NCBI RefSeq assembly: GCF_003334405.1
Contig: NZ_QOWM01000007.1
Source: Escherichia coli
GTDB taxonomy: Bacteria > Pseudomonadota > Gammaproteobacteria > Enterobacterales > Enterobacteriaceae
Direction: 5' to 3' (one strand)
DNA length: 64,000 bases
Part shown: piece after piece, positions 1-64,000 of the stretch
Position numbering within the stretch: the stretch's first letter is position 1
How the letters are laid out: each line of letters starts with the position of its first letter
Made by a program: the position numbers and the translations under genes
Notes under the pieces: generated by a model
The model's input: the letters and a program-made list of their open reading frames with translations, nothing else
What the model was told of the DNA's origin: nothing
Database searches by the model: none

Positions 1-8
1 TTTTTTTA

Positions 9-1775
9 TTATTCCGTGACTTCCAGCGTAGTGAAGGCAAACTTCTCGCCATCAAATAGCCCCTGACTGGTTAGTTTTAGCGCGGGGATCACTGGCAGAG
101 AAAGAAACGCCATCTGAATAAACGGCTCATCGGGTAACGGACCGCATTCACGGGCGGCGGCTTTCAAGGCGTCAATTTGTTCCGCCAGCGACTGCGCCGT
201 GTCGGTGCTCATCAGCCCGGCAATGGGTAACGGCAGATGACTTTGTACCTGGCCGTTACGTACCACGCACAGCCCGCCGCCATCCTGAATCACCTGATTG
301 ACCGCCAGCGCCATCTCTTCGGCACTGCGACCGATCACCACAATATTATGGCTGTCATGGCTGACCGTCGCAGCCAGCGCACCTTCATTCAGTCCAAAGC
401 CGCCAAGCAAACCACAAGCCGGAGCCAGCCGTTGCCCGTAACGCTCAAGTACGGCAATAAAGCTCACATCATCGCGATCAAAACCATTTTCGCTGTAGAC
501 GCTGGAGTGGGAGTGCGTAATCAATTCGTTATGGATGACGTCAATGACCCGATAGCGTTTTCCGGGCGTAAATTGCAGGGCAAAGTCGCTGGCGGAAACT
601 GGCTGGCGGGCAATGGTGTTGCCATATGGCGGAGCGGATTGTGCCAGTCTCGCCGACTCTTCCGCCTGTAAGGTTTGCGCATCAATCGGCTCGCCTTTCA
701 CCAGTACCTGCTGCACCGTGACCTTACGCGCATCGCTCAACAGGACGATATCGGCCTGCTTGCCGGGTGCCAGTAAGCCGAGGTGATTCAGACCAAAGTG
801 GCGCGCCGTCGACCAGCTGGCGACGCGATATGCCACATGCAGCGGCACATTGTGTTGTTCGATCAGGCGGCGAATTAAGGCATCGATGTGTCCTTCATGG
901 GCGATCTCCCACGGGTTACGGTCATCGGTACAGAGCATGCATTGCGGGCTGTTAAATTCGTTGATCAACGGTGCCAGCGCGTTGAGATTGCGGGCAGCGG
1001 ACCCTTCGCGGATCATCAACGACATGCCGAGTTGTAATTTCCGGCGTCCTTCTTCCAGCTGATAACTTTCGTGGCAGTTTTCAATACCCGCAGTAATATA
1101 GGCGTTAAGTTCTTTACCACCCAAACCCGGGCAGTGACCGTCCAGCGTCAGGTGGCGAAATGCATCCAGTTTATCGAGCAGCGCATTCTGCCCGCTAATT
1201 ACGCCAGGGTAGTCCATCATTTCTGCAAGGCCGGTAACCTGCGGATGGTCCCGCCAGGCGAGCATCTGTTCAAGGGTAAAACTGGCACCGTTAACATCGC
1301 AGCCTTCCAGGGCGGGTACGCAAGAGCTGACCTGTAAGTACTGGTTTTGCCTTGCCTGTTCGGCACAGCGGGCAAACCAGGCGAATCCGGCTTCGCCCAT
1401 CACGTTGACGATTTCATGAGGGTCGCAAATAACGGTCGTCAGGCCGCGCGGCAGGGTAGCGGTTTCAAAAGTGACCGGCGTCATCATGCTGGATTCAATA
1501 TGCAGGTGAGCATCAATAAACCCTGGCACCGCCGTTGCGCCGCGAGCATCAATCCGCTGCAAAGCCGGAGCATCAGTGTATTCTGCGCCAACACCGGCAA
1601 TGTAACGTCCTTTAATCACAATTGGGCCGGAAATTTCTCCGCCATTGATCAGGTCGAGAATAGAGACATTATCAATAATATAATCGGCAACAGCGTCGCC
1701 ACGGGAAACGGCTAACAATTCCTGGTATTCAGCCCGGCTAATGTGATGAAATTTATGGTTAATAGAATTATTCAT
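9..1775 (-). CDS. ade: adenine deaminase
   Basis: 588-aa ORF, full-length match to E. coli Ade as recalled; amidohydrolase-type metal-binding HxH motif ([10 protein letters not shown]). Confidence 0.93.
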
Positions 1776-1949
1776 ATTTTTCTCATTTTGATTTTATCAA
1801 TTTGATTATTATTTATCATAAAGAAACGTCGCGAGATTATTAAAGAATATCCATTAATGTGCAATTGAAATGTGATAATTATCACTGAACCGTTGTTGTC
1901 ATTTGTTTTACAAAAGCAAGGGATTAAATCTCCTCCAATGGACAAAAAA

Positions 1950-3284
1950 ATGAATAATGACAATACCGATTACGTGAGTAATGAATCAGGGACGCTTTCG
2001 CGATTATTTAAACTACCTCAGCATGGGACCACCGTCCGCACAGAATTGATTGCGGGGATGACCACTTTTTTAACCATGGTGTACATCGTTTTTGTGAACC
2101 CGCAAATCCTCGGCGCGGCACAAATGGACCCGAAAGTGGTGTTTGTTACCACCTGTTTGATTGCCGGTATCGGCAGTATTGCGATGGGGATATTTGCTAA
2201 CTTACCCGTGGCGCTGGCTCCGGCAATGGGGCTGAACGCCTTCTTTGCCTTCGTGGTCGTGGGGGCGATGGGCATCTCCTGGCAGACCGGGATGGGCGCA
2301 ATATTCTGGGGCGCAGTTGGACTATTTTTGCTCACGCTGTTTCGTATCCGGTACTGGATGATCTCCAACATTCCCTTAAGTTTACGTATTGGTATCACCA
2401 GCGGAATTGGATTATTTATCGCCTTAATGGGATTAAAAAATACTGGCGTTATTGTCGCCAATAAAGACACGCTGGTGATGATTGGCGATTTAAGTTCTCA
2501 CGGCGTGTTGTTAGGTATTTTAGGGTTTTTTATTATAACCGTGTTGTCATCACGTCATTTTCATGCCGCGGTGCTGGTTTCTATTGTGGTGACGTCTTGC
2601 TGTGGATTATTTTTCGGTGATGTTCATTTTAGCGGCGTCTATTCCATTCCGCCTGATATTAGCGGCGTCATTGGTGAAGTAGATTTGAGCGGCGCGTTAA
2701 CACTTGAACTCGCCGGTATCATTTTCTCCTTTATGCTGATCAACCTATTTGATTCATCAGGAACATTAATTGGTGTAACTGATAAAGCGGGCTTAATAGA
2801 TGGTAACGGTAAATTCCCCAATATGAATAAGGCGCTGTATGTTGATAGCGTCAGTTCGGTGGCGGGTGCGTTTATCGGCACCTCGTCTGTTACTGCCTAT
2901 ATTGAAAGTACTTCTGGTGTGGCAGTCGGTGGCCGCACGGGGCTGACTGCGGTTGTGGTTGGCGTTATGTTCCTGTTGGTTATGTTCTTCTCACCGCTGG
3001 TGGCGATAGTTCCTCCTTACGCAACCGCCGGAGCGTTAATCTTTGTTGGCGTGCTGATGACTTCGAGCCTGGCGCGCGTTAACTGGGATGATTTTACCGA
3101 ATCGGTGCCTGCGTTTATTACCACGGTGATGATGCCCTTTACTTTCTCGATCACCGAAGGGATTGCACTCGGCTTTATGTCGTACTGCATCATGAAAGTA
3201 TGCACCGGGCGCTGGCGCGATCTGAACCTGTGTGTGGTGGTGGTCGCAGCTCTGTTTGCACTGAAGATTATTCTGGTGGATTAG
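1950..3284 (+). CDS. adeQ: adenine permease (NCS2/AzgA family)
   Basis: Multi-TM ORF matching E. coli AdeQ/YicO; ORF track begins at 1872 but the recalled N-terminus MNNDNTDYV starts at the ATG at 1950 (alternative ATG at 1938). Confidence 0.85.
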   Translation: MNNDNTDYVSNESGTLSRLFKLPQHGTTVRTELIAGMTTFLTMVYIVFVNPQILGAAQMDPKVVFVTTCLIAGIGSIAMGIFANLPVALAPAMGLNAFFAFVVVGAMGISWQTGMGAIFWGAVGLFLLTLFRIRYWMISNIPLSLRIGITSGIGLFIALMGLKNTGVIVANKDTLVMIGDLSSHGVLLGILGFFIITVLSSRHFHAAVLVSIVVTSCCGLFFGDVHFSGVYSIPPDISGVIGEVDLSGALTLELAGIIFSFMLINLFDSSGTLIGVTDKAGLIDGNGKFPNMNKALYVDSVSSVAGAFIGTSSVTAYIESTSGVAVGGRTGLTAVVVGVMFLLVMFFSPLVAIVPPYATAGALIFVGVLMTSSLARVNWDDFTESVPAFITTVMMPFTFSITEGIALGFMSYCIMKVCTGRWRDLNLCVVVVAALFALKIILVD

Positions 3285-3309
3285 TAACTGGCGAGGGTTT
3301 CCAGATATC

Positions 3310-3789
3310 ATGAGTTCTGATTACGCAGGAGAACTCATGATCTGGATAATGCTCGCCACGCTGGCGGTAGTGTTTGTGGTTGGTTTTCGGGTGCTGACAT
3401 CCGGGGCCAGAAAAGCGATTCGCCGTCTCAGCGATCGGCTGAACATCGATGTCGTACCCGTGGAGTCGATGGTCGATCAAATGGGAAAGTCAGCTGGTGA
3501 CGAATTTTTACGTTATTTGCATCGTCCGGATGAGTCGCACCTGCAAAACGCCGCGCAGGTGTTGCTCATCTGGCAAATTGTCATTGTCGATGGTAGCGAA
3601 CAGAACCTGCTGCAATGGCATCGGATTTTACAAAAAGCTCGCCTCGCCGCGCCGATTACCGACGCTCAGGTCAGGCTGGCGCTAGGTTTTCTGCGCGAAA
3701 CCGAACCTGAAATGCAGGATATTAATGCTTTTCAGATGCGCTATAACGCGTTCTTTCAGCCTGCCGAGGGCGTTCACTGGTTGCATTGA
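3310..3789 (+). CDS. yicN: DUF1198 family inner-membrane protein YicN
   Basis: 159-aa ORF with N-terminal hydrophobic helix, conserved synteny between adeQ and nepI; true start may be the internal ATG at 3337. Confidence 0.75.
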   Translation: MSSDYAGELMIWIMLATLAVVFVVGFRVLTSGARKAIRRLSDRLNIDVVPVESMVDQMGKSAGDEFLRYLHRPDESHLQNAAQVLLIWQIVIVDGSEQNLLQWHRILQKARLAAPITDAQVRLALGFLRETEPEMQDINAFQMRYNAFFQPAEGVHWLH

Positions 3790-3999
3790 AACCGTTTCGT
3801 CTTATCAGCCTACAGACCGCGCCTGACCTGTCGGGTGGATAAGACGTTCACGCCGCATCCGGTAATCTTTGCCCTGTTCCGTTTCGATCTTAACTCCAGC
3901 TCAAGCAACACCGTAAAAGTTGCAAAAACGTTAAATGCGTCACACATTTCAATGTTAAAGTGGTCGGCTTTTCCCCTGAAACATGCCACGGGTAACACC

Positions 4000-5190
4000 A
4001 TGAGTGAATTTATTGCCGAAAACCGCGGCGCGGATGCCATCACCCGACCGAACTGGTCAGCCGTTTTCTCGGTGGCGTTTTGTGTCGCCTGTCTGATTAT
4101 CGTTGAGTTTTTGCCCGTCAGTTTGTTGACGCCAATGGCCCAGGATTTAGGCATTTCGGAAGGGGTTGCCGGGCAATCGGTGACCGTGACCGCCTTTGTG
4201 GCAATGTTTGCCAGTTTGTTTATTACCCAGACAATTCAGGCTACTGACCGCCGCTACGTTGTTATTTTGTTTGCCGTTTTGCTGACGCTCTCCTGCTTGC
4301 TGGTTTCCTTTGCTAACTCATTCAGTTTGCTTTTAATCGGTCGTGCCTGTCTGGGGCTGGCGCTGGGCGGGTTCTGGGCGATGTCGGCGTCGCTGACCAT
4401 GCGTCTGGTGCCGCCGCGTACGGTGCCGAAGGCGCTGTCGGTGATCTTCGGCGCGGTTTCTATTGCGCTGGTGATTGCCGCGCCGTTGGGCAGTTTTTTA
4501 GGCGAGCTTATCGGTTGGCGCAATGTCTTTAATGCGGCGGCGGTGATGGGCGTGCTGTGTATTTTCTGGATTATCAAATCATTGCCTTCACTGCCAGGCG
4601 AACCCTCGCATCAGAAACAAAATACTTTCCGCTTATTACAACGTCCGGGTGTGATGGCAGGGATGATCGCCATCTTCATGTCTTTCGCCGGGCAGTTTGC
4701 TTTCTTCACGTATATTCGCCCGGTGTATATGAACCTGGCGGGATTCGGCGTGGATGGCTTAACGCTGGTGCTGTTGAGTTTTGGTATCGCCAGCTTTATT
4801 GGTACGTCGCTTTCGTCGTTCATTCTTAAACGTTCGGTAAAACTGGCCTTAGCAGGCGCGCCGTTAATACTGGCTGTGAGTGCGTTGGTACTGACGTTGT
4901 GGGGAAGCGATAAAATCGTTGCTACCGGCGTGGCGATTATCTGGGGGCTAACTTTTGCATTGGTTCCCGTCGGCTGGTCAACGTGGATCACCCGCTCGCT
5001 GGCCGATCAGGCAGAAAAAGCCGGGTCTATTCAGGTGGCGGTTATTCAGCTTGCTAATACCTGTGGCGCGGCAATCGGCGGTTATGCGCTGGATAATATT
5101 GGTCTGACTTCGCCGTTGATGTTGTCCGGCACATTGATGTTGCTGACTGCATTGTTGGTTACTGCAAAGGTGAAAATGAAGAAATCCTGA
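4000..5190 (+). CDS. nepI: purine ribonucleoside efflux pump (MFS)
   Basis: ORF track starts at 3835, but the MFS protein begins [10 protein letters not shown] at the ATG at 4000 (396 aa); 12-TM pattern. Confidence 0.88.
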
Positions 5191-5230
5191 TATCAGGTAA
5201 AGAAGCGTTGGTCAGTAGTTGTTGCTGTTC

Positions 5231-5524
5231 TTACATATCCGGGCATTCTACCTTACCCAACGCTTCCCAATAATTGCTCTGATTATTACGTTCCATCGCC
5301 ACGATGGCCTCGCGTATATGTTGTTTATTGTTTTCATCTGACAACATTAACTTTTCCCACGCTTCATCTGATAATGACGCCTGTGGCGTGCAAATTTTAC
5401 GTAAATCTTGTAATACCGTGGTTTTCTCTTTTGCGGACTGCAGTGAGCTAAAAGGCGACTCGGCGTATACGATGCCTGGCATAGCGAAAAAAGTGAAAAT
5501 AAGCAGTAGTGTCGTTGGTTTCAT
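5231..5524 (-). CDS. yicS: small secreted protein YicS
   Basis: 97-aa ORF with N-terminal signal peptide (MKPTTLLLIFTFFAMPGIVYA). Confidence 0.8.
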   Translation of the reverse strand: MKPTTLLLIFTFFAMPGIVYAESPFSSLQSAKEKTTVLQDLRKICTPQASLSDEAWEKLMLSDENNKQHIREAIVAMERNNQSNYWEALGKVECPDM

Positions 5525-5745
5525 GGATTCAACCTTTTACAAATGTGTATCGAATGAAGCATAAGTGTAGTTTGCTTTCATCGCTCTCATCATGCTGTAC
5601 GAAACGCGCTTGCGTGGTCAGTAAGAAGTGCCAGACTTTATATTCCACTTTTATTCCTTTTTATTCTTATCGATAGCGTTTCGTTTTTTAAACCGCAGCG
5701 ACCTTACCGCTATAGTCAGGTAATCATTAATAAAAGGATAAAAAA

Positions 5746-6564
5746 ATGAAACTGACAACACATCATCTACGGACAGGGGCCGCATTATTGCTGGCCGGAA
5801 TTCTGCTGGCAGGTTGCGACCAGAGTAGCAGCGATGCAAAACACATTAAAGTTGGCGTTATAAATGGCGCAGAACAAGATGTCGCGGAAGTCGCTAAAAA
5901 GGTGGCAAAAGAGAAATATGGCCTCGATGTTGAACTGGTAGGATTTAGCGGTTCGTTGCTACCGAACGATGCGACAAATCATGGCGAACTTGATGCGAAT
6001 GTCTTCCAGCATCGACCCTTTCTTGAACAAGATAATCAGGCGCATGGTTATAAACTGGTAGCGGTGGGAAATACGTTTGTCTTCCCTATGGCGGGTTATT
6101 CCAAAAAAATCAAAACCGTGGCGCAAATAAAAGAAGGCGCGACAGTGGCGATCCCCAACGACCCGACCAACCTTGGTCGCGCACTTTTACTGTTGCAAAA
6201 AGAGAAGCTAATTACTCTGAAAGAGGGAAAAGGGTTATTACCTACCGCGCTGGATATAACCGATAATCCTCGTCATTTGCAGATTATGGAACTCGAGGGG
6301 GCGCAGCTCCCGCGCGTACTGGATGATCCCAAAGTTGATGTAGCGATTATCAGCACCACTTACATTCAGCAGACCGGGCTTTCTCCGGTGCACGACAGCG
6401 TATTTATTGAAGATAAGAATTCGCCGTATGTGAATATTTTGGTGGCACGGGAAGATAATAAGAATGCAGAAAACGTGAAGGAATTTCTGCAATCTTATCA
6501 ATCACCCGAAGTCGCTAAAGCGGCAGAAACCATTTTTAACGGTGGCGCGGTGCCTGGCTGGTAA
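5746..6564 (+). CDS. nlpA: lipoprotein-28, methionine-binding NlpA family
   Basis: 272-aa ORF with lipobox LLAGC; matches E. coli NlpA. Confidence 0.92.
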   Translation: MKLTTHHLRTGAALLLAGILLAGCDQSSSDAKHIKVGVINGAEQDVAEVAKKVAKEKYGLDVELVGFSGSLLPNDATNHGELDANVFQHRPFLEQDNQAHGYKLVAVGNTFVFPMAGYSKKIKTVAQIKEGATVAIPNDPTNLGRALLLLQKEKLITLKEGKGLLPTALDITDNPRHLQIMELEGAQLPRVLDDPKVDVAIISTTYIQQTGLSPVHDSVFIEDKNSPYVNILVAREDNKNAENVKEFLQSYQSPEVAKAAETIFNGGAVPGW

Positions 6565-6567
6565 TTC

Positions 6568-7491
6568 TCACTTATGCCGCGCCGGACGATTTATTTTTCT
6601 GGCGCGGCGACGGGAATCCATTGAAATCAAAATCACCGATGACAGAATCAGCAGCGTTCCCAGCCAGTCCGGTAATGTGAACGTGATCCCCAGCAACAGC
6701 AAAGAGAGTAGCGCGCTACTTAATGGTTCTGCACAGCTCAAAATGCTGGCTTTTGGACCGCCAATTAATTGTGCTCCTTTCAGGTACAGACTAAATGTCA
6801 GGGACGTACCAATGACCACCAAATAAAAAAACGCCAGAATCAAACTGCCGTTAACGACAAAGTTTGTTCCTTGTCTGGCATAAAAAGGCAACAGAATCAG
6901 ACCGCCAATCAGCATACTCCAGCCGACGACTGGTAACGTGCCATAGCGGGCAATTAGCGTTGAGGGATAGGTGGTATAGAATGCAGCAGCAAATGCCGAG
7001 GCAATGCCCCAGAACAACGCGGCAGGAGAGATCGATAATGACGTCGGATTACCGTGTGTCACCAATAAAAAAGTCCCGACCAGCGATGTCAAAATAGCGC
7101 AGAAAACCAGAATGCCCGGGCGCGATTTACGCACCAGTGAGAACCAGGCGACGATAATCGTCGGTGAGAGGAATTGCAGCACCGTTGCCGTGGCTGCGTT
7201 CGATTTTTCGATGGTTAGCAAAAAAGTGAGCTGTACAGTTAGCGCGCCAACCACGGAAAAAATCAGCAGGCTAATGGCATCTTTATGATTGTTAATAATA
7301 GAAAAGATTTTATCGCCATGAACAAATGACAGCGTCAGTAGAATCAAACCGGCGAATATCAAACGCGTCATAGTCAAAAACTGCGACGACATCTGGCTTT
7401 GCTCCATGATGTATTGCGCGCAGACCCCTGAACTTCCCCACAACACGGCGGCAATCAGAACGTTCAGCATCCCCTTTCTGGTGGAACCCAT
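6568..7491 (-). CDS. yicL: EamA/DMT family transporter YicL
   Basis: 307-aa 10-TM ORF, conserved position between nlpA and setC. Confidence 0.85.
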
Positions 7492-7601
7492 TTTTCCCTC
7501 TGCATACTGTTTTGTCGTTTATGTATGCAGGCATGATAGCAAAAATGGCGAGGATGGCTCTGTTTGCGCCACGCCGATTTTTCTTAGCCCAGACTGGTGA
7601 G

Positions 7602-8786
7602 CTAAATATCTTTAATAAACAGCAGGCAAATCATCGCAATACCCAACATCCCTATCGCCAGCCAGAACAACGCATGGTAGCTCCAGATTTCAACCATAAT
7701 TCCGTCAACAGAGCCGGCGATAATCCAGCCGACGCGTGAAGTATTTGCATATAACGTTGTCGCAGAGCCTATTTTTTCAGGCATCAAGTCCTGAAAATAA
7801 AGCATGCCGATACCACAGAGAATACCAAGGAAGATGGCATTAAGAATTTGCAATTCCAGCTCAACCGCCGGAGTCGTCGCCATGAGTACGCTGGCGTAAA
7901 AACACATTCCACTCACGATAGCAATGAGCATTAATAGTCGCTTGCCAATACGTTTCATGTAATAGCCTGCGATTAACATCATCGGAATTTCCAGACCGGC
8001 AGCGATACCAATCATTTCTCCAGCCAGTTTATCGGTTAGATGCAGTTCATCAATAATAAATAGCGGCATATTTATCATGTAGAGATTATTCGCCGCCCAC
8101 ATCATTGAACAGACCACAAAAAGTAGCCGCGTATCCCGCTTCCTGTGGGTGGAGGGTAAAATTTCTACGGGTTGGGTAACGACAGGAATATTTCTTTGTA
8201 TTGATGGCAAAAACAACCAGACTATCAGTCCGCAAACAACAAATGCGATGGCAGCGGTGAGATACATCACTTTAAAACTAAATCCCATTGCCAGTTCATA
8301 AGCGAGCGGTGGCCCGATAACCCAGGCAAGCGAGATCTGAGCACGTAAAAATGTACTGAACATGACCGTCTCACGGCCTGTTCTGTCGGCGTGTTCACGG
8401 GCGAGGGCGAACATTTGCGGGTTTGCGGTGGAAGCAAAACTACTCAGAAGTACGCCCGTTGAGAGGAGAATGAAGTAGTTGCGATTCCACGCAAAAAGCG
8501 TGCAGGCCAGCACTCCAAATAAGCAACATAGCAGAATCAGTAATTTACGGTCGCCTTGTTTATCGGAGTGCCTTGCCAGAAATTGACTGACCAGAATTCC
8601 CATAATAGCGCTACCGGTGAAGAAAAAACCTACCATTATAGGACGGGCTTTCAGTTCATCTGCGAGGAATATACTTAGGGTAGGAGTCTGAAGAGCGCCC
8701 GCAATACCCGTCAGAAAGGCGACAAGTAAAAATGCCGCGGCAGTGAGATCAAGTATTTTTGATGGAGTGGTAGCCGTTTTTTGCAT
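7602..8786 (-). CDS. setC: sugar efflux transporter SetC (MFS)
   Basis: 394-aa MFS ORF matching SetC/YicK. Confidence 0.88.
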   Translation of the reverse strand: MQKTATTPSKILDLTAAAFLLVAFLTGIAGALQTPTLSIFLADELKARPIMVGFFFTGSAIMGILVSQFLARHSDKQGDRKLLILLCCLFGVLACTLFAWNRNYFILLSTGVLLSSFASTANPQMFALAREHADRTGRETVMFSTFLRAQISLAWVIGPPLAYELAMGFSFKVMYLTAAIAFVVCGLIVWLFLPSIQRNIPVVTQPVEILPSTHRKRDTRLLFVVCSMMWAANNLYMINMPLFIIDELHLTDKLAGEMIGIAAGLEIPMMLIAGYYMKRIGKRLLMLIAIVSGMCFYASVLMATTPAVELELQILNAIFLGILCGIGMLYFQDLMPEKIGSATTLYANTSRVGWIIAGSVDGIMVEIWSYHALFWLAIGMLGIAMICLLFIKDI

Positions 8787-9422
8787 TCTTCTGAATCACC
8801 GGGCGAAAAAATATAACTGAGTTACAAATAAGTACCAGTCGAATGAGTATTGTATTAAGAATTTTTGAGTATCGCTGATACAACCAGAAAGCAATGCTAG
8901 CGCAATATTATAGGGCCAGCAATTGAGATTATTAGTAAAAGCATGTTAAGAATTAATTACCGAATTTATATATTAATTATAGTAAGGCAATGAGCTATTT
9001 TTGATAGTAAAAATAAAACAAGTTGATTTGATATATTAAATGAACAAATTAATCTTGATGGCAGTCTGATTATTGGTGAAGTTTATAGTCAGTTTTTTTC
9101 GCCAGCGGTTAAAGAAATAGAATAGTCGTATAAAAAAGGGTGTTCTGGGGCGAGTAAAACAACATCTTCACCTTAATGGCGATACAGTTGGCTGAGAGTC
9201 AGCAGGGGGGCAAATCACCTGCAAATAAACACGGCGCATACTGGCGTGAATATCGCGGATGCGTTCGAGGACAGAAGAACCGACAGGCGGATTCTTCAGC
9301 CGCTCATCGTCCATCACAAAACCTTAGACCAGGTATTCCTGAAGCCGATTGAATATTGAGCAGTAGAAAATATCTGGATTGACAGTATTACAAGGGGTTG
9401 GAGAACGTCAGGAGAGGCATTT

Positions 9423-9517
9423 TGGCGGAAGATCACAGGAGTCGAACCTGCCCGGGACCGCTGGCGGCCCCAACTGGATTTGAAGTCCAGCCGCCTCACC
9501 GGAGACGACGATCTTCC
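9423..9517 (-). tRNA. selC: tRNA-Sec (selenocysteine, anticodon UCA)
   Basis: The reverse complement of 9423..9517 reads GGAAGATCGTCGTCTCCGGTGAGGCGGCTGGACTTCAAATCCAGTTGGGGCCGCCAGCGGTCCCGGGCAGGTTCGACTCCTGTGATCTTCCGCCA, the 95-nt E. coli selC tRNA with long variable arm and encoded CCA. Confidence 0.97.
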
Positions 9518-9548
9518 GCGCCTCGATTGCTACATGGAGGCGGGGCGC

Positions 9549-9554
9549 ATTATA
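9549..9554 (-). promoter_or_regulatory. candidate -10 hexamer (TATAAT) of the selC promoter with GC-rich discriminator
   Basis: Minus strand reads ...gtagcTATAATgcgccccgcc... about 30 nt upstream of the mature tRNA 5' end; the GC-rich discriminator is typical of stable-RNA promoters; -35 not clearly assignable. Confidence 0.45.
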
Positions 9555-9809
9555 GCTACTTCCTTGAGTTTCTACATCCCCCAGATCAGTTTTTTCCGCC
9601 TAATACACGCAGCGTATTATCACGAAAGCATTATAGTTCATATAAAATCCATATTTTACAATGATATATGAGCGGAATTAACGCTACCACGATCACATAA
9701 AACAAGAATCATAAATTAATAACCAGATATCGGAATATTCGCTCTCACAGGGATGGTTTACAAAATGCGTTATCGGTCTCAGCACCCCTATAGCATCAAG
9801 GAAAAGTAG

Positions 9810-11192
9810 ATGAAGAGTGAAGTGTTGTCCGTTAAAGAGAAAATTGGTTATGGCATGGGAGACGCCGCCAGCCACATTATTTTCGATAACGTAATGTTAT
9901 ATATGATGTTCTTTTATACCGATATTTTTGGCATTCCTGCCGGATTTGTCGGAACCATGTTTTTGGTCGCTCGTGCACTGGATGCGATTTCCGATCCTTG
10001 CATGGGGTTGTTGGCCGATCGAACGCGCTCTCGCTGGGGTAAATTTCGTCCGTGGGTACTGTTTGGCGCACTGCCATTTGGGATCGTCTGTGTACTGGCC
10101 TATAGCACGCCAGATCTCAGTATGAACGGAAAAATGATTTATGCAGCAATTACTTACACCCTACTTACCTTACTTTATACCGTCGTCAATATCCCTTACT
10201 GCGCATTGGGTGGTGTAATCACCAATGACCCGACTCAGCGTATCTCGCTGCAATCCTGGCGTTTTGTGCTGGCGACCGCGGGAGGCATGCTTTCTACGGT
10301 TCTGATGATGCCACTGGTTAATTTAATTGGTGGTGATAATAAACCACTCGGTTTCCAGGGTGGTATCGCGGTCCTTTCCGTGGTGGCATTCATGATGCTG
10401 GCATTCTGTTTCTTCACCACTAAAGAACGCGTTGAAGCACCACCTACAACGACGTCTATGCGGGAAGATTTACGTGATATCTGGCAAAACGACCAGTGGC
10501 GGATTGTCGGTTTACTAACCATTTTCAATATCCTGGCGGTGTGCGTACGCGGTGGAGCGATGATGTATTACGTCACATGGATTTTGGGTACGCCGGAAGT
10601 GTTTGTCGCTTTTCTCACCACTTATTGCGTGGGTAACCTGATTGGTTCCGCTCTGGCAAAACCGCTGACCGACTGGAAATGTAAAGTCACTATTTTCTGG
10701 TGGACGAACGCCCTGCTGGCAGTGATTAGCCTCGCGATGTTCTTTGTTCCCATGCAGGCCAGCATCACTATGTTTGTCTTCATCTTCGTGATTGGTGTGT
10801 TGCATCAACTGGTGACACCTATCCAGTGGGTAATGATGTCCGATACCGTCGACTACGGCGAGTGGTGCAATGGTAAACGCCTGACCGGGATCAGTTTTGC
10901 TGGCACGCTGTTTGTGCTCAAACTGGGGTTGGCCTTCGGCGGCGCTCTTATCGGCTGGATGCTGGCTTATGGCGGATATGATGCGGCAGAAAAAGCGCAG
11001 AACAGCGCCACGATTAGCATCATTATTGCGCTATTCACGATTGTTCCGGCGATCTGTTATTTGCTGAGCGCGATTATCGCTAAACGCTACTACTCACTCA
11101 CGACGCACAATCTGAAAACCGTTATGGAACAGCTGGCCCAGGGCAAACGCCGTTGCCAGCAACAATTCACCTCTCAAGAAGTGCAGAACTAA
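9810..11192 (+). CDS. yicJ: GPH-family glycoside/cation symporter (putative xyloside transporter)
   Basis: 460-aa 12-TM ORF matching YicJ; immediately upstream of yicI. Confidence 0.88.
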   Translation: MKSEVLSVKEKIGYGMGDAASHIIFDNVMLYMMFFYTDIFGIPAGFVGTMFLVARALDAISDPCMGLLADRTRSRWGKFRPWVLFGALPFGIVCVLAYSTPDLSMNGKMIYAAITYTLLTLLYTVVNIPYCALGGVITNDPTQRISLQSWRFVLATAGGMLSTVLMMPLVNLIGGDNKPLGFQGGIAVLSVVAFMMLAFCFFTTKERVEAPPTTTSMREDLRDIWQNDQWRIVGLLTIFNILAVCVRGGAMMYYVTWILGTPEVFVAFLTTYCVGNLIGSALAKPLTDWKCKVTIFWWTNALLAVISLAMFFVPMQASITMFVFIFVIGVLHQLVTPIQWVMMSDTVDYGEWCNGKRLTGISFAGTLFVLKLGLAFGGALIGWMLAYGGYDAAEKAQNSATISIIIALFTIVPAICYLLSAIIAKRYYSLTTHNLKTVMEQLAQGKRRCQQQFTSQEVQN

Positions 11193-11201
11193 GGAACGGC
11201 A

Positions 11202-13520
11202 ATGAAAATTAGCGATGGAAACTGGTTGATTCAACCTGGCCTCAATTTGATTCACCCGCTTCAGGTGTTCGAGGTTGAACAGCAGGGTAATGAAATGGTG
11301 GTCTATGCTGCCCCCCGTGATGTGCGTGAACGTACCTGGCAGCTTGATACGCCTTTATTTACGCTGCGCTTTTTCTCCCCACAGGAAGGTATTGTCGGTG
11401 TACGGATTGAGCATTTTCAGGGGGCGCTGAATAACGGTCCTCATTACCCACTCAATATTTTGCAGGACGTGAAGGTCACAATCGAAAACACAGAGCGTTA
11501 TGCTGAGTTTAAAAGTGGCAACTTAAGTGCGCGTGTCAGCAAAGGTGAGTTCTGGTCACTGGATTTTCTGCGCAACGGCGAACGTATTACCGGTAGTCAG
11601 GTGAAAAATAATGGCTACGTGCAGGACACGAATAATCAACGAAATTATATGTTTGAGCGGCTGGATCTTGGCGTTGGCGAAACAGTTTATGGTCTGGGAG
11701 AGCGCTTCACTGCCCTGGTGCGCAATGGTCAAACGGTAGAGACCTGGAACCGGGACGGCGGCACAAGTACTGAACAGGCGTATAAAAATATCCCGTTCTA
11801 CATGACTAACCGTGGTTATGGGGTACTGGTCAATCATCCCCAATGCGTCTCTTTTGAAGTGGGATCGGAGAAAGTCTCCAAAGTGCAGTTCAGCGTTGAG
11901 AGTGAATATCTCGAATACTTTGTTATCGACGGTCCGACGCCGAAAGCGGTACTTGATCGTTATACCCGCTTTACTGGTCGTCCGGCGCTGCCGCCCGCGT
12001 GGTCCTTCGGTCTGTGGCTAACCACTTCATTTACCACCAACTACGACGAGGCGACAGTAAACAGCTTTATCGATGGTATGGCGGAACGCAATCTGCCACT
12101 GCATGTTTTCCACTTTGACTGTTTCTGGATGAAAGCCTTCCAGTGGTGCGATTTTGAGTGGGACCCGCTGACTTTCCCGGACCCGGAAGGGATGATCCGC
12201 CGCCTGAAAGCGAAAGGGCTGAAAATCTGCGTCTGGATTAACCCCTATATCGGGCAAAAATCCCCCGTCTTTAAAGAGTTACAAGAGAAAGGCTATTTAC
12301 TCAAACGCCCGGACGGTTCGCTGTGGCAGTGGGATAAATGGCAGCCAGGTCTGGCGATTTATGACTTTACCAATCCGGATGCCTGCACATGGTACGCCGA
12401 CAAACTGAAAGGTCTGGTCGCGATGGGCGTTGATTGCTTTAAGACCGACTTTGGCGAACGTATCCCAACCGATGTTCAGTGGTTTGACGGTTCCGATCCG
12501 CAGAAAATGCATAACCATTATGCGTACATCTACAACGAACTGGTGTGGAACGTGCTCAAGGACACCGTTGGTGAGGAAGAAGCCGTCTTGTTTGCCCGCT
12601 CGGCCTCCGTTGGTGCGCAGAAATTCCCGGTACACTGGGGTGGTGACTGTTACGCTAACTACGAATCAATGGCGGAAAGCCTGCGCGGTGGTTTGTCTAT
12701 TGGCCTTTCAGGTTTTGGCTTCTGGAGCCACGATATCGGCGGCTTTGAAAATACCGCTCCGGCACACGTTTACAAACGCTGGTGCGCGTTTGGTTTGCTC
12801 TCCAGCCATAGCCGTTTACATGGCAGCAAATCTTATCGTGTGCCGTGGGCCTACGATGATGAGTCCTGTGATGTGGTGCGCTTCTTCACGCAACTGAAAT
12901 GCCGCATGATGCCGTATCTGTATCGTGAAGCTGCGCGTGCAAACACGCGGGGTACGCCGATGATGCGGGCCATGATGATGGAGTTCCCGGACGATCCGGC
13001 TTGTGATTACCTTGACCGTCAATACATGTTAGGCGACAACGTGATGGTTGCGCCGGTGTTCACTGAAGCGGGCGATGTGCAGTTCTACCTGCCGGAAGGT
13101 CGCTGGACACACCTGTGGCACAACGATGAACTCGACGGTAGTCGCTGGCATAAACAGCAGCACAGCTTCCTGAGTCTGCCCGTTTATGTGCGTGATAACA
13201 CTCTACTGGCGCTGGGCAACAACGATCAACGTCCCGATTACGCGTGGCACGAAGGCACGGCATTCCACCTCTTTAATCAGCAAGACGGGCATGAAGCCGT
13301 CTGTGAAGTGCCCGCTGCTGACGGTTCGGTGATCTTTACTCTAAAAGCAACACGTACTGGTAACACGATTACTGTGATTGGTGCGGGCGAGGCGAGGAAC
13401 TGGACACTGTGCTTGCGCAATGTTGTGAAAGTAAATGGTCTGCAAGGCGGTTCGCAGGCTGAAAGTGAGCAGGGGCTGGTGGTGAAGCCTCAAGGGAATG
13501 CGCTGACAATTACGTTGTAA
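11202..13520 (+). CDS. yicI: alpha-xylosidase (GH31)
   Basis: 772-aa ORF matching E. coli YicI; GH31 catalytic region (WIDMNE-like KTDFGERIP context). Confidence 0.92.
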
Positions 13521-13536
13521 TCTATTGATGGAATGC

Positions 13537-13559
13537 CGGGTACGTCTGAGTCGTACCCG
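13537..13559. terminator. stem-loop between convergent yicI and yicH (probable bidirectional terminator)
   Basis: Inverted repeat cgggtacg-tctgagt-cgtacccg seen directly between the two stop codons. Confidence 0.5.
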
Positions 13560-13572
13560 ACGAGATTGATGT

Positions 13573-15282
13573 TTACTGCACCGGCTCCGTCGATGTAACT
13601 TCACCGCTGGAAACGACGCCCGCATTCATGGTTTGAGTCACTTGCTGCTTTGCGGCGTTCACGGCATGCAATTGCCCGCTAACCGTAGGTTTCAGCGGGG
13701 CATTGGCCTGAATATCTCCACTGGCGGTAAGCTGAATATTGCCGTCGCCAGTCAACGGTAATTCAGGCCATCCCCATTGTTGCAAAATATTCACCGGCAC
13801 ACCGCGTCCATTCAGGCTGATATGGGTCTGACGTTGTGGCGTTTGTGAAACACTGGCGGTGGCTTCCAGAATGCCTTTTTCAGTAAATGCACTCAGTTCG
13901 CTGATATTCACCGTGCTGCTGTTGGCGGTCAGCGCCAGCGACGGGCGACGAACATCAACACGATTGAATGTCGCGGCGGCGGCATTCAGATTCGCCGAGC
14001 CACTCCAGACGCCCCATTTATGATCGGTAACCAGCGTCAGGTTGGCACCGTAACCATCGAGCGTGGTGAGCTGCCACGGGAAGTCAGGGTCGATATCAAT
14101 GATCAGATTGCGGCTGGCGCTAAATCTCTTCAGTTGCAGGCTGTTTAACCAACCGGGTGTCGTTTCCATCCACAACTGTTGCCAGTTTTTCGGCAAGGTA
14201 TATTCCAGCCCGGCAATTGCCGCATCATCAAGGATCAACGTTTTCCCGTCACGCAGCCAGTTCCCTGACGTTCTGACCATACCCCCTTCCCAGCGGCTGG
14301 TGAACTGGCGCAGCGCTACGCCCTGCGGGGAAAATTCCGCGTTTATAATCGGGTCAAATAAATGCAGCGAACCATAAATGAACTCGCTAGCGTTCATCGA
14401 CAGTTTGCCTTCTTGTGTCTGCCAGTCATCTTTACTGAAGGTCATGTTGCGCAAGCTGAGATCGAGGTCGGTCACCGCCCAGTCCGGACCTTGCAAACGA
14501 GCATCGATCACTTCCAGGCGACCAATCTGCAACGACGGGACAGAGCGTAATGGCGCAAAGAAGTCGGTTAGCGATTTTTCGCTTTGTAGACGGATATCCG
14601 CCATGCGCAGGTTTTCCACTTGCCAGCTGCCGTCGGCGTTACGCTGCGCGTTTCCGGTTAATGTCCCGCGCGCGATGTCGGCACCCAGGTTAGTCAGCGT
14701 AACGCGATCGTTATCAATACTGCCTTCAATCAGTACATTGGTGGCAGGAACATCATTGAGCGAAAGCGATCCGGCACTAAACTGAATCTGCGCCTTCGTA
14801 CCCAGCACTTTACCGGCTTCTGGTGACCACGGAACCACGCCGCCATTTACCCGCTGCGCGCTCAGTTTCCATTCGCTATTCGGGCTATTAAACGCCATAT
14901 CACGCAGTTGCAGACGATCGGCTTTGAACGGTAGCGGCGCGGTCTGGTCGGTGAGATTCAGCGTCCCGTTTTCCAGCAGGATGGTATCGACATGGCGTGG
15001 TTCGGTCAGTTGCCGACTACTTAGCGCAATGTCGACACTTTTGGCCACCAGGGTCGCGGGCTGGCCATCACGACCAAACGTGACATTCTCCAGCACGATA
15101 TGAGATGGCGCGGAAAAACGGTGATCCATCGCCCCGAAGGCCAGATGATAGTCGCTATTCTCGGAAACCCATGCGCTGATATGTTCTGCTCCCCAGCGGG
15201 TTTGCAGAAGAAAATAGAGGCCAGCGATCACCACTAACAGAGCGATGAGAATGTAGAGAAGCAGCTTCCCAATAAATTTCAT
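13573..15282 (-). CDS. yicH: AsmA-family outer-membrane assembly protein YicH
   Basis: ORF 13573..15306; recalled protein starts MKFIGKLLLY (569 aa), i.e. the ATG at 15282; N-terminal TM anchor. Confidence 0.85.
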   Translation of the reverse strand: MKFIGKLLLYILIALLVVIAGLYFLLQTRWGAEHISAWVSENSDYHLAFGAMDHRFSAPSHIVLENVTFGRDGQPATLVAKSVDIALSSRQLTEPRHVDTILLENGTLNLTDQTAPLPFKADRLQLRDMAFNSPNSEWKLSAQRVNGGVVPWSPEAGKVLGTKAQIQFSAGSLSLNDVPATNVLIEGSIDNDRVTLTNLGADIARGTLTGNAQRNADGSWQVENLRMADIRLQSEKSLTDFFAPLRSVPSLQIGRLEVIDARLQGPDWAVTDLDLSLRNMTFSKDDWQTQEGKLSMNASEFIYGSLHLFDPIINAEFSPQGVALRQFTSRWEGGMVRTSGNWLRDGKTLILDDAAIAGLEYTLPKNWQQLWMETTPGWLNSLQLKRFSASRNLIIDIDPDFPWQLTTLDGYGANLTLVTDHKWGVWSGSANLNAAAATFNRVDVRRPSLALTANSSTVNISELSAFTEKGILEATASVSQTPQRQTHISLNGRGVPVNILQQWGWPELPLTGDGNIQLTASGDIQANAPLKPTVSGQLHAVNAAKQQVTQTMNAGVVSSGEVTSTEPVQ

Positions 15283-15402
15283 GGTCTTCCATCCCGTGAA
15301 ATGCACATAAGGGAGTTATGCACGATTTACGCGCAATCCTCAAGGCGGGAATGGTGAAAGAGGTGAGACTGCGGCGGTAATTATCTTACCGCCGCCAGTG
15401 AA

Positions 15403-16794
15403 TTACTGTTTTTCTGGTGGGAAAATCAGATTCAGCACGATGGCAGTAATACCGCCCGCGGCGATCCCGGAGGAGAGCAGGTTTTTCAGCCATTCAGGGG
15501 CAAACTGCAAAATCAGCGGCTGCTGAGACACGCCCAGACCAACCGCCAGCGACAGCGCGATAATCAGAATCGCCCGACGGTTCAGCGGCTCACGAGAAAC
15601 GATACGCACACCGGAGGCGGCGATGGTGCCAAACATTACAAGCGTTGCGCCGCCCAGAACCGGTTCTGGAATGTGTTGTACAAAACCGCTCACTGCCGGG
15701 AACAGACCCAGCACGATCAACATCAGCGCGACGACAAAACCGACATAGCGGCTGGCAACACCAGTCAACTGGATCACTCCGTTGTTTTGCCCGAAGCAGG
15801 AGTTCGGGAAGGTGTTAAACACCGCCGAAACAAACGAGTTCAGGCCGTTTGCCAGCACGCCACCTTTCAGGCGTTTCATGTACAGCGGACCGGACACTGG
15901 CTGTTCGGAAACGTCAGAGGTCGCCGTGATATCGCCAATGGTTTCCAGCGAAGTGATCATAAAGACCAGCATCAGCGGCAGCAGCAGACTCCATTCAATG
16001 CCAAGACCGTAATAGAGCGGCGTTGGCACCATAATCAGTTCTTGCGTCATCGGTTCGTTGCTTTCTGGCAACATGCCCATAAACCACGCCAGCGCATATC
16101 CGGCCGCCATCGCAATCACCAGTGAGGCCACGCGTAAGTAAGGGTTACGTTGACGGTTAAGCAGGATAATTAAGGCTAAGACCACGCCTGCCAGCAGCAG
16201 ATTTTTCGGTGCGCCGAAGGTGTTATCGCTCATGGCTGCGTAACCGCCGCCAATGGACGTTAACCCAACCTGAATTAGCGACAGGCCGATAATCATCACC
16301 ACAACGCCAGAAACCAGCGGCGTAATAATGCGGCGCGCCAGATGCAGAACGCGGGAGATCACCATCTCGGTGCAACTTGCCAGCATCAACGTGCCGAACA
16401 AAGCCGCCATCATGGTAGGAACATCAGCACCACCGGTTTTCAGCGCGGTACCGCCCATAATCAGCGGGGCAACAAAGTTGAAGCTGGTGCCCTGAATAGA
16501 CAACAGCCCGGAGCCAACCGGACCCCAGGCCTTAATTTGAATAATCGATGCCACACCGGAGGCAAACAGCGACATACTAATAATGTGTTGCGTGTCTTGT
16601 GCCGGTAAACCCAGCGCCTGGCAGATTAATAGCGCTGGCGTGATCACCGCAACGAACATCGCCAGCAGATGCTGACAGGCGGCAAACAGGGTTTGAGGAA
16701 GCGGCGGACGATCTTCAAGACGGTAAATCAGTTCGCTGTTTTGAGTCTGCGCAACCGGTTGCGCATTTTCTGACTCGAGGGTGGAAACAGACAT
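15403..16794 (-). CDS. xanP: xanthine permease (NCS2 family)
   Basis: 463-aa product starting [12 protein letters not shown]; multi-TM nucleobase transporter. Confidence 0.9.
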
Positions 16795-16989
16795 CGAAAA
16801 CAATCCCGTGGTAGCAAAGCGGGCATTTTAGCTGACCGAAAGAGAAAAGCAAACGTTTGCCACATCCTCATCTAAATATTTAAATGAGATAAATGCACTT
16901 TTTTATATAACTTTTGGTATTTTTCTGCTTAAAATCCATGCCATTTGTTCATTAACAGCTGAGAATTTGACCCAGGAAAGCATAACTCG

Positions 16990-17042
16990 ATACCCGTCAT
17001 AGTTCATGAAGTTGCCACTGCGCGATGAAGTATGACGAGTAT
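16990..17042. repeat. short imperfect palindrome related to ERIC/IRU termini
   Basis: atacccgtcatagttcatgaag ... cgatgaagtatgacgagtat: the two arms are inverted complements (17 of 20) and share the [16 protein letters not shown] motif with the element at 43725..43848. Confidence 0.4.
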
Positions 17043-17073
17043 GAAAGAGTGATGCGGATACAAAGGAGTAACT

Positions 17074-18279
17074 ATGTTTCATCTCGATACTTTAGCAACG
17101 CTTGTTGCCGCAACGCTGACGTTGCTGCTCGGGCGTAAGTTGGTCCATTCCGTCTCCTTTTTGAAGAAATACACCATACCGGAACCTGTTGCGGGTGGTT
17201 TGTTGGTGGCGCTGGCGCTACTAGTACTGAAAAAAAGCATGGGCTGGGAAGTCAACTTTGATATGTCCCTGCGCGATCCGTTAATGCTGGCTTTCTTCGC
17301 CACCATTGGCCTGAACGCCAACATTGCCAGTTTGCGTGCCGGTGGGCGTGTGGTTGGCATCTTCTTGATTGTGGTTGTTGGTCTGTTGGTGATGCAAAAT
17401 GCCATTGGCATTGGTATGGCTAGCCTGTTAGGGCTTGATCCGCTGATGGGGCTGTTGGCCGGTTCTATTACGCTTTCCGGCGGTCACGGTACGGGCGCTG
17501 CGTGGAGTAAATTGTTCATTGAACGTTATGGCTTCACCAATGCGACGGAAGTGGCGATGGCCTGTGCAACGTTCGGTCTGGTGCTGGGCGGCTTGATTGG
17601 CGGTCCGGTGGCGCGCTATCTGGTGAAACACTCCACCACGCCGAACGGTATTCCGGATGACCAGGAAGTCCCGACGGCGTTTGAAAAGCCGGATGTGGGC
17701 CGCATGATCACCTCGTTGGTGCTGATTGAAACTATCGCGCTGATTGCTATCTGCCTGACGGTGGGGAAAATTGTTGCGCAACTTTTGGCTGGCACTGCTT
17801 TTGAACTGCCGACCTTCGTCTGTGTACTGTTTGTTGGCGTGATTCTGAGCAACGGTCTGTCAATAATGGGCTTTTACCGCGTCTTTGAGCGTGCGGTATC
17901 CGTGCTGGGTAACGTAAGCTTGTCGTTGTTCCTGGCGATGGCGTTGATGGGGCTGAAACTGTGGGAGCTGGCTTCGCTGGCGCTGCCGATGCTGGCGATT
18001 CTGGTGGTACAGACCATCTTCATGGCGTTGTATGCCATCTTCGTTACCTGGCGCATGATGGGCAAAAACTACGATGCGGCAGTGCTGGCTGCGGGTCACT
18101 GTGGTTTTGGCCTCGGTGCAACGCCAACGGCAATCGCCAACATGCAGGCGATCACTGAACGCTTTGGCCCGTCGCACATGGCGTTTTTGGTGGTGCCGAT
18201 GGTCGGTGCGTTCTTTATCGATATCGTCAATGCGCTGGTAATTAAGTTGTATTTGATGTTGCCGATTTTTGCCGGTTAA
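17074..18279 (+). CDS. gltS: sodium/glutamate symporter
   Basis: 401-aa ORF matching E. coli GltS. Confidence 0.93.
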   Translation: MFHLDTLATLVAATLTLLLGRKLVHSVSFLKKYTIPEPVAGGLLVALALLVLKKSMGWEVNFDMSLRDPLMLAFFATIGLNANIASLRAGGRVVGIFLIVVVGLLVMQNAIGIGMASLLGLDPLMGLLAGSITLSGGHGTGAAWSKLFIERYGFTNATEVAMACATFGLVLGGLIGGPVARYLVKHSTTPNGIPDDQEVPTAFEKPDVGRMITSLVLIETIALIAICLTVGKIVAQLLAGTAFELPTFVCVLFVGVILSNGLSIMGFYRVFERAVSVLGNVSLSLFLAMALMGLKLWELASLALPMLAILVVQTIFMALYAIFVTWRMMGKNYDAAVLAAGHCGFGLGATPTAIANMQAITERFGPSHMAFLVVPMVGAFFIDIVNALVIKLYLMLPIFAG

Positions 18280-18319
18280 CCGATGAAGCGGCGGTAGAAG
18301 TGCCGCCGCAACAAAGACA

Positions 18320-18402
18320 AATGCCTGATACGCTTCGCTTATCAAGCCTGCGTATTGATTCATAATTTATTGAATTTGTAGGGTGAATCGCATCCGGCAG
18401 GA
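18320..18402. repeat. REP (repetitive extragenic palindromic) elements
   Basis: tgcctgatacgcttcgcttatcaagcctgcg and gtagggtgaatcgcatccggcagg resemble the REP consensus (GCCTGATGCG...TTATCAGGCCTAC / GCATCCGGCA); lies between gltS and recG. Confidence 0.55.
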
Positions 18403-18444
18403 AGGTAGGGTAACCTGAAATGGCGGTCTTCTCACTGCCGCCTT

Positions 18445-20526
18445 TTACGCATTCGAGTAACGTTCTGTCTCCGGCATCCAGCGTTCTATCAAGGCTTTTG
18501 CCTGTTGTGGGTAACGTTCGTGAATATGTCGCGCCAGGCGCTGAACTTCCGGGATCATCGCCTGATCGCGCAGTAAATCCGCCACTTTAAATTCAGCATT
18601 ACCCGTCTGACGCGTGCCTAACAATTCGCCAGGGCCGCGAATCTCCAGATCTTTTTGCGCAATCACAAAACCGTCGTTACTGTCGCGCAGCACTTGCAGG
18701 CGAATTTGCGCCGTTTTAGAAAGCGGCGTTTTGTAGAGCAGCACGCAGTGAGAAGCCACCGCGCCACGACCTACGCGCCCGCGCAGCTGGTGTAACTGCG
18801 CCAGACCCAGACGCTCAGGGTTTTCGATAATCATCAGGCTGGCGTTAGGCACATCAACACCGACTTCAATAACGGTAGTGGCAACCAGCAGATGTAGCTC
18901 ACCTTGTTTAAACGACGCCATCACCGCCTGTTTCTCGGCTGGTTTCATCCGCCCGTGTACCAGGCCAACATTCAATTCTGGTAGCGCCAGTTTCAACTCT
19001 TCCCAGGTAGCTTCCGCCGCCTGCGCTTCCAGTAACTCTGACTCTTCAATCAACGTACAAACCCAGTACGCCTGACGACCTTCAGTTATGCAGGCGTGGC
19101 GCACGCGGTCAATGATGTCGGTACGGCGGGTATCAGGAATAGCGACCGTAGTCACTGGCGTGCGGCCTGGCGGCAGCTCATCTATCACCGAGGTATCGAG
19201 ATCGGCATACGCCGTCATTGCCAGCGTGCGGGGGATCGGCGTGGCGGTCATGATCAACTGATGCGGATGGAAGCCCTGCTGCTGGCCTTTCTCCCACAAT
19301 GCCAGACGCTGATGCACGCCAAAACGATGCTGTTCGTCGATAATCACCAGCGCCAGGCCGTTAAACTGCACCTGTTCCTGGAAGATGGCGTGTGTACCGA
19401 CAATCATCTGCACCTGACCGCTGGCGATGGCTTCCTGCTGAGACAGTCGCGCTTTGCCTTTCTGCTTACCGGCGAGCCAGCCCACTTTGATACCGAGCGG
19501 TGCAAACCAGTTGCGGAAGTTATTGGCGTGCTGCTCGGCGAGTAATTCGGTTGGTGCCATCAGTGCCACCTGTTTGCCGTGGGCAATCGCACGCAGCGCG
19601 GCGAGGGCGGCGACCAGCGTTTTACCGGAACCTACATCGCCCTGTACCAGGCGCATCATCGGCACATCCAGCGCCATATCATGCTCGATCTCCGCCACTA
19701 CGCGTGCCTGTGCGCCCGTTGGCTTGAACGGTAAGGCGGCGAGGAGTTTATTTTTCAGCGTGTCATTGGCGCTCAGCGGCTGGGCATGAAAACGCTGTGC
19801 TCCGGCACGTAAGGCTAACATGCTGAGGTTGTGCGCCAGCAGTTCTTCCAGAATCAGACGACGTTGCGCCGGATGCTGCCCGGTTTCCAGATCGCTAAGC
19901 TGTAGCGTCGGTGGCGGGCGGTGCAAAGTGCGCAACGCTTCCGGTAGCGTCATCATTCCTTGTGACAGTTCCGGCGGCAGGAGTTCTTCAATGGCGCAGG
20001 TGTCGAGCAGATCCAGCGCCTGGTCGGTTAATTTACGCAGCGTGGCCTGCTTTACGCCTTCCGTTGTTGGATAAACCGGCGTGAGCGTTTCCTGTAATTC
20101 TGGCGTGCTGAGATCGCCCTGCACGCGGTATTCCGGGTGGATCATCTCCGCACCATATTTACCGCGCTTTGCTTCGCCATAAGCCAGTACACGGCGGCCC
20201 GTCGCCAGGCTATTTTTCATTGCCGCGCTGAAATTGAAAAAGCGCATGGTGAGGATGCCGGAACCGTCGCTGATCTGGCAGGTCATCATCCGCCGACCGC
20301 CGAAGGAGATATTGCAGTTCAGCACTTCGCCTTCCACCGTGGCATAAACGCCCGGCAGTAGTTCTCCGATGGGGTAGAGATGGGTGCGATCTTCGTAGCG
20401 CAGGGGAAGGTGTAAGAGTAAATCCTGCACGGTATGCAGGTTGATTTTCGCCAGTTTGTTACTAAGCGCTGCGCCAACGCCCGTTAGGGAACTGAGCGGG
20501 ACAGTATCTAACAGGCGGCCTTTCAT
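18445..20526 (-). CDS. recG: ATP-dependent DNA helicase RecG
   Basis: 693-aa product (start MKGRLLDTVPLSSL); helicase motifs GDVGSGKT, DEQHRFG. Confidence 0.95.
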   Translation of the reverse strand: MKGRLLDTVPLSSLTGVGAALSNKLAKINLHTVQDLLLHLPLRYEDRTHLYPIGELLPGVYATVEGEVLNCNISFGGRRMMTCQISDGSGILTMRFFNFSAAMKNSLATGRRVLAYGEAKRGKYGAEMIHPEYRVQGDLSTPELQETLTPVYPTTEGVKQATLRKLTDQALDLLDTCAIEELLPPELSQGMMTLPEALRTLHRPPPTLQLSDLETGQHPAQRRLILEELLAHNLSMLALRAGAQRFHAQPLSANDTLKNKLLAALPFKPTGAQARVVAEIEHDMALDVPMMRLVQGDVGSGKTLVAALAALRAIAHGKQVALMAPTELLAEQHANNFRNWFAPLGIKVGWLAGKQKGKARLSQQEAIASGQVQMIVGTHAIFQEQVQFNGLALVIIDEQHRFGVHQRLALWEKGQQQGFHPHQLIMTATPIPRTLAMTAYADLDTSVIDELPPGRTPVTTVAIPDTRRTDIIDRVRHACITEGRQAYWVCTLIEESELLEAQAAEATWEELKLALPELNVGLVHGRMKPAEKQAVMASFKQGELHLLVATTVIEVGVDVPNASLMIIENPERLGLAQLHQLRGRVGRGAVASHCVLLYKTPLSKTAQIRLQVLRDSNDGFVIAQKDLEIRGPGELLGTRQTGNAEFKVADLLRDQAMIPEVQRLARHIHERYPQQAKALIERWMPETERYSNA

Positions 20527-20531
20527 GGCGC

Positions 20532-21221
20532 TTACCCTGCGGCCTGCATGGTGGACCACCAGTCAGCATCAGCTTCGATCTCGCCTTGCTGATTGACGTG
20601 GGGGTAAGGCAGGCCTTTGCGTTTTGCGACTTTCGCCAGCACCGGATAGCCGCCTTCAAACAACAGGCGTTGTTGCTCTGCTTCCGGCAACATGCTGTTT
20701 TCACGCAGGTACATGCCTGCATTTTGCCGCTGACGCTGGGCTTCGTAAAGAATGAGGGCTGAGGCAACGGAAACATTCAGCGACTGCACCATGCCGATCA
20801 TCGGAATGATGATGTCCTGATCCGCCAGGGCCAATGCTTCCTGCGTGATGCCCGTTTTCTCCTGTCCCATCAAAATGCAGGTCGGGCGAGTGTAATCAAT
20901 TTCGCGGAAATCGACAGCATTATCAGAAAGATGGGTTGCCAGAATCTGCATGCCCTGGCCTTTCAGATGAGCGACGGCATCGCCAATGGTGCGGTGTGTT
21001 TTCACCTGTACCCAGCTGTTACTACCCGCCGCTGCCGAAGCCATGGTGCGCATCCGGCTACCAGGCCAGACGGCGTGAACTTCATGTACGCCAACGGCAT
21101 CTGCGGTACGAATAATCGCAGAAACGTTATGAGGTTTGTGGACCTGCTCCATGCAGACGGTCAGGTCAGGCTGCCGCCTGGCGAGCATTTCGCAGATGCG
21201 TGCATAACGTGTTGGGTTCAT
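20532..21221 (-). CDS. trmH: tRNA (guanosine18-2'-O)-methyltransferase
   Basis: 229-aa SPOUT-family ORF matching TrmH/SpoU; last gene of the spoT operon. Confidence 0.92.
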   Translation of the reverse strand: MNPTRYARICEMLARRQPDLTVCMEQVHKPHNVSAIIRTADAVGVHEVHAVWPGSRMRTMASAAAGSNSWVQVKTHRTIGDAVAHLKGQGMQILATHLSDNAVDFREIDYTRPTCILMGQEKTGITQEALALADQDIIIPMIGMVQSLNVSVASALILYEAQRQRQNAGMYLRENSMLPEAEQQRLLFEGGYPVLAKVAKRKGLPYPHVNQQGEIEADADWWSTMQAAG

Positions 21222-21227
21222 AAAACA

Positions 21228-23336
21228 TTAATTTCGGTTTCGGGTGACTTTAATCACGTCTGGCATCACGCGGATTTTGCGCATGATATTCGCCAGATGC
21301 ACACGGTCACGAGCGGTCAGACGAATAAAGGCGCTGTAGACGCGACCATCTTTCTCTTCCGTATTCAAACTTTGAATATTCGAGGTCGTGGTGTTAATTG
21401 CCGCCGTCAGGTTTGCCAGCGCACCCTGATGATTGAACATCTCCACCTTGATTTCGGTGATGAATTCCTGCGCCGTCTCTTTATCCCATTCCACAGCCAT
21501 AAACTTCTCTGGCTCTTTCTGGTAGCCACGGATGTTACGGCAGGATTCATGGTGGATCACCAGACCTTTACCGGGGCTGACGTGGGCGATAATCGGGTCG
21601 CCAGGAATAGGGCGGCAGCATTTCGCAAAGGTGATCAGCACGCCATCGGCACCTTTAATTGGCAGATGTCCGTGACTTTGGGTTGCCGGTGGAATGGAGG
21701 CGTCCCCATGTTGTAGATTTTTCGCGACCACCACGCTCATTGCGTTACCAAGGCCGATTTCAGCCAGCAGATCGTCAAGCGTTGCCAGCTTCATGCGATC
21801 CAGCTCGCGCTGAATATTTTCCTGCGGGATTTCATTCAGCTTACGGCTACCACCCAAAGCATGGTTGAGCAGACGACGGCCCAGGCTTACAGAATCATCA
21901 CGCTTGAGGTTTTTCAGCAACTGACGAATTTTGGCGCGCGCTTTTGAGCTAACGACAAAGTTCAGCCACGCGGCATTCGGGCGAGCGCCCGGTGCGGTAA
22001 TGATTTCAACGGTTTGACCGCTGGTAAGCGGCTGCGACAGCGGGTAAGGCTGGCGGTCAACGCGTGCGCCCACGCAGGCATGACCGATATCGGTATGCAC
22101 TGCATAAGCGAAGTCGACGGGCGTTGCACCGGCAGGCAGCTCGACAATGCGCCCTTCCGGTGTGAAAACGTAAATCTCATCCGGGAAGAGATCGGATTTA
22201 ACGCTCTCGATAAATTCAAACGAACTACCGGCGCTCTGTTGCAGCTCCAGCAGGCTTTGCATCCAGCGCTGGGCGCGGATTTGTGCGGTAGTACTGGTTT
22301 CGCCGTGCTCTTTATAAGCCCAGTGCGCGGCAACACCCATCTCCGCCATCTGATCCATATCTTCGGTACGGATCTGGACCTCAACCGGCACGCCGTGCGG
22401 GCCAATCATCGAGGTGTGCAAAGACTGATAGCCGTTCGCTTTTGGAATGGCGATATAGTCTTTCACGCGGCCCGGACGCGGCTTGTACAGGCTGTGCATC
22501 TGGCCCAGCACGCGATAACAGGTGTCAGAATCATTGACGATCACGCGGAAAGCGTAGATGTCCATGATTGAGTGAAAACGCTGCTCTTTGAGCACCATTT
22601 TGCAGTAAATCGAATAAAGATGCTTTTCGCGACCACTGACGCGGCACGGTATTCCCGCTTCCTGCAAACGCCCTTCGATTTCAGAAAGAATCTTCTGGAT
22701 CATCTCTTTACGGTTGCCGCGCGCGGCTTTCACCACTTCTTTGATTACGCGATAACGGTTGGGATACAGCGCCTCAAAACCCAGCTCTTCGAGTTCGGTT
22801 TTAATGTGGTGGATACCTAAACGGTGCGCCAGCGGGCTGTAAATTTCGAGAGTTTCACGGGCGATGCGGCGACGTTTGTCCGGGCGAAGTGAGCCCAGCG
22901 TGCGCATGTTGTGGGTACGGTCGGCAAGTTTGATGAGGATGACGCGGATATCCTGCACCATCGCCATAATCATCTTGCGAAAGTTTTCGGCCTGCGCCTC
23001 TTTCTTATCGCGGAACTTGAGTTTATCAAGTTTCGACACCCCCTCTACCAGCTCGGCGACGCTTTTACCAAAAAGCTGTTCCATATCCTGGTAGGTGGCG
23101 GGAGTATCTTCAATCACGTCATGCAGCAGCGCCGCCATCAGCGTTTCATAGTCGAGTTTCATCTCGGCCAGAATGCAGGCAACCGCTACCGGGTGCGTGA
23201 TATAGGGTTCACCGCTTGAACGTGTTTGCCCCTCGTGAGCATCACGTGCAACGAGATACGCCTGCCGCAGACGCTTGATTTGGTCTTCCGGCAGGTAGGT
23301 TTGAATCAGTTGATTCAGGCTTTCAAACAGATACAA
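21228..23336 (-). CDS. spoT: bifunctional (p)ppGpp synthetase/hydrolase
   Basis: 702-aa ORF with HD domain (HDVIEDT), synthetase, TGS and ACT regions; matches E. coli SpoT. Confidence 0.97.
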   Translation of the reverse strand: MYLFESLNQLIQTYLPEDQIKRLRQAYLVARDAHEGQTRSSGEPYITHPVAVACILAEMKLDYETLMAALLHDVIEDTPATYQDMEQLFGKSVAELVEGVSKLDKLKFRDKKEAQAENFRKMIMAMVQDIRVILIKLADRTHNMRTLGSLRPDKRRRIARETLEIYSPLAHRLGIHHIKTELEELGFEALYPNRYRVIKEVVKAARGNRKEMIQKILSEIEGRLQEAGIPCRVSGREKHLYSIYCKMVLKEQRFHSIMDIYAFRVIVNDSDTCYRVLGQMHSLYKPRPGRVKDYIAIPKANGYQSLHTSMIGPHGVPVEVQIRTEDMDQMAEMGVAAHWAYKEHGETSTTAQIRAQRWMQSLLELQQSAGSSFEFIESVKSDLFPDEIYVFTPEGRIVELPAGATPVDFAYAVHTDIGHACVGARVDRQPYPLSQPLTSGQTVEIITAPGARPNAAWLNFVVSSKARAKIRQLLKNLKRDDSVSLGRRLLNHALGGSRKLNEIPQENIQRELDRMKLATLDDLLAEIGLGNAMSVVVAKNLQHGDASIPPATQSHGHLPIKGADGVLITFAKCCRPIPGDPIIAHVSPGKGLVIHHESCRNIRGYQKEPEKFMAVEWDKETAQEFITEIKVEMFNHQGALANLTAAINTTTSNIQSLNTEEKDGRVYSAFIRLTARDRVHLANIMRKIRVMPDVIKVTRNRN

Positions 23337-23354
23337 GGGCGACCCGCTTTGTGA

Positions 23355-23630
23355 TTAACGACGACCTTCAGCAATAGCGGTAACGGCTTGTAATTCAGCG
23401 GCTTCCTGCTCTTGCTGTTCCTGGCGTTCGCGAACGTCGAGGATCTGGTTGTTGATCAGACCTTCTTCGATTTCGCGCAGCGCGATTACAGTGGTTTTAT
23501 CGTTTTCTTCCGGTACCAGCGGATCCTTTCCGCCTACCTGCATCTGACGAGCGCGACGCGCGGCGACCAGTACCAGGTCAAAACGGTTACCAATTTTCTC
23601 TACAGCGTCCTGAACAGTTACGCGTGCCAT
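23355..23630 (-). CDS. rpoZ: RNA polymerase omega subunit
   Basis: 91-aa [32 protein letters not shown]. Confidence 0.97.
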
Positions 23631-23684
23631 ACTTAAAAAGCTCCACAGGTGAAGAAATGACTGGGCATGATACTGAAATCAGGT

Positions 23685-26862
<3,178 letters not shown>

Positions 26863-27153
26863 GGTTCTCTCCCTAAAAATCTGTCTGGCAGGGTAGCGAT
26901 TTGTGCGTATTGTCACGATTGAGATTTTTTAAGGTGAGAGGAAATTGATAACTTGTAGTTATGTGAAATCGCTATTTTCTGTAGCGTAGATGCATTCTTC
27001 TGACTTCTTGTCTGAGAAAATGCATAAGAAAAAATAGGTTAAAATTGAGGGGTGGAAAAGAAAGGTGCAATGTTTAGCCATTGTGTTCACCGCACCTGGA
27101 CTTTGGCTTACGCATCGGGTATCTCAATCAACAAAAAGAGTTTTTAGTTTCTG

Positions 27154-27978
27154 CTATTTCTTCTCTGTAATTTTTACACTGTTTTCCAACTGCTTGATGC
27201 TGACCTGCGGGGTCGGCAACTCCTCAGGCATGGTTCCGCCAAGTTCCTGAATGGTTTGCATCACCTTGCTACCCACGTCAAAGTGTGTGGTATTAGCTTG
27301 CTGTTTTGAATTCACGCCATCCCGCTTGAGTTTTTCTTCTGTTTGGGTAGCTCGAAAGAGATTAGCCGCCAGTTCTGTTGAACCCATATGATCCAGGATC
27401 TTCTGATTCTTTTTCAGCCCCTTCCGCTGATGAATAGCTTTCTGATCTAATCCACCATACAGCCCCTGGTAACCATGATTCTGAAATATGGCGAAATCAG
27501 TAGCTGTCGCTACCCCAGCTTGCTGTGCTGCCTCAACCAATTGTTTGTTATGTTCTTTCAACTCATTTCTCAGAAACAGACGCTTTTCGTCTTCACGAAG
27601 TTGCTTAAATGCTTCATCGTCAGCAAGCTCCTGCCGTCGGGTCTGGATAGCAAAATAAGTCTGCCCTGCCGCAATGACCGGTTTCGCAGGGTCGCCGTTT
27701 TGTACTACCAGGTAACAGGCATAGCGGGAGAGTACGATGTCTTTTAATGCTCTTTTGGCATTTGAGCCAATTTTGACCATATCGAGGATCTCCTCGAAAT
27801 GGTCATCAATTGTGTGACCACTGTTCTCACAGGCTTCTTTGGCGCGCGTTAATACAGGTATAAAGTGACGATACTCTGAATAACCCAGTAGTTTCCCAAG
27901 TTGTCTTGCTGACCATTGTTCTGCTCCGTTTGCATTAATCAGTTTTATCTCTTCAAAAGGTTGATGATGTTCGTTCAT
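27154..27978 (-). CDS. dinD: DNA damage-inducible protein D
   Basis: 274-aa product from MNEHHQPFEEIKL; LexA box located upstream. Confidence 0.9.
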   Translation of the reverse strand: MNEHHQPFEEIKLINANGAEQWSARQLGKLLGYSEYRHFIPVLTRAKEACENSGHTIDDHFEEILDMVKIGSNAKRALKDIVLSRYACYLVVQNGDPAKPVIAAGQTYFAIQTRRQELADDEAFKQLREDEKRLFLRNELKEHNKQLVEAAQQAGVATATDFAIFQNHGYQGLYGGLDQKAIHQRKGLKKNQKILDHMGSTELAANLFRATQTEEKLKRDGVNSKQQANTTHFDVGSKVMQTIQELGGTMPEELPTPQVSIKQLENSVKITEKK

Positions 27979-28023
27979 TGCCCACTCCATGTGATATCAA
28001 TTGCAAAGAAAGTAAATCTGTAA

Positions 28024-28039
28024 CTGTATTTATATACAG
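28024..28039. promoter_or_regulatory. LexA (SOS) box upstream of dinD
   Basis: CTGTATTTATATACAG matches the CTGT-N8-ACAG consensus, about 46 bp upstream of the dinD start codon. Confidence 0.8.
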
Positions 28040-28199
28040 TTGTGAGTATCTCACGTTCTCAGTGTGCTGGGCAAAAAAACATCGCAAAATCTGGAGCAGG
28101 CACGAAAAACAGAATTGAAAGTTGCGGGGAAGAAAAATGCCGCTCTGTTTGAGTGGGCGGCATTTGTGAAGGCTGAAAAGTAAGAATTGGCGTTACGAG

Positions 28200-29063
28200 T
28201 TATTCAATATTCTGAATCTGCTCGCGCATCTGCTCAATCAACACTTTCAGCTCAATCGCGGAGTTTGTCACTTCGGCATTGATAGACTTCGACGCAAGAG
28301 TGTTCGACTCGCGGTTGAACTCCTGCATCATAAAGTCCAGACGACGACCAACGGCTTCTTTTTTCTTCAGAATGTTGTAGGTCTCTTTGACATGCGCTTC
28401 GAGGCGGTCCAGTTCTTCGGCAACGTCAATTCGTTGTGCCAGCAGAACCAACTCCTGCTCCAGACGGTTGTTTTCCAACTGAACCTGAGCATCTTCCAGC
28501 TTCGCGACCAAGCGTTCACGCTGCCATTGCAGGATTTCCGGCATATGGGAGCGGACTTTGACCACTTCGGCGGTGACGCCTTCCAGACGCTGCTCGATCA
28601 ATGCTTTCAGTGCCTGACCTTCGGTTTCGCGCGCGACAATAAAGTCGTCCAGCGTACCATCCAGCGCCGCGAGAATTTCAGCGGCAATGGCGTCAAGATC
28701 CTGCTCCTGGGCTGCCATCACGCCCGGCCAGCGTAGAATATCAACCGGGTTGATTTCCCCTTCGTCACTCTGCATTTTTACCCAGTTCGCGGCAGTTACC
28801 AGCTGTTTAGCCAGTTTTTCGTTGAGGATCAGCTCACCTTGCGCGCTAACATCTGGCTCATAGCGCAGGGTACATTCCACTTTACCGCGCGTCAGGCGAG
28901 AACGAATACGCTCGCGAACGACAGGTTCAAGGCTACGGAACTGCTCCGGCAGACGAAAGTAAGTTTCCAGATAACGCTGGTTTACCGAGCGCATTTCCCA
29001 GGTTGCGCTCCCCCATTCACCCTTGATTTCACGCCGGGCGTAGGCGGTCATACTGCGGATCAT
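28200..29063 (-). CDS. yicC: YicC-family endoribonuclease (stress-induced)
   Basis: 287-aa ORF matching E. coli YicC; divergent from rph. Confidence 0.9.
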   Translation of the reverse strand: MIRSMTAYARREIKGEWGSATWEMRSVNQRYLETYFRLPEQFRSLEPVVRERIRSRLTRGKVECTLRYEPDVSAQGELILNEKLAKQLVTAANWVKMQSDEGEINPVDILRWPGVMAAQEQDLDAIAAEILAALDGTLDDFIVARETEGQALKALIEQRLEGVTAEVVKVRSHMPEILQWQRERLVAKLEDAQVQLENNRLEQELVLLAQRIDVAEELDRLEAHVKETYNILKKKEAVGRRLDFMMQEFNRESNTLASKSINAEVTNSAIELKVLIEQMREQIQNIE

Positions 29064-29189
29064 AGACGTTCCTGTTTATAAAAGGAGAGGTGGAAGGATT
29101 ATAGCCATCGATGCCTTGTCAGGATAGGAATAACCGCCGGAAGTCCGTATAATGCGCAGCCACATTTGTTTCAAGCCGGAGATTTCAAT

Positions 29190-29906
29190 ATGCGTCCAGC
29201 AGGCCGTAGCAATAATCAGGTGCGTCCCGTTACCCTGACTCGTAACTATACAAAACATGCAGAAGGCTCGGTGCTGGTCGAATTTGGCGATACCAAAGTG
29301 TTGTGTACCGCCTCTATTGAAGAAGGCGTGCCGCGCTTCCTGAAAGGTCAGGGCCAGGGCTGGATCACCGCAGAGTACGGCATGCTGCCACGTTCTACCC
29401 ACACCCGTAACGCTCGTGAAGCGGCGAAAGGTAAGCAGGGTGGACGCACAATGGAAATCCAGCGTCTGATCGCCCGTGCGCTTCGCGCGGCAGTAGATTT
29501 GAAAGCGCTGGGTGAGTTCACCATTACGCTGGACTGCGACGTGCTTCAGGCTGATGGTGGCACGCGTACCGCTTCGATTACGGGTGCCTGTGTGGCGCTG
29601 GCAGATGCGCTACAGAAGCTGGTGGAAAACGGCAAGCTGAAAACCAACCCGATGAAAGGGATGGTAGCCGCGGTTTCTGTCGGGATTGTGAACGGCGAAG
29701 CGGTTTGCGATCTGGAATACGTTGAAGACTCTGCCGCAGAGACCGACATGAACGTAGTGATGACCGAAGACGGGCGCATCATTGAAGTGCAGGGGACGGC
29801 AGAAGGCGAGCCGTTCACCCATGAAGAGCTACTCACCTTGTTGGCGCTGGCCCGAGGGGGAATCGAATCCATTGTAGCGACGCAGAAGGCGGCGCTGGCA
29901 AACTGA
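29190..29906 (+). CDS. rph: ribonuclease PH (intact, full length)
   Basis: 238-aa product from [13 protein letters not shown] to ...QKAALAN; no frameshift near the 3' end, unlike the rph-1 allele of K-12 MG1655. Confidence 0.93.
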
Positions 29907-29914
29907 TTTTTAAG

Positions 29915-29938
29915 GCGACTGATGAGTCGCTTTTTTTT
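29915..29938 (+). terminator. rph-pyrE intercistronic attenuator/terminator hairpin
   Basis: gcgact-gatg-agtcgc stem followed by T8 between rph stop and pyrE start; position matches the known pyrE attenuator. Confidence 0.75.
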
Positions 29939-29970
29939 GTCTGTAGAAAAGTAAGATGAGGAGCGAAGGC

Positions 29971-30612
29971 ATGAAACCATATCAGCGCCAGTTTATTGAA
30001 TTTGCGCTTAGCAAGCAGGTGTTAAAGTTTGGCGAGTTTACGCTGAAATCCGGGCGTAAAAGCCCCTATTTCTTCAACGCCGGGCTGTTTAATACCGGGC
30101 GCGACCTGGCACTGTTAGGCCGTTTTTACGCTGAAGCATTGGTGGACTCCGGCATTGAGTTCGATCTGCTGTTTGGCCCTGCTTACAAAGGGATCCCGAT
30201 TGCCACCACAACCGCCGTGGCGTTGGCGGAGCATCATGACCTGGACCTGCCGTACTGCTTTAACCGCAAAGAGGCAAAAGACCACGGTGAAGGCGGCAAT
30301 CTGGTTGGTAGCGCGTTACAAGGACGCGTAATGCTGGTAGATGATGTGATCACCGCCGGAACGGCGATTCGTGAGTCGATGGAAATTATTCAGGCCAATG
30401 GCGCGACGCTTGCTGGCGTGTTGATTTCGCTCGATCGTCAGGAACGGGGGCGCGGCGAGATTTCGGCGATTCAGGAAGTTGAGCGTGATTACAACTGCAA
30501 AGTGATCTCTATCATCACCCTGAAAGATCTGATTGCTTACCTGGAAGAGAAGCCGGAAATGGCGGAACATCTGGCGGCGGTTAAGGCCTATCGCGAAGAG
30601 TTTGGCGTTTAA
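29971..30612 (+). CDS. pyrE: orotate phosphoribosyltransferase
   Basis: 213-aa product from [13 protein letters not shown]; PRPP-binding motif [13 protein letters not shown]. Confidence 0.95.
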
Positions 30613-30648
30613 AGAAACTCGCCGGATGAAAATTCATCCGGCGTCATA

Positions 30649-31245
30649 TTACTGCAACTGCGCGGCAATTAGCGGCCAGCGGGCGTCAAAATCATCCGTC
30701 GGGCGGTATTTAAATTCGCTGCGGACAAAACGTGACAGCATACCTTCACAGAAGGCCAGGATCTGGCTTGCCAGCAGGGTTTCATCGGTGGTGTAACCTT
30801 CACCCTCACGCATTCTCTTTTCACGCAATACCTGGCGCAGCTGCGCTTCAATACGCTCGAACAGCTGGTTGATGCGCCCTTGCAGGCGATCCTGTTCAAA
30901 CATTAGCGCATGACCAGTGAGGATGCGGGTCAGGCCAGGATTACGCTCACCAAAACCGAGAAGCAGCAACACAATCAGACGCAGGCGCGCTGTGGTGTCT
31001 TTCTCATCTTTCAGAATCAGATTGATGCGAGTAATCAGGCTATCTTCGATAAACTCAATCAGGCTATCGAACATGCGGGTCTTACTGGGGAAGTGGCGAT
31101 ACAGTGCCGCTTCGGAAACGCCGACAGAGGCGGCCAGTTTTGCCGTCGTGATACGTTGGCTTCCATCGCTGGATTCCAGCATCAGCGCCAGAGACTGAAG
31201 TATTTCCTCGCGACGGTTCCTTTTCGCAGTTTGTTTTTCTGCCAT
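30649..31245 (-). CDS. slmA: nucleoid occlusion factor SlmA (TetR family)
   Basis: 198-aa product from [16 protein letters not shown]; TetR-type HTH. Confidence 0.92.
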
Positions 31246-31351
31246 GTTACAAAATACCCCTGAAAATAAGCACTTGCCAGGCGGCACCCACGCTATGACC
31301 GCAAACGAAATGTTTGCGGCTATGTTATGACGTTATTCGGATGCGTATGTG

Positions 31352-31807
31352 TTACTGACGACCAGAGTGACCAAAGCCGCCTTCACCGCGGTCGGTGGCG
31401 TCGAAATCTTCCACCAGATTAAATTCAGCCTGTACTACCGGAACAAAAATCATCTGGGCGATGCGTTCGCCAGGTTGAATGGTGAAGCTGTCCTGACCAC
31501 GGTTCCACACGGAAATCATCAACTGGCCCTGATAGTCGGAATCGATCAATCCTACCAGGTTACCAAGCACGATACCGTGCTTATGTCCCAATCCGGAGCG
31601 CGGCAGCATCATTGCCGCCAGTGAAGGATCGGCAATATGAATCGCCAGCCCGGTCGGAACCAGCGTAGTGTCACCCGGAGCCAGTTCTACGGCGTCGTCG
31701 AGACAGGCACGCAGGTCAAGTCCGGCAGAGCCAGAGGTGGCATAAGTCGGGAGCGGAAATTCCTTCCCAACGCGCGGGTCCAGAATCTTAACGTCGATTT
31801 TTTTCAT
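31352..31807 (-). CDS. dut: dUTP diphosphatase
   Basis: 151-aa product [14 protein letters not shown] (ORF track offers an extra N-terminal Met at 31810). Confidence 0.95.
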
Positions 31808-33008
31808 CATAACGGGTCACGATCTCGTCGAGTAATAATTGGCCAAGGAGCTCTTTGCGCTCAAGCGGTAAGACTTTATCTCCGTCCTGCCAGAAAAGGT
31901 GTAATGCGTTGTTGTCGCTGTTAAATCCTTGAGTTGGCTGGGAAACATCGTTCGCGCAGATCAGATCAAGGTTTTTACGGATACGTTTTTGCCGGGCGTA
32001 TTCTTCCACATTATTTGTTTCGGCGGCAAATCCAACGACGTAGGGTCGATGGTCTTTTAGTGCGGCAACGCCTGCGACGATATCGGGGTTTTTAACCATT
32101 TTTATTGTTAATTCATCACCCTGCGTGGCCTGCTTTTTGATTTTTTCTGGGGCCACGGTAGCTGCGCGATAATCCGCCACGGCGGCGCAGCCGATAAAAA
32201 TATTTTGCTGCTGTACAGAAGCATTCACGGCGGCTTCCATTTCCAGCGCGGTCATCACATCAACACGTTTAACAAACGGTGGCGTCGGTAGTGAAACCGG
32301 ACCTGATACCAGCGTGACGTTCGCGCCACGACGGGCAGCGGCGGCGGCGATAGCAAAACCCATCTTGCCGGAGCTGTGATTAGAGATATAACGCACCGGA
32401 TCGAGCGGTTCACGCGTCGGACCGGCGGTAATCATAATGTTCAGATGTTTCAGGTCGTTGACGGGCGAAAAATGCGCCACCGCCATATCCACAATGGTTA
32501 ACGGATCGAGCATTCGCCCAGGACCGATATCACCACAAGCCTGACTGCCACTGTCTGGCCCCCAGATGAGCAAACCACGGGAAGCAAGCACCTCTAAATT
32601 ATGCTGCGTGGCAGCGGCACGGTACATCTGCTGGTTCATGGCGGGGAGCACGGCTACAGGCGCAGGTGTAGCCAGACAAATCGTCGATACCAGGTCATTC
32701 GCCATTCCGGCAGCAACACGGGCAATCAAATCTGCCGTGGCAGGGGCGAGAATCACTAAATCAGCCCATTTACCCAGCTCAATATGGCCCATAGCGGCTT
32801 CGGCTGCCGGGTCCAGCAAACTGTCGGAAACGGGATAACCAGAAACCGCCTGCAAGCTAAGTGGGGTGATAAAGGCTTTTGCCGCTTCGGTCATGGCTAC
32901 GCGGACGTCGGCCCCGCGATCGCGCAAACGACGCACCAGTTCAGGGGTTTTATAGGCAGCAATACCGCCGCTAACGCCGAGAACGATTTTTTTACCGGCC
33001 AGGCTCAT
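31788..33008 (-). CDS. coaBC: bifunctional phosphopantothenoylcysteine decarboxylase/synthetase
   Basis: 406-aa product from [20 protein letters not shown]; 3' end overlaps the dut start. Confidence 0.93.
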
Positions 33009-33179
33009 GATGATTTTTCCTGTTGGGTGACACCAGAAGTTGGCGATTTTATCACAATACTTTTGTTGTCGTGCCTTCACCTGAGAATCACTTTGCGAGG
33101 CGCTTTCCAGGATTGAAAACTGGCCGTCGATTTAACGGAACGGCTATGACAGGATGCGAGCACCACAAAGGAGGTGAAG

Positions 33180-33848
33180 GTGAAAAACAATTCACAGCTG
33201 TTGATGCCGCGCGAAAAAATGCTGAAGTTTGGTATTAGCGCCTTAACGGATGTCGAGCTGCTGGCGCTATTTCTGCGTACCGGAACGCGCGGTAAAGATG
33301 TATTAACCCTGGCAAAAGAGATGCTGGAGAATTTCGGCTCTCTTTATGGCTTGTTAACCTCTGAATATGAACAATTTAGTGGCGTTCATGGAATTGGCGT
33401 GGCGAAATTTGCCCAGTTAAAGGGGATTGCTGAACTGGCGCGGCGTTACTACAACGTGCGGATGCGTGAAGAAAGCCCTTTACTCAGCCCGGAGATGACG
33501 CGGGAATTTTTACAAAGCCAGCTCACGGGTGAGGAGCGGGAGATCTTTATGGTGATCTTTCTCGACTCACAACACCGGGTTATAACGCATAGCCGTCTTT
33601 TTTCCGGCACGCTAAACCATGTTGAAGTCCATCCTCGGGAAATTATCCGCGAAGCGATAAAAATAAACGCCTCGGCGCTGATCCTTGCACATAATCACCC
33701 TTCGGGTTGTGCTGAACCCAGTAAAGCGGATAAACTCATTACTGAACGGATAATAAAGAGTTGTCAGTTCATGGATTTACGCGTGCTCGACCATATCGTG
33801 ATTGGGCGTGGAGAGTATGTTTCTTTTGCCGAACGCGGTTGGATTTAA
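33180..33848 (+). CDS. yicR: UPF0758/RadC-family JAMM protein
   Basis: 222-aa product; GTG start at 33180 ([13 protein letters not shown]) preceded by aggagg SD, with an alternative GTG at 33174; JAMM motif HNHPSG. Confidence 0.85.
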
Positions 33849-34043
33849 CCCGCTATGCGCGATCCTTCGGGATCTTTGTCTGTTCGGGACTTGAGCACAT
33901 CGCTGAGTCAGCGTATACTACGCCACCTTTGAGAATCTCGGGTTTGGCATTTGGGCCTGGCAATCGAGAGTTCACATAGAACTGCGATGACCGGGCTGTA
34001 AAGCCTGACGAGGCGCCAATACCCCATACGAAGCTCGAGCTAA

Positions 34044-34301
<258 letters not shown>

Positions 34302-34318
34302 GTACTTAGAGGAAATAA

Positions 34319-34489
<171 letters not shown>

Positions 34490-34510
34490 TTCTCGCTTTG
34501 ATGTAACAAA

Positions 34511-34532
34511 AAACCTCGCTCCGGCGGGGTTT
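34511..34532 (+). terminator. rho-independent terminator after rpmG
   Basis: cctcgc-tccg-gcgggg stem followed by TTTTTT. Confidence 0.7.
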
Positions 34533-34586
34533 TTTGTTATCTGCTTGCCCCCATATTGACTGCATCTGTTCATTCCTGGAGATGCT

Positions 34587-35396
34587 ATGCCTGAATTACC
34601 CGAAGTTGAAACCAGCCGCCGCGGCATAGAACCGCATCTCGTTGGTGCAACCATTCTTCATGCAGTGGTGCGCAACGGACGCTTGCGCTGGCCGGTTTCA
34701 GAAGAGATCTACCGTTTAAGCGACCAACCAGTGCTTAGCGTGCAGCGGCGGGCTAAATATCTGCTGCTGGAGCTGCCTGAGGGCTGGATTATCATTCATT
34801 TAGGGATGTCTGGCAGCCTGCGCATCCTTCCAGAAGAACTTCCCCCTGAAAAGCATGACCATGTGGATTTGGTGATGAACAACGGCAAAGTGCTGCGCTA
34901 CACCGATCCGCGCCGCTTTGGTGCCTGGCTGTGGACCAAAGAGCTGGAAGGGCATAATGTGCTGGCCCATCTTGGACCGGAGCCGCTTAGCGACGATTTC
35001 AATGGTGAGTATCTGCATCAGAAGTGCGCGAAGAAAAAAACGGCGATCAAACCGTGGCTGATGGATAACAAGCTGGTGGTAGGCGTAGGGAATATCTATG
35101 CCAGCGAATCTCTGTTTGCGGCGGGGATCCATCCGGATCGGCTGGCGTCATCACTGTCGCTGGCGGAGTGCGAATTGCTGGCTCGGGTGATTAAAGCGGT
35201 GTTGCTGCGTTCGATTGAGCAGGGCGGTACAACGCTAAAAGATTTTCTGCAAAGCGACGGTAAACCGGGCTATTTCGCGCAGGAATTGCAGGTTTACGGG
35301 CGAAAAGGTGAGCCGTGTCGGGTGTGCGGTACGCCGATTGTGGCGACTAAACATGCGCAGCGGGCAACGTTTTATTGTCGGCAGTGCCAGAAGTAA
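34587..35396 (+). CDS. mutM: formamidopyrimidine-DNA glycosylase
   Basis: 269-aa ORF starting MPELPEVE with a C-terminal zinc finger ([24 protein letters not shown]). Confidence 0.96.
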
Positions 35397-35405
35397 TTCA
35401 TGCGC

Positions 35406-35427
35406 GCCGGATGGCATACCATCCGGC
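35406..35427. terminator. perfect palindrome between convergent mutM and coaD (possible bidirectional terminator)
   Basis: gccggatgg-cata-ccatccggc seen directly; no obvious U-tract, so termination activity is uncertain. Confidence 0.4.
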
Positions 35428-35434
35428 ATAAACG

Positions 35435-37199
<1,765 letters not shown>

Positions 37200-37519
37200 A
37201 ATAAATAGCTGACTTATGGATGTGCTGGGGATTCTATGTATTTAGCACCGGGTTTGCCATTACTTTTCCTTTTTTTGACTTAATTAGCCTCTGTTTGAGC
37301 TGATCTGCCGCTAGATCTTCATTTTTTTTGTATTTTTATGCGATTCATTGAATTTCAGCCAGGATTGCAGCTTTACATCGACAATATCTGGATTCTCGAG
37401 TATGCAAAATTTTATCTCTATGATTTTTATAATTAAAACATATTTTGTGTATAAAAATCATTCGGGTCGGATTGCTGCGAAAGAAATGATACACTAGCGC
37501 GTCAAAGTAAGTGCGTTAT

Positions 37520-37558
37520 CAGTATTCGGGTAGCTGTTGAGCCTGGGGCGGTAGCGTG
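37520..37558 (+). promoter_or_regulatory. JUMPstart sequence containing the ops element (GGCGGTAG, 37547..37554) in the waaQ leader
   Basis: cagtattcgggtagctgttgagcctggggcggtagcgtg matches the JUMPstart consensus; ops is the RfaH recruitment site. Confidence 0.85.
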
Positions 37559-37605
37559 CTTTTTTCTGCTTAACTTAACCAGACAATCACACAAAAGAGT
37601 CGCTA

Positions 37606-38676
37606 GTGGAAAAGCCATTTCGAAAAATCCTGGTCATAAAGATGCGATATCACGGAGATATGTTATTAACTACTCCTGTAATCAGTACACTCAAGCAGAA
37701 TTATCCCGACGCAAAAATCGATATGCTGCTTTACCAGGATACAATTCCGATTTTATCTGAAAACCCAGAAATTAATGCACTCTATGGTATAAGCAATAAA
37801 GGTACGGGAACATTCGATAAAATTAAAAATGCACTTTCACTGATAAAAACTCTGCGTGCGAATAATTACGACCTGGTCATTAATCTTACGGATCAGTGGA
37901 TGGTGGCCCTGCTGGTACGTTGTTTACCTGCTCGTATGAAAATATCGCAGCTTTATGGTCATCGGCAGCATGGCATTTGGAAAAAAAGCTTTACACACTT
38001 AGCGCCTATACACGGTACACATATTGTTGAGCGTAATTTGTCGGTCCTTGAGCCATTAGGTATTACCGATTTTTATACTGAAACAACCATGAGTTACGCC
38101 GAGGATTGCTGGAAGAAAATGCGCCAGGAATTAGATGCACTGGGCGTGAAAGATCATTATGTCGTCATCCAGCCGACAGCCAGACAGATATTTAAGTGCT
38201 GGGACAACGATAAATTTTCTATGGTTATCGATGCGTTGCAACATCGTGGTTATCAGGTTGTGCTGACTTGTGGCCCTTCGGCAGATGATCTCGCTTGCGT
38301 AGATGAAATTGCACGAGGCTGCCAAACAAAACCTATTACCGGCCTTGCCGGTAAAACACGTTTTCCTGAACTGGGCGCATTAATTGATCATGCAGTGCTC
38401 TTTATTGGTGTGGATTCTGCGCCGGGGCATATTGCAGCGGCTGTGAAGACGCCAGTTATTAGCCTGTTTGGGGCCACTGATCATGTATTCTGGCGTCCAT
38501 GGACCGAGAATATTATTCAGTTCTGGGCGGGGAATTATCAAAAAATGCCTACCCGGCACGAACTTGACCGCAACAAAAAATATCTTTCTGTTATTCCAGC
38601 GGAAGATGTCATTGCCGCTACGGAAAAGCTGTTGCCAGAAGATGCACCTTCAGCTGACAGGAATGCGCAATTATGA
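37606..38676 (+). CDS. waaQ: LPS heptosyltransferase III (GT9)
   Basis: Matches WaaQ; ORF track starts at the GTG at 37606 (356 aa); the start recalled for the K-12 protein would be the ATG at 37642 (344 aa). Confidence 0.88.
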   Translation: MEKPFRKILVIKMRYHGDMLLTTPVISTLKQNYPDAKIDMLLYQDTIPILSENPEINALYGISNKGTGTFDKIKNALSLIKTLRANNYDLVINLTDQWMVALLVRCLPARMKISQLYGHRQHGIWKKSFTHLAPIHGTHIVERNLSVLEPLGITDFYTETTMSYAEDCWKKMRQELDALGVKDHYVVIQPTARQIFKCWDNDKFSMVIDALQHRGYQVVLTCGPSADDLACVDEIARGCQTKPITGLAGKTRFPELGALIDHAVLFIGVDSAPGHIAAAVKTPVISLFGATDHVFWRPWTENIIQFWAGNYQKMPTRHELDRNKKYLSVIPAEDVIAATEKLLPEDAPSADRNAQL

Positions 38677-39797
38677 TCGTGGCATTTTGCTTATATAAAT
38701 ATTTTCCATTTGGTGGGCTACAGCGTGACTTTATGCGTATTGCCTCAACAGTTGCCGCACGGGGCCACCATGTTCGGGTATATACACAGTCGTGGGAAGG
38801 CGATTGCCCGGAAGCATTTGAGCTTATTCGCGTACCGGTTAAATCCCATACTAACCATGGACGTAATGCAGAATATTATGCCTGGGTTCAAAACCATCTG
38901 AAGGCACATCCCGCTGATCGCGTTGTTGGCTTTAATAAGATGCCTGGGCTGGATGTTTATTTTGCCGCCGATGTCTGTTATGCCGAGAAAGTGGCGCAAG
39001 AAAAGGGATTTTTCTATCGTTTAACATCGCGCTATCGCCATTATGCTGCATTCGAGCGAGCGACTTTCGAACATGGTAAATCGACGAAACTTATGATGTT
39101 GACCGATAAGCAAATCGCCGATTTTCAGAAGCATTACCAAACTGAACCAGAACGTTTTCAAATTCTTCCCCCTGGTATCTATCCTGACAGAAAATACAAC
39201 GCGCAAATCCCAAACAGTCGTGAAATTTATCGCCAGAAAAATGGCATCACTGAACAACAAAACTTATTGCTGCAGGTTGGTTCAGATTTTGGTCGTAAAG
39301 GTGTGGATCGCTCAATTGAAGCTTTGGCATCGTTACCAGAATCGTTACGCCATAATACGTTGTTGTTTGTTGTTGGCCAGGATAAACCGCGTAAATTTGA
39401 AGTGCTGGCAGAAAAACTCGGTGTGCGTAGTAAAGTGCATTTCTTTTCCGGGCGGAATGATGTGTCTGAATTAATGGCAGCCGCTGATTTATTAATGCAT
39501 CCCGCTTATCAGGAGGCTGCAGGTATTGTTCTCCTTGAGGCAATTGCCGCGGGATTACCTGTGTTGACGACTGCGGTATGCGGATACGCACACTATATCA
39601 CAGATGCTAATTGTGGAACGGTCATCGCTGAACCTTTCTCCCAGGAACAATTAAATGACGTTTTACGTAAAGCGTTAACTCAATCTCCATTGCGCATGGC
39701 CTGGGCGGAGAATGCTCGGTATTACGCCGATACTCAGGATTTATACAGCCTGCCGGAGAAAGCGGCAGATATCATTACAGGTGGTTTAGATGGTTGA
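38673..39797 (+). CDS. waaG: LPS glucosyltransferase I (GT4)
   Basis: 374-aa GT4 ORF matching WaaG; overlaps the waaQ stop (ATGA). Confidence 0.95.
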
Positions 39798-40587
39798 ATT
39801 AGAAGAGCCACTTGCCACACTCTGGCGTGGTAAAGATGCCTTTGCAGAAGTTAAAAAACTGAATGGCGAGGTCTTCCGTGAACTGGAGACGCGTCGCACA
39901 TTACGCTTTGAACTGGCCGGCAAAAGTTATTTCCTCAAATGGCACAAAGGGACGACCCTAAAGGAGATTATAAAAAATCTGCTCTCATTGCGGATGCCCG
40001 TTTTAGGTGCAGACAGAGAGTGGCACGCTATTCATCGACTGCATGATGTCGGTGTTGATACGATGCACGGAATAGGATTTGGTGAAAAAGGGTTAAATCC
40101 ATTAACTCGCACATCATTTATTATTACCGAAGATCTCACTCCCACAATTAGCCTTGAAGATTATTGTGCAGATTGGGCGGTCAACCCGCCTGATGTACAT
40201 ATTAAGCGTATGCTGATCGCGCGTGTGGCAACCATGGTGCGCAAAATGCATGCAGCAGGGATTAATCACCGTGATTGTTATATCTGCCACTTTTTACTCC
40301 ATTTGCCATTTACTGGCCGGGAAGATGAATTAAAAATTTCGGTTATCGATCTGCACCGGGCACAGATACGTGCAAAAGTACCACGTCGTTGGCGGGATAA
40401 AGATTTGATTGGTTTATATTTCTCATCAATGAATATTGGTCTGACGCAGAGAGATATCTGGCGATTTATGAAGGTTTATTTTGGGATGCCTTTACGCGAT
40501 ATTTATAGACTTGAGATTGATTTACTTAAAAAGGCAAGGATTAAAGCAGGAAAAATAGAAGCAAGAACAATAAGAAAAAACTTGTAA
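39790..40587 (+). CDS. waaP: LPS core heptose(I) kinase
   Basis: 265-aa kinase-like ORF matching WaaP; overlaps the waaG 3' end. Confidence 0.95.
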
Positions 40588-40619
40588 ATAGTATTTTATT
40601 ACAAAAAGGGATTCTAAAA

Positions 40620-41600
40620 TTGTTGAAATATAGAAACTTCGTTGCTAAGAAGAAAAATTTATACCAAAACGAAGTGTCGTATGTTAAAAATTTACATATT
40701 GCACTATGCTTTGACCGTGAATTCATAATGCCAGCGGGTGTTGCATTATATTCAATTATATCCAACAATAGACATATTAACCTTCATTTTCACCTTCTTA
40801 TATCAGGCATAGAAGAAAAGGAGTGTTCAGCTTTTTACGAACTAGAAGGTCCTAATACATCAATATCTGTATATTATATAACTGATAAATTTGACATTAA
40901 TCCGGATACATTAGTTCTTGGTATTCCTTTATCAACATGTTTACGTTTTTTAATCCCAGAAGTTATTGATGATAAAATAAATAAGATACTTTATCTTGAC
41001 TGTGATGTCATATGTAATGGTCCTTTAGATGAACTGGTTGATTATAATTTAAATGCTGATATTGCATGTGTAATTCCAGATTCGCCAGAAATGCAAGAAC
41101 GTGTAAAAAAATTAGACTATGGCATTGAGTTTATTAATTATTTTAATGCCGGGGTTATGTTTATTAATACCAGCGAATGGAAAAAAAATAATATAACACA
41201 AAAAGCGTTAGAAATGATCAACAGTGGAAAAGTATATAGGTATGCAGATCAGGATGTGCTCAATATTTTACTTAATGGACGAGTGCATTACCTTGATAAG
41301 AAGTACAATAATAAGACAACATTGTCAGTACGATGTGATGAAGAACAAAAAAACTTGCCCAACACAATTATAATGCATTATGTTACCCAGAATAAACCAT
41401 GGTACAAAATATTTAGAGCACAAAATTTTGATCATTATTTTTCAAATTCTCCTTGGAAGAACCATAAAAGAAATCTAGCTCCATCATCAAGTGAGATTAG
41501 GTTAAAGTCTAAAGTTTTTTGGCTAGAAGGAAAATATTGTAAAGCCATTTCTTATTATTATAAGTATTTACTTGTTAAATTATTTGGCTTAAAGATTTAG
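40620..41600 (+). CDS. GT8-family LPS outer-core glycosyltransferase (paralog 1, at the position waaS occupies in K-12)
   Basis: 326-aa ORF with GT8 motifs seen directly: YLDCDVIC (DxD), YFNAGVMFIN, ADQDVLN, QNKPWYK; TTG start per ORF track, so the start is uncertain; N-terminal region is divergent (ALCFDREF where the other two have AYGxDxNY-type). Confidence 0.75.
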   Translation: MLKYRNFVAKKKNLYQNEVSYVKNLHIALCFDREFIMPAGVALYSIISNNRHINLHFHLLISGIEEKECSAFYELEGPNTSISVYYITDKFDINPDTLVLGIPLSTCLRFLIPEVIDDKINKILYLDCDVICNGPLDELVDYNLNADIACVIPDSPEMQERVKKLDYGIEFINYFNAGVMFINTSEWKKNNITQKALEMINSGKVYRYADQDVLNILLNGRVHYLDKKYNNKTTLSVRCDEEQKNLPNTIIMHYVTQNKPWYKIFRAQNFDHYFSNSPWKNHKRNLAPSSSEIRLKSKVFWLEGKYCKAISYYYKYLLVKLFGLKI

Positions 41601-41613
41601 CTGGAATGAAATT

Positions 41614-42693
41614 ATGAAAATAGCCTTTATTGGCGAAGCTGTTTCTGGATTTGGCGGCATGGAAACAGTCATTCGTGATGTTATTACTACCTTCAGGCAA
41701 CAACATATCCAAAGTGAAATTTTTTTCTTTTGTCGTAATGACAAAATGGATAAGGGATGGCTGGAAGGTATTAAGTACTCGTGTTCATTTTCCAATATTC
41801 GCTTAGGTTTTTTGCGTCGCGCGAAACATATTCATGCTTTAAGCAAATGGCTTCATGATTATCAGCCAGATGTTGTTATTTGTATTGACGTGATCTCGTG
41901 TTTGTATGCGGCCAAAGCTCGTAAAAAATCGGGGATTGATGTACCTGTATTTTCATGGCCGCATTTTTCTTTAGATCATAAAAAACATGCCGAATATATC
42001 ACCTGTGCCGACTATCATTTAGCCATCAGCTCTGGTATTAAACAGCAAATGATTAGCCGGGGTGTACCAGAATCGACAATAAACGTTATTTTTAATCCCG
42101 TTGAGGCGAAAAATTCAGTCATTCCTGCACCCGGGGAAGGCGAAACGGCAACATTCATTTATGTTGGGCGCATGAAATTTGAAGGCCAAAAGCGCGTAAA
42201 AGATCTGCTTGATGGCTTATCACAAGTGCAAGGTGACTGGAAACTTCATGTATTGGGAGATGGCTCCGATTTCGAAAAATGCCAGGCTTATGGTAGAGGA
42301 TTAAATATTGATGATCGAATTGTCTGGTATGGTTGGCAACAACATCCCTGGAAATTAGTTCAGCAAGATATTAAAAAAGTGAGTGCATTATTACTCACGT
42401 CATCTTTTGAAGGTTTCCCAATGACTCTACTTGAAGCCTTGTCGTGGGGGATCCCTTGTATCAGTGCAGATTGTGTCTCCGGGCCTGTTGATATCATTCA
42501 GCCTGATGTTAATGGTCATTTATATCAACCGGGGGATATGACCGGTTTTGTTGCTCTTCTCAATAAATACATAGCCGGTGAAATTCACATCGCACATGAA
42601 AAAATTCCGGCGTCGATCGATAAATTTTATCAACCGAAATATTACGACAGATTGCAAAAGATAATTATTTCTGTTATTTCCCGGAGGAAATAA
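41614..42693 (+). CDS. waaB: UDP-galactose:(glucosyl)LPS alpha-1,6-galactosyltransferase (GT4)
   Basis: 359-aa ORF starting MKIAFIGEAVSGFGGMETVI, collinear with recalled WaaB; GT4 EX7E-type C-terminal region. Confidence 0.85.
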   Translation: MKIAFIGEAVSGFGGMETVIRDVITTFRQQHIQSEIFFFCRNDKMDKGWLEGIKYSCSFSNIRLGFLRRAKHIHALSKWLHDYQPDVVICIDVISCLYAAKARKKSGIDVPVFSWPHFSLDHKKHAEYITCADYHLAISSGIKQQMISRGVPESTINVIFNPVEAKNSVIPAPGEGETATFIYVGRMKFEGQKRVKDLLDGLSQVQGDWKLHVLGDGSDFEKCQAYGRGLNIDDRIVWYGWQQHPWKLVQQDIKKVSALLLTSSFEGFPMTLLEALSWGIPCISADCVSGPVDIIQPDVNGHLYQPGDMTGFVALLNKYIAGEIHIAHEKIPASIDKFYQPKYYDRLQKIIISVISRRK

Positions 42694-43712
42694 TGCAGCA
42701 GGTTTTTTTCCAGGAGACTGAGTTTCTCAATTCGGTTATTGATTATAATCATAAAATAGAAGCAGAAAATCTTTGTCTGGATATTGCTTATGGGACTGAC
42801 AAAAATTTTCTTTTTGGATGCGGAATATCGATTGCTTCAATATTAAAATATAATGAAGGAAATCAATTATGCTTTCATATTTTTACTGATTATTTCGGTG
42901 ATGACGATCGCAAATATTTTGATGCCCTGGCCAGGCAATATAAAACAAGAATTAAGATATATTTAATTAATGGTGATCGACTCCGTTCATTACCCTGCAC
43001 CAAGAACTGGACTCATGCTATTTATTTTCGTTTTGTTATCGCCGATTACTTTTTTAATAAAGCACCCAAAGTTCTTTATCTGGATGCAGATATTATTTGT
43101 CAGGGAACTATAGAACCACTTATCAATTACACGTTTTCTGAACATACAGTCGCAATGGTTGTTACAGAAGGACAAAAAGACTGGTGGGCAAAACGTGCTC
43201 ATTCGTTAGGTGTTGCTGGGATTGCTAATGGTTACTTTAACTCCGGTTTTTTACTGATTAATACTAATCAATGGACGAATGAGCGGGTTTCTGCACGGGC
43301 CATTGCAATGTTAAGTGATCCAGAGATAGTCAAAAAAATAACACATCCTGATCAGGATGTATTAAATATGTTATTGGCAGACAAACTTGTTTATGCTGAT
43401 ATTAAATATAACACTCAGTTTAGTTTAAATTATCAACTAAAAGAAAGTTTTAAAAACCCAGTAACTAACGATACAGTTTTTATTCATTATATTGGTCCAA
43501 CTAAACCCTGGCATGACTGGGCCTGGGATTATCCAATATCACAAGCTTTTATGGCGGCAAAAAATGCTTCACCATGGAAGGATACTGCGTTATTGAAACC
43601 GGTTAATAGTAATCAATTAAGATACAGTGCTAAACATATGTTGAAAAAAAAGCAATATATCAAAGGATTTGACAACTATCTTTTGTATTTTATAAAAAAG
43701 CTAAAGCATTAA
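42693..43712 (+). CDS. waaO: GT8-family LPS outer-core glucosyltransferase (WaaO/WaaI-like, by motif and position)
   Basis: 339-aa ORF with motifs IAYGTDKNF, YLDADIIC, YFNSGFLLIN, PDQDVLN, GPTKPWH; start overlaps the waaB stop; the name is assigned by synteny only. Confidence 0.7.
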   Translation: MQQVFFQETEFLNSVIDYNHKIEAENLCLDIAYGTDKNFLFGCGISIASILKYNEGNQLCFHIFTDYFGDDDRKYFDALARQYKTRIKIYLINGDRLRSLPCTKNWTHAIYFRFVIADYFFNKAPKVLYLDADIICQGTIEPLINYTFSEHTVAMVVTEGQKDWWAKRAHSLGVAGIANGYFNSGFLLINTNQWTNERVSARAIAMLSDPEIVKKITHPDQDVLNMLLADKLVYADIKYNTQFSLNYQLKESFKNPVTNDTVFIHYIGPTKPWHDWAWDYPISQAFMAAKNASPWKDTALLKPVNSNQLRYSAKHMLKKKQYIKGFDNYLLYFIKKLKH

Positions 43713-43724
43713 TACTGATAATCT

Positions 43725-43848
43725 ATACTCTAAATAATTCGAGTTGCAGGACAAAAAGCCAGTGGCGTTTTGAGGAACGCTTGCGTTGGCCCTGAAATGC
43801 CGAGTAACTCGCCGATGCAGCACATGCAACTTGAAGTATAACGAGTAT
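43725..43848. repeat. ERIC/IRU-related imperfect palindromic element with divergent core
   Basis: Termini atactc...ttcgagttgca and tgcaacttgaagtataacgagtat are inverted complements and resemble the ends of the ERIC copy at 51001..51133; occupies the 163-bp gap between two GT8 genes. Confidence 0.45.
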
Positions 43849-43875
43849 ATAAAGTAATGATATAAGGATAGCCTT

Positions 43876-44892
43876 GTGAACTCATTTCCTGCCATAGAGA
43901 TAGATAAAGTTAAAGCCTGGGATTTTAGGCTTATTGATGAAAATACTGCTGAAAGTTTAAATGTTGCCTATGGTGTCGATTCCAATTATCTTGATGGTGT
44001 AGGTGTTTCCATTACTTCAATTGTCATTAATAATCGACATGTTAATCTTGATTTTTATATTATTGCTGATGTTTATAACGACGATTTCTTTCAAAAAGTT
44101 GAGAAACTTGCTGAGCAATACCAATTAAGAATCACACTTTATAGAATAAATACTGATAATCTTCAGTGCCTGCCTTGTACACAAGTCTGGTCAAGAGCAA
44201 TGTACTTCCGTTTATTTGCTTTTCAATTATTGGGAGTAACACTTAATCGTTTGCTTTATCTTGATGCCGATGTAGTTTGTAAGGGAAATATTAGTCAACT
44301 ATTGCATTTAGAGTTTAATGGAGCGGTGGCTGCAGTAGTCAGGGATGTAGACCCAATGCAGGAAAAGGCGGTAGTCAGATTATCTGATCCTGAACTTCGG
44401 GGGCAGTATTTTAATTCTGGTGTCGTTTACTTAGACCTAAAAAAATGGACAGAAGCAAAACTAACCGAAAAAGCACTGTCTATTCTTATGAGTAAAGATA
44501 GTATTTATAAGTATCCTGACCAGGACGTTATGAATGTCCTACTAAAAGGGATGACAATATTCCTGCCACGTGAGTTCAATACTATATATACAATAAAAAG
44601 TGAGTTAAAAGATAAAACGCATCAAAAATATAAAGAGTTGATAAAAGAGGATACTCTTCTTATTCATTATACTGGGGCCACCAAGCCGTGGCACAAATGG
44701 GCAATTTATCCATCGGTAAAATACTATAAAATAGCTTTAGAAAGATCCCCCTGGAAAGATGACTCACCACGAGATGCAAAATCAATTATTGAATTCAAAA
44801 AAAGATATAAACATCTGTTAGTGCAACATCATTATATCTCAGGACTCATTGCAGGAGTGTGTTATCTTTGCCGAAAATATTACCGTAAATAA
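43876..44892 (+). CDS. waaJ: GT8-family LPS outer-core glucosyltransferase (WaaR/WaaJ-like, by motif and position)
   Basis: 338-aa ORF, GTG start with AAGGA SD 7 nt upstream; motifs VAYGVDSNYL, YLDADVVC, YFNSGVVYLD, PDQDVMN, GATKPWHKW; the name is assigned by synteny only. Confidence 0.65.
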   Translation: MNSFPAIEIDKVKAWDFRLIDENTAESLNVAYGVDSNYLDGVGVSITSIVINNRHVNLDFYIIADVYNDDFFQKVEKLAEQYQLRITLYRINTDNLQCLPCTQVWSRAMYFRLFAFQLLGVTLNRLLYLDADVVCKGNISQLLHLEFNGAVAAVVRDVDPMQEKAVVRLSDPELRGQYFNSGVVYLDLKKWTEAKLTEKALSILMSKDSIYKYPDQDVMNVLLKGMTIFLPREFNTIYTIKSELKDKTHQKYKELIKEDTLLIHYTGATKPWHKWAIYPSVKYYKIALERSPWKDDSPRDAKSIIEFKKRYKHLLVQHHYISGLIAGVCYLCRKYYRK

Positions 44893-44909
44893 CATTTAAC
44901 TGGTTTAAC

Positions 44910-45608
44910 ATGATTCAGAAGAATAAAATCAAAGATTTAGTTGTTTTTACCGATGAAAATAACTCAAAGTATCTCAATGTATTAAATGACTTTCTTTCTT
45001 ATGATATTAATATCATCAAAGTTTTTCGTTCTATAGATGATACAAAAGTCATGCTTATTGATACCGATTACGGTAAATTGATACTTAAAGTTTTTTCGCC
45101 TAAAGTAAAACGCAACGAACGTTTCTTTAAATCTCTTTTAAAGGGAGATTATTATGAACGCCTTTTTGAGCATACTCAAAAAGTGCGTAACGAGGGGCTA
45201 CATTCTCTCAATGATTTTTATTTGTTGGCAGAACGGAAAACATTACGTTTTGTCCATACTTATATCATGCTTATCGAATATATCGATGGCGTAGAGTTGT
45301 GTGATATCCCCGATATTGATGAAACTTTAAAAAATAAAATTCAACAATCAATTCGTTCATTACACGAACACGGTATGGTATCTGGTGATCCTCACCGCGG
45401 TAATTTTATTATTGAAAATGGTGAAGTACGCATTATTGATCTTTCAGGAAAACGGGCATCTGCACAACGTAAAGCGAAAGATCGTATTGATTTAGAGCGA
45501 CATTATGGTATTAAGAATGAGGTTAAAGATCTCGGTTATTATCTTTTAGTTTATCGTAAAAAAATACGTAATCTTATGCGGCGTTTGAAAGGGAAGCCAG
45601 CACGATAA
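44910..45608 (+). CDS. waaY: LPS core heptose(II) kinase
   Basis: 232-aa kinase-like ORF (HGMVSGDPHRGNFII) matching WaaY. Confidence 0.88.
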   Translation: MIQKNKIKDLVVFTDENNSKYLNVLNDFLSYDINIIKVFRSIDDTKVMLIDTDYGKLILKVFSPKVKRNERFFKSLLKGDYYERLFEHTQKVRNEGLHSLNDFYLLAERKTLRFVHTYIMLIEYIDGVELCDIPDIDETLKNKIQQSIRSLHEHGMVSGDPHRGNFIIENGEVRIIDLSGKRASAQRKAKDRIDLERHYGIKNEVKDLGYYLLVYRKKIRNLMRRLKGKPAR

Positions 45609-45679
45609 AGTAAAAGTCTTACATTTAAACGTCTTCGTCAGGACATTTCTATGCGGAGTTCTTATTTCACAGGTTTATC

Positions 45680-46489
45680 ATGAAGAATATTAGATACATT
45701 GACAAAAAAGATGTTGAAAACCTGATAGAAAGTAAAACGTCTGATGATGTTATTATTTTTCTTTCCGGCCCCACATCGCAAAAAACACCATTGTCAGTGC
45801 TGCAGACAAGGGATGTTATTGCTGTCAATGGTTCTGCACAATATCTATTAAGTCATAATATTATTCCCTATATTTATGTACTTACCGATGTTCGCTTTTT
45901 ACATCAACGGCGTGATGATTTTTATAAATTTAGCCAGAGAAGTCGTTATACCATCGTAAATGTTGACGTTTATGAACATGCTTCTGAAGAAGATAAGCGG
46001 TACATCCTTCAAAACTGCCTGGTACTACGTTCATTTTACCGCAGAGAAAAAGGTGGATTGATCAAGAAGATCAAGTTTAATATTTTGAGCCGAATTCATA
46101 AAGAGCTCCTGATCTCTGTACCTTTTTCTAAAAAAGGTCGTCTGGTTGGCTTTTGCAAGGATATTAACCTCGGTTATTGTTCATGCCATACCGTTGCTTT
46201 TGCTGCAATCCAAATAGCCTATTCGCTGAAGTATGCTCGTATTATCTGTTCAGGCCTTGATTTAACGGGTAGCTGTTCGCGTTTCTATGATGAAGATAAG
46301 AATCCTATGCCCTCAGAGTTGACTCGGGATTTATTCAAAATTTTACCATTTTTCCGTTTTATGCGTGAAAATATAGAAGATATCAATATTTATAATTTAT
46401 CCGACGATACTGCAATTCAATATGATATTATTCCCTATATGAAAATATCCGAAATTGAAGAGCCGTGTGTTTATGAAAAAATAAGCTAA
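45680..46489 (+). CDS. waaZ: LPS core biosynthesis protein WaaZ (Kdo III-related)
   Basis: 269-aa ORF starting MKNIRYIDKKDVENL, collinear with recalled WaaZ. Confidence 0.8.
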   Translation: MKNIRYIDKKDVENLIESKTSDDVIIFLSGPTSQKTPLSVLQTRDVIAVNGSAQYLLSHNIIPYIYVLTDVRFLHQRRDDFYKFSQRSRYTIVNVDVYEHASEEDKRYILQNCLVLRSFYRREKGGLIKKIKFNILSRIHKELLISVPFSKKGRLVGFCKDINLGYCSCHTVAFAAIQIAYSLKYARIICSGLDLTGSCSRFYDEDKNPMPSELTRDLFKILPFFRFMRENIEDINIYNLSDDTAIQYDIIPYMKISEIEEPCVYEKIS

Positions 46490-46541
46490 TATTTTATATG
46501 TGTTTATTACGTGTTATAAATTATATTGGAGTTGGCTAATA

Positions 46542-47684
46542 ATGATTAAAACAATAATATTTACCGTCACACCAATATTTTCTATACCGCCAAAAGGAGC
46601 TGCAGCGGTTGAAACATGGATTTATCAGGTCGCAAAAAGACTTTCGATTCCAGTAACTATCGCCTGTATTCGAAACGAAGGTTACCCAACCTACACAAAA
46701 GTAAATGATCACTGTGATATTCACTACATTGGTTTTAGTCGAGTCTATAAACGACTTTTCCAAAAGTGGACTCGACTTGATCCTGTGCCATATTCTCAGC
46801 GTATTTTAAATACCCAACCTAAAAACACTGATCCGAAAGACTCTGTTATTGTTATCCACAATAGCATGAAGCTGTATAAACAGATTCGTAGCAGAAGCCC
46901 TCACGCGCAGCTAGTTATGCATCTTCATAATGCTTTCGAGCCAGGTGAGTTAGACAAAAATGCAAAGATAATTGTTCCTAGCCAGTTTCTTTTCGATTTC
47001 TATTCGGAAAAAATGCCTGATGCAAATATTGCTATTGTGCCTAATGGTTTTTGTTCTGAATCGTATGAACAAAATAATACTGAAGATTTGAGGCAGAAAC
47101 TGAACATTGATGCAAATGATACCGTGTTATTATTTGCAGGAAGGATATCACCAGATAAAGGTTGCCTGATGCTTATGGAGGCTTTTAATCAGCTGAATAA
47201 GATACAAGATAACCTCAAACTGGTGATTGTCGGAGATCCTTTTGCCAGTAAAAAAGGCGAAAAAGCTGAATATCAGAAAAAAGTTCTGGATGCAGCGAAA
47301 GCTATTGGAGCGCAATGCATTATGGCGGGTGGACAGCCTCCAGAGCAGATGCATAACTATTACCGTTTAGCAGATTTAGTTGTTGTTCCTTCTCAGGTAG
47401 AAGAAGCTTTTTGTATGGTAGCTGTTGAAGCGATGGCGGCAGGTAAACCAGTGCTTGCCAGTCAAAAAGGTGGAATTAGTGAGTTTGTTCTGGAAGGAAT
47501 TACAGGCTATCACCTTGCAGAGCCTATGACATCTGAAAGTATTCTCGCGGATATTAAGCGCGTTTTGGCGGATGCTGACAGAGCTCAAATTGCTAAAAAT
47601 GCCCGAAATTTTGTTTTCTCAAAATATAGCTGGGAACATGTTACTCAGCGTTTTGAAGCACAAATACAAGACTGGTTTGGTTAA
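46542..47684 (+). CDS. waaK: GT4-family LPS outer-core glycosyltransferase (WaaK-like, terminal GlcNAc transferase of R2/Salmonella cores)
   Basis: About 380-aa product from MIKTIIFTVTPIFSIPP (ORF track starts 14 codons earlier); GT4 motifs (EAFCMVAVEAMAAGKPV); not a GT9 heptosyltransferase like K-12 WaaU. Confidence 0.75.
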   Translation: MIKTIIFTVTPIFSIPPKGAAAVETWIYQVAKRLSIPVTIACIRNEGYPTYTKVNDHCDIHYIGFSRVYKRLFQKWTRLDPVPYSQRILNTQPKNTDPKDSVIVIHNSMKLYKQIRSRSPHAQLVMHLHNAFEPGELDKNAKIIVPSQFLFDFYSEKMPDANIAIVPNGFCSESYEQNNTEDLRQKLNIDANDTVLLFAGRISPDKGCLMLMEAFNQLNKIQDNLKLVIVGDPFASKKGEKAEYQKKVLDAAKAIGAQCIMAGGQPPEQMHNYYRLADLVVVPSQVEEAFCMVAVEAMAAGKPVLASQKGGISEFVLEGITGYHLAEPMTSESILADIKRVLADADRAQIAKNARNFVFSKYSWEHVTQRFEAQIQDWFG

Positions 47685-47702
47685 AAATTATTGGATTTGA
47701 AG

Positions 47703-47740
47703 AGCCTGCCTGAACTTAATGTCAGGCAGGCTTTTTTTTA
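47703..47740. terminator. bidirectional rho-independent terminator between waaK and waaL
   Basis: agcctgcctga-acttaatg-tcaggcaggct followed by T8; the waaL stop codon lies within the T-tract. Confidence 0.75.
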
Positions 47741-48955
47741 TTTATTCCGCATTGCTAACAGTAAACCAACAATCAAGCCAATTGGTTTGAGATCAACTTC
47801 CTCGAAGTTACCTCGAATAATATAAAAGCTTACAAGCGTTAAAAATAGTAGTAATTGACCATTATAAGGAGTGACGACAACTGTTTTAAACGTTGCATTA
47901 GCTGTCTCTTTGATAATAGAGCCATACAGATAAAGTAAAGCGAGTAGTCCAGCCAAACCCGCTGCAAACCAAATTGACAAAACAACGTTGTGTGGCCCAA
48001 TGGATTGCCTGAACTTCCATGACGGAAAATCTACAACACGCTTATTATATATTGCATGGTAAATATCATCGCCGTAGCCATATCCCTTAAGAGGATTTTC
48101 CATAATTAATGTCCACGCCGTACCTTGAGTACCATTGGTATAGCGATAAGAACTGTCGGTCTGTTGAAGTTTATAAATAAGCCTGTCTTTACCAGCATGA
48201 TCACCTTTATAGGTAAATACACCCACTGCGGCAACAGAAATAACGATGGAAGTCAGCATCAATAATTTCCACTGACGATTTAAGATTAACCATAGCAGAG
48301 TCACTATGAATACTGCCAGCCATGCACCACGAGACAGCGTTCCTAATAGCAGAAATAAGAAAACTGCACTAAAAATTACGAATGCTATTTTATAAGAGGT
48401 TTTCTTGATAAGCCAAAGGTTTAATAATGCTGGAAACAGAAACACCATTGAATCGGAAATACTACGGTGTTCATAGGTGGAAAATGGCATTATTCCTTTA
48501 TTATAATCCTGAATATAAAGAATAAGTTCAACAAGACAACGTAAGCCAAGTCCGGTAACTAATGAGTATAGTACAATTTTACCAATGCTTTCATTATCTT
48601 CATCTTTTAATAATGCAGGTATAAGTAAACTATAGGCCAAAAATCCTTTAAGTACCGTATTACTGAATTCTTTAAAACTGATTTTCAGATCAGGTGATAT
48701 AAAAGTAGCATATAAAAGAATGAGTGATAGTGCCAGGACACTATAAAAAAGATTATTTTTATAGAGTACTTTAAATGTTCCCGGAGCACGAGAAACTTGA
48801 TAGATTACCGTAATAATCATTAGTATAGATATGATGTGTTTATAACGGGTTATACCATCAAGGAAAAAGGTTGCAATAAAGAGGAATACCAACGCTTTAT
48901 TCCAGTACGGTTTCCACTTTTCTTTATTACGTAGCGCCAGCGAGGCTGTTAACAT
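47738..48955 (-). CDS. waaL: O-antigen ligase
   Basis: 405-aa polytopic membrane ORF at the conserved waaL position; AT-rich. Confidence 0.88.
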   Translation of the reverse strand: MLTASLALRNKEKWKPYWNKALVFLFIATFFLDGITRYKHIISILMIITVIYQVSRAPGTFKVLYKNNLFYSVLALSLILLYATFISPDLKISFKEFSNTVLKGFLAYSLLIPALLKDEDNESIGKIVLYSLVTGLGLRCLVELILYIQDYNKGIMPFSTYEHRSISDSMVFLFPALLNLWLIKKTSYKIAFVIFSAVFLFLLLGTLSRGAWLAVFIVTLLWLILNRQWKLLMLTSIVISVAAVGVFTYKGDHAGKDRLIYKLQQTDSSYRYTNGTQGTAWTLIMENPLKGYGYGDDIYHAIYNKRVVDFPSWKFRQSIGPHNVVLSIWFAAGLAGLLALLYLYGSIIKETANATFKTVVVTPYNGQLLLFLTLVSFYIIRGNFEEVDLKPIGLIVGLLLAMRNK

Positions 48956-48993
48956 TGCTTCTCCACCATCTTAAATAATATATAACGTATTAA

Positions 48994-49950
48994 TCAGGAA
49001 TTGATTTTATTAAATACCGTTTCTGCAGTCAGATGAGCAAGATCTTTATCTGGTGCCCTACAAACCACCTGATTCTTCCCATATCCGCCAATTAATCCCG
49101 GATCGGTTGGTCCATAAACCGTGATATTCGGTCGATCCAGTGCTGCAGTTAAATGACTTAACCCAGTGTCTACCGATACCACGAATTTCGCTCCGGCCAG
49201 CACACGGGCAACACCTTCCAGACTCATCTTCGGCAATACTTCAACATAAGCAAATCCTTCCGCCAGTCGTTTCGCCCGTTTTTCCTCATGCGGCGCACCC
49301 CACGGAAGTTTAATGCGAATCCCTGAATCTGCCAGTAAACCAATCAATTCTCGCCAGTGTTCTTCCGGCCAGTGTTTATCATCACGGGTCGTCGCATGAA
49401 GAAATACGGCATATTCGCCAGCATCTGTAGGCAGGTTCGTCAGAAAATGCTGTGCGATAGCATAATCGCCCTGGGTTTGCGGTTTGCTATAGCCCAGACT
49501 TTTGGCAAAAAGTTCGCGGATGCGTTCTACGGCGTGCTGCTGTTTTGCAATATGATGTTTACGATTGTAAAACAGGCTGGCTAAAGGTTCGCGAGCGGTT
49601 TGCCAGTCCATTCCATGCTTTACGCCATGCGCCAGACGCGTCACCAGCGCCGCGCTTTTTACCAGCCCCTGAGCATCGATAACTGCGTCATAGTTCTCTG
49701 CTTGTAGCGCTTCACGAAACGCTTTGCGTTCAGCTTTTATGGGGGCCGAGAACCAGGCTTTACGCCAGCGACGTATTGCCACAGGAATAACTCGCTCAAC
49801 GGCGGCGTGCCAGGAAGGAATCTGTGCGAACCCTTCTTCCACCACCCAGTCAAACTTAATCCCTGGGATTGCCTGCTGGGCATCAGTGAGTGCGGGCAAC
49901 GTATGGAGAACATCGCCCATCGACGATGTTTTAACGATCAAAACCCGCAT
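48994..49950 (-). CDS. waaC: LPS heptosyltransferase I (GT9)
   Basis: 318-aa ORF starting MRVLIVKTSSMGDVLHTLPALTDA; C-terminal approximately 25 residues differ from the K-12 sequence I recall. Confidence 0.93.
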   Translation of the reverse strand: MRVLIVKTSSMGDVLHTLPALTDAQQAIPGIKFDWVVEEGFAQIPSWHAAVERVIPVAIRRWRKAWFSAPIKAERKAFREALQAENYDAVIDAQGLVKSAALVTRLAHGVKHGMDWQTAREPLASLFYNRKHHIAKQQHAVERIRELFAKSLGYSKPQTQGDYAIAQHFLTNLPTDAGEYAVFLHATTRDDKHWPEEHWRELIGLLADSGIRIKLPWGAPHEEKRAKRLAEGFAYVEVLPKMSLEGVARVLAGAKFVVSVDTGLSHLTAALDRPNITVYGPTDPGLIGGYGKNQVVCRAPDKDLAHLTAETVFNKINS

Positions 49951-49953
49951 CCG

Positions 49954-51000
49954 TCAGGCTTCCTCTTGTAACAATAGAGAGTTGAGTTCTTCCAGCACGC
50001 GCTGGGGAGTAATGTCGATCAAGCTCTGGTGATAACCTTCTGCGGCGTCGCCTTTGCGTACTTTGTGATAGCCGGTAATCAGGCGGATCACGCGCGCTTT
50101 ATGGGATAGCGGCGGTGTGAAGTCCGGGCTACTCGGACCATACAGGGCAACCAGCGGACGATTGAGCGCCGCCGCAACGTGCATCAGGCCAGAATCGTTA
50201 GTGACAATGGCTTTACAGGCTGCAATCAGGATAACCGCTTGATCAAGCTGTGTTTCCCCCGCCAGGTTCCGGCACCATGCCTGCTGCTCGGTATTTAAAG
50301 CGGCAAGAATCTCATTGCCCGCTTCATGATCTTTCGCCGAGCCAAACAGAACCACTTGATAACCTTCATCAATCAGTTGCTTTGCCAGTTCCGCATAGTG
50401 GTAGTGTGGCCAGCGTTTTGCCGGACCAAACTCCGCACCCGGGCAAAAACCAATCATTGGACGTTCTGATGAAAGCGAAAATTGATTACAGGTATATGAT
50501 TTTTCACCTTCGCTCACCTGCAACTGCGGCCATAACAATGGCTGCGGCAGATCTTGTGCGGTACGCATAATACCTTTGTCATAGGCCAGCGCCACATAGC
50601 GTTCCACCATCAGCGGCCAGGCTTCTTTATCCAGCACACGCACATCGTTGAGTAAACCGTAGCGCATTTCGCCGCGCCAGCCGGTGCGATGAGGAATACC
50701 CGCGAAGAAAGGCACTAATGCGGATTTGAAGGAGTTGGGTAAAACGTAGGCGCGGTCGTAACGTTTTTCGCGCAGGCTATGACCCAGCTTGCGGCGTTCG
50801 CCAATTTCCAGCGCCCCGTGACCAAGCGGCATAGGAATGGCTTCGTTAACTTCCGGCATCCGCGATAATAATGGACGGCACCATGCCGGTGCCATCACGT
50901 CGATTATCGCCTGGGGATAGCGCGCCTGGAGCGTGCGATAGAGACTTTGCGACATCATCATGTCGCCAACCCATGACGGGCCGATCACCAATATTTTCAT
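49954..51000 (-). CDS. waaF: LPS heptosyltransferase II (GT9)
   Basis: 348-aa ORF starting MKILVIGPSWVGDMMMSQS. Confidence 0.95.
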   Translation of the reverse strand: MKILVIGPSWVGDMMMSQSLYRTLQARYPQAIIDVMAPAWCRPLLSRMPEVNEAIPMPLGHGALEIGERRKLGHSLREKRYDRAYVLPNSFKSALVPFFAGIPHRTGWRGEMRYGLLNDVRVLDKEAWPLMVERYVALAYDKGIMRTAQDLPQPLLWPQLQVSEGEKSYTCNQFSLSSERPMIGFCPGAEFGPAKRWPHYHYAELAKQLIDEGYQVVLFGSAKDHEAGNEILAALNTEQQAWCRNLAGETQLDQAVILIAACKAIVTNDSGLMHVAAALNRPLVALYGPSSPDFTPPLSHKARVIRLITGYHKVRKGDAAEGYHQSLIDITPQRVLEELNSLLLQEEA

Positions 51001-51133
51001 TCACTTCATCCTTCAAGCTGTCTCTGCGGCGGCTGCCTGCGTTCACTCCGGTCACTTACTTTTGTAAGCTCCCGGAGATTCACTTAGTTGCTGCCTTGAT
51101 ACCGCTCGAATGATTTTGTGAATTTACGTTGAT
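51001..51133. repeat. ERIC (enterobacterial repetitive intergenic consensus, IRU) element
   Basis: The minus strand carries GTGAATCTCCGGGAGCTTACAAAAGTAAGTGACCGGAGTGAACGC, matching the ERIC1R/ERIC2 primer-site core (GTGAATCCCCAGGAGCTTACAT / AAGTAAGTGACTGGGGTGAGCG) with 3 mismatches each; about 130 bp, imperfect palindrome; boundaries approximate. Confidence 0.8.
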
Positions 51134-52060
51134 GTCGCGATTCAGCCAGGCCATGTATTCCGTTACGCCTTCGGCAACGGTTTTGAACGGTTTGTCATAA
51201 CCCGCCGCGCGCAGATTCGTCAGATCTGCCTGCGTGAATGCCTGATAGCGGCCTTTCAGTTTATCCGGGAACGGAATGTATTCGATCTGGCCTTTCTTGT
51301 GATAAGCAAGCGTTGCATCGGCTACCGCCTGGAAGGATTCCGCACGACCAGTACCGAGGTTGAAGATGCCGGAAACGCCATTTTCCAGGAACCACAGGTT
51401 TACATCTGCCACGTCGCCAACATAGACGAAGTCGCGTTTAAAGTTCTCGCTACCTTCGAACAGCTTCGGTGATTCACCGTTATTAAGCTGGGTGTTGAGA
51501 TGGAAAGCGACGCTCGCCATGCTGCCTTTATGGCCTTCACGCGGTCCATAAACGTTGAAATAACGGAAGCCAACAATCTGTGAGTTTGCTTCCGGCAGAA
51601 TTTGACGAACATATTCATCAAACAGGAATTTCGAGTAACCGTAGACGTTCAACGGTTTTTCGTACTCGCGGGATTCAATAAAGTCGGAAGTGCGACCGCC
51701 GTAAGTGGCTGCGGATGAAGCGTACAGGAACGGGATTTCACGCTCCAGGCAGTAGTGCAGCAGCTCCTTGGAGTATTGATAGTTGTTATCCATCATATAC
51801 TTGCCGTCCCACTCGGTGGTGGAAGAGCACGCGCCTTCGTGGAAAATCGCTTCGACATCGCCGAACTCTTCGCCAGCCATAATCTGGATCAGGAAGTCTT
51901 CCTTATCCATATAGTCTGCGATATTCAGGTCCACCAGGTTCACAAACTTGGTGCCGTCTTTCAGGTTGTCCACCACCAGAATATCGGTGATGCCTTTGTC
52001 ATTCAGGGCTTTAACGATGTTGCTGCCGATAAAGCCCGCGCCGCCGGTAACGATGATCAT
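51080..52060 (-). CDS. hldD: ADP-L-glycero-D-manno-heptose 6-epimerase (C-terminally extended by read-through into ERIC)
   Basis: 326-aa ORF starting [19 protein letters not shown] (Rossmann fold); from memory the K-12 protein is 310 aa ending ...WLNRDA, here it continues ...[22 protein letters not shown]. Confidence 0.9.
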
Positions 52061-52273
52061 AACTGTAACCTTCGAATTGTGGAGTCAGAGACAATCTCAG
52101 ACACGAATACTTCTATCATATCACTACACGGCGCTGGCTACAGCCATTCACCGAAAGTGGTATGCCTGAGCGTGATTTATGCTTATTTTTTGACAAGTAC
52201 AAATGCTTCATCTCGTATCAACCTATGGCTTTCGGTAATATGTGCTGAAATTTGCCCAGTCTGGAGAATCGCG

Positions 52274-53470
52274 ATGCGTGGAGATTTTTATCAGCAGTTA
52301 GCCAACGATCTGGAAACCGCTCGTGCGGAAGGATTGTTTAAAGAAGAGCGCATTATCACATCCGCTCAACAAGCGGATATCACTGTGGCGGATGGTAGCC
52401 ACGTCATTAACTTTTGTGCCAATAACTACCTGGGGCTGGCGAACCACCCGGAACTGATTGCGGCAGCAAAAGCGGGAATGGATTCTCATGGTTTCGGCAT
52501 GGCTTCGGTGCGTTTTATTTGTGGCACTCAGGACAGCCACAAAGAGCTTGAGCAGAAGCTGGCTGCATTCCTGGGGATGGAAGATGCGATTCTCTACTCT
52601 TCCTGCTTTGATGCTAACGGTGGCCTGTTTGAAACACTGCTGGGTGCGGAAGACGCCATTATCTCCGACGCACTGAACCACGCGTCTATTATTGATGGTG
52701 TGCGTCTGTGTAAAGCTAAACGCTATCGCTATGCCAACAACGATATGCAGGAGCTTGAAGCTCGTCTGAAAGAAGCGCGTGAAGCCGGTGCGCGTCATGT
52801 GCTGATTGCCACCGATGGTGTGTTCTCGATGGACGGCGTGATTGCCAATCTGAAGGGCGTTTGCAATCTGGCAGATAAATACGATGCCCTGGTGATGGTA
52901 GACGACTCCCACGCGGTCGGTTTTGTCGGTGAAAACGGTCGTGGTTCCCATGAATACTGCGATGTGATGGGCCGGGTCGATATTATCACCGGTACGCTTG
53001 GTAAAGCGCTGGGCGGGGCTTCTGGTGGTTATACCGCGGCGCGCAAAGAAGTGGTTGAGTGGCTACGCCAGCGTTCTCGTCCGTACCTGTTCTCCAACTC
53101 GCTGGCACCAGCGATTGTCGCCGCTTCCATCAAAGTGCTGGAGATGGTTGAAGCGGGCAGCGAGCTACGTGACCGTTTGTGGGCGAACGCGCGTCAGTTC
53201 CGTGAGCAAATGTCGGCGGCGGGCTTTACCCTGGCGGGAGCCGATCACGCCATTATTCCGGTCATGCTTGGCGATGCGGTAGTGGCGCAGAAATTTGCTC
53301 GTGAGCTGCAAAAAGAGGGGATTTACGTCACCGGTTTCTTCTATCCGGTCGTTCCGAAAGGTCAGGCGCGTATTCGTACCCAGATGTCTGCGGCGCATAC
53401 CTCTGAGCAAATTACGCGCGCAGTAGAAGCATTCACGCGTATTGGTAAACAACTGGGCGTTATCGCCTGA
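52274..53470 (+). CDS. kbl: 2-amino-3-ketobutyrate CoA ligase (glycine C-acetyltransferase)
   Basis: 398-aa product from [17 protein letters not shown]; the ORF-track entry 51755..53470 is an artefactual 5' extension overlapping hldD. Confidence 0.95.
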
Positions 53471-53479
53471 GGATGTGAA

Positions 53480-54505
53480 ATGAAAGCGTTATCCAAACTG
53501 AAAGCGGAAGAAGGCATCTGGATGACCGACGTTCCTGAGCCGGAACTGGGTCATAACGATCTGCTGATTAAAATCCGTAAAACAGCCATCTGCGGGACTG
53601 ACGTTCACATCTATAACTGGGATGAGTGGTCGCAAAAAACCATCCCGGTGCCGATGGTCGTGGGCCATGAATATGTCGGTGAAGTGGTAGGTATTGGTCA
53701 GGAAGTGAAAGGCTTCAAGATTGGCGATCGCGTTTCTGGCGAAGGCCATATCACTTGCGGTCACTGTCGCAACTGTCGTGGCGGTCGTACCCATCTGTGC
53801 CGCAACACGATCGGCGTCGGCGTTAACCGCCCGGGCTGCTTCGCCGAATATCTGGTGATTCCGGCGTTCAACGCCTTCAAAATTCCCGACAATATCTCCG
53901 ACGATCTGGCTTCCATTTTTGATCCCTTCGGTAATGCCGTGCATACCGCGCTGTCGTTCGATCTGGTTGGCGAGGATGTGCTGGTCTCTGGTGCAGGTCC
54001 GATAGGTATTATGGCTGCGGCGGTGGCGAAACACGTTGGTGCACGCAATGTGGTGATCACGGATGTTAATGAATATCGTCTCGAACTGGCGCGCAAAATG
54101 GGTATCACCCGTGCGGTCAACGTCGCTAAAGAAAACCTTAATGATGTGATGGCAGAACTGGGTATGACCGAAGGCTTTGATGTCGGTCTGGAAATGTCCG
54201 GTGCGCCGCCAGCGTTTCGTACCATGCTCGACACCATGAACCACGGCGGTCGTATTGCGATGTTGGGTATTCCACCTTCTGACATGTCGATAGACTGGAC
54301 AAAAGTGATCTTTAAGGGCTTGTTCATTAAAGGCATTTACGGTCGTGAGATGTTTGAAACCTGGTACAAGATGGCGGCGCTGATTCAGTCTGGCCTCGAT
54401 CTCTCGCCGATCATTACCCATCGTTTCTCTATCGATGATTTCCAGAAGGGCTTTGACGCTATGCGTTCGGGCCAGTCCGGGAAAGTTATTCTGAGCTGGG
54501 ATTAA
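53480..54505 (+). CDS. tdh: L-threonine 3-dehydrogenase
   Basis: 341-aa zinc-dependent dehydrogenase ORF ([19 protein letters not shown]). Confidence 0.96.
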
Positions 54506-54514
54506 CACGAACAA

Positions 54515-54538
54515 GGGCTGGTATTCCAGCCCTTTTAT
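54515..54538 (+). terminator. rho-independent terminator after tdh
   Basis: gggctgg-tatt-ccagccc stem followed by TTTTAT. Confidence 0.7.
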
Positions 54539-54743
54539 CTGAGGATAATCTGTTAAATATGTAAAATCCTGTCAGTGTAATAAAGAGTTCGTAATTGTGC
54601 TGATCTCTTATATAGCTGCTCTCATTATCTCTCTACCCTGAAGTGACTCTCTCACCTGTAAAAATAATATCTCACAGGCTTAATAGTTTCTTAATACAAA
54701 GCCTGTAAAACGTCAGGATAACTTCAGAGGTCGTCGGTAATTT

Positions 54744-55778
54744 ATGATGAACAGCACCAATAAACTTAGTGTTATTATTCCGTTATATAATGCGGGCGAT
54801 GATTTCCGCACTTGTATGGAATCTTTAATTACGCAAACCTGGACTGCTCTGGAAATCATTATTATTAACGATGGTTCAACGGATAATTCTGTTGAAATAG
54901 CAAAGCATTACGCAGAAAACTATCCGCACGTTCGTTTGTTGCATCAGGCGAATGCTGGCGCATCGGTGGCGCGTAATCGTGGGATTGAAGTGGCAACGGG
55001 CAAATATGTCGCTTTTGTCGATGCTGACGATGAAGTCTATCCCACCATGTACGAAACGCTGATGACCATGGCGTTAGAGGACGACCTCGACGTGGCGCAG
55101 TGCAACGCTGACTGGTGTTTTCGTGAAACGGGAGAAACCTGGCAATCCATCCCCACCGATCGCCTTCGCTCAACCGGCGTCTTAACCGGCCCGGACTGGC
55201 TGCGGATGGGGCTTTCTTCGCGCCGTTGGACTCACGTTGTCTGGATGGGGGTTTATCGCCGTGATGTTATTGTTAAAAATAACATTAAATTTATTGCCGG
55301 ATTACATCATCAGGATATTGTCTGGACAACAGAATTCATGTTTAACGCGCTGCGTGCGCGATATACCGAGCAATCATTATATAAATATTATCTGCATAAT
55401 ACGTCAGTGAGTCGGTTGCATAGACAAGGGAATAAAAACCTTAATTATCAACGTCACTATATTAAGATTACCCGCCTGCTGGAGAAATTAAATCGAAATT
55501 ATGCCGACAAAATTATGATTTATCCGGAATTTCATCAGCAAATAACTTACGAGGCATTGCGTGTTTGCCATGCGGTGCGCAAAGAGCCGGATATTCTTAC
55601 CCGCCAACGGATGATTGCCGAGATATTTACTTCCGGTATGTATAAGCGCCTGATTACCAATGTGCGCAGCGTGAAGGTCGGTTACCAGGCGTTACTGTGG
55701 TCTTTCCGCTTATGGCAATGGCGCGACAAAACGCGGTCGCACCATCGCATTACGCGTAGCGCCTTTAATTTGCGCTAG
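54744..55778 (+). CDS. waaH: GT2-family LPS inner-core glycosyltransferase (glucuronic acid transferase WaaH/YibD)
   Basis: 344-aa ORF with GT2 motifs (LSVIIPLYNAGD, VAFVDADDEV). Confidence 0.88.
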   Translation: MMNSTNKLSVIIPLYNAGDDFRTCMESLITQTWTALEIIIINDGSTDNSVEIAKHYAENYPHVRLLHQANAGASVARNRGIEVATGKYVAFVDADDEVYPTMYETLMTMALEDDLDVAQCNADWCFRETGETWQSIPTDRLRSTGVLTGPDWLRMGLSSRRWTHVVWMGVYRRDVIVKNNIKFIAGLHHQDIVWTTEFMFNALRARYTEQSLYKYYLHNTSVSRLHRQGNKNLNYQRHYIKITRLLEKLNRNYADKIMIYPEFHQQITYEALRVCHAVRKEPDILTRQRMIAEIFTSGMYKRLITNVRSVKVGYQALLWSFRLWQWRDKTRSHHRITRSAFNLR

Positions 55779-56724
55779 CGTTAAACTTCGCCGCTTCGGG
55801 CTGTTTGCCCCAGCCTTGCCACTGATGCTGGAAGTAAACGATCAGCGTGCTCTGGCTGATGCTTTCGCTTAATACTTCAAAGAAGCGATTAGCATAAACA
55901 GGTTCTATCGGTTTCTTCGGTTTGCACAGCTTCACGCCACGGAACGGATTACGCGGTGCATCAGGCACAGCGTTTTTCGGCGGTGTAGAAGTATCAACCT
56001 GCGGTTCATTCAGCAAGCTGCTGGCTTTCACCAGCGTAATGTCTGGCGGCAGGTTATAAACCATCTGTTGTAGCACGCGTACCGTTGAAGGGTGAGGATG
56101 CCCAATGGCAATGGTTGAACCGTTGCGACGCGCCAGATCAATTGCGCGATTAAATTGCACACGGATGTCCGCTTCGTTCTGCGAATCGTCGAGGAACACC
56201 TTCCGTTTGATCACCTTCACGCCAGTACCTTGCGCGGCGCGCATCGCCTGGGTATTACCGATGGTTACGCTGTCGAGGAAGTAAAGATTGTAACGCTCCA
56301 GTGCCTGCATCACTTTCTGCATACCAAACAGGTTAGAGGTCATCTTGCTACCCATGTGGTTGTTGATCCCCACGGCATAGGGCACGTTATTGACCGCACT
56401 ACGAATAATGCGCTCAATTTCGTCGCTGCTCATCTCCGGGCGCAGCGTATTTTTCTCCAGCGGCTGTTTACTCAGTGGTGCCATCGGGAGATGAATCAAC
56501 ACTTCGTGCCCGCTGTTATGCGCTTTGGTCGCCATCTCTCTGGCGTGCGGTGAATCGGGTAATACAGCGACGGAGATAGCGGAGGGCATCGCCAGCACCT
56601 GGTTTTCGTTGTGCGGGCGATACCCAAAATCATCAATGACGATGGCAAGTTTGCCAGCAAGTACGGGGGAGGAGAGCGCCAACAGAGCGGCAAATGCAAG
56701 AACGTTACGACGAAATGGAAACAA
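55765..56724 (-). CDS. yibQ: divergent polysaccharide deacetylase family protein YibQ
   Basis: 319-aa ORF with signal peptide; 3' end overlaps the waaH 3' end by 14 bp. Confidence 0.85.
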   Translation of the reverse strand: MFPFRRNVLAFAALLALSSPVLAGKLAIVIDDFGYRPHNENQVLAMPSAISVAVLPDSPHAREMATKAHNSGHEVLIHLPMAPLSKQPLEKNTLRPEMSSDEIERIIRSAVNNVPYAVGINNHMGSKMTSNLFGMQKVMQALERYNLYFLDSVTIGNTQAMRAAQGTGVKVIKRKVFLDDSQNEADIRVQFNRAIDLARRNGSTIAIGHPHPSTVRVLQQMVYNLPPDITLVKASSLLNEPQVDTSTPPKNAVPDAPRNPFRGVKLCKPKKPIEPVYANRFFEVLSESISQSTLIVYFQHQWQGWGKQPEAAKFNASAN

Positions 56725-56727
56725 AAC

Positions 56728-57987
56728 TTATCTTCCCAACCACGGCTGTGGATTGACCGCCTGACCCTGGCGGCGAATTTCGAAATAGAGTGAAGGCCGA
56801 CCCTGACCGCCACTGCTGCCCACCAGTGCAATTGGCTGGCCCGCGCGAACCTGCGAACCAACGCTCACCAGTGCGCTCTGATTATAGCCGTAAAGACTCA
56901 TGTCGCCTTTACCGTGCTCAACCACCACCACCAGACCGTAACCTTGCAGCCAGTCAGCCAGAATCACCCGACCGTCGGCAATCGCTTTAACTTCAGTACC
57001 TTCAGAGGCACCGATAACCATTCCTTTCCAGCGTAGTTCGCCCTGTAGCTGTTCACCATAGCGATGCAGCGTCGGCCCGCGAACCGGCCAGAATGCCTGA
57101 CCACGCGGCGCACCCAGACCACCGGTACGGGACATCAGCGATTTTTCGCTTTCAGTCGGTTTGTAGGTGGTGCCTTTACGCGTCGCTTCTTTCTGGCGGT
57201 CGCGAACCGCCTGGGCCTCACGCGCTTCTCGTTCAGCACGCGCTTTCGCCGCGGCTTCCGCACGGGCAATGCTGTTACGCAGACGGGATTCGTTGGCACG
57301 CAGTTCACTTAGCTGCTGCTGACCTTGCTGGATGGAAGATTCCAGCCCCGCCAGCGTCTTTTTACGCTCGTTCAGAGCCTGAGTCAGTTTCGCCTGTTGG
57401 GCGCGCTGTTCATATAACAGCGTTTGTTGCTCGCTTTGTTTCTCTTCCAGTTCAGCACGCTGCATGGCGACTTCTTCACGCGTTTGCTTCAACTGGGCAA
57501 TGGTTTCTTGTCGCGCCTGGTTGAGATAGCCGAAATAAGCCTGTAAACGCTGTCCACGCTGGCTTTCTTCACCGCTGAGAATTAGCTGAATACCGGTATG
57601 CTCGCCCTGACGGAATGCGGCATCCAGTTGTGCGGCGAGGCTGCGCTCCTGGGCGGCTTTTTGCTGCTCCAGTTTGGCAATCGACGCGTTCATCTCATCA
57701 ATCTGTTTATTGAGTTGATTGAGCGTGTTTTGCGTTTCGCGCAGCTTACGGGTGGCTTCAGAGATCGCTTCTTCCTGCTTTTTCAATTGTGCGAGCAGGC
57801 TTGCGCGTTGTTGTTGCTTTTGGCGTACCGCGCGCTCTTTCGCGGCGATATCGGCCTGAATAGATTTGAGTTGGTCACGCTCATCCGCGTGGGCGGAAAA
57901 GGCGCACAACAATACGCCAGCGCTAAGAACGCTGGCGTAGATGATGGGCCTGATTGCAAACCTGCGCGGTTTCACGGCCCGTGTCAT
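56728..57987 (-). CDS. envC: murein hydrolase activator EnvC (LytM/M23 domain)
   Basis: 419-aa product from MTRAVKPRRFAIRP; coiled-coil region and C-terminal LytM domain. Confidence 0.92.
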   Translation of the reverse strand: MTRAVKPRRFAIRPIIYASVLSAGVLLCAFSAHADERDQLKSIQADIAAKERAVRQKQQQRASLLAQLKKQEEAISEATRKLRETQNTLNQLNKQIDEMNASIAKLEQQKAAQERSLAAQLDAAFRQGEHTGIQLILSGEESQRGQRLQAYFGYLNQARQETIAQLKQTREEVAMQRAELEEKQSEQQTLLYEQRAQQAKLTQALNERKKTLAGLESSIQQGQQQLSELRANESRLRNSIARAEAAAKARAEREAREAQAVRDRQKEATRKGTTYKPTESEKSLMSRTGGLGAPRGQAFWPVRGPTLHRYGEQLQGELRWKGMVIGASEGTEVKAIADGRVILADWLQGYGLVVVVEHGKGDMSLYGYNQSALVSVGSQVRAGQPIALVGSSGGQGRPSLYFEIRRQGQAVNPQPWLGR

Positions 57988-58020
57988 GGTATTAATCGCC
58001 TTTCCCCTCATGGGGAGGGA

Positions 58021-59565
58021 TTATTCCACGATGAACAGCGGCTTACCAGTCATCTCTTGCGGGATTTCCATACCCATCAGCGACAACATGGTCGGCGCGA
58101 TGTCAGAAAGTTTGCCGCCTGCAACCGCTTTCACGTTCTTATCACCAACGTAAATCAGCGGAACTGGCAGGTTGGTGTGTGCCGTGTGTGCCTGACCCGT
58201 TGCCGGATCGCGCATCTGTTCAGCGTTACCGTGGTCAGCGGTGATCAGCAGTTGTCCACCCACGGACTCAACCGCTTTCGCGACTTCTTCCACGCAGTGA
58301 TCCAGTGCTTCAACCGCTTTAACCGCCGCTTCCATCACCCCGGTGTGACCTACCATGTCGCCGTTCGGATAGTTACAGATAATGGTGTCGTATTTGCCGC
58401 TCTTGATGGCCGCAACCAGTTTTTCGGTCAGCTCTGCGGAGCTCATTTCCGGTTGCAGATCGTAGGTAGCCACTTTCGGTGAGTTGATCAGAATGCGATC
58501 TTCGCCTTTGAACGACTCTTCTACGCCACCGTTGAAGAAGAAAGTAACGTGGGCATATTTTTCGGTTTCGGAAATACGCAACTGAGTTTTGTCGTTTTTC
58601 GCCATCCACTCGCCGAAGGTGTTAACCAGGGAAGCGGGTGGGTAAGCAACCGCAGTTTTGATGTCAGCGGCGTATTCGGTCAGCATCACGAAATCGACGT
58701 TAACCACTTTCTTACGCGCGAAGCCGTCGAAATCTGCGTTTACGAATGCACGAGTGATTTCGCGCGCGCGGTCAGCACGGAAGTTCATGAAAATCAGCGC
58801 ATCGCCGTCTTCCATTGCCGCATCTGGCTGACCTTCTGCACGAATAACGGTCGCTTTCACGAACTCGTCGTTTTCGTCGCGAGCATAAGCTGCCTGCAAA
58901 CCAGCAACGGCAGTATCGGCCTGGAACTCACCCTGCGCTAGAGTCAGCAGGTCATAGGCTTTTTCAACGCGATCCCAACGGTTATCGCGGTCCATCGCGT
59001 AGTAACGACCAATGATGGACGCTACGCGGCCTTTACCCAGCGCAGCAAATTTCTCTTCAAATTTTTTCAGCGAGGATTCAGCACTGCGCGGCGGGGTGTC
59101 GCGACCGTCAAGGAATGCGTGCAGGTAGATTTTTTCTGCGCCGCGTTCAGCTGCCAGTTCTACCATCGCCATGATGTGATCTTCGTGGCTGTGTACGCCG
59201 CCTGCGGAGAGCAGACCCATAATGTGTACTGCTTTACCTGCGTTTTTCGCTTTATCTACCGCGCCAGTCAGCACTGGATTAGCAAAGAAAGCGCGATCTT
59301 TGATTTCAACGTCCAGACGAGTCAGGTCCTGATATACGATGCGGCCGGCACCCAGGTTAACGTGGCCTACTTCGGAGTTACCCATCTGACGGTCAGGCAG
59401 ACCGACTTCCAGACCGGAAGCGTCGATCAGGGTATGCGGACGATTGGCCCACAGTGCATCCATTACCGGGGTTTTAGCACTAAAAATGGCGTTATCCTGC
59501 TGTTCTTCACGATAGCCATAGCCATCCAGAATCACCAGTACCATAGGTTTTTTAGAAACCGACAT
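58021..59565 (-). CDS. gpmI: 2,3-bisphosphoglycerate-independent phosphoglycerate mutase
   Basis: 514-aa product from [20 protein letters not shown]; ORF track extends 48 codons upstream. Confidence 0.95.
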
Positions 59566-59809
59566 TGCGACAACCTCATACTCAAGAGTCAAAATTTGCG
59601 TAATTTTACTACAGCTGAATCGATAAAATAGCCTCTGAAGATCAAAATATACGACCGCTCGCGGCAAGCCGATGCCAGATTTGCGCTTTTTTTTCGTCGT
59701 GCCCCGCAAAATTGCATTCCAGTTAACGCGCTGGCTGTATTTGCCGCACCGCGCAGGTATACTCCTTTCCTGGTTTTTTTAATCACTACGTCGGGAGTTG
59801 TTACCCCCC

Positions 59810-60241
59810 ATGCAAGAAATTATGCAATTTGTTGGCCGTCATCCCATACTGAGTATCGCCTGGATCGCGTTACTGGTGGCGGTTCTTGTGACTACGTTTA
59901 AGAGCCTGACCTCGAAAGTGAAGGTGATTACTCGTGGTGAAGCTACGCGTCTGATCAACAAAGAAGACGCTGTGGTTGTGGATTTACGTCAGCGTGATGA
60001 CTTCCGTAAAGGCCATATCGCAGGTTCTATCAATCTGTTGCCGAGCGAAATCAAAGCCAACAATGTTGGTGAGCTTGAGAAGCACAAAGACAAACCGGTT
60101 ATCGTGGTAGACGGTTCTGGCATGCAGTGCCAGGAGCCTGCAAACGCGCTGACGAAAGCTGGTTTTGCGCAAGTATTCGTGCTGAAAGAGGGCGTTGCTG
60201 GCTGGGCTGGCGAAAACTTGCCTCTGGTGCGCGGCAAATAA
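59810..60241 (+). CDS. yibN: rhodanese-domain inner-membrane protein YibN
   Basis: 143-aa product from [12 protein letters not shown]; rhodanese fold. Confidence 0.88.
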
Positions 60242-60382
60242 TTTACCTGTCGTCTTTCATGATGCAGGCCGTTAGCTGCAATTAGGCCCCCAGCGACTTA
60301 TTGTTATAAGCTTCTGGGGACACTCCATTTTGCAGCCGCCCTGCAACATGAAATTTCAGGGTAAAAAAACAGGAGCTAAATT

Positions 60383-60634
60383 ATGGCCAATGTTGAAATC
60401 TATACCAAAGAAACCTGCCCGTATTGCCATCGTGCAAAAGCACTGCTGAGCAGCAAGGGCGTGAGTTTTCAGGAGTTGCCGATCGATGGCAATGCCGCCA
60501 AGCGTGAAGAGATGATCAAACGCAGCGGTCGCACCACGGTTCCCCAGATTTTTATTGACGCACAGCACATTGGCGGCTGTGATGACTTGTATGCATTGGA
60601 TGCACGTGGTGGACTGGATCCCCTGCTGAAATAA
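60383..60634 (+). CDS. grxC: glutaredoxin 3
   Basis: 83-aa ORF with CPYC active site. Confidence 0.96.
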
Positions 60635-60696
60635 CGTGTGAACGTTGGCATTACATTGCGCAGTATTTAAGGACAACACTTAAGGGTTTTCTACAC

Positions 60697-61164
60697 ATGT
60701 CAGAACAAAACAACACTGAAATGACTTTCCAGATCCAACGTATTTATACCAAGGATATCTCTTTCGAAGCGCCGAACGCGCCGCACGTTTTCCAGAAAGA
60801 TTGGCAACCAGAAGTTAAACTTGATCTGGATACGGCATCTTCCCAACTGGCAGATGACGTATACGAAGTGGTACTGCGTGTTACCGTAACGGCCTCCCTG
60901 GGCGAAGAAACCGCGTTCCTGTGTGAAGTTCAGCAGGGCGGTATTTTCTCCATCGCGGGTATCGAAGGCACCCAGATGGCACATTGCCTGGGCGCATACT
61001 GCCCGAACATTCTGTTCCCGTATGCTCGTGAGTGCATCACCAGCATGGTATCCCGCGGTACATTCCCGCAACTGAACCTTGCGCCGGTTAACTTCGATGC
61101 GCTGTTCATGAACTATTTGCAGCAGCAGGCTGGCGAAGGTACTGAAGAACATCAGGATGCCTGA
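60697..61164 (+). CDS. secB: protein-export chaperone SecB
   Basis: 155-aa [32 protein letters not shown]. Confidence 0.97.
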
Positions 61165-62183
61165 TGAACCAACGTAATGCTTCAATGACTGTGATCGGTG
61201 CCGGCTCGTACGGCACCGCTCTTGCCATTACCCTGGCAAGAAATGGCCACGAGGTTGTCCTCTGGGGCCATGACCCTGAACATATCGCAACGCTTGAACG
61301 CGACCGCTGTAACGCCGCGTTTCTCCCCGATGTGCCTTTTCCCGATACGCTCCATCTTGAAAGCGATCTCGCCACTGCGCTGGCAGCCAGCCGTAATATT
61401 CTCGTCGTCGTACCCAGCCATGTCTTTGGTGAAGTGCTGCGCCAGATTAAACCGCTGATGCGTCCTGATGCGCGTCTGGTGTGGGCGACCAAAGGGCTGG
61501 AAGCGGAAACCGGGCGTCTGTTACAGGACGTGGCCCGCGAGGCGTTAGGCGATCAAATTCCGCTGGCGGTTATCTCTGGCCCAACGTTTGCGAAAGAACT
61601 GGCGGCAGGTTTACCGACAGCTATTTCGCTGGCCTCGACCGATCAGACCTTTGCTGATGATCTTCAGCAGCTGCTGCACTGCGGCAAAAGTTTCCGCGTT
61701 TACAGTAACCCGGATTTCATTGGCGTGCAGCTTGGCGGCGCGGTGAAAAACGTCATTGCCATTGGTGCGGGGATGTCCGACGGTATCGGTTTTGGTGCGA
61801 ATGCGCGTACGGCGCTGATCACCCGTGGGCTGGCTGAAATGTCGCGTCTTGGCGCGGCGCTGGGTGCCGATCCTGCCACCTTTATGGGCATGGCGGGGCT
61901 GGGGGATCTGGTGCTTACCTGTACCGACAACCAGTCGCGTAACCGCCGTTTTGGCATGATGCTCGGTCAGGGCATGGATGTACAAAGCGCGCAGGAGAAG
62001 ATTGGTCAGGTGGTGGAAGGCTACCGCAATACGAAAGAAGTCCGCGAACTGGCGCATCGCTTCGGCGTTGAAATGCCAATAACCGAGGAAATTTATCAAG
62101 TATTATATTGCGGAAAAAACGCGCGCGAGGCAGCATTGACGTTATTAGGTCGTGCACGCAAGGACGAGCGCAGCAGCCACTAA
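61164..62183 (+). CDS. gpsA: NAD(P)H-dependent glycerol-3-phosphate dehydrogenase
   Basis: 339-aa ORF with [13 protein letters not shown]-binding motif; start overlaps the secB stop. Confidence 0.96.
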
Positions 62184-62262
62184 CCTCAGGGAACCTTTGT
62201 TACCGCTATGACCCGGCCCGCGCAGAACGGGCCGGTCATTATCTCATCGTGTGGAGTAAGCA

Positions 62263-63084
62263 ATGTCGTGTGAAGAACTGGAAATTGTCTGGAACAATAT
62301 TAAAGCCGAAGCCAGAACGCTGGCGGACTGTGAGCCAATGCTGGCCAGTTTTTACCACGCGACGCTACTCAAACACGAAAACCTTGGCAGTGCACTGAGC
62401 TACATGCTGGCGAACAAGCTGTCATCGCCAATTATGCCTGCTATTGCTATCCGTGAAGTGGTGGAAGAAGCCTACGCCGCTGACCCGGAAATGATCGCCT
62501 CTGCGGCCTGTGATATTCAGGCGGTGCGTACCCGCGACCCGGCAGTCGATAAATACTCAACCCCGTTGTTATACCTGAAGGGTTTTCATGCCTTGCAGGC
62601 CTATCGCATCGGTCACTGGTTGTGGAATCAGGGGCGTCGCGCACTGGCAATCTTTCTGCAAAACCAGGTTTCTGTGACGTTCCAGGTCGATATTCACCCG
62701 GCAGCAAAAATTGGTCGCGGTATCATGCTTGACCACGCGACAGGCATCGTCGTTGGTGAAACGGCGGTGATTGAAAACGACGTATCGATTCTGCAATCTG
62801 TGACGCTTGGCGGTACGGGTAAATCTGGTGGTGACCGTCACCCGAAAATTCGTGAAGGTGTGATGATTGGCGCGGGCGCGAAAATCCTCGGCAATATTGA
62901 AGTTGGGCGCGGCGCGAAGATTGGCGCAGGTTCCGTGGTGCTGCAACCGGTGCCGCCGCATACCACCGCCGCTGGCGTTCCGGCTCGTATTGTCGGTAAA
63001 CCAGACAGCGATAAGCCATCAATGGATATGGACCAGCATTTCAACGGTATTAACCATACATTTGAGTATGGGGATGGGATCTAA
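62263..63084 (+). CDS. cysE: serine O-acetyltransferase
   Basis: 273-aa ORF with C-terminal hexapeptide repeats. Confidence 0.96.
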   Translation: MSCEELEIVWNNIKAEARTLADCEPMLASFYHATLLKHENLGSALSYMLANKLSSPIMPAIAIREVVEEAYAADPEMIASAACDIQAVRTRDPAVDKYSTPLLYLKGFHALQAYRIGHWLWNQGRRALAIFLQNQVSVTFQVDIHPAAKIGRGIMLDHATGIVVGETAVIENDVSILQSVTLGGTGKSGGDRHPKIREGVMIGAGAKILGNIEVGRGAKIGAGSVVLQPVPPHTTAAGVPARIVGKPDSDKPSMDMDQHFNGINHTFEYGDGI

Positions 63085-63096
63085 TGTCCTGTGATC

Positions 63097-63133
63097 GTGC
63101 CGGATGCGATGTAATCATCTATCCGGCCTACAG
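63097..63133. repeat. REP element between convergent cysE and trmL
   Basis: gtgccggatgcgatgtaatcatctatccggcctaca matches the REP consensus (GCCGGATGCG ... ATCCGGCCTACA). Confidence 0.7.
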
Positions 63134-63136
63134 TAA

Positions 63137-63610
63137 CTAATCTCTCAATACCGCTCCCGGATACCCCAACTGCCGCCAGGCTTCATACACCACTACCGAC
63201 ACCGCATTGGACAGATTCATGCTGCGGCTGTCCGGCACCATCGGAATGCGAATTTTTTGTTCAGCGGGCAGGGCATCAAGAATGCTCGCTGGCAGGCCGC
63301 GTGTTTCCGGGCCGAACATCAGATAATCGCCATCCTGATAGCTTACGGCGCTGTGAGCAGGTGTACCTTTCGTGGTGAGGGCGAACAGGCGCTGGGGATT
63401 TTCTGCTTCGAGGAACGCGCGATAGTCATGATGACGCGTAACGGCGGTAAACTCGTGATAGTCCAGCCCCGCGCGGCGCAGGCGCTTATCGTCCCAGGCA
63501 AATCCCATCGGTTCGATGATATGCAGACGAAAGCCGGTATTAGCGCAAAGACGGATGATGTTGCCAGTATTTGGCGGAATTTCTGGTTCGTAAAGTACGA
63601 TGTTTAGCAT
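63137..63610 (-). CDS. trmL: tRNA (cytidine34/5-carboxymethylaminomethyluridine34-2'-O)-methyltransferase
   Basis: 157-aa SPOUT-family ORF starting [27 protein letters not shown]. Confidence 0.93.
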
Positions 63611-63667
63611 ACTGCCCCCTTAGTGCGGGGGCAGGATAGCAGAAAATTGGTGAGCAGTGCGGCCTTT

Positions 63668-63799
63668 TCCCCTCACCCCGGCCCTCTCCCCGGAGGGGCG
63701 AGGGAGAAAAAAAGAGTGCGGTGTCGTTTCAGAGTGAGGGAGTACATACAGCGCCGAACGGTCCCCTCTCCCTGAGGGAGAGGGTTAGGGTGAGGGGGC
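63668..63799. repeat. GC-rich compound imperfect palindrome (CCCTCACCC / CCCTCTCCC units)
   Basis: cccctcaccccggccctctccccggaggggcgagggag ... tcccctctccctgagggagagggttagggtgaggggg; the two blocks are inverted relative to each other and each is internally palindromic; lies between trmL and lldD. Confidence 0.6.
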
Positions 63800-63807
63800 G
63801 CAAACGA

Positions 63808-64000
63808 CTATGCCGCATTCCCTTTCGCCATGGGAGCCAGTGCCGCAGGCAACTCTTTACCCAGCCCCTGCACCAGCGAATCTTGCGTAATTTCGCTGAT
63901 CGATTTCGCGCCAGTCAGCGTCATCGCCACTTTCATCTCTTTTTCGATCAGATTTAGCAGGTTAGCTACACCCGCCTGGCCCGCTGTTGCCAGCGCATAC
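63808..64000 (-). CDS. lldD: L-lactate dehydrogenase (FMN-dependent), 3' end only, truncated by the window edge
   Basis: Minus-strand translation ends ...[53 protein letters not shown]-stop, the LldD C-terminus. Confidence 0.85.

Follow-up and report, generated by a model that had tools for sequence, protein, structure and literature searches.

The 174-bp spacer between the divergent adeD and adeQ genes of E. coli very probably serves as a control region shared by both genes, through which H-NS and CRP act. It occupies positions 1776-1949 of the window, that is, of the whole stretch of 64,000 nucleotides that was analyzed. H-NS silencing and IS activation have been known since 2002, and both genes have been known to be CRP-activated since 2021. 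Since both layers of control are already published, the region carries little weight as a discovery. The spacer is nevertheless no freely evolving AT-rich sink, as certain blocks within it are invariant over four enterobacterial genera. The conservation of one of these blocks points to a short, testable candidate element beside the ade start.

The 1001 bases around the spacer match E. coli K-12 MG1655 at 100%. The list of open reading frames and the RefSeq annotation of the identical MG1655 stretch place adeD (ade, yicP), which encodes an adenine deaminase of 588 amino acids, at positions 9-1775 on the minus strand. The same RefSeq annotation places adeQ (yicO), the coding sequence of an adenine permease of 444 amino acids, at 1950-3284 on the plus strand, and its ATG at 1950 is kept in 13 related loci. 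The initial annotation had described a 175-bp gap between the two genes; the divergent gap is real, and its length is 174 bp. The two translation-initiation regions, 1767-1791 and 1934-1958, form a 25-nt imperfect inverted repeat that is 80% complementary. Both genes start with ATGAATAAT (Met-Asn-Asn), with a run of A just before. The repeat is probably a coincidence of AT-rich start contexts.

AT-richness of the spacer and silencing by H-NS

The spacer has a G+C content of 27.0%, against 49.1% for the window, and just 0.99% of 174-bp segments are equally low. It is also the most AT-rich of 21 intergenic gaps of at least 80 bp in a crude ORF-based gene map of the window, the next lowest having 36.7% G+C. 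These values, which rank the spacer in the lowest 1% of segments and lowest among the gaps, bear out the description of the region as extremely AT-rich. The lowest G+C content of any 174-bp segment here is 23.6%, at 1739-1912, so the AT-rich tract extends into the first ade codons. By composition, the full tract spans 1700-1949 with 30.4% G+C and takes in ~75 bp at the start of the ade coding sequence. The spacer contains 13 TpA steps, where 8.8 are expected per 174 bp. Runs of at least four A or T nucleotides are found at 1777-1781, 1786-1789, 1792-1795, 1906-1909, 1912-1915, and 1944-1950. Other blocks of at most 30% G+C occur in the window at 8800-9000, 40400-41500, 42700-46500, and 48350-48700, and some of them are longer than the ade spacer. 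Judged by map position, these blocks may lie within the LPS core (waa) region.

The initial annotation had also claimed phased A/T tracts. The periodicity of AA/TT dinucleotides at 10-11.5 bp was measured as Fourier power and compared with 1000 dinucleotide-preserving shuffles. Over 1700-2000 the signal is marginal, being reached by 2.6% of shuffles, but within the spacer itself it is not significant, with the maximum statistic reached by 16.8% of shuffles. The claim is therefore weakly supported: the A/T runs are present, and their phasing is not demonstrated. A wedge-model profile has curvature peaks of ~45 degrees at 1810 and ~50 degrees at 1938 (98.9th and 99.6th percentiles, respectively), both moderate and both outside the 15 strongest of the window. 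The high-affinity 10-mer TCGATAAATT is said to have been described by Lang et al. in 2007 as the consensus of the H-NS nucleation motif. It has no good match in this region, only matches with two mismatches at 1750-1759 and 1791-1800, and the counts of such matches across the window are no higher than in shuffles. A motif of this kind is not obligatory for H-NS targets. Prediction of curvature and H-NS binding, which the initial annotation had proposed as a check, thus gave moderate curvature and a 10-mer with two mismatches at best. The AT-richness of the spacer is real and exceptional for the window. Because phasing is not significant and curvature is moderate, what the sequence displays is AT-richness and no specific H-NS signature.

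Petersen, Moller and Valentin-Hansen reportedly found in 2002 (JBC 277:31373) that ade is a cryptic gene under H-NS silencing and that insertion of IS elements in this region activates it. They are also said to have observed derepression of ade in hns mutants with an intact spacer, and H-NS footprints over the spacer. Of the papers that cite this work, one describes IS5 as activating the cryptic ade gene through relief of H-NS repression (PMC2753651), and another describes adeD as switched on by IS elements located upstream of it, whether between the two genes or within adeQ (PMC13274399). Insertions in the adeQ/adeD intergenic region were enriched again when adenine was cross-fed by a partner in coculture (PMC13274399). 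In a yicO deletion in which an outward Pkan promoter drives adeD (yicP), the phenotype was attributed by the authors to ade activation (PMC3809563). Published H-NS repression and IS activation support the statement that ade is cryptic or silenced in K-12 (PMC2753651, PMC13274399). The same genetics support the proposal, made in the initial annotation, that the AT-rich spacer is the target through which nucleoid proteins silence ade. Comparison with published ade regulation, which had also been suggested there, finds the same claim already in print in 2002. That reading is right and adds nothing beyond Petersen et al. 2002. The tract at 1700-1949 is likely to be H-NS-bound DNA, with the binding itself taken from the literature.

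The CRP site and the candidate promoters

A CRP-type site, TGTGATAATTATCACT, lies at 1871-1886, centered at 1878.5, within the 22-mer AAATGTGATAATTATCACTGAA at 1868-1889. This site was absent from the initial annotation. It has one mismatch to TGTGA-N6-TCACA and is the sole match with at most one mismatch in the 64-kb window. The expected number of such matches is about 1.5 in 64 kb and ~0.004 in 174 bp. The half-sites TGTGAT and ATCACTG are invariant in a set made up of K-12 and seven non-Escherichia loci, which covers four genera (Escherichia, Citrobacter, Kluyvera, and Cedecea), and E. albertii carries TGTTAT. The central 4 bp vary, being AATT, TGCA, TGTA, or AACT. Invariant half-sites around a free center give the footprint that is expected of a CRP site.

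Transcriptomes of crp deletions and CRP EMSA, published in 2021, identified adeD and adeQ as CRP-activated (PMC8085971). The distance from the center of the site to the start codon is 71.5 bp for adeQ and 103.5 bp for ade. On the plus strand, the sequence contains a -10-like TACAAA for adeQ at 1909-1914, with a predicted start near 1920, and a T-rich/TAAAA motif is kept there across genera. This -10 would put the CRP site near -41.5/-42.5 for adeQ. On the minus strand, a consensus scan gave a sigma-70-like promoter candidate for ade at 1815-1843, composed of a -35 TTAATA (1843-1838), a 17-bp spacer, and a -10 TATGAT (1820-1815). It predicts a start near 1807-1809, relative to which the CRP site would lie at about -70 to -72. 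The scan gave three further minus-strand promoter candidates. As geometric guesses from these predicted distances, CRP might act in a class II manner on adeQ and in a class I-like manner on ade.

Alignment placed the adeQ ribosome-binding region, AATGGAC, at 1937-1943 on the plus strand, with GGA 7-9 nt before the ATG. AATGGA is kept in 14/14 aligned sequences (AGTGGA in one Citrobacter locus), and TGGA is invariant. On the minus strand, a 4-codon mini-ORF, ATG AGA AAA ATA TGA (ATGAGAAAAATATGA), runs from 1786 to 1772, its stop codon and the ade start codon overlapping as ATGA. A 1-nt insertion in Escherichia sp. E1V33 and E. whittamii brings the mini-ORF ATG in frame with ade. Because of this shared frame, and because it lacks its own Shine-Dalgarno, the mini-ORF was rejected as an upstream ORF; it probably belongs simply to the ribosome-binding region.

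The region is not purely a silencing target, given the conserved CRP site and the CRP activation of both genes in wild type (PMC8085971). For the same reasons, ade is conditionally expressed instead of simply dead.

Conservation of the spacer and of a block beside the ade start

The adeD loci of other species were retrieved, giving an alignment of 14 sequences. Escherichia species, Citrobacter, Kluyvera, and Cedecea all keep the divergent adeD/adeQ pair, and their spacers measure 172-176 bp at 26-30% G+C. Invariant columns make up 39% of the spacer, compared with 7.7% of 4-fold degenerate adeD sites, and the spacer appears to be under selective constraint. The upstream region differs in more distant adeD loci (Morganella morganii, Serratia sp. 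DD3). At 2440-2500 of the retrieved loci, Morganella morganii has a dyad, TCACATTATCAATGTGA, in a 218-bp spacer of 44% G+C, and Serratia sp. DD3 has ATCAAAATGATAA / TTTATCAT upstream of adeD, similar to a block of the E. coli spacer described below, with no adjacent adeQ.

Within E. coli, the spacer is found at a minimum of 95% identity in 5392 of 5426 complete genomes and at a minimum of 99% identity in 5020. In 23 genomes the flanks match and the spacer does not. This identity, together with the spacer blocks that are invariant in four genera, argues that ade may be a gene put to conditional use, for which nature provides a genuine inducing condition, and not a decaying cryptic gene.

IS insertions within the spacer are very rare in natural genomes. 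The spacer is IS-truncated in one genome, that of E. coli A30 (a horse isolate, NZ_CP092500.1), by an IS903-like (IS5-family) element of ~1056 bp at 3052-4107 of the retrieved locus. The element sits 51 bp upstream of the ade ATG and replaces 400 bp (window 1827-2226); The DNA that is lost in A30 includes the CRP site and the promoter of adeQ, together with 277 bp from the 5' end of that gene. From its position, this insertion looks like a wild equivalent of the IS-activated ade mutants obtained in the laboratory. Four split top matches carry IS1 at the locus. In both of those inspected, IS1 is inside a gene and not in the spacer: about 243 bp into the adeQ coding sequence in strain Z142-1, and about 171 bp into the adeD coding sequence in strain D72. 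The locus appears to be hit by IS in the wild mostly as gene disruptions.

Cross-genus alignment also identified a conserved block of 29 bp next to ade, at 1779-1807 on the minus strand (AATCAAATTGATAAAATCAAAATGAGAAA on the ade sense strand). In K-12 and the seven non-Escherichia loci, 27 of the 29 positions are invariant (1779-1799 and 1802-1807). The 7.7% of invariant 4-fold degenerate adeD sites refers to this same set, in which synonymous sites are nearly saturated. The block contains a Shine-Dalgarno-like GAGA, an extended -10-like TGATAAAAT (1791-1799), and alternating ATCAA/TTGAT half-sites in the dyad arrangement ATCAA-A-TTGAT-AAA-ATCAA. It is single copy, with no second occurrence elsewhere in E. 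coli genomes, and the literature searched contained no published description of it. A structured RNA element in the ade leader was rejected: an Rfam search of the leader gave no match at E up to 1, and its folding is no better than that of shuffles (z = +0.55). Most simply, the block would be the leader of ade with its ribosome-binding region, and a promoter may overlap it.

The conservation of this block can also be read as that of an operator for a dedicated transcription factor, one that responds to purines or nitrogen for instance, so that this factor, and not H-NS alone, would set ade expression. We regard this as rather unlikely. Invariance at 27 of 29 positions over four genera with near-saturated synonymous sites speaks for an operator, as do the ATCAA-A-TTGAT-AAA-ATCAA dyads, the related pattern upstream of adeD in Serratia sp. 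DD3, and the failure of RNA structure or an Rfam family to account for the conservation. However, the Shine-Dalgarno and the possible extended -10 within the block by themselves demand conservation, a second copy of the block is not found elsewhere in E. coli genomes, and the literature searched offered no support for such an operator. Nor do PurR, FNR, or IHF fit: their consensus sequences were compared by eye with the conserved block and with 1820-1835, and all three were rejected. The FNR consensus has a spacing of N4, and the TTGAT-N3-ATCAA of the block is wrongly spaced for it; PurR has a half-site only, AAGAAACG, which is confined to Escherichia, and IHF has no consensus match on the stretches compared by eye. 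A weak Fur-box-like resemblance was also seen by eye. The adeD/adeQ spacer was identified by gSELEX as a target of PlaR (YiaJ) (PMC6958661). The PlaR box ATnTGAAACnnnGTTCAnTT has no spacer match with up to three mismatches, and it could not be placed in the spacer despite the gSELEX report. A regulator yet to be recognized might bind the block and work with CRP to overcome H-NS silencing in response to a natural signal, for instance the availability of adenine, purines, or nitrogen; this likewise seems doubtful. If true, it would explain the strict conservation of a "cryptic" gene and its spacer.

At the other extreme, the spacer could be an ordinary AT-rich promoter region, in which nucleoid proteins have no special role and whose composition reflects a pair of promoters, a ribosome-binding region for each gene, and the CRP site. 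The strong purifying selection on its blocks across genera fits cis-elements better than a generic H-NS sink, and the spacer lacks a strong H-NS motif, its phasing is not significant, and its curvature is no more than moderate. The CRP response of both genes in wild type (PMC8085971) agrees with this reading as well. Against it stand the published genetics, namely H-NS silencing and IS activation of ade (PMC2753651, PMC13274399). A G+C content of 27%, compared with at least 36.7% in the 20 other crude gaps, is also out of line with an ordinary promoter region. We therefore consider it very improbable that H-NS plays no particular part here, and prefer a region that is shared by H-NS and CRP.

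Proposed mechanism and comparison with known systems

In the proposed H-NS/CRP mechanism, ~250 bp of AT-rich DNA, comprising the spacer and the 5' end of ade, would be coated by H-NS, and the ade promoter would be nearly silent in ordinary laboratory growth, in keeping with the published genetics. Loss of hns, or an IS in the spacer or at the start of adeQ, would turn ade on, as published; the insertion would part the promoter from some of the H-NS-binding DNA. The single mid-spacer CRP site would activate both genes at high cAMP. Its binding and the CRP dependence of the genes are published, and the class geometry is that predicted from the candidate -10 elements. The 29-bp block would act as the ade leader and ribosome-binding region, and a further extended -10 promoter, or else an operator, may overlap it. 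One point against the explanation is that an AT-rich spacer serving purely as an H-NS target would not usually be conserved so strongly.

The locus is the one studied in 2002 by Petersen et al.: the MG1655 sequence is 100% identical, and the claim, that of a cryptic gene silenced by H-NS and activated by IS elements in the adeQ-ade region, is the same. The present analysis adds the footprint across genera, a census covering 5426 genomes, and the conserved block close to ade.

The bgl operon is a cryptic operon that is activated by IS1 or IS5 insertion. It is silenced through a loop between two defined H-NS sites, of which one lies upstream and the other in bglG. The ade region resembles bgl in its AT-rich regulatory DNA, H-NS silencing, IS activation, and CRP-dependent promoter (PMC2753651; PMC9678765, PMC9499468). 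The two systems differ in that a downstream element in ade is only suggested, by AT-richness reaching the first ~75 bp of the coding sequence, and in that the spacer and CRP site of ade are common to a divergent transporter gene.

Functional CRP sites are centered at -41.5, -61.5, -72.5, and so on. Divergent promoter pairs with one central CRP site, acting by class I or class II activation under the rules of Busby and Ebright, offer a further parallel; adeD/adeQ would be such a pair, with the class assigned from the predicted geometry. Unlike plain divergent CRP pairs, adeD/adeQ has H-NS silencing superimposed, which makes the CRP activation of ade weak in laboratory conditions.

Follow-up and report, generated by a model that had tools for sequence, protein, structure and literature searches.

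An unoccupied, K-12-type selC attachment site in Escherichia coli with probable scars of earlier occupancy

The 3' flank of selC in this strain is very probably a K-12-type attachment site that is currently unoccupied and that carries scars of earlier occupancy. The selC gene is intact, its 3' terminal core of 21-24 nt is present as a single copy, and neither an integrase nor cargo is seen after it; in other strains, islands with P4-family integrases enter that same core and displace the same spacer from selC. The selC-proximal, GC-normal part of the spacer holds a dead internal fragment of rhuM (yicT in K-12). In LF82-type E. coli and several other Enterobacterales, selC is followed directly on its 3' side by intact rhuM, which in some cases is accompanied by an integrase or an att repeat. 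The fragment would thus be a deletion leftover of an old rhuM-carrying selC element, and the AT-rich part of the spacer may be a xenogeneically silenced regulatory region for setC that arrived, or diverged, jointly with that gene. Both the rhuM fragment and the AT-rich region are already known, from K-12 and RefSeq annotation and from a published list.

Organisation of the selC 3' flank

The window, which is the whole stretch of 64,000 nucleotides that was analysed, contains a single tRNA gene according to ARAGORN: a tRNA-Sec gene with anticodon tca (UCA) at positions 9423-9517 on the minus strand. The gene scores 83.8 bits against the tRNA-Sec model RF01852 of Rfam, for which the gathering score is 47, and together with the UCA anticodon this places it in the family as intact selC. 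The junction region (9300-9540) is 100% identical to that of many strains, HB101 among them. Genes in this part of the window follow the order nlpA, yicL, setC, selC, yicJ and yicI, and the next gene downstream of selC is setC (7602-8786, minus strand, 46.2% GC), an open reading frame of 394 codons with its start codon at 8786 that is annotated in matching genomes as a sugar efflux transporter paralog. The spacer between the two genes (8787-9422) measures exactly 636 bp, in agreement with the original prediction, which had described an intact selC at this distance from setC. Between positions 8400 and 9900, selC is the only RNA family matched in Rfam at E<=1.

The spacer had also been described as split in composition, with an AT-rich half next to setC and a GC-normal half next to selC, and the split is borne out by GC contents of 31.0% at 8790-9170 and 48.8% at 9171-9422, compared with 49.1% for the window as a whole. 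A composition as AT-rich as that of 8790-9170 is reached by only 2.3% of 381-nt windows, and all the others lie within the waa cluster. Taken as an island criterion, the base composition (31% GC at 8790-9170, 46% in setC and 49% in the window) fits a foreign origin and is non-specific.

The 3' terminal 21-24 nt of selC (9423-9446, minus strand), which form the attB core that is duplicated by selC islands, occur here once. They are followed by a 15-nt trailer, AAATGCCTCTCCTGA (9408-9422, minus strand), that is common to K-12-type and LF82-type flanks: it is identical to LF82 at 15/15 positions, a score reached by 0/500 shuffles, and a side-by-side comparison of junctions places its last 11 nt in the left arm of integrase-bearing islands as well. 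Alignment of the spacer with K-12 and with island junctions, as the original prediction had advised, found the K-12 locus colinear, and the homology of the window to LF82, O157:H7, 536 and Z142-6 ends at 9408. The first 15 nt after selC are the only sequence common to the selC flank and the island arms.

Between the trailer and the rhuM fragment lies a 63-nt stretch of unassigned origin (9345-9407, minus strand), which is conserved among K-12-type genomes and has a 77.5% match in a divergent E. coli lineage (L032). An origin of the stretch from the attL side of a P4-type island, as the decayed remains of its left arm, was considered and rejected as unsupported, the alignments not being significant: the scores of 9345-9407 against island left arms were reached by 12-69 of 500 shuffles, and those of 9346-9407 in local alignments with the arms of O157:H7, Z142-6, E. 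albertii and P. vulneris were equalled or beaten by 12-340 of 500.

Island hallmarks in the window

A tblastn search of the 64-kb window with the selC-adjacent P4-type integrase of O157:H7 returned nothing at E<=1e-3, in keeping with the predicted lack of an integrase in the spacer; with the same query, dozens of other species gave integrases at a distance of ~160-300 bp from selC. A direct repeat of the selC 3' end, whose duplication within the spacer would have pointed to an island remnant, had been sought only by eye, and the computational search that was then recommended gave the same answer. When the terminal 21-mer was searched with <=3 mismatches, the only copy was that of selC itself (0 expected), and when the 14-mers of the selC 3' 45 nt and the 15-nt trailer were searched with <=2 mismatches, none recurred within 5000-9407 (shuffle mean 0.9). 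In a comparable repeat search, positive controls were recovered from E22 (24 nt), P. vulneris (16 nt) and I. alba (21 nt).

No cargo that is absent from island-free references was found, the region 5501-12000 being aligned to K-12 MG1655 free of gaps at 99.46% identity. A second selC-associated region, eip/selC-B, lies beyond nlpA in EAEC 042 (PMC7058095); it is absent here, and positions 1-9000 are colinear with the backbone of E22 and LF82. The strain is without the LEE, PAI-I, selC-A or any other selC island, because the locus is colinear with K-12 MG1655 and the same junction occurs in ~46% of complete E. coli genomes. The absence of a selC-integrated island, as had been proposed, is supported by a gap-free K-12 match that lacks both an integrase and an att repeat.

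In K-12 MG1655, selC, yicT and setC (b3658, b4653 and b3659) follow the same order, with the same indel-free spacer of 636 bp, the same position of yicT/rhuM and the same AT-rich region, and the two loci differ by point substitutions only.

Distribution of the junction among E. coli genomes

The contiguous junction, queried as 9300-9540, is present in 2,490 of 5,426 complete E. coli genomes (~46%), and in 3,619 of the 5,426 at least 80% of the spacer is found, whatever lies next to it. Since 3,619 genomes have the spacer and 2,490 the contiguous junction, ~1,100 genomes have kept the spacer parted from selC. In these, the match consists of the spacer and exactly the last 21-24 nt of selC, with the real tRNA gene at a second place. 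In E22, setC is followed by the spacer with its rhuM fragment, a perfect 24-nt selC repeat and then a CP4-like island, and in EAEC 042 a 21-bp selC repeat is followed by setC, yicL and nlpA (PMC7058095). The selC islands with P4-family integrases, exemplified by O157:H7, selC-A of EAEC 042 and E22, insert at the selC 3' core that the window has in intact form, and E22 and EAEC 042 retain this same spacer beyond their islands. Unlike the window, the loci of O157:H7, EAEC 042 and E22 have an integrase ~160-300 bp after selC and tens of kilobases of cargo, and those of E22 and EAEC 042 have a selC repeat of 21-24 nt. Because the islands elsewhere sit between selC and this spacer, the window represents the pre-insertion state.

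The order in O157:H7 is selC, integrase, remnant element, LEE and yicL, and a deletion has removed the spacer and all of setC except a 174-bp 3' fragment (L007:4986-5159 in strain OK1). The far border of the LEE region there lies inside setC, the insertion having been accompanied by a deletion, and the selC 3' end was detected only once in the O157:H7 locus. In some strains an IS1 element is inserted in this spacer (H1, NZ_CM129855.1; H11, NZ_CP073718.1; and Z142-6, L004), and in Z142-6 an IS1-flanked integrase fragment stands in place of window positions 8842-9407.

The practical use lies in strain typing: with its K-12-type selC junction, the strain has no LEE, PAI-I, selC-A or eip island at this hotspot.

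A block that varies between K-12-type and LF82-type flanks

When the window was compared with LF82 by blastn, the alignment broke at 7520/7521, between setC and yicL, and at 9407/9408, 15 nt after selC. The segment between these breaks (7521-9407) comprises setC and nearly the whole spacer, 1,887 bp at 43.6% GC, and in its place LF82 has 2,279 bp that hold rhuM and a hypothetical gene. In the LF82 type, selC is followed at a distance of 52 bp by the start of an intact rhuM; next come a hypothetical gene rich in AT and then yicL, and setC is absent. The LF82-type (B2-like) flank therefore has the same selC, 15-nt trailer and yicL side as the window, whereas its rhuM is intact (345 aa) and setC is missing, compared with a 54-codon remnant and a present setC here. 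After the shared 15 nt, ~20 nt of the LF82-type flank are nearly identical to the left arm of the integrase-bearing element of O157. With breaks at both ends, the two lineages differ by replacement of a whole block, and setC itself lies within a segment that differs between major E. coli lineages. Either rhuM was lost and setC gained in the K-12 type, or the reverse change took place in the LF82 type.

The best-surviving alternative, although it is considered improbable, is that the 1.9 kb of 7521-9407, with setC, the AT-rich region and the rhuM scar, constitute a degenerate acquired islet that replaced rhuM and its neighbour, in which case a small element that no longer moves would occupy the site. 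The 844 genomes that carry the LF82-type rhuM segment lack the block and have rhuM and the hypothetical gene between the same breakpoints, and its GC content is 43.6% compared with 49.1% for the window. Its AT-rich region is, in K-12, bound by H-NS in all the ChIP data sets considered, and the gene next to it was called foreign by one of three predictors (PMC3661553). Furthermore, none of 120 loci from other species, many of which have short flanks, showed setC on the 3' side of selC. However, the block is not marked by an att repeat, an integrase or a transposase, most genomes have the K-12-type arrangement, which extends to divergent lineages, and the LF82 type, which starts with an island-like left arm, could itself be the derived state. 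An old duplication is equally possible as the origin of setC, which shares ~72% nucleotide identity with its chromosomal paralog setB; this identity, the GC content of 46% and the absence of setC after selC elsewhere are compatible with either duplication or acquisition. An unoccupied K-12-type site with scars of earlier occupancy remains the preferred reading.

LF82 also differs from the window on the other side of selC, where a cluster of BglG-antiterminator, PTS, aldolase and lyxose-isomerase genes lies between yicI and yicH (L003:16873-23816, compared with window positions 12000-14740). This cluster is present in the LF82 type and absent from both the window and K-12.

The rhuM fragment and its relatives next to selC

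The original prediction had found no cargo genes in the spacer, and indeed no gene there is intact, but a pseudogene fragment of rhuM is present at 9183-9344 on the minus strand. The fragment, of 54 codons, is supported by RefSeq annotation, tblastn and Pfam. In RefSeq, matching genomes carry a rhuM pseudogene under the spacer that corresponds to window positions 9183-9344 on the minus strand, and the MG1655 pseudogene yicT (b4653) is the equivalent of 9183-9314. By tblastn, the fragment aligns with residues 121-185 of the 345-aa RhuM of LF82 at 63% identity (E 3e-18), and its 54 residues match Pfam family PF13310 at E 3.2e-10 over model positions 52-98 of 252. It contains one in-frame stop and deletions of 8 and 3 codons, and its N- and C-terminal parts are missing. 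The fragment thus has the family profile match and lacks an intact frame over the domain. A literature search for yicT returned unrelated text only.

Depending on the strain, intact LF82-type rhuM shares 94.7-98.6% identity with a 75-nt core of the fragment, compared with a lower 87-91% for rhuM of other genera, and a Salmonella Infantis record matches the fragment at 71%. At the sequence level, the fragment and LF82-type rhuM would share a common descent within E. coli.

One genome per species was scanned for the selC 3' 26-mer, which yielded 120 loci whose flanks were compared with reference proteins. A P4-type integrase starts ~160-300 bp after selC in dozens of Enterobacterales. The gene immediately 3' of selC is an intact rhuM in Morganella psychrotolerans, in Pseudescherichia vulneris and in one Enterobacter species, and rhuM fragments occupy the same position in Klebsiella, Hafnia, Xenorhabdus, Photorhabdus, Erwinia and Kosakonia. 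In E. albertii, rhuM stands behind an integrase remnant 3' of selC, and in P. vulneris a stretch with rhuM as its sole gene separates selC from a perfect repeat of 16 nt of the tRNA gene's 3' end.

The P. vulneris locus, from strain NBRC 102420 (L038), has the selC 3' end at oriented position 12147 and the repeat at 10741, 1,406 bp downstream; selC, an island-type arm, a full-length rhuM and a repeat of ~20/21 nt together make up an att-flanked islet of ~1.4 kb without an integrase.

SPI-3 of Salmonella is a multi-gene island of ~17 kb that includes mgtCB, misL and other genes, none of which is present in the window. The island lies at tRNA-selC and contains rhuM (PMC3680342), so that a rhuM-family gene is found in the selC 3' flank of Salmonella as it is here.

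The description of the site as naive is the part of the original prediction that does not hold, given that an island remnant, a fragment of the SPI-3 gene rhuM, is present, and it lies in the GC-normal half of the spacer and not in the AT-rich half, where a remnant had been anticipated if there was one. It is very unlikely that the site was never occupied and that the spacer is ordinary intergenic DNA. Although the lack of an integrase, an att repeat and an intact gene would agree with such a history, as would an organisation identical to that of the K-12 reference, both the tblastn and the Pfam match identify a rhuM fragment at the place where other E. coli and other genera have intact rhuM, and at other loci rhuM is accompanied by a selC integrase or by an att repeat. 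Earlier occupancy by a rhuM-carrying element is therefore favoured, and it bears on the use of K-12-type selC as a pristine attB reference, since a decayed rhuM (yicT) and an AT-rich region bound by H-NS are already present in this flank.

The intact RhuM of LF82 (L003:11391-12428) matches PF13310 and, in PADLOC, the candidate phage-defence family PDC-S05 (E 3e-173); neither RhuM nor the hypothetical protein of LF82 has a matching model in NCBIfam. A more far-reaching and rather doubtful proposal is that rhuM (PDC-S05) could be the recurrent first cargo of selC-targeting elements across Enterobacterales, sometimes as a single-gene, att-flanked and integrase-less islet, of which P. vulneris would be an example, that uses integrases in trans, and that yicT could be the fossil of such a cassette, replaced by the setC block. 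If this were true, the "empty" K-12 selC site would be a record of defence-gene cassette turnover.

Two further observations concern the database records of these genes. One Salmonella record annotates a homolog of LF82 RhuM as a Fic-family toxin. In short metagenome-assembled contigs that are labelled Bacillota, Clostridiales and Sphingobacterium (L008, L050 and L055), rhuM or a P4-type integrase lies beside a selC 3' end of enterobacterial type, and these contigs are probably mis-binned Enterobacterales DNA.

The AT-rich half of the spacer

The AT-rich half, immediately upstream of setC, coincides with a promoter island published for K-12. Table 1 of Panyukov and Ozoline (2013) lists the selC/setC island as 3834632_331, an entry of 331 bp in U00096.2 (PMC3661553). 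The entry was carried over to window positions 8800-9130 (29.6% GC) by means of a 1,977-bp offset between genome versions, which was checked with the waa entries of the same table, and of the gap-free K-12 alignment; the region is the same as the listed K-12 entry, and positions 8787-9182 are 100% identical to K-12 W3110. A simple sigma-70 consensus scan of 7500-9900 placed 1 site in the AT-rich half compared with 5.1 expected, although the published method, PlatProm, is a different one. Because the consensus scan gave no excess of promoters, the promoter-island label rests on the published algorithm and on ChIP. In the light of that literature, the AT-rich half is most likely an H-NS-silenced upstream region of setC.

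As a sign of an island remnant, the original prediction had put forward homology between this half and known island termini, and none was found in 5,426 genomes or in plasmid or phage records. A sensitive blastn search of the 5,426 E. coli genomes located the AT-rich half at one place per genome and at this locus only, and in the plasmid and phage collections the only matches were to what look like mislabelled chromosomes and contaminated records, and to setB paralogs of setC. Being homologous to nothing beyond its own locus, the AT-rich half was ruled out as an island terminus.

Among the records just mentioned, the Campylobacter phage entries MG065686.1 and MG065691.1 contain E. coli setC-selC DNA at 99.9% identity, and the PLSDB entries NZ_OL790696.1, NZ_CP141089.1 and NZ_CP134663.1 are "plasmids" of 4.8-4.9 Mb that are evidently chromosomes; the presence of setC-selC DNA in these phage and megabase-scale plasmid records looks like database contamination or mislabelling.

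It is highly improbable that a small RNA or a small protein missed by annotation is encoded in the AT-rich half, since the search for positive signs yielded only open reading frames of 32-44 codons overlapping 8749-8894, the Rfam search at E<=1 returned selC alone, K-12 and RefSeq annotate no feature there, and the composition and published H-NS binding fit silenced DNA.

Differences from K-12 elsewhere in the window

Outside the selC locus, the window departs from K-12 in its waa core genes and in the absence of htrL, which indicates that the strain is not K-12. At 52109-52170, 62 bp stand in place of the 1,284 bp that contain htrL in K-12. The waa (LPS core) genes at 40498-49050 differ from those of K-12, and it is here that the remaining very AT-rich stretches of the window are all located. 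Within it, waaS is replaced by a GT8-like open reading frame (40620-41600), and waaB, waaO and waaJ are only 86-88% identical to their K-12 counterparts. A WaaK-type GlcNAc transferase (46500-47684) and a different O-antigen ligase (47738-48955) are found in place of waaU and waaL, and with these differences in the waa genes the strain has a non-K-12 core type.

Follow-up and report, generated by a model that had tools for sequence, protein, structure and literature searches.

The tRNA gene selC is a hot spot for the integration of genomic islands. One of the genes described at this site is rhuM, which is part of the Salmonella island SPI-3 at tRNA-selC (PMC3680342). RhuM-like domains were proposed by comparative genomics as toxin domains in R-M-linked multilevel defence loci (PMC3710099). 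In PADLOC, a candidate single-gene phage-defence system, PDC-S05, is represented by models that the intact RhuM of E. coli ST131 matches with an E-value of 2.8e-173; the function of this family is only predicted. Relatives of RhuM in the PDB were not found by sequence, and a search of the recent literature on RhuM or PDC-S05 returned nothing usable.

The association with tRNA-Sec extends beyond Salmonella. In a scan with one genome per species, 381 close relatives of the ST131 RhuM were found, and the best 80 loci, with Salmonella not among them, were inspected. In 22 of these best 80 loci (17/60 and 5/20), a tRNA-Sec gene is located on the same strand no more than 4 kb upstream, and its distance to the rhuM start is often only 150-500 nt; tRNA genes of other types were not found in any of the 80. 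The tRNA-Sec-rhuM arrangement occurs, among others, in Escherichia albertii, Yersinia, Serratia, Pantoea, Enterobacter, Raoultella, Hafnia, Proteus, Providencia, Morganella and Photorhabdus. This adjacency may reflect either one type of island with rhuM in the selC-proximal position or an old synteny. Across Enterobacterales, tRNA-Sec recurrently has rhuM, a candidate for a defence or toxin function, as its first neighbor.

Genomic context of the frame downstream of selC

The window analyzed here is a stretch of 64,000 nt from an E. coli genome (assembly GCF_003334405.1, contig NZ_QOWM01000007.1), and around the frame under study it matches E. coli K-12 MG1655 with 100% identity. The tRNA-Sec (UCA) gene selC is encoded on the minus strand at 9423..9517 (ARAGORN; Rfam RF01852, 83.8 bits; selC b3658 in NC_000913.3), and yicJ is found on its other side at 9810..11192 on the plus strand (ORF list). 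Downstream of selC, a leader spans 9346..9422 on the minus strand, as delimited by blastn of K-12 against ST131 and by a three-way alignment that includes the corresponding locus of strain E69. The 15 nt next to selC (9408-9422) are common to K-12 and ST131. The remainder, 9346-9407, is of the K-12 type and runs into the rhuM start codon in strain E69. The sugar efflux transporter gene setC is located at 7602..8786 on the minus strand (ORF list, annotations and homology boundaries), inside a segment, 7521-9407, that is replaced in ST131. It is preceded by an AT-rich non-coding spacer (8787..9167), in which the GC content falls to 0.23 and for which blastn found no ST131 counterpart. An imperfect inverted repeat of 30 nt (8789-8818 and 9087-9116, 70% complementary) flanks the 268 nt with the highest AT content upstream of setC; it may be due to chance or may mark the ends of a decayed small element.

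Between this spacer and the leader, a frame of 48 codons is open on the minus strand at 9168..9314, from an ATG at 9314, 108 nt downstream of the selC 3' end on the same strand, to a TGA at 9168-9170. This frame had been reported in a sequence-only reading of the same DNA, and the identical translation was obtained here. A GTG one codon 5' of the ATG gives a 49-aa variant in the ORF list. The same reading had pointed to a coding-like composition that contrasts with the AT-rich neighboring DNA. The contrast is real, as the composition profile gives a GC content of 0.54 in the frame versus 0.23-0.29 at 8900-9100, and it is explained by the RhuM ancestry of the segment described below. The reading had also noted the lack of a convincing Shine-Dalgarno sequence. 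This is roughly right, with the qualification that a weak AAGG, the sole ribosome-binding-like element upstream of the ATG, is present at a distance of 7 nt. The AAGG itself consists of former RhuM codons (TAA GGT TTT).

The length of the frame is within chance expectation. Across six frames, 179 ATG-initiated ORFs of 48 codons or more are present in the window, compared to an average of 232 in random sequences from a first-order Markov model; frames this long arise by chance at a rate of about 1 per 300 nt of six-frame sequence. Length alone would therefore be compatible with a chance ORF in intergenic DNA that has no coding ancestry. This explanation is refuted, however, by homology to RhuM that is beyond chance, is seen at both the protein and the DNA level and reaches past the ends of the ORF, and the local GC content also differs from that of the flanking spacer. 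We consider a chance origin to have next to no probability. Antisense to the segment, an ATG-initiated ORF of 58 codons is found at 9176-9352 on the plus strand; it is consistent with chance expectation for its size and has no support.

The frame is the open part of a rhuM pseudogene

The 48-codon frame is, with high confidence, the open part of a dead gene: it belongs to the K-12 pseudogene yicT, which derives from an internal part of a rhuM gene and has decayed. The identity of yicT is already known, since the K-12 reference annotation and PGAP both list a pseudogene at this locus. In NC_000913.3, yicT (b4653) is annotated at 3836425..3836556, which corresponds to 9314..9183 of the window, so that it shares its start with the ATG at 9314. 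The annotated pseudogene and the frame agree in start, strand and location between selC and setC. They differ at the other end: yicT stops at 9183, where the RhuM homology ends, 15 nt before the TGA of the ORF. PGAP annotates 9183..9344 as rhuM, RhuM family protein, with an internal stop, incomplete, and lacking both the N- and the C-terminus. In contrast to yicT, this feature reaches upstream to 9344, across a TAA stop codon. The PGAP label of a partial rhuM pseudogene is repeated in every sampled strain. No relevant paper was found in a literature search for yicT, b4653 or the K-12 coordinate.

Taken together, annotations, Pfam, tblastn and blastn delimit a rhuM remnant at 9183..9345 on the minus strand, which covers approximately residues 121-185 of the 345-aa RhuM. 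Membership in the RhuM family is indicated by a profile match as well as by alignment to an intact member. Residues 1-33 of the 48-aa peptide match Pfam PF13310 (Virulence_RhuM; model positions 62-98 of 252, E 1.2e-4). A tblastn search with the intact ST131 RhuM against the K-12 interval aligned residues 121-185 to 9345..~9183 with 41/65 identical residues (E 5e-20); this alignment crosses the TAA stop and has two gaps, one of 8 and one of 3 residues. In DNA, the remnant and the ST131 rhuM are 75% identical over 154 columns with a 24-nt gap (E 1e-31). The first 14 residues of the peptide are identical to the intact RhuM, and upstream of the ATG the homology continues across the in-frame TAA (...LQEYLV*GFVMDDERLK...). 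The ATG at 9314 corresponds to Met131 within GFVMDDERLK, the most conserved motif of RhuM, and is not a gene start. Like RhuM family members (PF13310; SPI-3 rhuM, WP_001280586.1), the remnant has conserved the LQEYL-KGFVMDDERLKNP and ERIRDIRAS motifs. It also shares the family-typical location of rhuM genes, the first gene position downstream of tRNA-Sec: it begins 78 nt past selC and is encoded on the same strand.

A gene remnant at selC had been among the options of the sequence-only reading, which took it for the N-terminal part of a disrupted gene. The remnant is borne out; its N-terminal nature is not, as residues 121-185 are internal and the ATG is an internal Met codon. More generally, a short, coding-like ORF at a tRNA gene where islands integrate can be no more than the part of a dead gene that is still open. 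The yicT ORF itself carries little weight beyond a tidy annotation, and it makes no open question testable.

Protein-level searches gave a view of the locus that was limited to fragments. The first protein search returned short fragments only, mostly from E. coli. A profile search matched thousands of RhuM proteins; among the matches listed, all were shorter than 200 aa and came without genomic context, and the intact RhuM used for comparison was therefore obtained by searching E. coli genomes at the DNA level. Scans of the peptide against NCBIfam and PHROGs gave no match. In public protein collections, the exact 48- and 49-aa sequences are called on at least 1,000 and 613 contigs, respectively, under the names 'cytoplasmic protein' or 'hypothetical protein' (e.g. 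EcHS_A3870).

Lesions and breakpoints of the remnant

Compared to intact RhuM, the remnant comprises only ~65 of 345 codons, is interrupted by an internal stop, carries two in-frame deletions and has lost both termini (~120 N-terminal and ~160 C-terminal codons). The internal stop, a TAA at 9324..9326 on the minus strand, replaces the Lys codon of a conserved 'IKGF'; translation and the allele alignment show it to be polymorphic. The larger in-frame deletion, of 24 nt, removed VPDYFDEM and is approximately located at 9268..9272 (minus strand), as judged from the tblastn and blastn gaps and from a protein alignment with P0033 and P0045. The smaller one, of 9 nt relative to intact rhuM, is found near codons 33-36 of the ORF. 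A homopolymer at 9205..9210, six G on the plus strand and six C in codons 35-36 of the minus-strand ORF, is the site of a -1 frameshift in other strains, as seen in the allele alignment and the allele counts. In addition, His23 of K-12 is derived, the RhuM family having a conserved Arg at this position.

A functional RhuM would be expected to have an uninterrupted domain of ~250 positions in a protein of ~330-345 aa, and the remnant has neither. The K-12 fragment differs from PDC-S05 and from the RhuM toxin domain in keeping only ~15% of the domain (37/252 model positions), and no such defence or toxin activity is therefore expected. From its sequence, the remnant most likely makes no functional product.

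The 5' breakpoint of the deletion was located at 9345/9346 by the three-way alignment with the E69 locus (CP089930.1). Strain E69 is labelled E. coli, and its flanking genes are only ~88% identical to K-12. It carries the K-12-type leader beside a partial copy of the selC 3' end. In E69, the leader leads into the rhuM ATG (ATGTCAGACAAAGAC...); in K-12, the same leader joins codon 121 directly. This difference supports a simple 5' deletion in K-12. A second copy of the selC 3' end in direct orientation, as expected of an attR site, was not found between 7000 and 9600 of the window, and thus no island boundary survives in K-12. In a further strain (locus L010), an island is inserted at selC, and the remnant, being found on the side towards setC, does not belong to this island.

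Two forms of the selC-yicL interval

In ST131 strain 5506, selC is followed after 52 nt by the start of an intact rhuM on the same strand; its 345-aa product (WP_001280586.1) carries PF13310 at residues 70-323 (E 5.7e-118). According to blastn, K-12 and ST131 are identical from yicJ through selC to position 9408 of the window. Beyond 9408, the two are unrelated except for the rhuM fragment, until similarity resumes at 7520, just beyond yicL. At the boundaries, the identity is 100% towards selC and 97% towards yicL. In E. coli, the interval between selC and yicL is thus documented in two alternative forms, represented by 7521-9407 of the window (K-12) and by 4261-6550 of the ST131 locus L003. 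The K-12 form, of 1.9 kb, consists of the rhuM remnant, the AT-rich spacer and setC; the ST131 form, of 2.3 kb, contains intact rhuM and a hypothetical gene of 165 aa and is devoid of setC. NCBIfam gave no match for either the intact ST131 RhuM or its 165-aa neighbor.

Since the remnant is only 75% identical in DNA to the ST131 rhuM, compared to 97-100% in the flanks, it is not descended from the ST131 allele. An intact parent of the remnant itself was not found in these searches.

These observations suggest the following history. A full-length rhuM of ~345 codons would once have been the first gene downstream of selC. In the K-12 lineage, a single deletion would have taken the last ~35 nt of the leader together with codons 1-120, and a second event would have removed everything beyond approximately codon 185, where AT-rich DNA and then setC are now found. 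The surviving ~160 nt would later have gained the stop codon, the two in-frame deletions and, in many strains, frameshifts. We infer this order of the deletions, as well as an ancestral copy that was intact and island-borne and a fragment that is untranslated.

Conservation of the frame across E. coli

A sensitive DNA search covered 5,426 complete E. coli genomes. Seven diverged alleles, chosen for their divergence in the ORF region, were aligned. Because this sample was selected for divergence, exact alleles were also counted in all complete genomes. The in-frame 58-mer is present in 2,484 genomes and two frameshifted forms in 783 and 58, so that the -1 frameshift at codon 35 is found in at least 841 of ~3,600 carrier genomes. 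Some 900 genomes lack the segment altogether, and in 844, ST131 strain 5506 among them, the only match is 60-80% identical and is annotated as an intact 'virulence RhuM family protein'. In the divergence-selected sample, five of the seven alleles have a 1-nt deletion in the C-run (9205-9210), which results in an ORF of 46 aa whose tail is unrelated. In one of the five, from L010, a second 1-nt deletion reduces the ORF to 32 codons. The upstream TAA (9324-9326) reads AAA in five of the seven. The frame is not conserved.

These counts bear on the proposal, put forward in the sequence-only reading, that the frame is a genuine small-protein gene, i.e. that the 48-aa peptide is translated and has been retained because it has a function itself, such as modulating or neutralizing incoming RhuM-type proteins. 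In favor of such a gene, the frame is open in the 2,484 genomes mentioned above, about two thirds of the carriers and K-12 included; the ATG has the weak AAGG at 7 nt, the first 14 residues are those of intact RhuM, and automated gene callers often report the ORF. Against it, relatives tolerate the frameshift, other alleles are cut to 32 aa, many genomes have no copy or only a distant intact rhuM, and IS elements replace the segment in some strains. The divergence of the ORF among the seven divergence-biased alleles equals that of the neighboring non-coding DNA, with substitutions of 3.0% in the ORF, 2.7% in the flanking AT-rich non-coding sequence, 0.6% in setC and 0% in yicJ. Only six distinct substitutions are found in the ORF of these seven alleles, three synonymous and three non-synonymous, which is too few for dN/dS. 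Furthermore, no independent family of small proteins was found for the peptide: all matches of comparable length are fragments of this one locus, of Escherichia type and mostly from E. coli. A consensus scan shows no promoter-like site on the minus strand. A small-protein gene is very unlikely on this evidence, and the idea of a conserved gene fails on the tolerated frameshifts, which the sequence-only reading had itself named as a ground for rejection, although translation of the remnant peptide as such is possible, judging from the sequence.

A related idea is that the remnant is not inert, either because a translated peptide interferes with RhuM proteins of islands or phages, or because the ~70 nt of motif DNA anchor integrase-free recombination of rhuM islands into the selC-setC region. 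We regard this as a still fainter prospect.

If the segment acted as RNA or as a regulatory element, it could serve to terminate or process the selC transcript, encode a small RNA or belong to the control region of setC. The segment does sit between the tRNA gene and the upstream region of setC, and one weak terminator-like hairpin is found on the minus strand at 9182..9168. However, this single terminator-like match compares with 0.9 expected from shuffled sequences, the fold of the 263-nt segment in transcript sense is no more stable than its shuffles (z = -0.36), and tRNA-Sec is the only Rfam hit in 8700-9850. The segment is also absent or replaced in many E. coli that have a normal selC. 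Such a role is extremely improbable, and a decayed rhuM fragment remains the preferred interpretation of the segment.

The setC-selC intergenic region is interrupted by IS1 in several strains. In strain 19KM1863 (L013), IS1A and IS2 replace most of the remnant, leaving only 45 nt of the 291-nt query.

Possible rearranged copies of rhuM at other loci

An ENA metagenome contig (protein P0008; L004 1-384) joins a foreign 5' part of rhuM to sequence that is 99.8% identical to K-12, with the junction exactly at the conserved KGFVMDDERLK motif. The contig begins 78 nt upstream of the gene. It was considered as evidence for recombination and rejected as such, since a contig edge combined with a join in a conserved motif is typical of a metagenome assembly artefact. 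The contig is probably an assembly chimera; a real recombinant is possible and would hint at recombination at the motif.

The E69 locus (L014) has a more complex structure than a single rhuM gene. Its 727 nt of upstream sequence contain no complete tRNA-Sec. Partial copies of the selC 3' end at 204-267, 1878-1913 and 2012-2063 bracket the intact rhuM. After this gene, a second copy of the rhuM 5' end follows, together with an ORF of 405 aa on the opposite strand that is possibly an integrase. From its sequence organization, the locus looks like tandem or nested remnants of selC islands.

Follow-up and report, generated by a model that had tools for sequence, protein, structure and literature searches.

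Gene content and context of the locus

The window analysed here, 64 kb of Escherichia coli DNA, carries on its plus strand yicJ (9810..11192; 460 aa, ATG start), which encodes a cation:sugar symporter of the GPH family (TC 2.A.2) that putatively imports alpha-xylosides, followed by yicI (11202..13520; 772 aa, ATG start), which encodes a cytoplasmic GH31 alpha-xylosidase. An SD sequence (AAGGA, 9798-9802, + strand) precedes yicJ, and selC, the gene for tRNA-Sec(UCA), lies on the minus strand at 9423..9517 (ARAGORN; Rfam RF01852 at 83.8 bits), divergent from yicJ and 292 bp away from its ATG. The initial annotation had described a symporter gene followed 9 bp later by an alpha-xylosidase gene next to selC, with no regulator gene adjacent; its ORF coordinates are exact, the 9-bp spacing (11193-11201) and the position beside selC are correct, and the annotations across the window give no adjacent regulator. 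No gene for a sugar transcription factor is annotated in the whole 64-kb window, nor does the window hold any xyl catabolic genes, and xylR lies about 96 kb away from yicJI. In an Rfam E-value search of 8700-13800 the only match was tRNA-Sec; neither a riboswitch nor a leader RNA was found. As both reading frames are long and have full-length family matches, yicJ and yicI are not chance ORFs.

The gene pair and its operon are already known and are ordinary features of K-12, where the same locus (b3657-b3656; YicI PDB 1WE5, 1XSI/1XSJ/1XSK, 2F2H) differs in nothing substantive: 290 of the 292 bases of the selC–yicJ spacer are identical and the neighbours setC, the rhuM/yicT remnant, selC, yicH and xanP are shared. 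Strain ML35 matches the window at 99.94% identity, and over the segment 9400-13650 the match to ML35-like genomes, the closest to this strain, is 100%. With the pair present in 5,395 of 5,426 complete E. coli genomes, yicJI is a core-genome locus of the species. ExPEC strains carry the frz island between yicI and yicH, which is absent here, and a genomic island at selC was ruled out, the rhuM pseudogene remnant alone being present.

The YicJ and YicI proteins

YicJ scores 1056 bits against the NCBIfam GPH transporter equivalog NF008526 (cut-off 836) and 520 bits against the GPH family model TIGR00792 (cut-off 231), and is 100% identical to YicJ of K-12. YicI scores 1429 bits against the NCBIfam alpha-xylosidase equivalog NF007940 (cut-off 606). 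The symporter and alpha-xylosidase identities proposed at the outset are thus borne out by equivalog scores far above cut-off, and the K-12 annotation ('putative xyloside transporter YicJ' and 'alpha-D-xyloside xylohydrolase') agrees.

The full-length alignment of YicJ with the 12-helix MelB structures (E 1e-55) makes it likely that YicJ has 12 transmembrane helices, and a crude hydropathy scan gave about 10-12 merged hydrophobic segments. MelB R52, D55, D59 and K377, which we take to form the cation site including the helix-II Asp pair, have conserved counterparts in YicJ R55, D58, D62 and K371, as does MelB T121 in T124; MelB N58 aligns with S61, and the identity of the coupling cation is unreadable from the aligned residues. 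At MelB D19, D124 and W128, presumably sugar-contact positions, the alignment places H22, N127 and C131 of YicJ, and because these counterparts differ the specificity of the transporter is unreadable from homology. YicJ is described here only as a putative alpha-xyloside transporter.

YicI matches PDB 1WE5/1XSI/2F2H over its full length (1843 bits), and the GH31 domains PF13802, PF01055 and PF21365 are recorded for its cluster representative, which is 98% identical, and for orthologues. Inspection of the residues placed D416 in KTDFGE and D482 in HWGGD, which we take to be the catalytic nucleophile and the acid/base, respectively, of the YicI structures. Visual inspection of the N-terminus (without a predictor) revealed no signal-peptide-like hydrophobic stretch, from which it follows that the substrate of YicI must be imported. 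Activity of K-12 YicI as an alpha-xylosidase on isoprimeverose and xyloglucan oligosaccharides has been described (Okuyama 2004 and Carneiro 2022, as cited elsewhere). The earlier statement that the substrate of the pair is poorly defined holds for the transporter but passes over the published in-vitro specificity and structures of the enzyme.

Operon structure and 3' end

The yicJ–yicI junction (11193..11201, + strand, 9 nt) is too small to fit a terminator, and none was found there in a terminator scan (six terminator-like matches against 4.5 ± 2.3 in shuffles); the SD sequence of yicI (AAGGA, 11191-11195, + strand) overlaps the yicJ stop codon. The compact two-gene unit foreseen by the initial annotation is upheld by the common strand, the terminator-free 9-nt junction and the retention of this arrangement across genera, and the prediction that yicJ and yicI form a single transcription unit is supported. 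The name 'yicJI metabolic operon' occurs in the title of Reperant 2011, and a fitness phenotype of a delta-yicJI strain is reported for growth in LB without added xylosides.

Downstream of yicI, which converges with yicH across a spacer of 52 bp, this spacer contains a GC-rich hairpin (CGGGTACG-N7-CGTACCCG, 13537..13559) with an RNA fold of -18.1 kcal/mol (z = -1.74; 12 of 200 shuffles were equally stable). It has no T-run and was not called in the terminator scan, and is a possible transcript-end structure.

A conserved block upstream of yicJ

Two parts of the selC–yicJ spacer are conserved in a ten-locus alignment of enterobacteria: the selC leader and -10 region (9518-9557, 0.88-1.0) and a block at 9691-9740, which is kept alike whether the first gene is yicJ or yicI. 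The block begins with GATCACAT (9691..9698, + strand), in which TCACA is invariant in the 10 loci and GATCACA is present in 9 of them. This may be the right half of a CRP site whose centre would lie some 82 nt before the predicted TSS, an assignment taken solely from the consensus TGTGA-N6-TCACA, to which the left half corresponds weakly. Next comes a direct repeat of two tandem units with a period of 21 bp (9701..9736, + strand), AACAAGAATCATAAA at 9701-9715 and ACCAGATATCGGAAT at 9722-9736; it abuts a weak -35, and we predict it to be a XylR operator.

The repeat was scored with a tandem of the xylF operator unit ACCAAAAATCGTAAT, a probe that, it should be noted, was picked post hoc, once the resemblance had been noticed. 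The segment 9701..9736 scores 23/30, and the homologous place scores 21-24/30 in 10 of 10 loci, in each of which the match is specific for position, strand and spacing; shuffled sequences reach 16.7 ± 1.0, and 0 of 300 attained the score of 9701..9736. Besides the xylF operator itself this is the sole match of at least 21 in the 64-kb window plus 201 kb of loci (about 265 kb), and the reciprocal probe retrieves the xylF operator only. The same probe did not detect the xylA operator, gave no tandem match of at least 19 at the K-12 yagG promoter (the intended positive control), and a generic local alignment of the selC–yicJ spacer with the xylF–xylA spacer was not significant (35 of 500 shuffles as good); of the two approaches, the tandem of operator units was the informative one. 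The published XylR operator consists of two direct repeats adjoining a poor -35 over about 37 bp, and the geometry of 9701-9715/9722-9736, which ends at the predicted -35, fits it. The xylFGHR and xylAB promoters likewise have a tandem repeat of 21-bp period set against a poor -35, and the yicJ repeat units match the distal xylF unit at 11-13 of 15 positions; yicJ has a single candidate operator, whereas xylF and xylA have a divergent pair that could loop.

A candidate -10 hexamer (TACAAA, 9759..9764, + strand) is conserved as TA[C/A]AA[A/C], with GGTTTA[C/A]AA kept in most loci, and its distance from the end of the operator is compatible with a spacer of 17 bp. The proximal TSS is predicted near 9771. 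A scan for consensus sigma-70 promoters over 9300-13800 gave 0 sites against 5.1 ± 2.5 in shuffles, which fits an activator-dependent promoter. A LacI-type palindrome, TGTAACCGGTcTCA, at approximately 9771-9784 was dropped as a candidate: it is a good palindrome in Salmonella, Enterobacter and Lelliottia, whereas E. coli, Cronobacter and Franconibacter have it in degenerate form.

XylR control of yicJ has already been predicted computationally (Laikova 2001, as cited elsewhere), and the searchable literature yielded no experimental evidence for control of yicJI by xylose or XylR. The published prediction and the repeat together make XylR, the xylose activator encoded at a distance, the most likely candidate for the missing regulator of yicJI. 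That the regulator is poorly defined, as the initial annotation put it, is accurate for experimental regulation but overlooks a published sigma-E promoter, H-NS and RpoD sites and the 2001 XylR prediction.

Distal sigma-E promoter and other published signals

A sigma-E (sigma-24) promoter, GAACAA-N17-TCTGA, is present at 9042..9075 (+ strand), with G9075 as its TSS; from there it is 735 nt to the yicJ ATG. This sigma-24 TSS was determined experimentally in K-12 and assigned to yicJ (K-12 3836664, equivalent to window 9075), yicJ is among listed sigma-E promoters (PMC3326320), and the K-12 sequence around the promoter is identical to window 9031-9085. Position 9075 sits on the far side of selC from yicJ, and a transcript starting there would cross selC in antisense. 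Reg-Seq has described three activator-like regions, a '(3,0) architecture', for 'yicI'; we rejected these as support for two XylR sites plus CRP, as their coordinates are counted from the sigma-E TSS, window 9075. Shimada 2014 places H-NS and the hexamers of constitutive RpoD promoters in the selC–yicJ spacer. Both hexamer pairs are present (TTATCA-18-TATAAA, 9617-9646, + strand; TTGTAA-20-TATAAT, 9661-9630, - strand), although by their geometry the gene assignment of the two pairs appears swapped in the published table. Lying in a poorly conserved part of the spacer, they were set aside as evidence for a yicJ promoter.

Conservation across genera and loss of yicJ

The yicJ–yicI pair with a junction of 3-12 bp was found in 8 of 11 loci examined, all eight beside selC (Escherichia, Salmonella, Kosakonia, Franconibacter, Cronobacter, Lelliottia, Siccibacter and Enterobacter roggenkampii). 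In Enterobacter cloacae and two Buttiauxella species yicJ is missing and yicI retained, with the same promoter block directly preceding yicI; for E. cloacae the absence was shown to be a deletion. As yicJ can be lost while yicI is kept, YicI is not strictly dependent on YicJ. Beyond the 3' end of selC the other genera examined carry differing, island-like gene sets. Cronobacter is the exception to the lack of a xylose regulator gene beside the pair: there, an avtA-malS-bax-xylR block comes directly after yicI.

Comparison with related systems

The xylP-xylQ pair of Lactobacillus pentosus (Chaillou 1998, J Bacteriol 180:2312, as cited elsewhere), which reportedly serves the use of isoprimeverose, shares with yicJI a common logic of disaccharide import followed by cytoplasmic splitting. 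The Lactobacillus genes presumably adjoin xyl genes and are under a repressor-type XylR, unlike yicJI, where the regulator is not adjacent and is predicted to be XylR, an activator of the AraC type that would act in trans. In both loci a GPH transporter gene precedes a GH31 alpha-xylosidase gene, and XylQ and YicI are both called homologous alpha-xylosidases in the literature. Within E. coli the closest paralogue family of YicJ is YagG (NF007237, 495 bits). The yagGH genes of prophage CP4-6 (GPH transporter plus GH43) likewise place the transporter before the glycosidase, with a junction of 11 bp, but unlike yicJI they have an adjacent regulator, XynR, and are now annotated for xylonate, and the yagG promoter, searched with the same probe, is without the xylF-like tandem seen at yicJ.

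Discussion

The explanation that we consider probable is that yicJI imports and splits small alpha-xylosides and is induced via XylR. YicJ, as a GPH cation symporter, would take up small alpha-xylosides, of which isoprimeverose (alpha-Xyl-1,6-Glc), derived from plant xyloglucan via other organisms, seems the most plausible, and YicI, as a cytoplasmic retaining GH31 enzyme, would cleave off the non-reducing alpha-xylose. Both genes would be translated from one mRNA transcribed from a weak, activator-dependent proximal promoter with a XylR-type tandem operator at its -35 and possibly a CRP half-site upstream, the sigma-E promoter 735 nt upstream being separate. Xylose released by YicI would then induce the operon through XylR, which would place yicJI in the xylose regulon.

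Instead of XylR, a different regulator (another AraC-type activator, or H-NS/Fis on A-rich DNA) could bind the conserved tandem, or the tandem could act solely as an UP-like element, leaving yicJI outside the xylose regulon. Such a reading would accommodate a post hoc probe that misses the xylA operator and yagG, a generic spacer alignment that is not significant, the H-NS and RpoD hexamers of Shimada 2014 in the same spacer and a searchable literature in which expression data on xylose or XylR control are absent. We nevertheless regard it as unlikely, given a match that is specific in 10 of 10 loci and unique in about 265 kb, a 21-bp tandem beside a poor -35 that reproduces the published XylR geometry, and the independent published prediction (Laikova 2001). 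As for the sigma-E promoter, the experimental sigma-24 TSS assigned to yicJ with its near-consensus motif, and the three activator-like Reg-Seq regions around 9075, are what would be expected if it were the main source of transcription and yicJI an envelope-stress pair that is not sugar-induced. This we hold to be very improbable, as the transcript must traverse 735 nt including antisense selC, and the region beyond selC varies in gene content between genera, all of which, among those examined, have kept the proximal block.

There is also some doubt as to whether YicJ and YicI, though co-expressed, form a dedicated isoprimeverose/xyloglucan pathway, as they might serve other glycosides or routes, or act mainly in general fitness. 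To our knowledge E. coli has no xyloglucanase; the counterparts of the MelB sugar contacts D19, D124 and W128 differ in YicJ, and yicJ is deleted in E. cloacae, with yicI under the same promoter, and absent in two Buttiauxella. The fitness effect of delta-yicJI reported in LB points the same way. On the other hand an alpha-xylosidase in the cytoplasm depends on import of its substrate, 8 of 11 loci retain both genes 3-12 bp apart, and genes in the same order reportedly serve isoprimeverose use in L. pentosus (Chaillou 1998, as cited elsewhere), so that we give the non-dedicated alternative only a small chance of being correct.

Much of yicJI is textbook K-12 (the genes, the enzyme structure, the operon) and in that sense the locus matters little. 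The value of the present analysis is modest and concerns a gap in annotation: XylR, encoded far from the pair and acting through the operator-like repeat at 9701-9736, is the probable identity of the absent regulator. If XylR control is true, an alpha-xyloside branch would be added to the xylose regulon, and E. coli would have a defined route to xyloglucan breakdown products in the gut. Whether yicJI is, more broadly, an experimentally overlooked member of the XylR/xylose regulon that provides enterobacteria with a product-induced scavenging loop for cross-feeding on xyloglucan fragments, isoprimeverose among them, set free by other microbes of the gut or of plants, we judge to be evenly balanced. 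The independent losses of yicJ are a natural experiment on the need of YicI for YicJ, and if the scavenging loop is real, the repeated loss of yicJ under a kept operator would show that YicI has a YicJ-independent role.

The yicJ–yicI gene pair

The open reading frames of yicJ (9810..11192, + strand, 460 aa) and yicI (11202..13520, + strand, 772 aa) lie exactly where the initial annotation had placed a GPH symporter gene followed after 9 bp by an alpha-xylosidase gene, and the ORF positions and family matches bear out that interpretation of the pair as real. The two genes are tightly coupled: only nine nucleotides (11193–11201) separate them and the AAGGA ribosome-binding site of yicI overlaps the stop codon of yicJ. 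YicJ reaches 1056 bits against the NCBIfam equivalog NF008526 (GPH-family transporter) and 520 bits against TIGR00792, the model of the GPH family, aligns end to end with Salmonella MelB structures (E 1e-55) and is 100% identical to K-12 YicJ. YicI, a GH31 enzyme, scores 1429 bits against the alpha-xylosidase equivalog NF007940, and its entire length matches PDB 1WE5, 1XSI and 2F2H (1843 bits). Asp416 (KTDFGE) and Asp482 (HWGGD) are both present in YicI, and from its structural literature we take them to be the nucleophile and the acid/base, respectively. By layout the closest analogue is the isoprimeverose gene pair xylP–xylQ of Lactobacillus pentosus, from which yicJI differs in regulator type and regulator position.

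yicJI is an already known, well-characterised E. coli operon. The K-12 annotation has ‘putative xyloside transporter YicJ’ and ‘alpha-D-xyloside xylohydrolase’; the alpha-xylosidase activity of YicI (Okuyama 2004) and its selective hydrolysis of xyloglucan oligosaccharides (Carneiro 2022) are taken here from a citing paper. Reperant et al. (2011) name the pair the yicJI metabolic operon, Rodionov et al. also bear on it, and XylR control of yicJ was predicted computationally in 2001 (Laikova, as cited). Several E. coli genomes are 100% identical to the region 9400–13650, and 5,395 of 5,426 complete genomes contain it at a coverage of at least 80%. Overall the window shares 99.94% identity with strain ML35, from which it also differs by a single 26-nt indel at some point beyond position 6449; waaZ, annotated as frameshifted in ML35, corresponds to about 45680–46490 of the window in the waa cluster.

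Conservation of the locus and loss of yicJ

YicI orthologues (82–89% identity) occur throughout the Enterobacteriaceae, and selC was divergently upstream in all ten loci where it was sought. yicJ lies 3–12 bp before yicI in E. coli, Salmonella, Kosakonia, Franconibacter, Cronobacter, Lelliottia, Siccibacter and Enterobacter roggenkampii. It is missing altogether in one Enterobacter cloacae chromosome and two Buttiauxella species, in which selC is followed directly by yicI and the conserved promoter block stands directly before yicI (E. cloacae locus L003, 7932–8000; Buttiauxella loci L005 and L012). In E. cloacae the last 45 nt or so before yicI are a remnant matching the 3′ end of yicJ in E. 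roggenkampii, the former stop codon reading CAG instead of TAA; the transporter was thus lost through a clean internal deletion in yicJ, which joined the promoter region to yicI. At least two lineages have lost yicJ independently, with yicI kept under the same control region.

Between setC and selC lies a RhuM-family pseudogene remnant (9183–9344, − strand; yicT in K-12); Kosakonia has an intact rhuM in the corresponding position (L004, 4267–4932), and several genera carry SymE-toxin and DUF3950 genes next to selC (L003, L004, L005 and L008). Together these look like the vestige of an old selC-associated island. On the other side, yicI and yicH are convergent and only 52 bp apart (13521–13572), with a GC-rich hairpin at 13537–13559. 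This gap is the site of the 7.2-kb frz sugar operon in ExPEC strains (GR 27 of strain BEN2908), and the frz island is absent from it in the window. The longest yicH ORF (13573–15306, − strand) has a GTG start and encodes 577 aa, the RefSeq start being 24 nt downstream (13573..15282, 569 aa); the AsmA-family protein YicH matched none of the NCBIfam models.

A predicted XylR operator in the selC–yicJ spacer

The initial annotation was also right that no regulator gene is adjacent: none of the genes annotated in the 64-kb window encodes a sugar-responsive transcription factor, and in no genus compared does a regulator gene adjoin yicJI or yicI. In the nearly identical ML35 genome about 96 kb separate xylR from yicJI. 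In Cronobacter turicensis the avtA–malS–bax–xylR block, about 96 kb away in E. coli, directly follows yicI (L007, 8373–14293), and xylR is thus about 5 kb from the operon.

ARAGORN and Rfam agree in placing selC (tRNA-Sec) at 9423..9517 on the − strand, so that a 292-bp spacer separates it from the divergent yicJ. Alignment of ten such spacers reveals two conserved parts, the selC leader and −10 region (9518–9557) and a block at 9691–9740 (column identity 77–92% versus about 55% elsewhere), the latter followed by a shorter GGTTTA[C/A]AA at 9755–9763. The block keeps its conservation with either yicJ or yicI as the first gene, an argument for one promoter serving both. Inside it are two direct repeat units on the + strand with a 21-bp period, in E. 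coli AACAAGAATCATAAA (9701–9715) and ACCAGATATCGGAAT (9722–9736). XylR operators are about 37 bp long and consist of two direct repeats beside a poor −35 (Ni et al.). The xylF operator of the same strain supplied its promoter-distal unit, ACCAAAAATCGTAAT, as a probe, two copies being sought 20–22 bp apart. In all ten spacers the best match lay at the corresponding position, on the strand that reads into yicJ and with a spacing of 21; the scores were 21–24 of 30 against 16.7 ± 1.0 in dinucleotide shuffles (0 of 300 as high), figures to be read with a probe chosen post hoc, once the resemblance had been seen, and with orthologous spacers that are non-independent samples. At a threshold of 21, the 64-kb window and 201 kb of fetched loci held no further match except the xylF operator. 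The absent regulator is probably XylR acting in trans at a predicted operator at 9701–9736.

The conserved TACAAA at 9759–9764 is a candidate −10 and the repeat ends at its expected −35 position, a geometry that predicts a transcription start site (TSS) near 9771, and the conserved GATCACAT at 9691–9698 is a possible half-site for class-I CRP binding. A consensus scan found no strong sigma-70 promoter, as expected for an activator-dependent promoter. The tables of Shimada 2014 list H-NS and constitutive RpoD promoter hexamers for this spacer. Both hexamer pairs are found in the window, overlapping one another on opposite strands at 9617–9661; by geometry the + strand pair faces yicJ and the − strand pair faces selC, whereas the Shimada table assigns them the other way round.

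Proposed mechanism and alternatives

Small alpha-xylosides such as isoprimeverose would be imported by YicJ and YicI would free xylose and glucose from them; xylose-bound XylR, probably with CRP, would then switch on the operon, giving a product-induction loop linked to the xylose regulon. By inspection YicI has no signal-peptide-like N-terminus and is presumably cytoplasmic. At positions that we take to be the cation-site and sugar-contact residues of MelB, YicJ R55, D58, D62, T124 and K371 align with R52, D55, D59, T121 and K377, and H22, N127 and C131 differ from D19, D124 and W128. Alternatively, the substrate of YicJ may be some other glycoside, or YicI may have a role independent of YicJ, as the two losses of yicJ suggest.

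The conserved repeat may also bind a protein other than XylR: neither the xylA operator nor the K-12 yagG promoter was detected by the xylF-unit probe, and generic local alignment of the control regions was not significant. The reciprocal probe, made from the yicJ unit, had the xylF operator as its sole match in the 40-kb xyl locus. Expression may instead come mainly from a sigma-E promoter. In the Reg-Seq supplement the ‘yicI’ construct is centred on a sigma-24 TSS that was determined by experiment, K-12 3836664; this is position 9075 of the window, the two sequences being identical there. A near-consensus sigma-E promoter, GAACAA-N17-TCTGA (9042–9075 with its TSS, + strand), ends 6 nt before G9075, between setC and selC and 735 nt upstream of yicJ; a transcript from it would run antisense to selC before reaching yicJ. 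The three activator-like regions in Reg-Seq surround this TSS and were rejected as support for the proximal operator, as they belong to the distal promoter. To the known operon the analysis adds a XylR operator candidate at 9701–9736, a documented sigma-E promoter upstream and independent losses of yicJ.

Follow-up and report, generated by a model that had tools for sequence, protein, structure and literature searches.

The rph-pyrE operon of Escherichia coli is known for a UTP-modulated attenuator located between its two genes (Poulsen 1984; Bonekamp 1984; Jensen 1993; all three referenced in PMC2784333 and PMC5691611). According to the corresponding passages of PMC2784333, PMC4166923 and PMC7818426, which refer to the same three studies, pyrE is controlled by UTP-sensitive attenuation, and whether the terminator hairpin forms is governed by the distance at which the ribosome near the end of rph trails RNA polymerase. 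As these three sources relate where they treat the rph-1 allele, the ribosome stops too far upstream in rph-1 strains, which leads to frequent termination and little pyrE expression; growth is recovered by mutations through which translation again stops nearer to the hairpin. The locus studied here lies within a stretch of 64,000 nucleotides from E. coli (contig NZ_QOWM01000007.1 of assembly GCF_003334405.1; in the following, the window), and all coordinates refer to this stretch. It is best explained as the E. coli rph-pyrE operon in its wild-type form, in which rph is full-length and the UTP-sensitive attenuator carries a lineage-specific allele of the 3' arm, designated GC-T8 after the bases at the end of the arm and the T-run that follows; we assign this reading a probability of roughly 0.9, and nothing contradicts the identification of the operon itself. 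The operon and its attenuator are textbook material, and the exact sequence is found in hundreds of public genomes where the two genes are annotated as rph and pyrE.

The rph gene (29190-29906, plus strand) starts with ATG at position 29190, and its reading frame closes with TGA at 29904-29906; the translation yields an RNase PH of 238 amino acids with an intact C-terminus (last residues ATQKAALAN), as the sequence-only reading of this DNA had proposed. In a profile search, the protein scored 380.8 bits against the NCBIfam equivalog model TIGR01966 (curated cut-off 141.5), with residues 2-236 aligned to model positions 1-235 of 236, and it thereby qualifies as a full-length member of this RNase PH family. 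The nearest solved structure is the RNase PH 1r6l (E = 3.7e-104), and the alignment of solved RNase PH chains with the window protein reaches residue 237. The window rph is identical at the DNA level to rph of strains CEA106S and M217, where the product is annotated as WP_001247093.1; by virtue of this identity, phosphorolytic 3'-5' exoribonuclease activity would be expected of the window protein. Compared to K-12, and setting aside an indel in a G-run, the gene shows nine nucleotide differences that are synonymous or missense; relative to a repaired K-12 protein, they amount to two amino-acid changes, V138A and I216T. A simple promoter scan of the window flagged no promoter for rph; a TATAAT motif is visible upstream of the gene at 29148-29153.

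The G-run indel is the site of the rph-1 frameshift, and it was examined by pairwise alignment of window positions 29100-30000 with the MG1655 locus (NC_000913, 3814000-3818000). The window has the wild-type run of five G residues at 29856-29860 (plus strand) and reads GAGGGGGAATC, whereas MG1655 has four and reads GAGGGGAATC; since the allele is defined by the deletion of one G from the G5 run, the rph-1 frameshift is absent from the window, and the aligned 3' end of rph shows no sign of the 1-bp deletion. As a result of its G4 run, the MG1655 reading frame closes early, and its rph product ends after 228 amino acids with the residues ARGESNPL. The premature stop of rph-1 strains, as located from the end of the MG1655 product, corresponds to a TAG triplet at 29875-29877 on the plus strand of the window, 34 nt before the hairpin and 29 nt ahead of the natural TGA; in the window, this triplet is out of frame and unused. 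Since rph is read to its natural stop, the coupling geometry between translation and the attenuator is intact, and the rph-1 polarity that affects pyrE in MG1655 and W3110 is absent; this statement is based on the sequence in combination with the published mechanism. The sequence-only reading had arrived at the same position on both points, the missing frameshift and the missing polarity, and the alignment upholds it. The normal pyrE expression that it deduced from this is less certain, as the exact level of read-through and its response to UTP may be altered by a weaker attenuator hairpin.

The attenuator, an intrinsic terminator identified by terminator scan and by folding, occupies positions 29912-29933 on the plus strand, within the rph-pyrE spacer of 64 nt. 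It consists of a 5' arm (29912-29920), a GATG loop (29921-29924) and a 3' arm (29925-29933); the scan reports nine pairs, four of them G-C, a 4-nt loop, and a run of T residues that extends to 29938. The natural rph stop codon is located 5 nt before the base of the hairpin and 7 nt before its GGCGAC core, and the 5-nt gap between TGA and hairpin is the same as in K-12. The 41-nt attenuator segment folds with a z-score of -4.06, and only one of 200 shuffled sequences folds as well. Located on the coding strand between rph and pyrE, and composed of a G+C-rich hairpin and a T-run, the element has the features that define the pyrE attenuator; it is not identical in sequence to the canonical version of K-12 and the majority of E. 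coli. The descending arm reads GAGTCG-CTTTTTTTT in the window and GAGTCGCCTTTTTTTT in MG1655, one C longer; in other terms, a 3' arm of GAGTCGC followed by T8 stands against the canonical GAGTCGCC-T8. The C that MG1655 and most E. coli possess is missing at the junction of the arm and the T-run at 29930-29931 (plus strand; GTCGC|T8 versus GTCGCC|T8), with the consequence that the basal pair of G29914 with C is replaced by G29914·T29931, a G·U pair in the transcript. The hairpin and the T8 run that the sequence-only reading had described are thus in place; its description of the attenuator as canonical and intact does not apply to the hairpin, whose 3' arm is one C short.

The T8 run itself spans 29931-29938 (plus strand), and its first three T residues can pair with G29914, A29913 and A29912. 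The scan of the MG1655 version also gives nine pairs, five of them G-C; five T residues follow the nine-pair stem in the window and six in MG1655. For the nine-pair stem of the hairpin, the calculated energy is -11.6 kcal/mol in the window and -14.3 kcal/mol in the MG1655 version; for the G-C core, the values are -9.4 and -12.7 kcal/mol. These fold energies, together with the terminator criteria, predict that GC-T8 still acts as a terminator, at a stability reduced by about 2.7-3.3 kcal/mol. The allele probably causes slightly more basal read-through, and its effect on pyrE control is probably small; both the size and the direction of this effect are derived from the calculated energies.

The published attenuation mechanism, taken from the literature, can be projected onto this geometry. 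When UTP is plentiful, RNA polymerase would outrun the ribosome that is finishing rph; with the polymerase ahead, the hairpin would form and transcription would end within the T-run, short of pyrE. At low UTP, the polymerase would pause and the ribosome would catch up; positioned at the rph stop, 5 nt before the hairpin, the ribosome would cover the 5' arm, and transcription would enter pyrE. We infer the masking of the 5' arm by a terminating ribosome from the size of the ribosome footprint.

The downstream gene pyrE (29971-30612, plus strand) encodes an orotate phosphoribosyltransferase of 213 amino acids; its open reading frame is intact, it scores 240.6 bits against NCBIfam model TIGR00336 (cut-off 106.8), its protein is identical to PyrE of K-12, and it is annotated as WP_000806177.1 in strains with identical DNA. 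A GAGGAG motif at 29958-29963 (plus strand), 7 nt before the ATG, is likely the pyrE ribosome-binding site, judging from its sequence and position, and this region is unchanged in the alignment with MG1655. The gene order yicC / rph-pyrE / slmA-dut-coaBC is common to the window, MG1655 and M217, and the window neighbors dinD, yicC, slmA, dut and coaBC represent the usual arrangement in E. coli. Where pyrE and slmA converge, the terminator scan located a stem-loop at 30620-30643 (found on the minus strand; ten pairs, seven of them G-C) that likely marks the end of the operon. The loop of this structure reads AATTTT in the window and ACTTTT in MG1655, one base apart.

The attenuator was compared across species by searching one genome of each for exact copies of the 17-nt hairpin core, GGCGACTGATGAGTCGC. 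The core was recovered downstream of rph in 22 species of Enterobacteriaceae, including E. albertii and another Escherichia species, as well as Citrobacter, Leclercia, Enterobacter, Pseudocitrobacter, Silvania and Kosakonia. Since the species were found by an exact match to the core, conservation of the core is circular, and independent observations are limited to the C beside the core, the T-run and the distance to the stop. In all 22 species and in MG1655, the core is followed by one or more C residues and then by a run of T7 to T9, and the window alone has no C at this point; a stop triplet, counted regardless of frame, precedes the core by 6-7 nt in every one of the 22 species. The presence of the C in all of these species marks its loss in the window as derived, at a site that is conserved elsewhere; this invariance speaks for the importance of the site and for a change that may be other than neutral. 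In two species, the stem is extended on both sides (GGGCGAC...GTCGCCC), such that an extra 5' G is matched by an extra 3' C; this two-sided extension would be compensatory and is consistent with a real helix. The species concerned are Citrobacter sp. 18056 and Kosakonia pseudosacchari.

Within E. coli, allele frequencies were obtained by exact match among the 5425 complete genomes that hold the locus. The window 81-mer (29880-29960), which contains GC-T8, was present in 485 genomes (8.9%), and the corresponding MG1655 82-mer with GCC-T8 in 4576 genomes (84%); about 360 genomes contained neither sequence in exact form. Direct inspection showed a GCC-T7 attenuator in strains IAI1, JL05 and 2017.15.01CC, and a GCC-T9 attenuator in EC195; the T-run of the E. 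coli attenuator has a length of T7, T8 (in most strains) or T9. Since strains with GCC-T7 exist, GC-T8 could have originated in two ways: either GCC-T8 lost a C, or a C was replaced by T in a GCC-T7 version of the IAI1 type.

The distribution of the allele is structured by lineage. Genomes were ranked against a 901-nt query (29100-30000), and every ~92nd genome was sampled: the six top-ranking samples, which reach to about rank 460, were 100% identical, after which identity fell directly to 99.2%, so that the window haplotype and the next nearest haplotype are separated by about seven differing positions. Nearly all GC-T8 genomes carry this one 901-nt haplotype, and no intermediate that combines the window rph haplotype with a GCC hairpin was seen among the sampled ranks; this pattern points to a single origin of GC-T8 in one lineage. 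At least 30 strains were listed with identity over window positions 29100-30000; eight of these are published ST167 strains (ECONIH6, AR_0011, AR_0014, WCHEC005237, CRE1493, CREC-532, CREC-629 and SCEC020007; PMC6392093), and the list also includes ML35, W5-6 and canine isolates. Separately, the marmot isolate STEC299 (NZ_CP022279.1; at about 1050-1060 of extracted locus L055) has GC-T8 on a phylogroup B2-like rph-pyrE haplotype. This haplotype is unique among the 5425 genomes, and its nearest relatives CFT073, UTI89 and Nissle 1917 have GCC-T8; in STEC299, GC-T8 either arose a second time on its own or reflects a faulty assembly of this one genome.

These observations allow the effect of the allele to be weighed in a stronger form, in which GC-T8 is a functional regulatory variant: the attenuator would be substantially leaky, with higher basal pyrE expression and a smaller UTP-dependent range in the lineage that includes ST167. 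The loss of 2.7-3.3 kcal/mol affects a pair at the base of the stem, adjoining the U-tract, and the missing C is kept by each of the 22 other species recovered and by 84% of the E. coli genomes; yet the GC-T8 stem retains nine pairs and a T-run and passes the terminator criteria, and at -11.6 kcal/mol the hairpin is still stable. The allele is carried by 485 genomes, nearly all of one haplotype, but this number is inflated by the heavy sampling of drug-resistant clones, and the allele may be hitch-hiking. The GC-T8 allele on the B2-like haplotype of STEC299 could mean recurrence; however, this strain is represented by one assembly, where the missing C could be an error. Finally, laboratory evolution of MG1655 repeatedly selects mutations that raise pyrE expression, as reported in the pertinent sections of PMC2784333 and PMC4166923, but the benefit concerns pyrimidine-starved rph-1 strains and not strains with intact rph. 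The laboratory-evolution papers were also searched for data on 1-bp deletions in the attenuator hairpin; only an 82-bp deletion and insertions that restore the rph frame were found. On balance, a substantially leaky attenuator appears unlikely, roughly on the order of one chance in several. Going one step further, GC-T8 would be adaptive, either by raising basal pyrE expression or by flattening UTP control; it would have been fixed in the successful phylogroup-A lineage to which the high-risk clone ST167 belongs, and possibly have arisen again in STEC299. This proposal is more doubtful still.

A different reading would detach the hairpin from translation altogether and regard it as a passive partial terminator, or as an element affecting RNA stability where rph ends. 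The element lies outside the curated RNA families, inasmuch as an Rfam scan of 28900-30800 returned nothing at E <= 1, and the missing match to an Rfam model can be read in favor of a passive role. Against this, the stop codon, hairpin spacing, loop and T-run are as in K-12, where coupling is established (PMC2784333, PMC4166923 and PMC7818426, in the passages that describe it), and the spacing between stop and hairpin is conserved across genera; a passive element is very improbable. The missing C as a sequencing or assembly artefact was considered, given that a 1-nt length change in a CC beside a homopolymer is an indel-prone context, and was rejected, since the exact 81-nt sequence recurs in 485 complete genomes from many laboratories and the missing C is tightly linked to one 901-nt haplotype, about seven positions away from the next nearest. 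The preferred reading is a wild-type operon, presumably regulated by coupling of rph translation to a hairpin with a natural, lineage-specific base change.

The suggestion of the sequence-only reading that the intact rph gene is a useful marker of strain identity turns out to be weak. Of 5426 complete E. coli genomes, just 167 contain the exact rph-1 80-mer, and the two such genomes in the sampled rows belong to the K-12 laboratory strains MG1655 and J53; ~97% of the complete genomes are without the exact rph-1 sequence. Intact rph is the norm, and all that it rules out is the MG1655/W3110 line; the GC-T8 attenuator allele together with its linked rph haplotype is the sharper lineage marker. 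In the same survey, the 80-nt stretch that surrounds the rph-1 site went unmatched in 68 locus-holding genomes, and in NBRC 3301 (NZ_CP048439.1) the 901-nt query was matched in two pieces that covered 92% of its length; match patterns of this kind would fit the 82-bp rph-pyrE deletion that is known from laboratory evolution of K-12.

As a single-base allele of a hairpin, GC-T8 offers a natural test of the share that one basal G-C pair has in a regulated terminator. If pyrE control turned out to be measurably altered, the locus would illustrate, on a small scale and in a clone of clinical importance, how the regulation of pyrimidine synthesis varies in nature.

Three described systems can be set beside the window locus. 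One is the haplotype of ST167 and related phylogroup-A strains (among them WCHEC005237, CRE1493, ECONIH6, AR_0011 and M217), which is 100% identical over window positions 29100-30000; M217 and CEA106S are identical to the window across 29190-30612. M217 differs by an ISL3-like ISKox3 transposase between dinD and yicC (17641-18861 of extracted locus L062), which is absent in the window, where the dinD-yicC spacer measures only 209 nt (about 27990-28200); the window thus does not come from M217. The rph-1 strains MG1655 and W3110 share the locus and the haplotype family, with about 99% identity over 901 nt; in contrast to these strains, where the G4 run directs translation to the TAG triplet, the G5 run of the window leads to the natural TGA. 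The K-12 rph-pyrE attenuator, finally, corresponds to the window in its genes, their order and orientation, the rph stop and the 5-nt gap, as well as in the 5' arm, the GATG loop, the T8 run and the pyrE ribosome-binding region; it differs from the window in the 3' arm, which is one C short in the window and has a G·U pair in place of G-C.

Follow-up and report, generated by a model that had tools for sequence, protein, structure and literature searches.

A described R2-type waa locus in Escherichia coli and a tentative role for its GT8 gene wabA

The roles of the enzymes that assemble the R2 core of Escherichia coli LPS are established pathway knowledge. The JUMPStart/ops element is the recruitment site of RfaH and, at the step at which E. 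coli WaaO adds Glc, Salmonella WaaI adds Gal. LgtC of Neisseria meningitidis (PDB 1GA8/1G9R/1SS9) is the structural archetype of the bacterial GT8 LPS transferases. The prototype strains of the R2 type are F632 and F576 (Heinrichs et al. 1998, J Biol Chem 273:8849, as cited in PMC13293308), and the published R2 core oligosaccharide has the composition Glc3-Gal-GlcNAc-Hep3-Kdo. LPS of the R2 chemotype is defined by the outer core GlcNAc-Glc-Glc-[Gal]Glc and by its reactivity with R2-specific antibody. In K-12, waaS, the gene displaced by wabA in R2, encodes a Kdo-directed rhamnosyltransferase. A typing study from 2025 (PMC13293308) gives in its supplement the gene list of the R2 reference ECOR11 (waaA-Q-G-P-wabA-B-O-R-Y...), names wabA as a gene of the R2 locus and states that WabA 'could' bring in additional modifications. 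Full-text literature searches returned wabA only in this paper and its preprint, and no function, acceptor or donor assigned to WabA was found in the literature searched.

Gene content and core type of the locus

The stretch of DNA analysed (64,000 nt from E. coli, GCF_003334405.1, NZ_QOWM01000007.1; denoted here as the window) carries, according to the ORF map and the RefSeq annotation of a near-identical locus, the genes waaQ-waaG-waaP-wabA-waaB-waaO-waaR-waaY-waaZ-waaK and then, in the reverse orientation, waaL-waaC-waaF. In the operon leader ahead of waaQ there is a JUMPStart element with its ops site (37520-37558, + strand; Rfam RF01707, with a score of 53.1 bits where 35 is the gathering score), the ops 8-mer GGCGGTAG lying inside it at 37547-37554. 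The same RefSeq annotation identifies waaQ (37606-38676; heptosyltransferase III, GT9), waaG (38673-39797; glucosyltransferase I, GT4) and waaP (39790-40587; HepI kinase), all on the + strand and with products 98%, 96% and 91% identical in amino acids, respectively, to those of K-12.

Seven collinear + strand ORFs occupy positions 40620 to 47684, and Pfam and NCBIfam models support the series read there by a first-pass annotation: a GT8 enzyme, the GT4 enzyme WaaB, two more GT8 enzymes, WaaY, WaaZ and a WaaK-like GT4 enzyme. The first ORF, in the waaS position, is wabA (40620-41600), which has a TTG start and whose product matches Pfam PF01501 (E 1.6e-49) and PF08437. It is followed by waaB (41614-42693; alpha-1,6-galactosyltransferase, GT4; NF007396, 592.9 bits against a cut-off of 385; 92% amino-acid identity to K-12) and waaO (42693-43712; GT8, for the second backbone hexose, Glc II; NF011718, 572 bits against 461; Pfam Glyco_transf_8, E 5.8e-74; 88% identity to K-12 WaaO). 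A spacer of 163 bp (43713-43875), within which lies one copy of a dispersed repeat with ends that are ERIC/IRU-like in appearance, separates waaO from waaR (43876-44892; rfaJ in RefSeq naming; GT8, alpha-1,2-glucosyltransferase for Glc III; Glyco_transf_8, E 4.7e-66; 90% identity to K-12 WaaR/RfaJ). Next come waaY (44910-45608; HepII kinase; NF007684, 394.5 bits against 248) and waaZ (45680-46489; Kdo III transferase; NF007333, 548.5 bits against 473), the exact sequence of the latter being found in the UniRef cluster O68202_ECOLX 'WaaZ'. The series ends with waaK (46542-47684; GT4, LPS alpha-1,2-N-acetylglucosaminyltransferase; NF012028, 721.5 bits against 618), which RefSeq starts at the ATG at 46542 (380 aa), the ORF reaching upstream to a GTG at 46500. 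Pfam GT4-type domains (Glycos_transf_1 / Glyco_transf_4) are present in both WaaB and WaaK, Glycos_transf_1 being found in the latter. On the - strand lie waaL, for an R2-type O-antigen ligase (47738-48955; NF012031, 651 bits), and waaC and waaF (48994-51000; heptosyltransferases I and II), a conserved flank recognized from the RefSeq annotation of the near-identical locus and by comparison with K-12, in which GC returns to 51-54%. The curated cut-offs of NCBIfam equivalog or subfamily models were passed by WaaB, WaaO, WaaY, WaaZ, WaaK and WaaL.

This gene content and order are those of the R2 prototype (F632/F576; ECOR11), and the similarity extends to the nucleotide level. When the 17 kb locus was compared with that of strain 65COLEC (CP070914.1), typed as R2 in Table S1 of the 2025 study (PMC13293308), 2 mismatches were found in 17,001 nt, and the sole protein differences were two changes private to the window strain, G327D in WaaO and K4T in WaaK. 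In silico PCR with the typing primers (Table 2 of PMC13293308) located exact sites for the R2 pair at 46026-46046 (+) and 46615-46635 (-), yielding a product of 610 bp (46026-46635, from waaZ to waaK), which is the size published and that of the prototype. No site within 3 mismatches was found in the window for K12-F (the waaU primer), R1-F, R1R4-R, R3-R or R4-F; K12-R, located in the shared waaY, matched exactly, and R3-F had one site with 3 mismatches. The R2 pair was the only one complete in the window, with no complete pair for K-12, R1, R3 or R4. In addition, among 5426 complete E. coli genomes, 481 matched 8 kb of the window at an identity of at least 99%, and 501 covered at least 80% of these 8 kb. 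The R2-type cluster has a frequency of about 9% among sequenced E. coli.

Taken on its sequence, the outer-core block of the window is almost certainly the waa (rfa) locus of canonical R2 core-type E. coli, the type that the first-pass annotation had guessed, and no finding spoke against this assignment. That annotation had also raised the possibility of a new variant, to be abandoned should the locus match a known core type; with 2 nt in 17 kb separating it from an R2-typed strain, such a match is what was found. Given the R2 assignment, the locus is to be regarded as already described and its identification as a routine typing result, not as a new variant.

Relationship to the K-12 and Salmonella loci

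The K-12 waa locus shares with the window the gene order and WaaQ, G, P, B, O, R, Y and Z proteins that are 88-98% identical, together with the position of the JUMPStart leader and an outer-core block that is equally AT-rich. In the window, the block from 40620 to 48955 has a GC content of 35.4% (29.7% in wabA), compared with 44.1% in waaQGP, 51.8% in waaC-waaF-rfaD (48994-52060) and 51.5% in the rest of the window, in agreement with the contrast between block and flanks noticed at first pass. The two loci differ, however, at several points. K-12 has waaS, which is unrelated to GT8, where the window has wabA, whose product shows no similarity to K-12 WaaS; by these comparisons, wabA is the R2 counterpart of waaS by position only. 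Similarly, K-12 has the GT9 gene waaU where the window has the GT4 gene waaK, and the window WaaK has no counterpart among the K-12 proteins and no match to WaaU. The waaL genes are unrelated, BLASTP with the window WaaL failing to retrieve the K-12 protein at E 1e-3, and the repeat-bearing 163-bp spacer between waaO and waaR is absent from K-12, where, as in the MB53 R2 variant, the spacer is only 39 bp long. The locus had been recognized at first pass as non-K-12, and the K-12 genes named at that point (a waaS unlike the GT8 gene of the window, and a GT9 waaU) are indeed those present in K-12.

The comparison with Salmonella gives the complementary picture. WaaB, WaaO, WaaR, WaaY and WaaZ are 88-92% identical to their K-12 equivalents versus 55-69% to those of Salmonella, with WaaI and WaaJ just 55-57% identical to the window WaaO and WaaR, whereas WaaK and WaaL, neither of which has a K-12 counterpart, are 74% and 64% (the latter over 298 aa) identical to the Salmonella proteins. 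Salmonella enterica strains (serovar Infantis SARB27 and subsp. salamae-like contigs) share with the window waaK and a related waaL, and in these strains rfaP and rfaB flank a wabA orthologue that is intact and 61-64% identical. This mosaic pattern agrees with the title of the work by Heinrichs et al. (1998), cited in PMC13293308.

The high identity of WaaB/O/R/Y/Z to K-12 could also be taken as a sign of a K-12/R2 hybrid, that is, a K-12 backbone into which waaK has been exchanged or an R2 one carrying waaU, and such hybrids do exist, as reported in 2025. The described ones, however, retain waaS, K-12 waaL or waaU, and neither BLASTP nor the primer search found any of these three in the window, which, moreover, matches the majority R2 allele at an identity of at least 99%. 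The joint presence of wabA, waaK and the R2-type waaL led us to reject this reading, and we give it virtually no credence.

Core assembly and the third GT8 enzyme

In the R2 pathway, RfaH would assist read-through of the long waaQ operon from the JUMPStart/ops leader, and the enzymes of the operon would successively modify lipid A-Kdo2-Hep on the cytoplasmic side of the inner membrane. WaaG would add Glc I, WaaP and WaaY would phosphorylate Hep I and Hep II, and WaaQ would add Hep III. The alpha-1,6 Gal side branch is attributable to WaaB, Glc II to WaaO and Glc III to WaaR, while WaaK would place on Glc III the alpha-1,2 GlcNAc cap that the R2-type WaaL would need for ligation of the O antigen. 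Finally, WaaZ would add a non-stoichiometric third Kdo.

Three GT8 genes are present, whereas only two backbone steps need a GT8 enzyme. The third had been read at first pass as predicting one more hexose branch, which would make the locus a new, R2-like outer-core variant, a notion that might seem to gain from the score of WabA with the WaaO/WaaI equivalog model NF011718 (183.6 bits, below the cut-off of 461). It faces three facts. Genomes with an R2 typing have essentially the same locus; the GT8 gene that takes the place of waaS, and that had not been assigned to a described type at first pass, is the wabA named for the R2 locus (PMC13293308); and the R2 core contains exactly Glc3, Gal and GlcNAc, all of them covered by WaaG, WaaB, WaaO, WaaR and WaaK, so that no outer-core sugar is left for WabA. 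A new variant with an additional branch is thus very improbable. The mass-spectrometry data consulted on R2 refer to acid-released core, from which side-chain Kdo is lost, and they are silent on a sugar in the Kdo region either way.

WabA as a candidate inner-core glycosyltransferase

The 28-31% identity of WabA to WaaO and WaaR and its low score with the WaaO/WaaI model place it, by sequence, in a separate GT8 subfamily. Its N-terminus, described at first pass as divergent, is indeed unlike those of WaaO and WaaR, but it is conserved among the orthologues of WabA itself. Likewise, of the motifs ascribed to all three GT8 products, DxD (D127 and D129 in WabA), DQD (210-212, with Q211) and KPW (K259-P260-W261) are invariant in the GT8 alignment, as is H253, while the expected FNSG is FNAG in WabA. 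The best PDB match of WabA is LgtC, with which it aligns over residues 35-264 (E 6e-17), sharing the DxD, the glutamine of DQD and the C-terminal His...KPW region; equivalents of the metal-binding DxD and His and of the catalytic-site Gln of LgtC are recognizable in the alignment. The two proteins differ in their low overall similarity, in the acceptor and in the enterobacterial GT8 C-terminal domain (PF08437) present in WabA.

It could be argued that wabA no longer has a function and persists in the operon as a mere relic. No sugar of the R2 outer core, as published, requires the gene, and its TTG start is weak. Furthermore, the best KEGG hit for the wabA annotation of Salmonella Infantis is a Shigella protein and not an LT2 (stm) gene, suggesting that LT2 has no intact wabA, so that the gene appears dispensable in some lineages. 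Against this, wabA was found in 503 of the 5426 complete E. coli genomes and is a full-length ORF in all 503, and intact orthologues occupy the same position in four genera (E. coli, Salmonella, Citrobacter and Pseudocitrobacter). The dN/dS of wabA is 0.12-0.24, similar to that of neighbour genes and over saturating dS, and all catalytic GT8 residues are invariant. A relic is, on balance, unlikely; WabA is evidently intact and under purifying selection, and is predicted to be a functional retaining glycosyltransferase. ORF integrity and dN/dS also ruled out that wabA is a pseudogene. A mis-called start was discarded as well, since the weak TTG/GTG start aligns, and is conserved, across genera.

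Relatives of WabA were also sought outside the waa loci. Hafnia has a homologue, 46% identical, in a P2-like prophage, where it adjoins the tail-fibre genes, a place typical of lysogenic-conversion genes. No close phage-borne relatives were found in the phage collection, which contained distant matches only (at most 33% identity), apart from a misfiled Salmonella contig with a chromosomal wabA orthologue (61% identity).

The product of WabA may be an inner-core hexose and not an outer-core branch. wabA and waaZ occur together in all six waa contexts examined (two from E. coli, two from Salmonella, and one each from Citrobacter and Pseudocitrobacter), a pairing independent of whether waaK or a GT9 gene is present and of the presence of waaB. 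This co-occurrence, together with the occupation of the waaS position and the conserved weak start, points to an accessory inner-core role. We tentatively propose that WabA may add a sub-stoichiometric alpha-hexose to the Kdo/inner-core region in R2-type E. coli, and in such strains of Salmonella and Citrobacter as have retained wabA, in parallel with the WaaS/WaaZ-dependent rhamnose glycoforms of K-12, possibly with relevance to recognition by phage or host. Vinogradov et al. reportedly described, in 1999, non-stoichiometric Gal on Kdo in R2 LPS; no citable structural report of an extra sugar or of Gal on Kdo in R2 LPS was found in the accessible literature.

The contribution of these observations is modest and holds no surprise. 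From R2 typing follow, for this strain, the specificity of its O-antigen ligase and the relevant core-directed antibodies and core-dependent phages, and the role of WabA represents one small gap in an otherwise fully assigned R2 pathway. Once found, the function of WabA could explain why sensitivity to phages or serum differs between the R2 core and that of K-12.

Core type of the waa locus

The layout that the first-pass annotation had read between waaP and waaL (a GT8 enzyme, WaaB, two more GT8 enzymes, WaaY, WaaZ and WaaK) was matched by ORF mapping, Pfam and NCBIfam, with seven closely packed + strand ORFs filling the interval. The products of wabA (40620-41600; 326 aa, TTG start), waaO (42693-43712; 339 aa) and waaR (43876-44892; 338 aa) present the Pfam Glyco_transf_8 and GT8 C-terminal domains, those of waaB (41614-42693; 359 aa) and waaK (46500-47684) present GT4-type domains, and the remaining ORFs encode WaaY (44910-45608; 232 aa) and WaaZ (45680-46489; 269 aa). 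WaaB, WaaY, WaaZ and WaaL scored above the curated cut-offs of their NCBIfam models, and WaaO and WaaK (LPS GlcNAc transferase) were also above cut-off. The waaK ORF opens at 46500, and the RefSeq annotation of a near-identical genome sets the start at the ATG at 46542, for a 380-aa product. When the three GT8 paralogues were aligned with six relatives, the DxD, DQD and H...KPW motifs proved invariant. DxD, DQD and KPW had been claimed for all three enzymes; the NSG motif claimed alongside them was not common to all, since the first GT8 reads FNAG at that position. The AT-richness of the block was borne out, with 35.4% GC at 40620-48955 (29.7% in the first GT8 gene) versus 44.1% in waaQGP, 51.8% in waaC-waaF-rfaD (48994-52060) and 51.5% in the remaining window.

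When region 40000-48000 was compared by megablast with 5426 complete E. coli genomes, 481 matched at 99% identity or more and 501 reached at least 80% query coverage, whereas K-12-like genomes matched 65% of the query, at 87-88% identity. The best match, 65COLEC (CP070914.1), differs at 2 positions in the waa locus (17,001 nt compared), and Trofimova et al. 2025 (PMC13293308, Table S1) list its core type as R2. The core-typing primers published there were searched in silico in the window, allowing up to 3 mismatches. Both R2 primers found exact sites (46026-46046 and 46615-46635), predicting a 610-bp product, the published size; no site within 3 mismatches was present in the window for R3-R, either R1 primer, either R4 primer or the K-12 pair's waaU primer, and R3-F had one 3-mismatch site and no more. 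The first GT8 gene, which the annotation could not place in any described type, is the one named wabA at the waaS position of R2 loci, and the R2 reference ECOR11 is listed with waaA, waaQ, waaG, waaP, wabA, waaB, waaO, waaR and waaY (PMC13293308 and its supplement). R2 accounts for 8.15% of 4,505 typed genomes in that work and for 9.2% here, wabA being found in 503 of the 5426 complete genomes. The locus is therefore of the R2 core type: the original guess was correct but routine, and the locus, collinear with and near-identical to a described type, is already known rather than a new variant.

Leader and assembly of the core

A JUMPStart element with an ops site is located at 37520-37558, 50 bp upstream of waaQ, and is the signal by which RfaH is recruited to the long waaQ operon. 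In the established pathway, WaaG, WaaP, WaaQ and WaaY finish the heptose region, phosphorylate it and attach Glc I, WaaB attaches the Gal side branch, Glc II and Glc III come from WaaO and WaaR, WaaK places the GlcNAc cap, and WaaL ligates the O antigen; WaaZ accounts for a third, non-stoichiometric Kdo. Mass spectrometry of rough R2 LPS gave the core as Glc3-GlcNAc-Gal-Hep3-Kdo, exactly what the five outer-core transferases provide. The RefSeq/NCBIfam product name of WaaO (42693-43712), 'lipopolysaccharide 3-alpha-galactosyltransferase', describes the activity of Salmonella WaaI. Because the R2 core contains Glc3Gal1, and a Gal-adding WaaO would give Gal2Glc2, this composition implies that the name was taken over from WaaI and that E. 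coli WaaO transfers glucose.

Inside waaR (44367-44374, +) the sense strand has a second exact copy of the ops 8-mer (GGCGGTAG), found in the R2 allele but not in K-12 waaR; the window holds six copies versus 1.35 expected from shuffles. The copy in waaR is probably due to chance, because the TCAG that follows it does not fit the extended ops. Past the waa locus by 3.7 kb, after kbl-tdh, waaH (54744-55778, +) encodes a UDP-glucuronate:LPS(HepIII) glycosyltransferase, a further conditional inner-core modifier.

Mosaic ancestry and strain differences

Compared with K-12, WaaQ, WaaG and WaaP are 98%, 96% and 91% identical, and WaaB, WaaO, WaaR, WaaY and WaaZ 92%, 88%, 90%, 92% and 89%, whereas WabA shows no similarity to K-12 WaaS, and K-12 has no counterpart of either WaaK or WaaL. 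These two are 74% and 64% identical to those of a Salmonella enterica locus (L003), to which the other shared outer-core genes show merely 55-69% identity. This pattern matches the description as a 'hybrid of K-12 and Salmonella' that Heinrichs et al. 1998 put in their title. Nucleotide identity to K-12, 98.3% in waaA, falls to 86-92% across waaQ-waaZ and is back at 96.2% in waaC. This dip, together with the low GC, fits a central operon whose old allelic lineages were swapped by recombination, a general and well-known trait of waa loci that is not peculiar to this window.

Only two positions in 17 kb differ from 65COLEC, 43672 and 46552, both non-synonymous and private to the window strain (WaaO G327D and WaaK K4T), and nothing suggests a functional effect. 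Few public contigs encode precisely these WaaO and WaaK sequences (6 and 19), whereas the other products occur in at least 1000 contigs. The waaO-waaR spacer (43713-43875) spans 163 bp; in K-12, as in MB53 with its divergent R2 allele, it spans 39 bp. It holds a dispersed repeat with the ends …AATTCGAGTTGCAGGA… / …GCACATGCAACTTGAAGTATAACGAGTAT…, which look ERIC/IRU-like. Of 5426 E. coli genomes, 5411 have partial matches, at a median of 3 places each, but the full-length copy occurs only in 487, about the number of R2-type genomes. Elsewhere, tRNA-Sec (selC; 9427-9517, -), a classic island integration site, appears empty in the window, its neighbours (1-9400) resembling K-12 setC, yicL and nlpA in ORF size; in 65COLEC, otherwise near-identical, the site holds a sugar-utilisation island (GH32/OmpG-porin) along with an integrase and IS1, and collinearity between both starts at window 9408. 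The yicJ gene is intact in the window (460 aa) and frameshifted in 65COLEC.

WabA, its relatives and its possible role

The third GT8 had been taken to predict an extra outer-core hexose branch, which is unsupported because the five outer-core transferases account for every outer-core sugar of the published R2 composition and leave none over. Judged by its sequence, wabA is clearly a working gene, since its ORF is full length in 503 of the 503 genomes that carry it, its catalytic residues correspond to the LgtC ones in alignment, and its dN/dS (0.12-0.24 against the divergent E. coli MB53 allele, Salmonella and Citrobacter) is similar to that of its neighbours. Orthologues with 60-66% identity occupy the same waaP-proximal place in four other contexts: salamae-like contigs of Salmonella enterica, serovar Infantis SARB27, Citrobacter, where a GT9 gene ends the operon, and Pseudocitrobacter, which lacks waaB. 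WabA is thus independent of WaaK, WaaU and WaaB; waaZ accompanies wabA in all loci examined. A non-ATG start is kept across genera, TTG in E. coli (window 40620) and Citrobacter and GTG in Salmonella (L003 6869; L005 7001 was also compared), and could keep expression low. Gene callers often clip Salmonella wabA to 290 aa, from an internal Met start.

The Pseudocitrobacter locus (L011 5019-15327), in which wabA is followed directly by two GT8 genes and a GT9 gene comes last, is another combination of the same modules. In SARB27, the intact 334-aa orthologue lies between rfaP and rfaB on a 515-kb chromosomal contig filed under a 'phages' collection (AFYI01000003.1); in its annotation the best KEGG match is a Shigella GT8 and not a gene of LT2, a hint that no intact copy exists in LT2. 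A homologue with 46% identity in Hafnia paralvei (CP014031.2; L010 8001-8969) directly adjoins the genes for the tail fibre and for tail-fibre assembly in a P2-like prophage, a classic place for lysogenic-conversion cargo, and this position makes it a candidate phage-encoded LPS-modifying GT8.

The sole statement on WabA in the literature consulted says that the enzyme 'could' introduce further modifications (PMC13293308). At the same position in K-12, waaS encodes a rhamnosyltransferase acting on Kdo in WaaZ-dependent glycoforms. The R2 mass-spectrometry composition is that of acid-released core, which keeps a single Kdo and is thus blind to substituents on side-chain Kdo. Vinogradov and coworkers reportedly described, in 1999, a non-stoichiometric Gal substituent on the Kdo of R2 LPS. 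Tentatively, as the best guess though somewhat short of an even chance, WabA may add a sub-stoichiometric alpha-hexose in the Kdo or inner-core region.

Follow-up and report, generated by a model that had tools for sequence, protein, structure and literature searches.

A putative core-deleted ERIC element in the waaO-waaJ spacer of the Escherichia coli lipopolysaccharide core operon

In the lipopolysaccharide (LPS) core locus of the Escherichia coli genome studied here, a palindromic stretch of DNA separates waaO from waaJ, which raises the questions of what this DNA is, how it came to lie there, and whether it affects the genes on either side. We analyzed a window of 64,000 nucleotides (contig NZ_QOWM01000007.1 of RefSeq assembly GCF_003334405.1), in which the waaO-waaJ intergenic spacer spans 43713-43875 on the plus strand. 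At 163 bp it is the largest gap of the waaQ operon, and the only sizeable one according to a first-pass annotation of the window, the next largest being 71 and 52 bp, and it is 100% identical to the spacer of E. coli strain M217. The RefSeq gene order is rfaQ-rfaG-rfaP-(GT8 gene)-waaB-waaO, then the spacer, then rfaJ-rfaY-waaZ-(GlcNAc transferase), with rfaL on the opposite strand. Upstream of the spacer, waaO extends from 42693 to 43712 on the plus strand (stop codon 43710-43712), and downstream waaJ (rfaJ) extends from 43876 to 44892 on the same strand. That both genes encode GT8 glycosyltransferases is borne out by Pfam PF01501/PF08437 on WaaJ relatives and by NCBIfam homology to WaaO, and the GTG start first proposed for waaJ (at 43876) is also the one in the RefSeq annotation and is kept in K-12-type loci. 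A JUMPstart (ops) element upstream of waaQ (37520-37558, plus strand; Rfam RF01707, 53.1 bits against a gathering score of 35) implies that the operon is RfaH-dependent and that the spacer is read through in that context, and we infer that the genes on both sides are co-transcribed within the long waaQ operon. A third GT8 paralogue (40620-41600), between rfaP and waaB, occupies the place of rfaS in K-12 and in the E2348/69-type locus. It is probably wabA, which stands in place of the K-12 waaS in the R2 arrangement described in a 2025 typing paper, where O127 strains are K-12/R2 hybrids (PMC13293308). Under that scheme, the locus in the window is canonical R2.

Within the spacer, alignment to the empty site and to canonical and long ERICs delimits an element of 126 bp (43724-43849, plus strand), counting a TA at each end. 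The first-pass annotation had described an element of about 125 bp with inverted termini, and this description holds: the left terminal inverted repeat (TIR; 43724-43748, plus strand) and the right one (43825-43849, plus strand) are arms of 25 nt that are 80% complementary and 76 nt apart. Neither arm has a second match at three or fewer mismatches in the 64-kb window, and none was found in 100 shuffles. The element begins 11 nt downstream of the waaO stop codon and ends 26 nt upstream of the waaJ GTG, with the AAGGA Shine-Dalgarno sequence of waaJ (43864-43868) lying outside both the element and its hairpin.

How the element arrived can be read from relatives that lack it. The same junction was compared in reference core-type loci, as the first-pass annotation had proposed, and there the spacer is 39 bp long and empty in both K-12-type loci and the E2348/69-type K-12/R2 hybrid. 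Outside E. coli, a Citrobacter rodentium-like locus has 35 bp at the orthologous junction, whereas Salmonella bongori and S. enterica have 17 bp, none of the three containing an ERIC there, and the gene order is the same in all of these loci. Aligned to the 39-bp spacers, the empty site reads AAC-TATA-AAG and the filled site ATC-TATA-CTC...GAG-TATATA-AAG, so that the filled site is longer by 124 bp, of which 122 bp are inserted DNA (43726-43847) and 2 bp the duplicated TA. The two copies of the target-site duplication are placed at 43724-43725 and 43848-43849, where their register is ambiguous within TATA (43724-43727) on the left and TATATA (43846-43851) on the right. We propose that the element inserted at the TA of a 39-bp waaO-waaJ spacer in an ancestor of the E. 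coli R2-type core locus; we know of no transposase for ERIC. This picture agrees with the description of ERICs as MITEs with TIRs, TA termini and target duplication (PMC2229807, PMC10969869), a TA-duplication footprint having been reported for ERIC and other bacterial MITEs, while the mobilization of ERICs in trans by a transposase is without experimental support (PMC2229807).

The ends of the element closely match the ERIC found between cusC and cusF in K-12: the left end (43725-43751) is identical at 27 of 27 positions, and the right end (43810-43849) at 37 of 40. Beyond these two ends, the element shares with canonical ERIC a terminal palindrome, the TA duplication, an intergenic transcribed site and a family dispersed through the Enterobacterales. 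It differs in the middle. The central core of the 127-bp consensus, its most conserved part (GTGAATCCCCAGGAGCTTACAT / AAGTAAGTGACTGGGGTGAGCG), which contains the ERIC1R/ERIC2 primer region targeted by ERIC-PCR, is absent from the element by alignment and by BLAST to the K-12 ERIC, and canonical positions ~29-87 have no counterpart in it. That consensus, known as ERIC, IRU or RU-1, reportedly goes back to Sharples and Lloyd in 1990 and to Hulton and coworkers in 1991. Where the canonical core would be, the element carries ~65 nt derived from a module; they are homologous to the ~70-nt module by which the long pepB-iscX ERIC is interrupted at exactly the same position. Positions 43724-43804 align to positions 1-81 of the 273-bp Escherichia ERIC (90.1% identity, E 5e-27), and the distal part together with the right TIR aligns to positions 225-273 (89.8%, E 2e-13). 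The segment derived from accessory module A of the long ERICs (43751-43804, plus strand) holds small hairpins at 43752-43772 (CAAAAAGCC-AGT-GGCGTTTTG) and at 43776-43787 (AACGC-TT-GCGTT).

Terminal homology, the palindrome, TA insertion opposite empty sites and dispersal are all found, and the core is not; judged from its sequence, the element belongs to the ERIC/IRU lineage, a membership that rests on the termini and on homology to the long ERIC forms rather than on the core. Because the canonical core is absent, we class it as a core-deleted ERIC derivative rather than as a canonical ERIC. The first-pass annotation had called the element ERIC-related, with conserved termini and a different core, and all three points stand, with the amendment that the different core can now be explained as accessory-module sequence. 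It had also set similarity to ERIC and retention of the inverted termini as the test by which the idea could fall, and alignment and the related copies reveal both.

The missing core is best understood against the long ERIC forms. Insertions of ~70 nt at fixed internal ERIC sites, as well as internal deletions, were reportedly described by Sharp and Leach in 1996, by Sharp in 1997, by Cromie and coworkers in 1997 and by Wilson and Sharp in 2006; the literature that we searched yielded no mention of an ERIC between waaO and waaJ. In its interior, the element is homologous to module A as it occurs in the 195-bp and 273-bp forms from Escherichia, Citrobacter, Serratia, Klebsiella and others, and it keeps the small module hairpins, so that it still folds as a whole, but it keeps modules and loses the core, which is the reverse of a plain insertion variant. 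Each of the two modules of the long ERICs consists of three or four small hairpins, and in the 271-273-bp ERICs of Escherichia modules A and B are paralogous (~70% identity) and flank the core in direct orientation. The deletion junction and distal segment of the element lie at 43801-43824 (plus strand), and together with the right TIR they make up the part that aligns to 225-273 of the 273-bp form; what is missing, between GGGCGA-like repeats, is the canonical core and most of module B. If a single deletion joined the GGGCGA repeats that modules A and B carry at equivalent positions, the product would be 127 bp long; the element has 126 bp, and its junction, compared by eye with the predicted one, agrees at 28 of 34 positions. 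The canonical core was thus most likely lost through one internal deletion of ~146 bp. Since such a deletion by itself predicts 127 bp, the likeness in length to canonical ERIC (126 against 127 bp) looks coincidental. As for mechanism, slippage from the end of module A to that of the core would leave nearly the same junction as unequal recombination between modules A and B. Since the modules are paralogous, in direct orientation and on either side of the core, loss of the core by unequal recombination would be easy, and possibly recurrent. At a divergence of ~10% from intact long copies, the element has the sequence of a decayed deletion derivative. It is best read as a non-autonomous mobile repeat (MITE) of the ERIC/IRU lineage in rearranged form, with both termini and part of the ~70-nt modules retained and the core between modules A and B lost.

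This form is shared with other copies. One genome per species was scanned with a pattern composed of the left terminus and the ~70-nt module, which returned 73 module-bearing ERIC loci in at least 12 genera of Enterobacterales (Escherichia, Citrobacter, Klebsiella, Serratia, Pectobacterium, Symbiopectobacterium, Leminorella, Salmonella, Kosakonia, Brenneria, Buttiauxella and Enterobacter). Their architecture is left TIR, module A, canonical core, optional module B and right TIR, and they fall into size classes of ~195 bp (module A and core), ~255-273 bp (module A, core and module B) and 120-144 bp (core-less). About 20 of the elements examined are core-less, including the one in the window and a second E. 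coli copy. Eleven others sit in a single Citrobacter amalonaticus genome, and more are found in Klebsiella, C. youngae, Serratia and Pectobacterium. The other E. coli copy, which lies between uhpA and a gene for a DUF6708 protein, has the same architecture and is 79.8% identical to the element in the window; it is present in 565 complete E. coli genomes, mainly of the ST131 lineage. The core-less form (120-144 bp, ~20 copies) is therefore a recognizable size class and no one-off. Whether its members transposed as core-less units or arose by deletion of a long ERIC in place, the same data fit both.

Could the palindrome instead have nothing to do with ERIC? It might be a chance or local palindrome, or the site of a gene for a small or antisense RNA, or part of a 64-codon open reading frame (ORF) that crosses the element on the minus strand (43701-43895). 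In a search at permissive thresholds, the element gives a weak end-to-end match, made through the termini only, to the antisense-RNA family V_AS5 (Rfam RF02818, Vibrio RNA AS5, 129 nt), at 16.5 bits (E 0.83) and far below the gathering score of 96. The K-12 cusC-cusF ERIC aligns to this same family end to end (44.5 bits, E 8.5e-9, also under the gathering score), so V_AS5 appears to be a differently named version of ERIC from Vibrio; ERIC as such has no family in Rfam. With termini identical or nearly identical to canonical ERIC, an interior homologous to ERIC modules and no promoter-like site that stands out, we regard an origin unrelated to ERIC as almost certainly wrong. ERICs are known to give rise to ORFs that run across them (PMC2759123), and the 64-aa minus-strand ORF is rejected as a gene on the same ground.

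At gathering thresholds, Rfam places no family over the element, and its matches in the whole window are a tRNA-Sec gene and the JUMPstart only. The tRNA-Sec gene, selC, is located at 9427-9517 on the minus strand (83.8 bits), and selC is a classic integration site of genomic islands. Elsewhere in the window, BLAST finds two to three further ERIC remnants. The hldD-waaF copy (51006-51116), in the opposite orientation, is 76.6% identical to the canonical ERIC of K-12 over positions 9-119 only, so its extreme termini are degraded. In K-12 the spacer that holds it (51004-51133 in the window) is without the ERIC and has ~12 bp between the aligned flanks. The hldD ORF in the window runs into the repeat (326 aa), and its C-terminus appears to have been replaced or extended by ERIC-derived codons. 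Upstream of gltS there is a small palindrome at 16975-17045. Along its right arm (17026-17042) it agrees with the right terminus of canonical ERIC at 17 of 17 positions, and it appears to be either what is left of an ERIC or one terminus duplicated in inverse orientation. A segment at 60288-60347 on the minus strand, upstream of an ORF that is probably grxC, weakly matches the ERIC core region (72.6% over 62 nt, E 0.006) and may be another decayed ERIC. The first-pass annotation had likened the ends of the waaO-waaJ element to those of the hldD-waaF and gltS-upstream copies, and this likeness is weak: for the gltS remnant it comes down to a shared stretch of 17 nt in the right terminus, and the hldD-waaF copy was not found when the element was compared by direct BLAST with the remainder of the window.

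Across complete E. coli genomes, the distribution of the element follows the core type. The filled spacer is present in 487 of 5,426 genomes, with a left flank of R2 type in 485 of them and a right flank of R2 type in 486, and no empty R2 allele was seen among the 5,426; the element is fixed in the R2-type locus. The spacer used as a query matched far more widely (5,411/5,426 genomes), the matches sampled being mostly to the right terminus; in Nissle 1917, for example, the match covers query positions 99-165 only, which correspond to the right end of the element and its right flank. The carriers are nearly identical over the whole locus, and because they are near-clonal there, conservation of the element is uninformative on selection.

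The same comparisons bear on the proposal of the first-pass annotation that the element lies at a likely module junction, that is, that it marks or caused a past recombination breakpoint between outer-core modules. The waa locus is indeed mosaic, with both the gene at 40620-41600 and the waaK/waaL end differing from K-12 (PMC13293308), but the true breaks in homology lie elsewhere: at ~40500-41613, where the GT8 gene replaces rfaS and there is no DNA homology to K-12, and, against K-12, at ~46444-49051 (the waaU/waaL end). Around the element itself, identity to K-12-type and hybrid loci in 200-bp windows is uniform at 83-93% on both sides, with no step, and the left flank, element and right flank occur together in the same ~485-487 genomes. 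What favors the proposal is a group of 21 K-12/R2 mosaic genomes that do not have the element, such as SCU-301, in which K-12-like sequence gives way to R2-like sequence at 43879-43927. A SNP-level mosaic map puts this switch 30-78 bp beyond the empty insertion site, on its right, where a conversion tract could plausibly have been stopped by the 124-bp heterology. SCU-301, however, has ~8 allele switches in the 4.9 kb from waaB to waaZ, so one of them would fall within 80 bp of any given site by chance about 1 time in 4. The recombination-junction idea is therefore unsupported, and we consider it very unlikely. In SCU-301 (NZ_CP051751.1, 107703-122215), rfaJ, rfaY and waaZ are annotated as frameshifted pseudogenes, and these frameshifts could reflect real decay or assembly error.

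There remains the question of whether the element acts on the operon. The spacer RNA folds at -44.6 kcal/mol (z = -2.78), with 1 of 200 shuffles folding equally well, and the element alone folds better in the transcribed strand (-41.8 kcal/mol) than in its complement (-34.8 kcal/mol), a preference for the forward strand that is seen in 16 of 20 core-less copies. In the transcript, the element would form a long and imperfect hairpin that leaves free both the stop codon of waaO on one side and the ribosome-binding site of waaJ on the other. Across the 20 related copies, 95.6% of cells in the TIR stem and module hairpins are paired; covariation is seen in 2 of 25 pairs only, including a UA/CG pair in the TIR, so the conservation of structure mainly reflects the conservation of sequence. 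Among module-bearing ERICs between co-directional ORFs, 21 share the orientation of the element and 8 have the other, a weak count that depends on crude ORF calls. Fold and orientation are together weak hints of constraint at the RNA level.

These hints speak for a functional cis-acting RNA element, which would be an attenuator within the operon or a site of RNA processing, kept for uncoupling expression of waaQ-waaO from that of waaJ-waaK. So does the position of the element just past a stop codon, for this is the situation of Yersinia ERICs, which, according to reviews that summarize work of De Gregorio and coworkers from 2005, lower the upstream transcript when they adjoin stop codons, via an RNase E site in the 3′ TIR (PMC2229807, PMC10969869). 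The signals expected of such a role, however, do not stand out. No terminator-like site was found on the plus strand over 43300-44300, the element's stem being followed by AUAAAGUAAUGAUAUAAGG and no U-tract, and a promoter scan gave no convincing signal within the element. Inspection by eye revealed no clear match to an RN-WUU-type RNase E motif in the 3′ TIR. RNA polymerase modified by RfaH resists termination, and an insertion like this element would for that reason be easily tolerated. Also against such a function are the identical gene order of the K-12-type, hybrid, Salmonella and Citrobacter rodentium-like loci that do without the element, its state as a decayed derivative, and the lack of evidence for selection among near-clonal carriers. 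A retained regulatory function of this kind is, on balance, doubtful, and nothing in the data shows that the element regulates the operon.

We find it highly probable, as a whole, that the DNA between waaO and waaJ is a core-deleted MITE of the ERIC lineage that inserted in an R2 ancestor and is most likely a passenger. Within this reading, a tolerated passenger is the likelier state, and a measurable post-transcriptional effect on segmental mRNA stability, modest at most, is possible but less likely than none. Any effect would be post-transcriptional and would alter the stability of the waaQ-waaO segment of the mRNA relative to the waaJ-waaK segment, either because the hairpin forms a barrier to 3′-to-5′ exonucleases or because an endonuclease cuts in or near the 3′ TIR, as in Yersinia ERICs. 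The two cases share a location between two genes in one presumed transcript next to a stop codon, a TIR hairpin and a TA duplication, and they differ in the apex of the hairpin, which the core-less interior of the E. coli element changes. REP/BIME sequences and the Correia elements of Neisseria (NEMIS) are likewise intercistronic palindromic repeats that fold in mRNA; their sequence families are unrelated to the element. REP can protect upstream RNA from exonucleases, and Correia can be cut by RNase III (PMC10969869).

A bolder version of this account would hold that core-less, module-only ERICs are a distinct MITE subfamily that transposes as a unit of ~122-141 bp, and that the R2 hairpin possibly splits the RfaH-dependent waaQ transcript into segments of unlike stability, tuning the ratio of the enzymes encoded before and after waaO. 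We think this improbable. If such a subfamily were real, ERICs could move without the canonical core, and copies of this kind would escape both ERIC-PCR and any census based on the consensus.

For a passenger of ERIC origin in the R2 locus, the mechanistic weight is small and the value mostly practical. The waaO-waaJ spacer offers a clean example, with filled and empty states side by side, of ERIC insertion and TA duplication inside an essential surface-glycan operon, and the extra 124 bp can serve as a simple marker that separates canonical R2 from K-12-type and K-12/R2 hybrid loci. It also illustrates that ERIC copies from which the entire primer-binding core has gone can still resemble the 127-bp ERIC in size and termini, which matters for ERIC-PCR and for repeat annotation. 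If the hairpin did shift the ratio of waaO to waaJ transcript, it would join the Yersinia ERICs as the second experimental example in which such a repeat tunes the expression of genes inside an operon.
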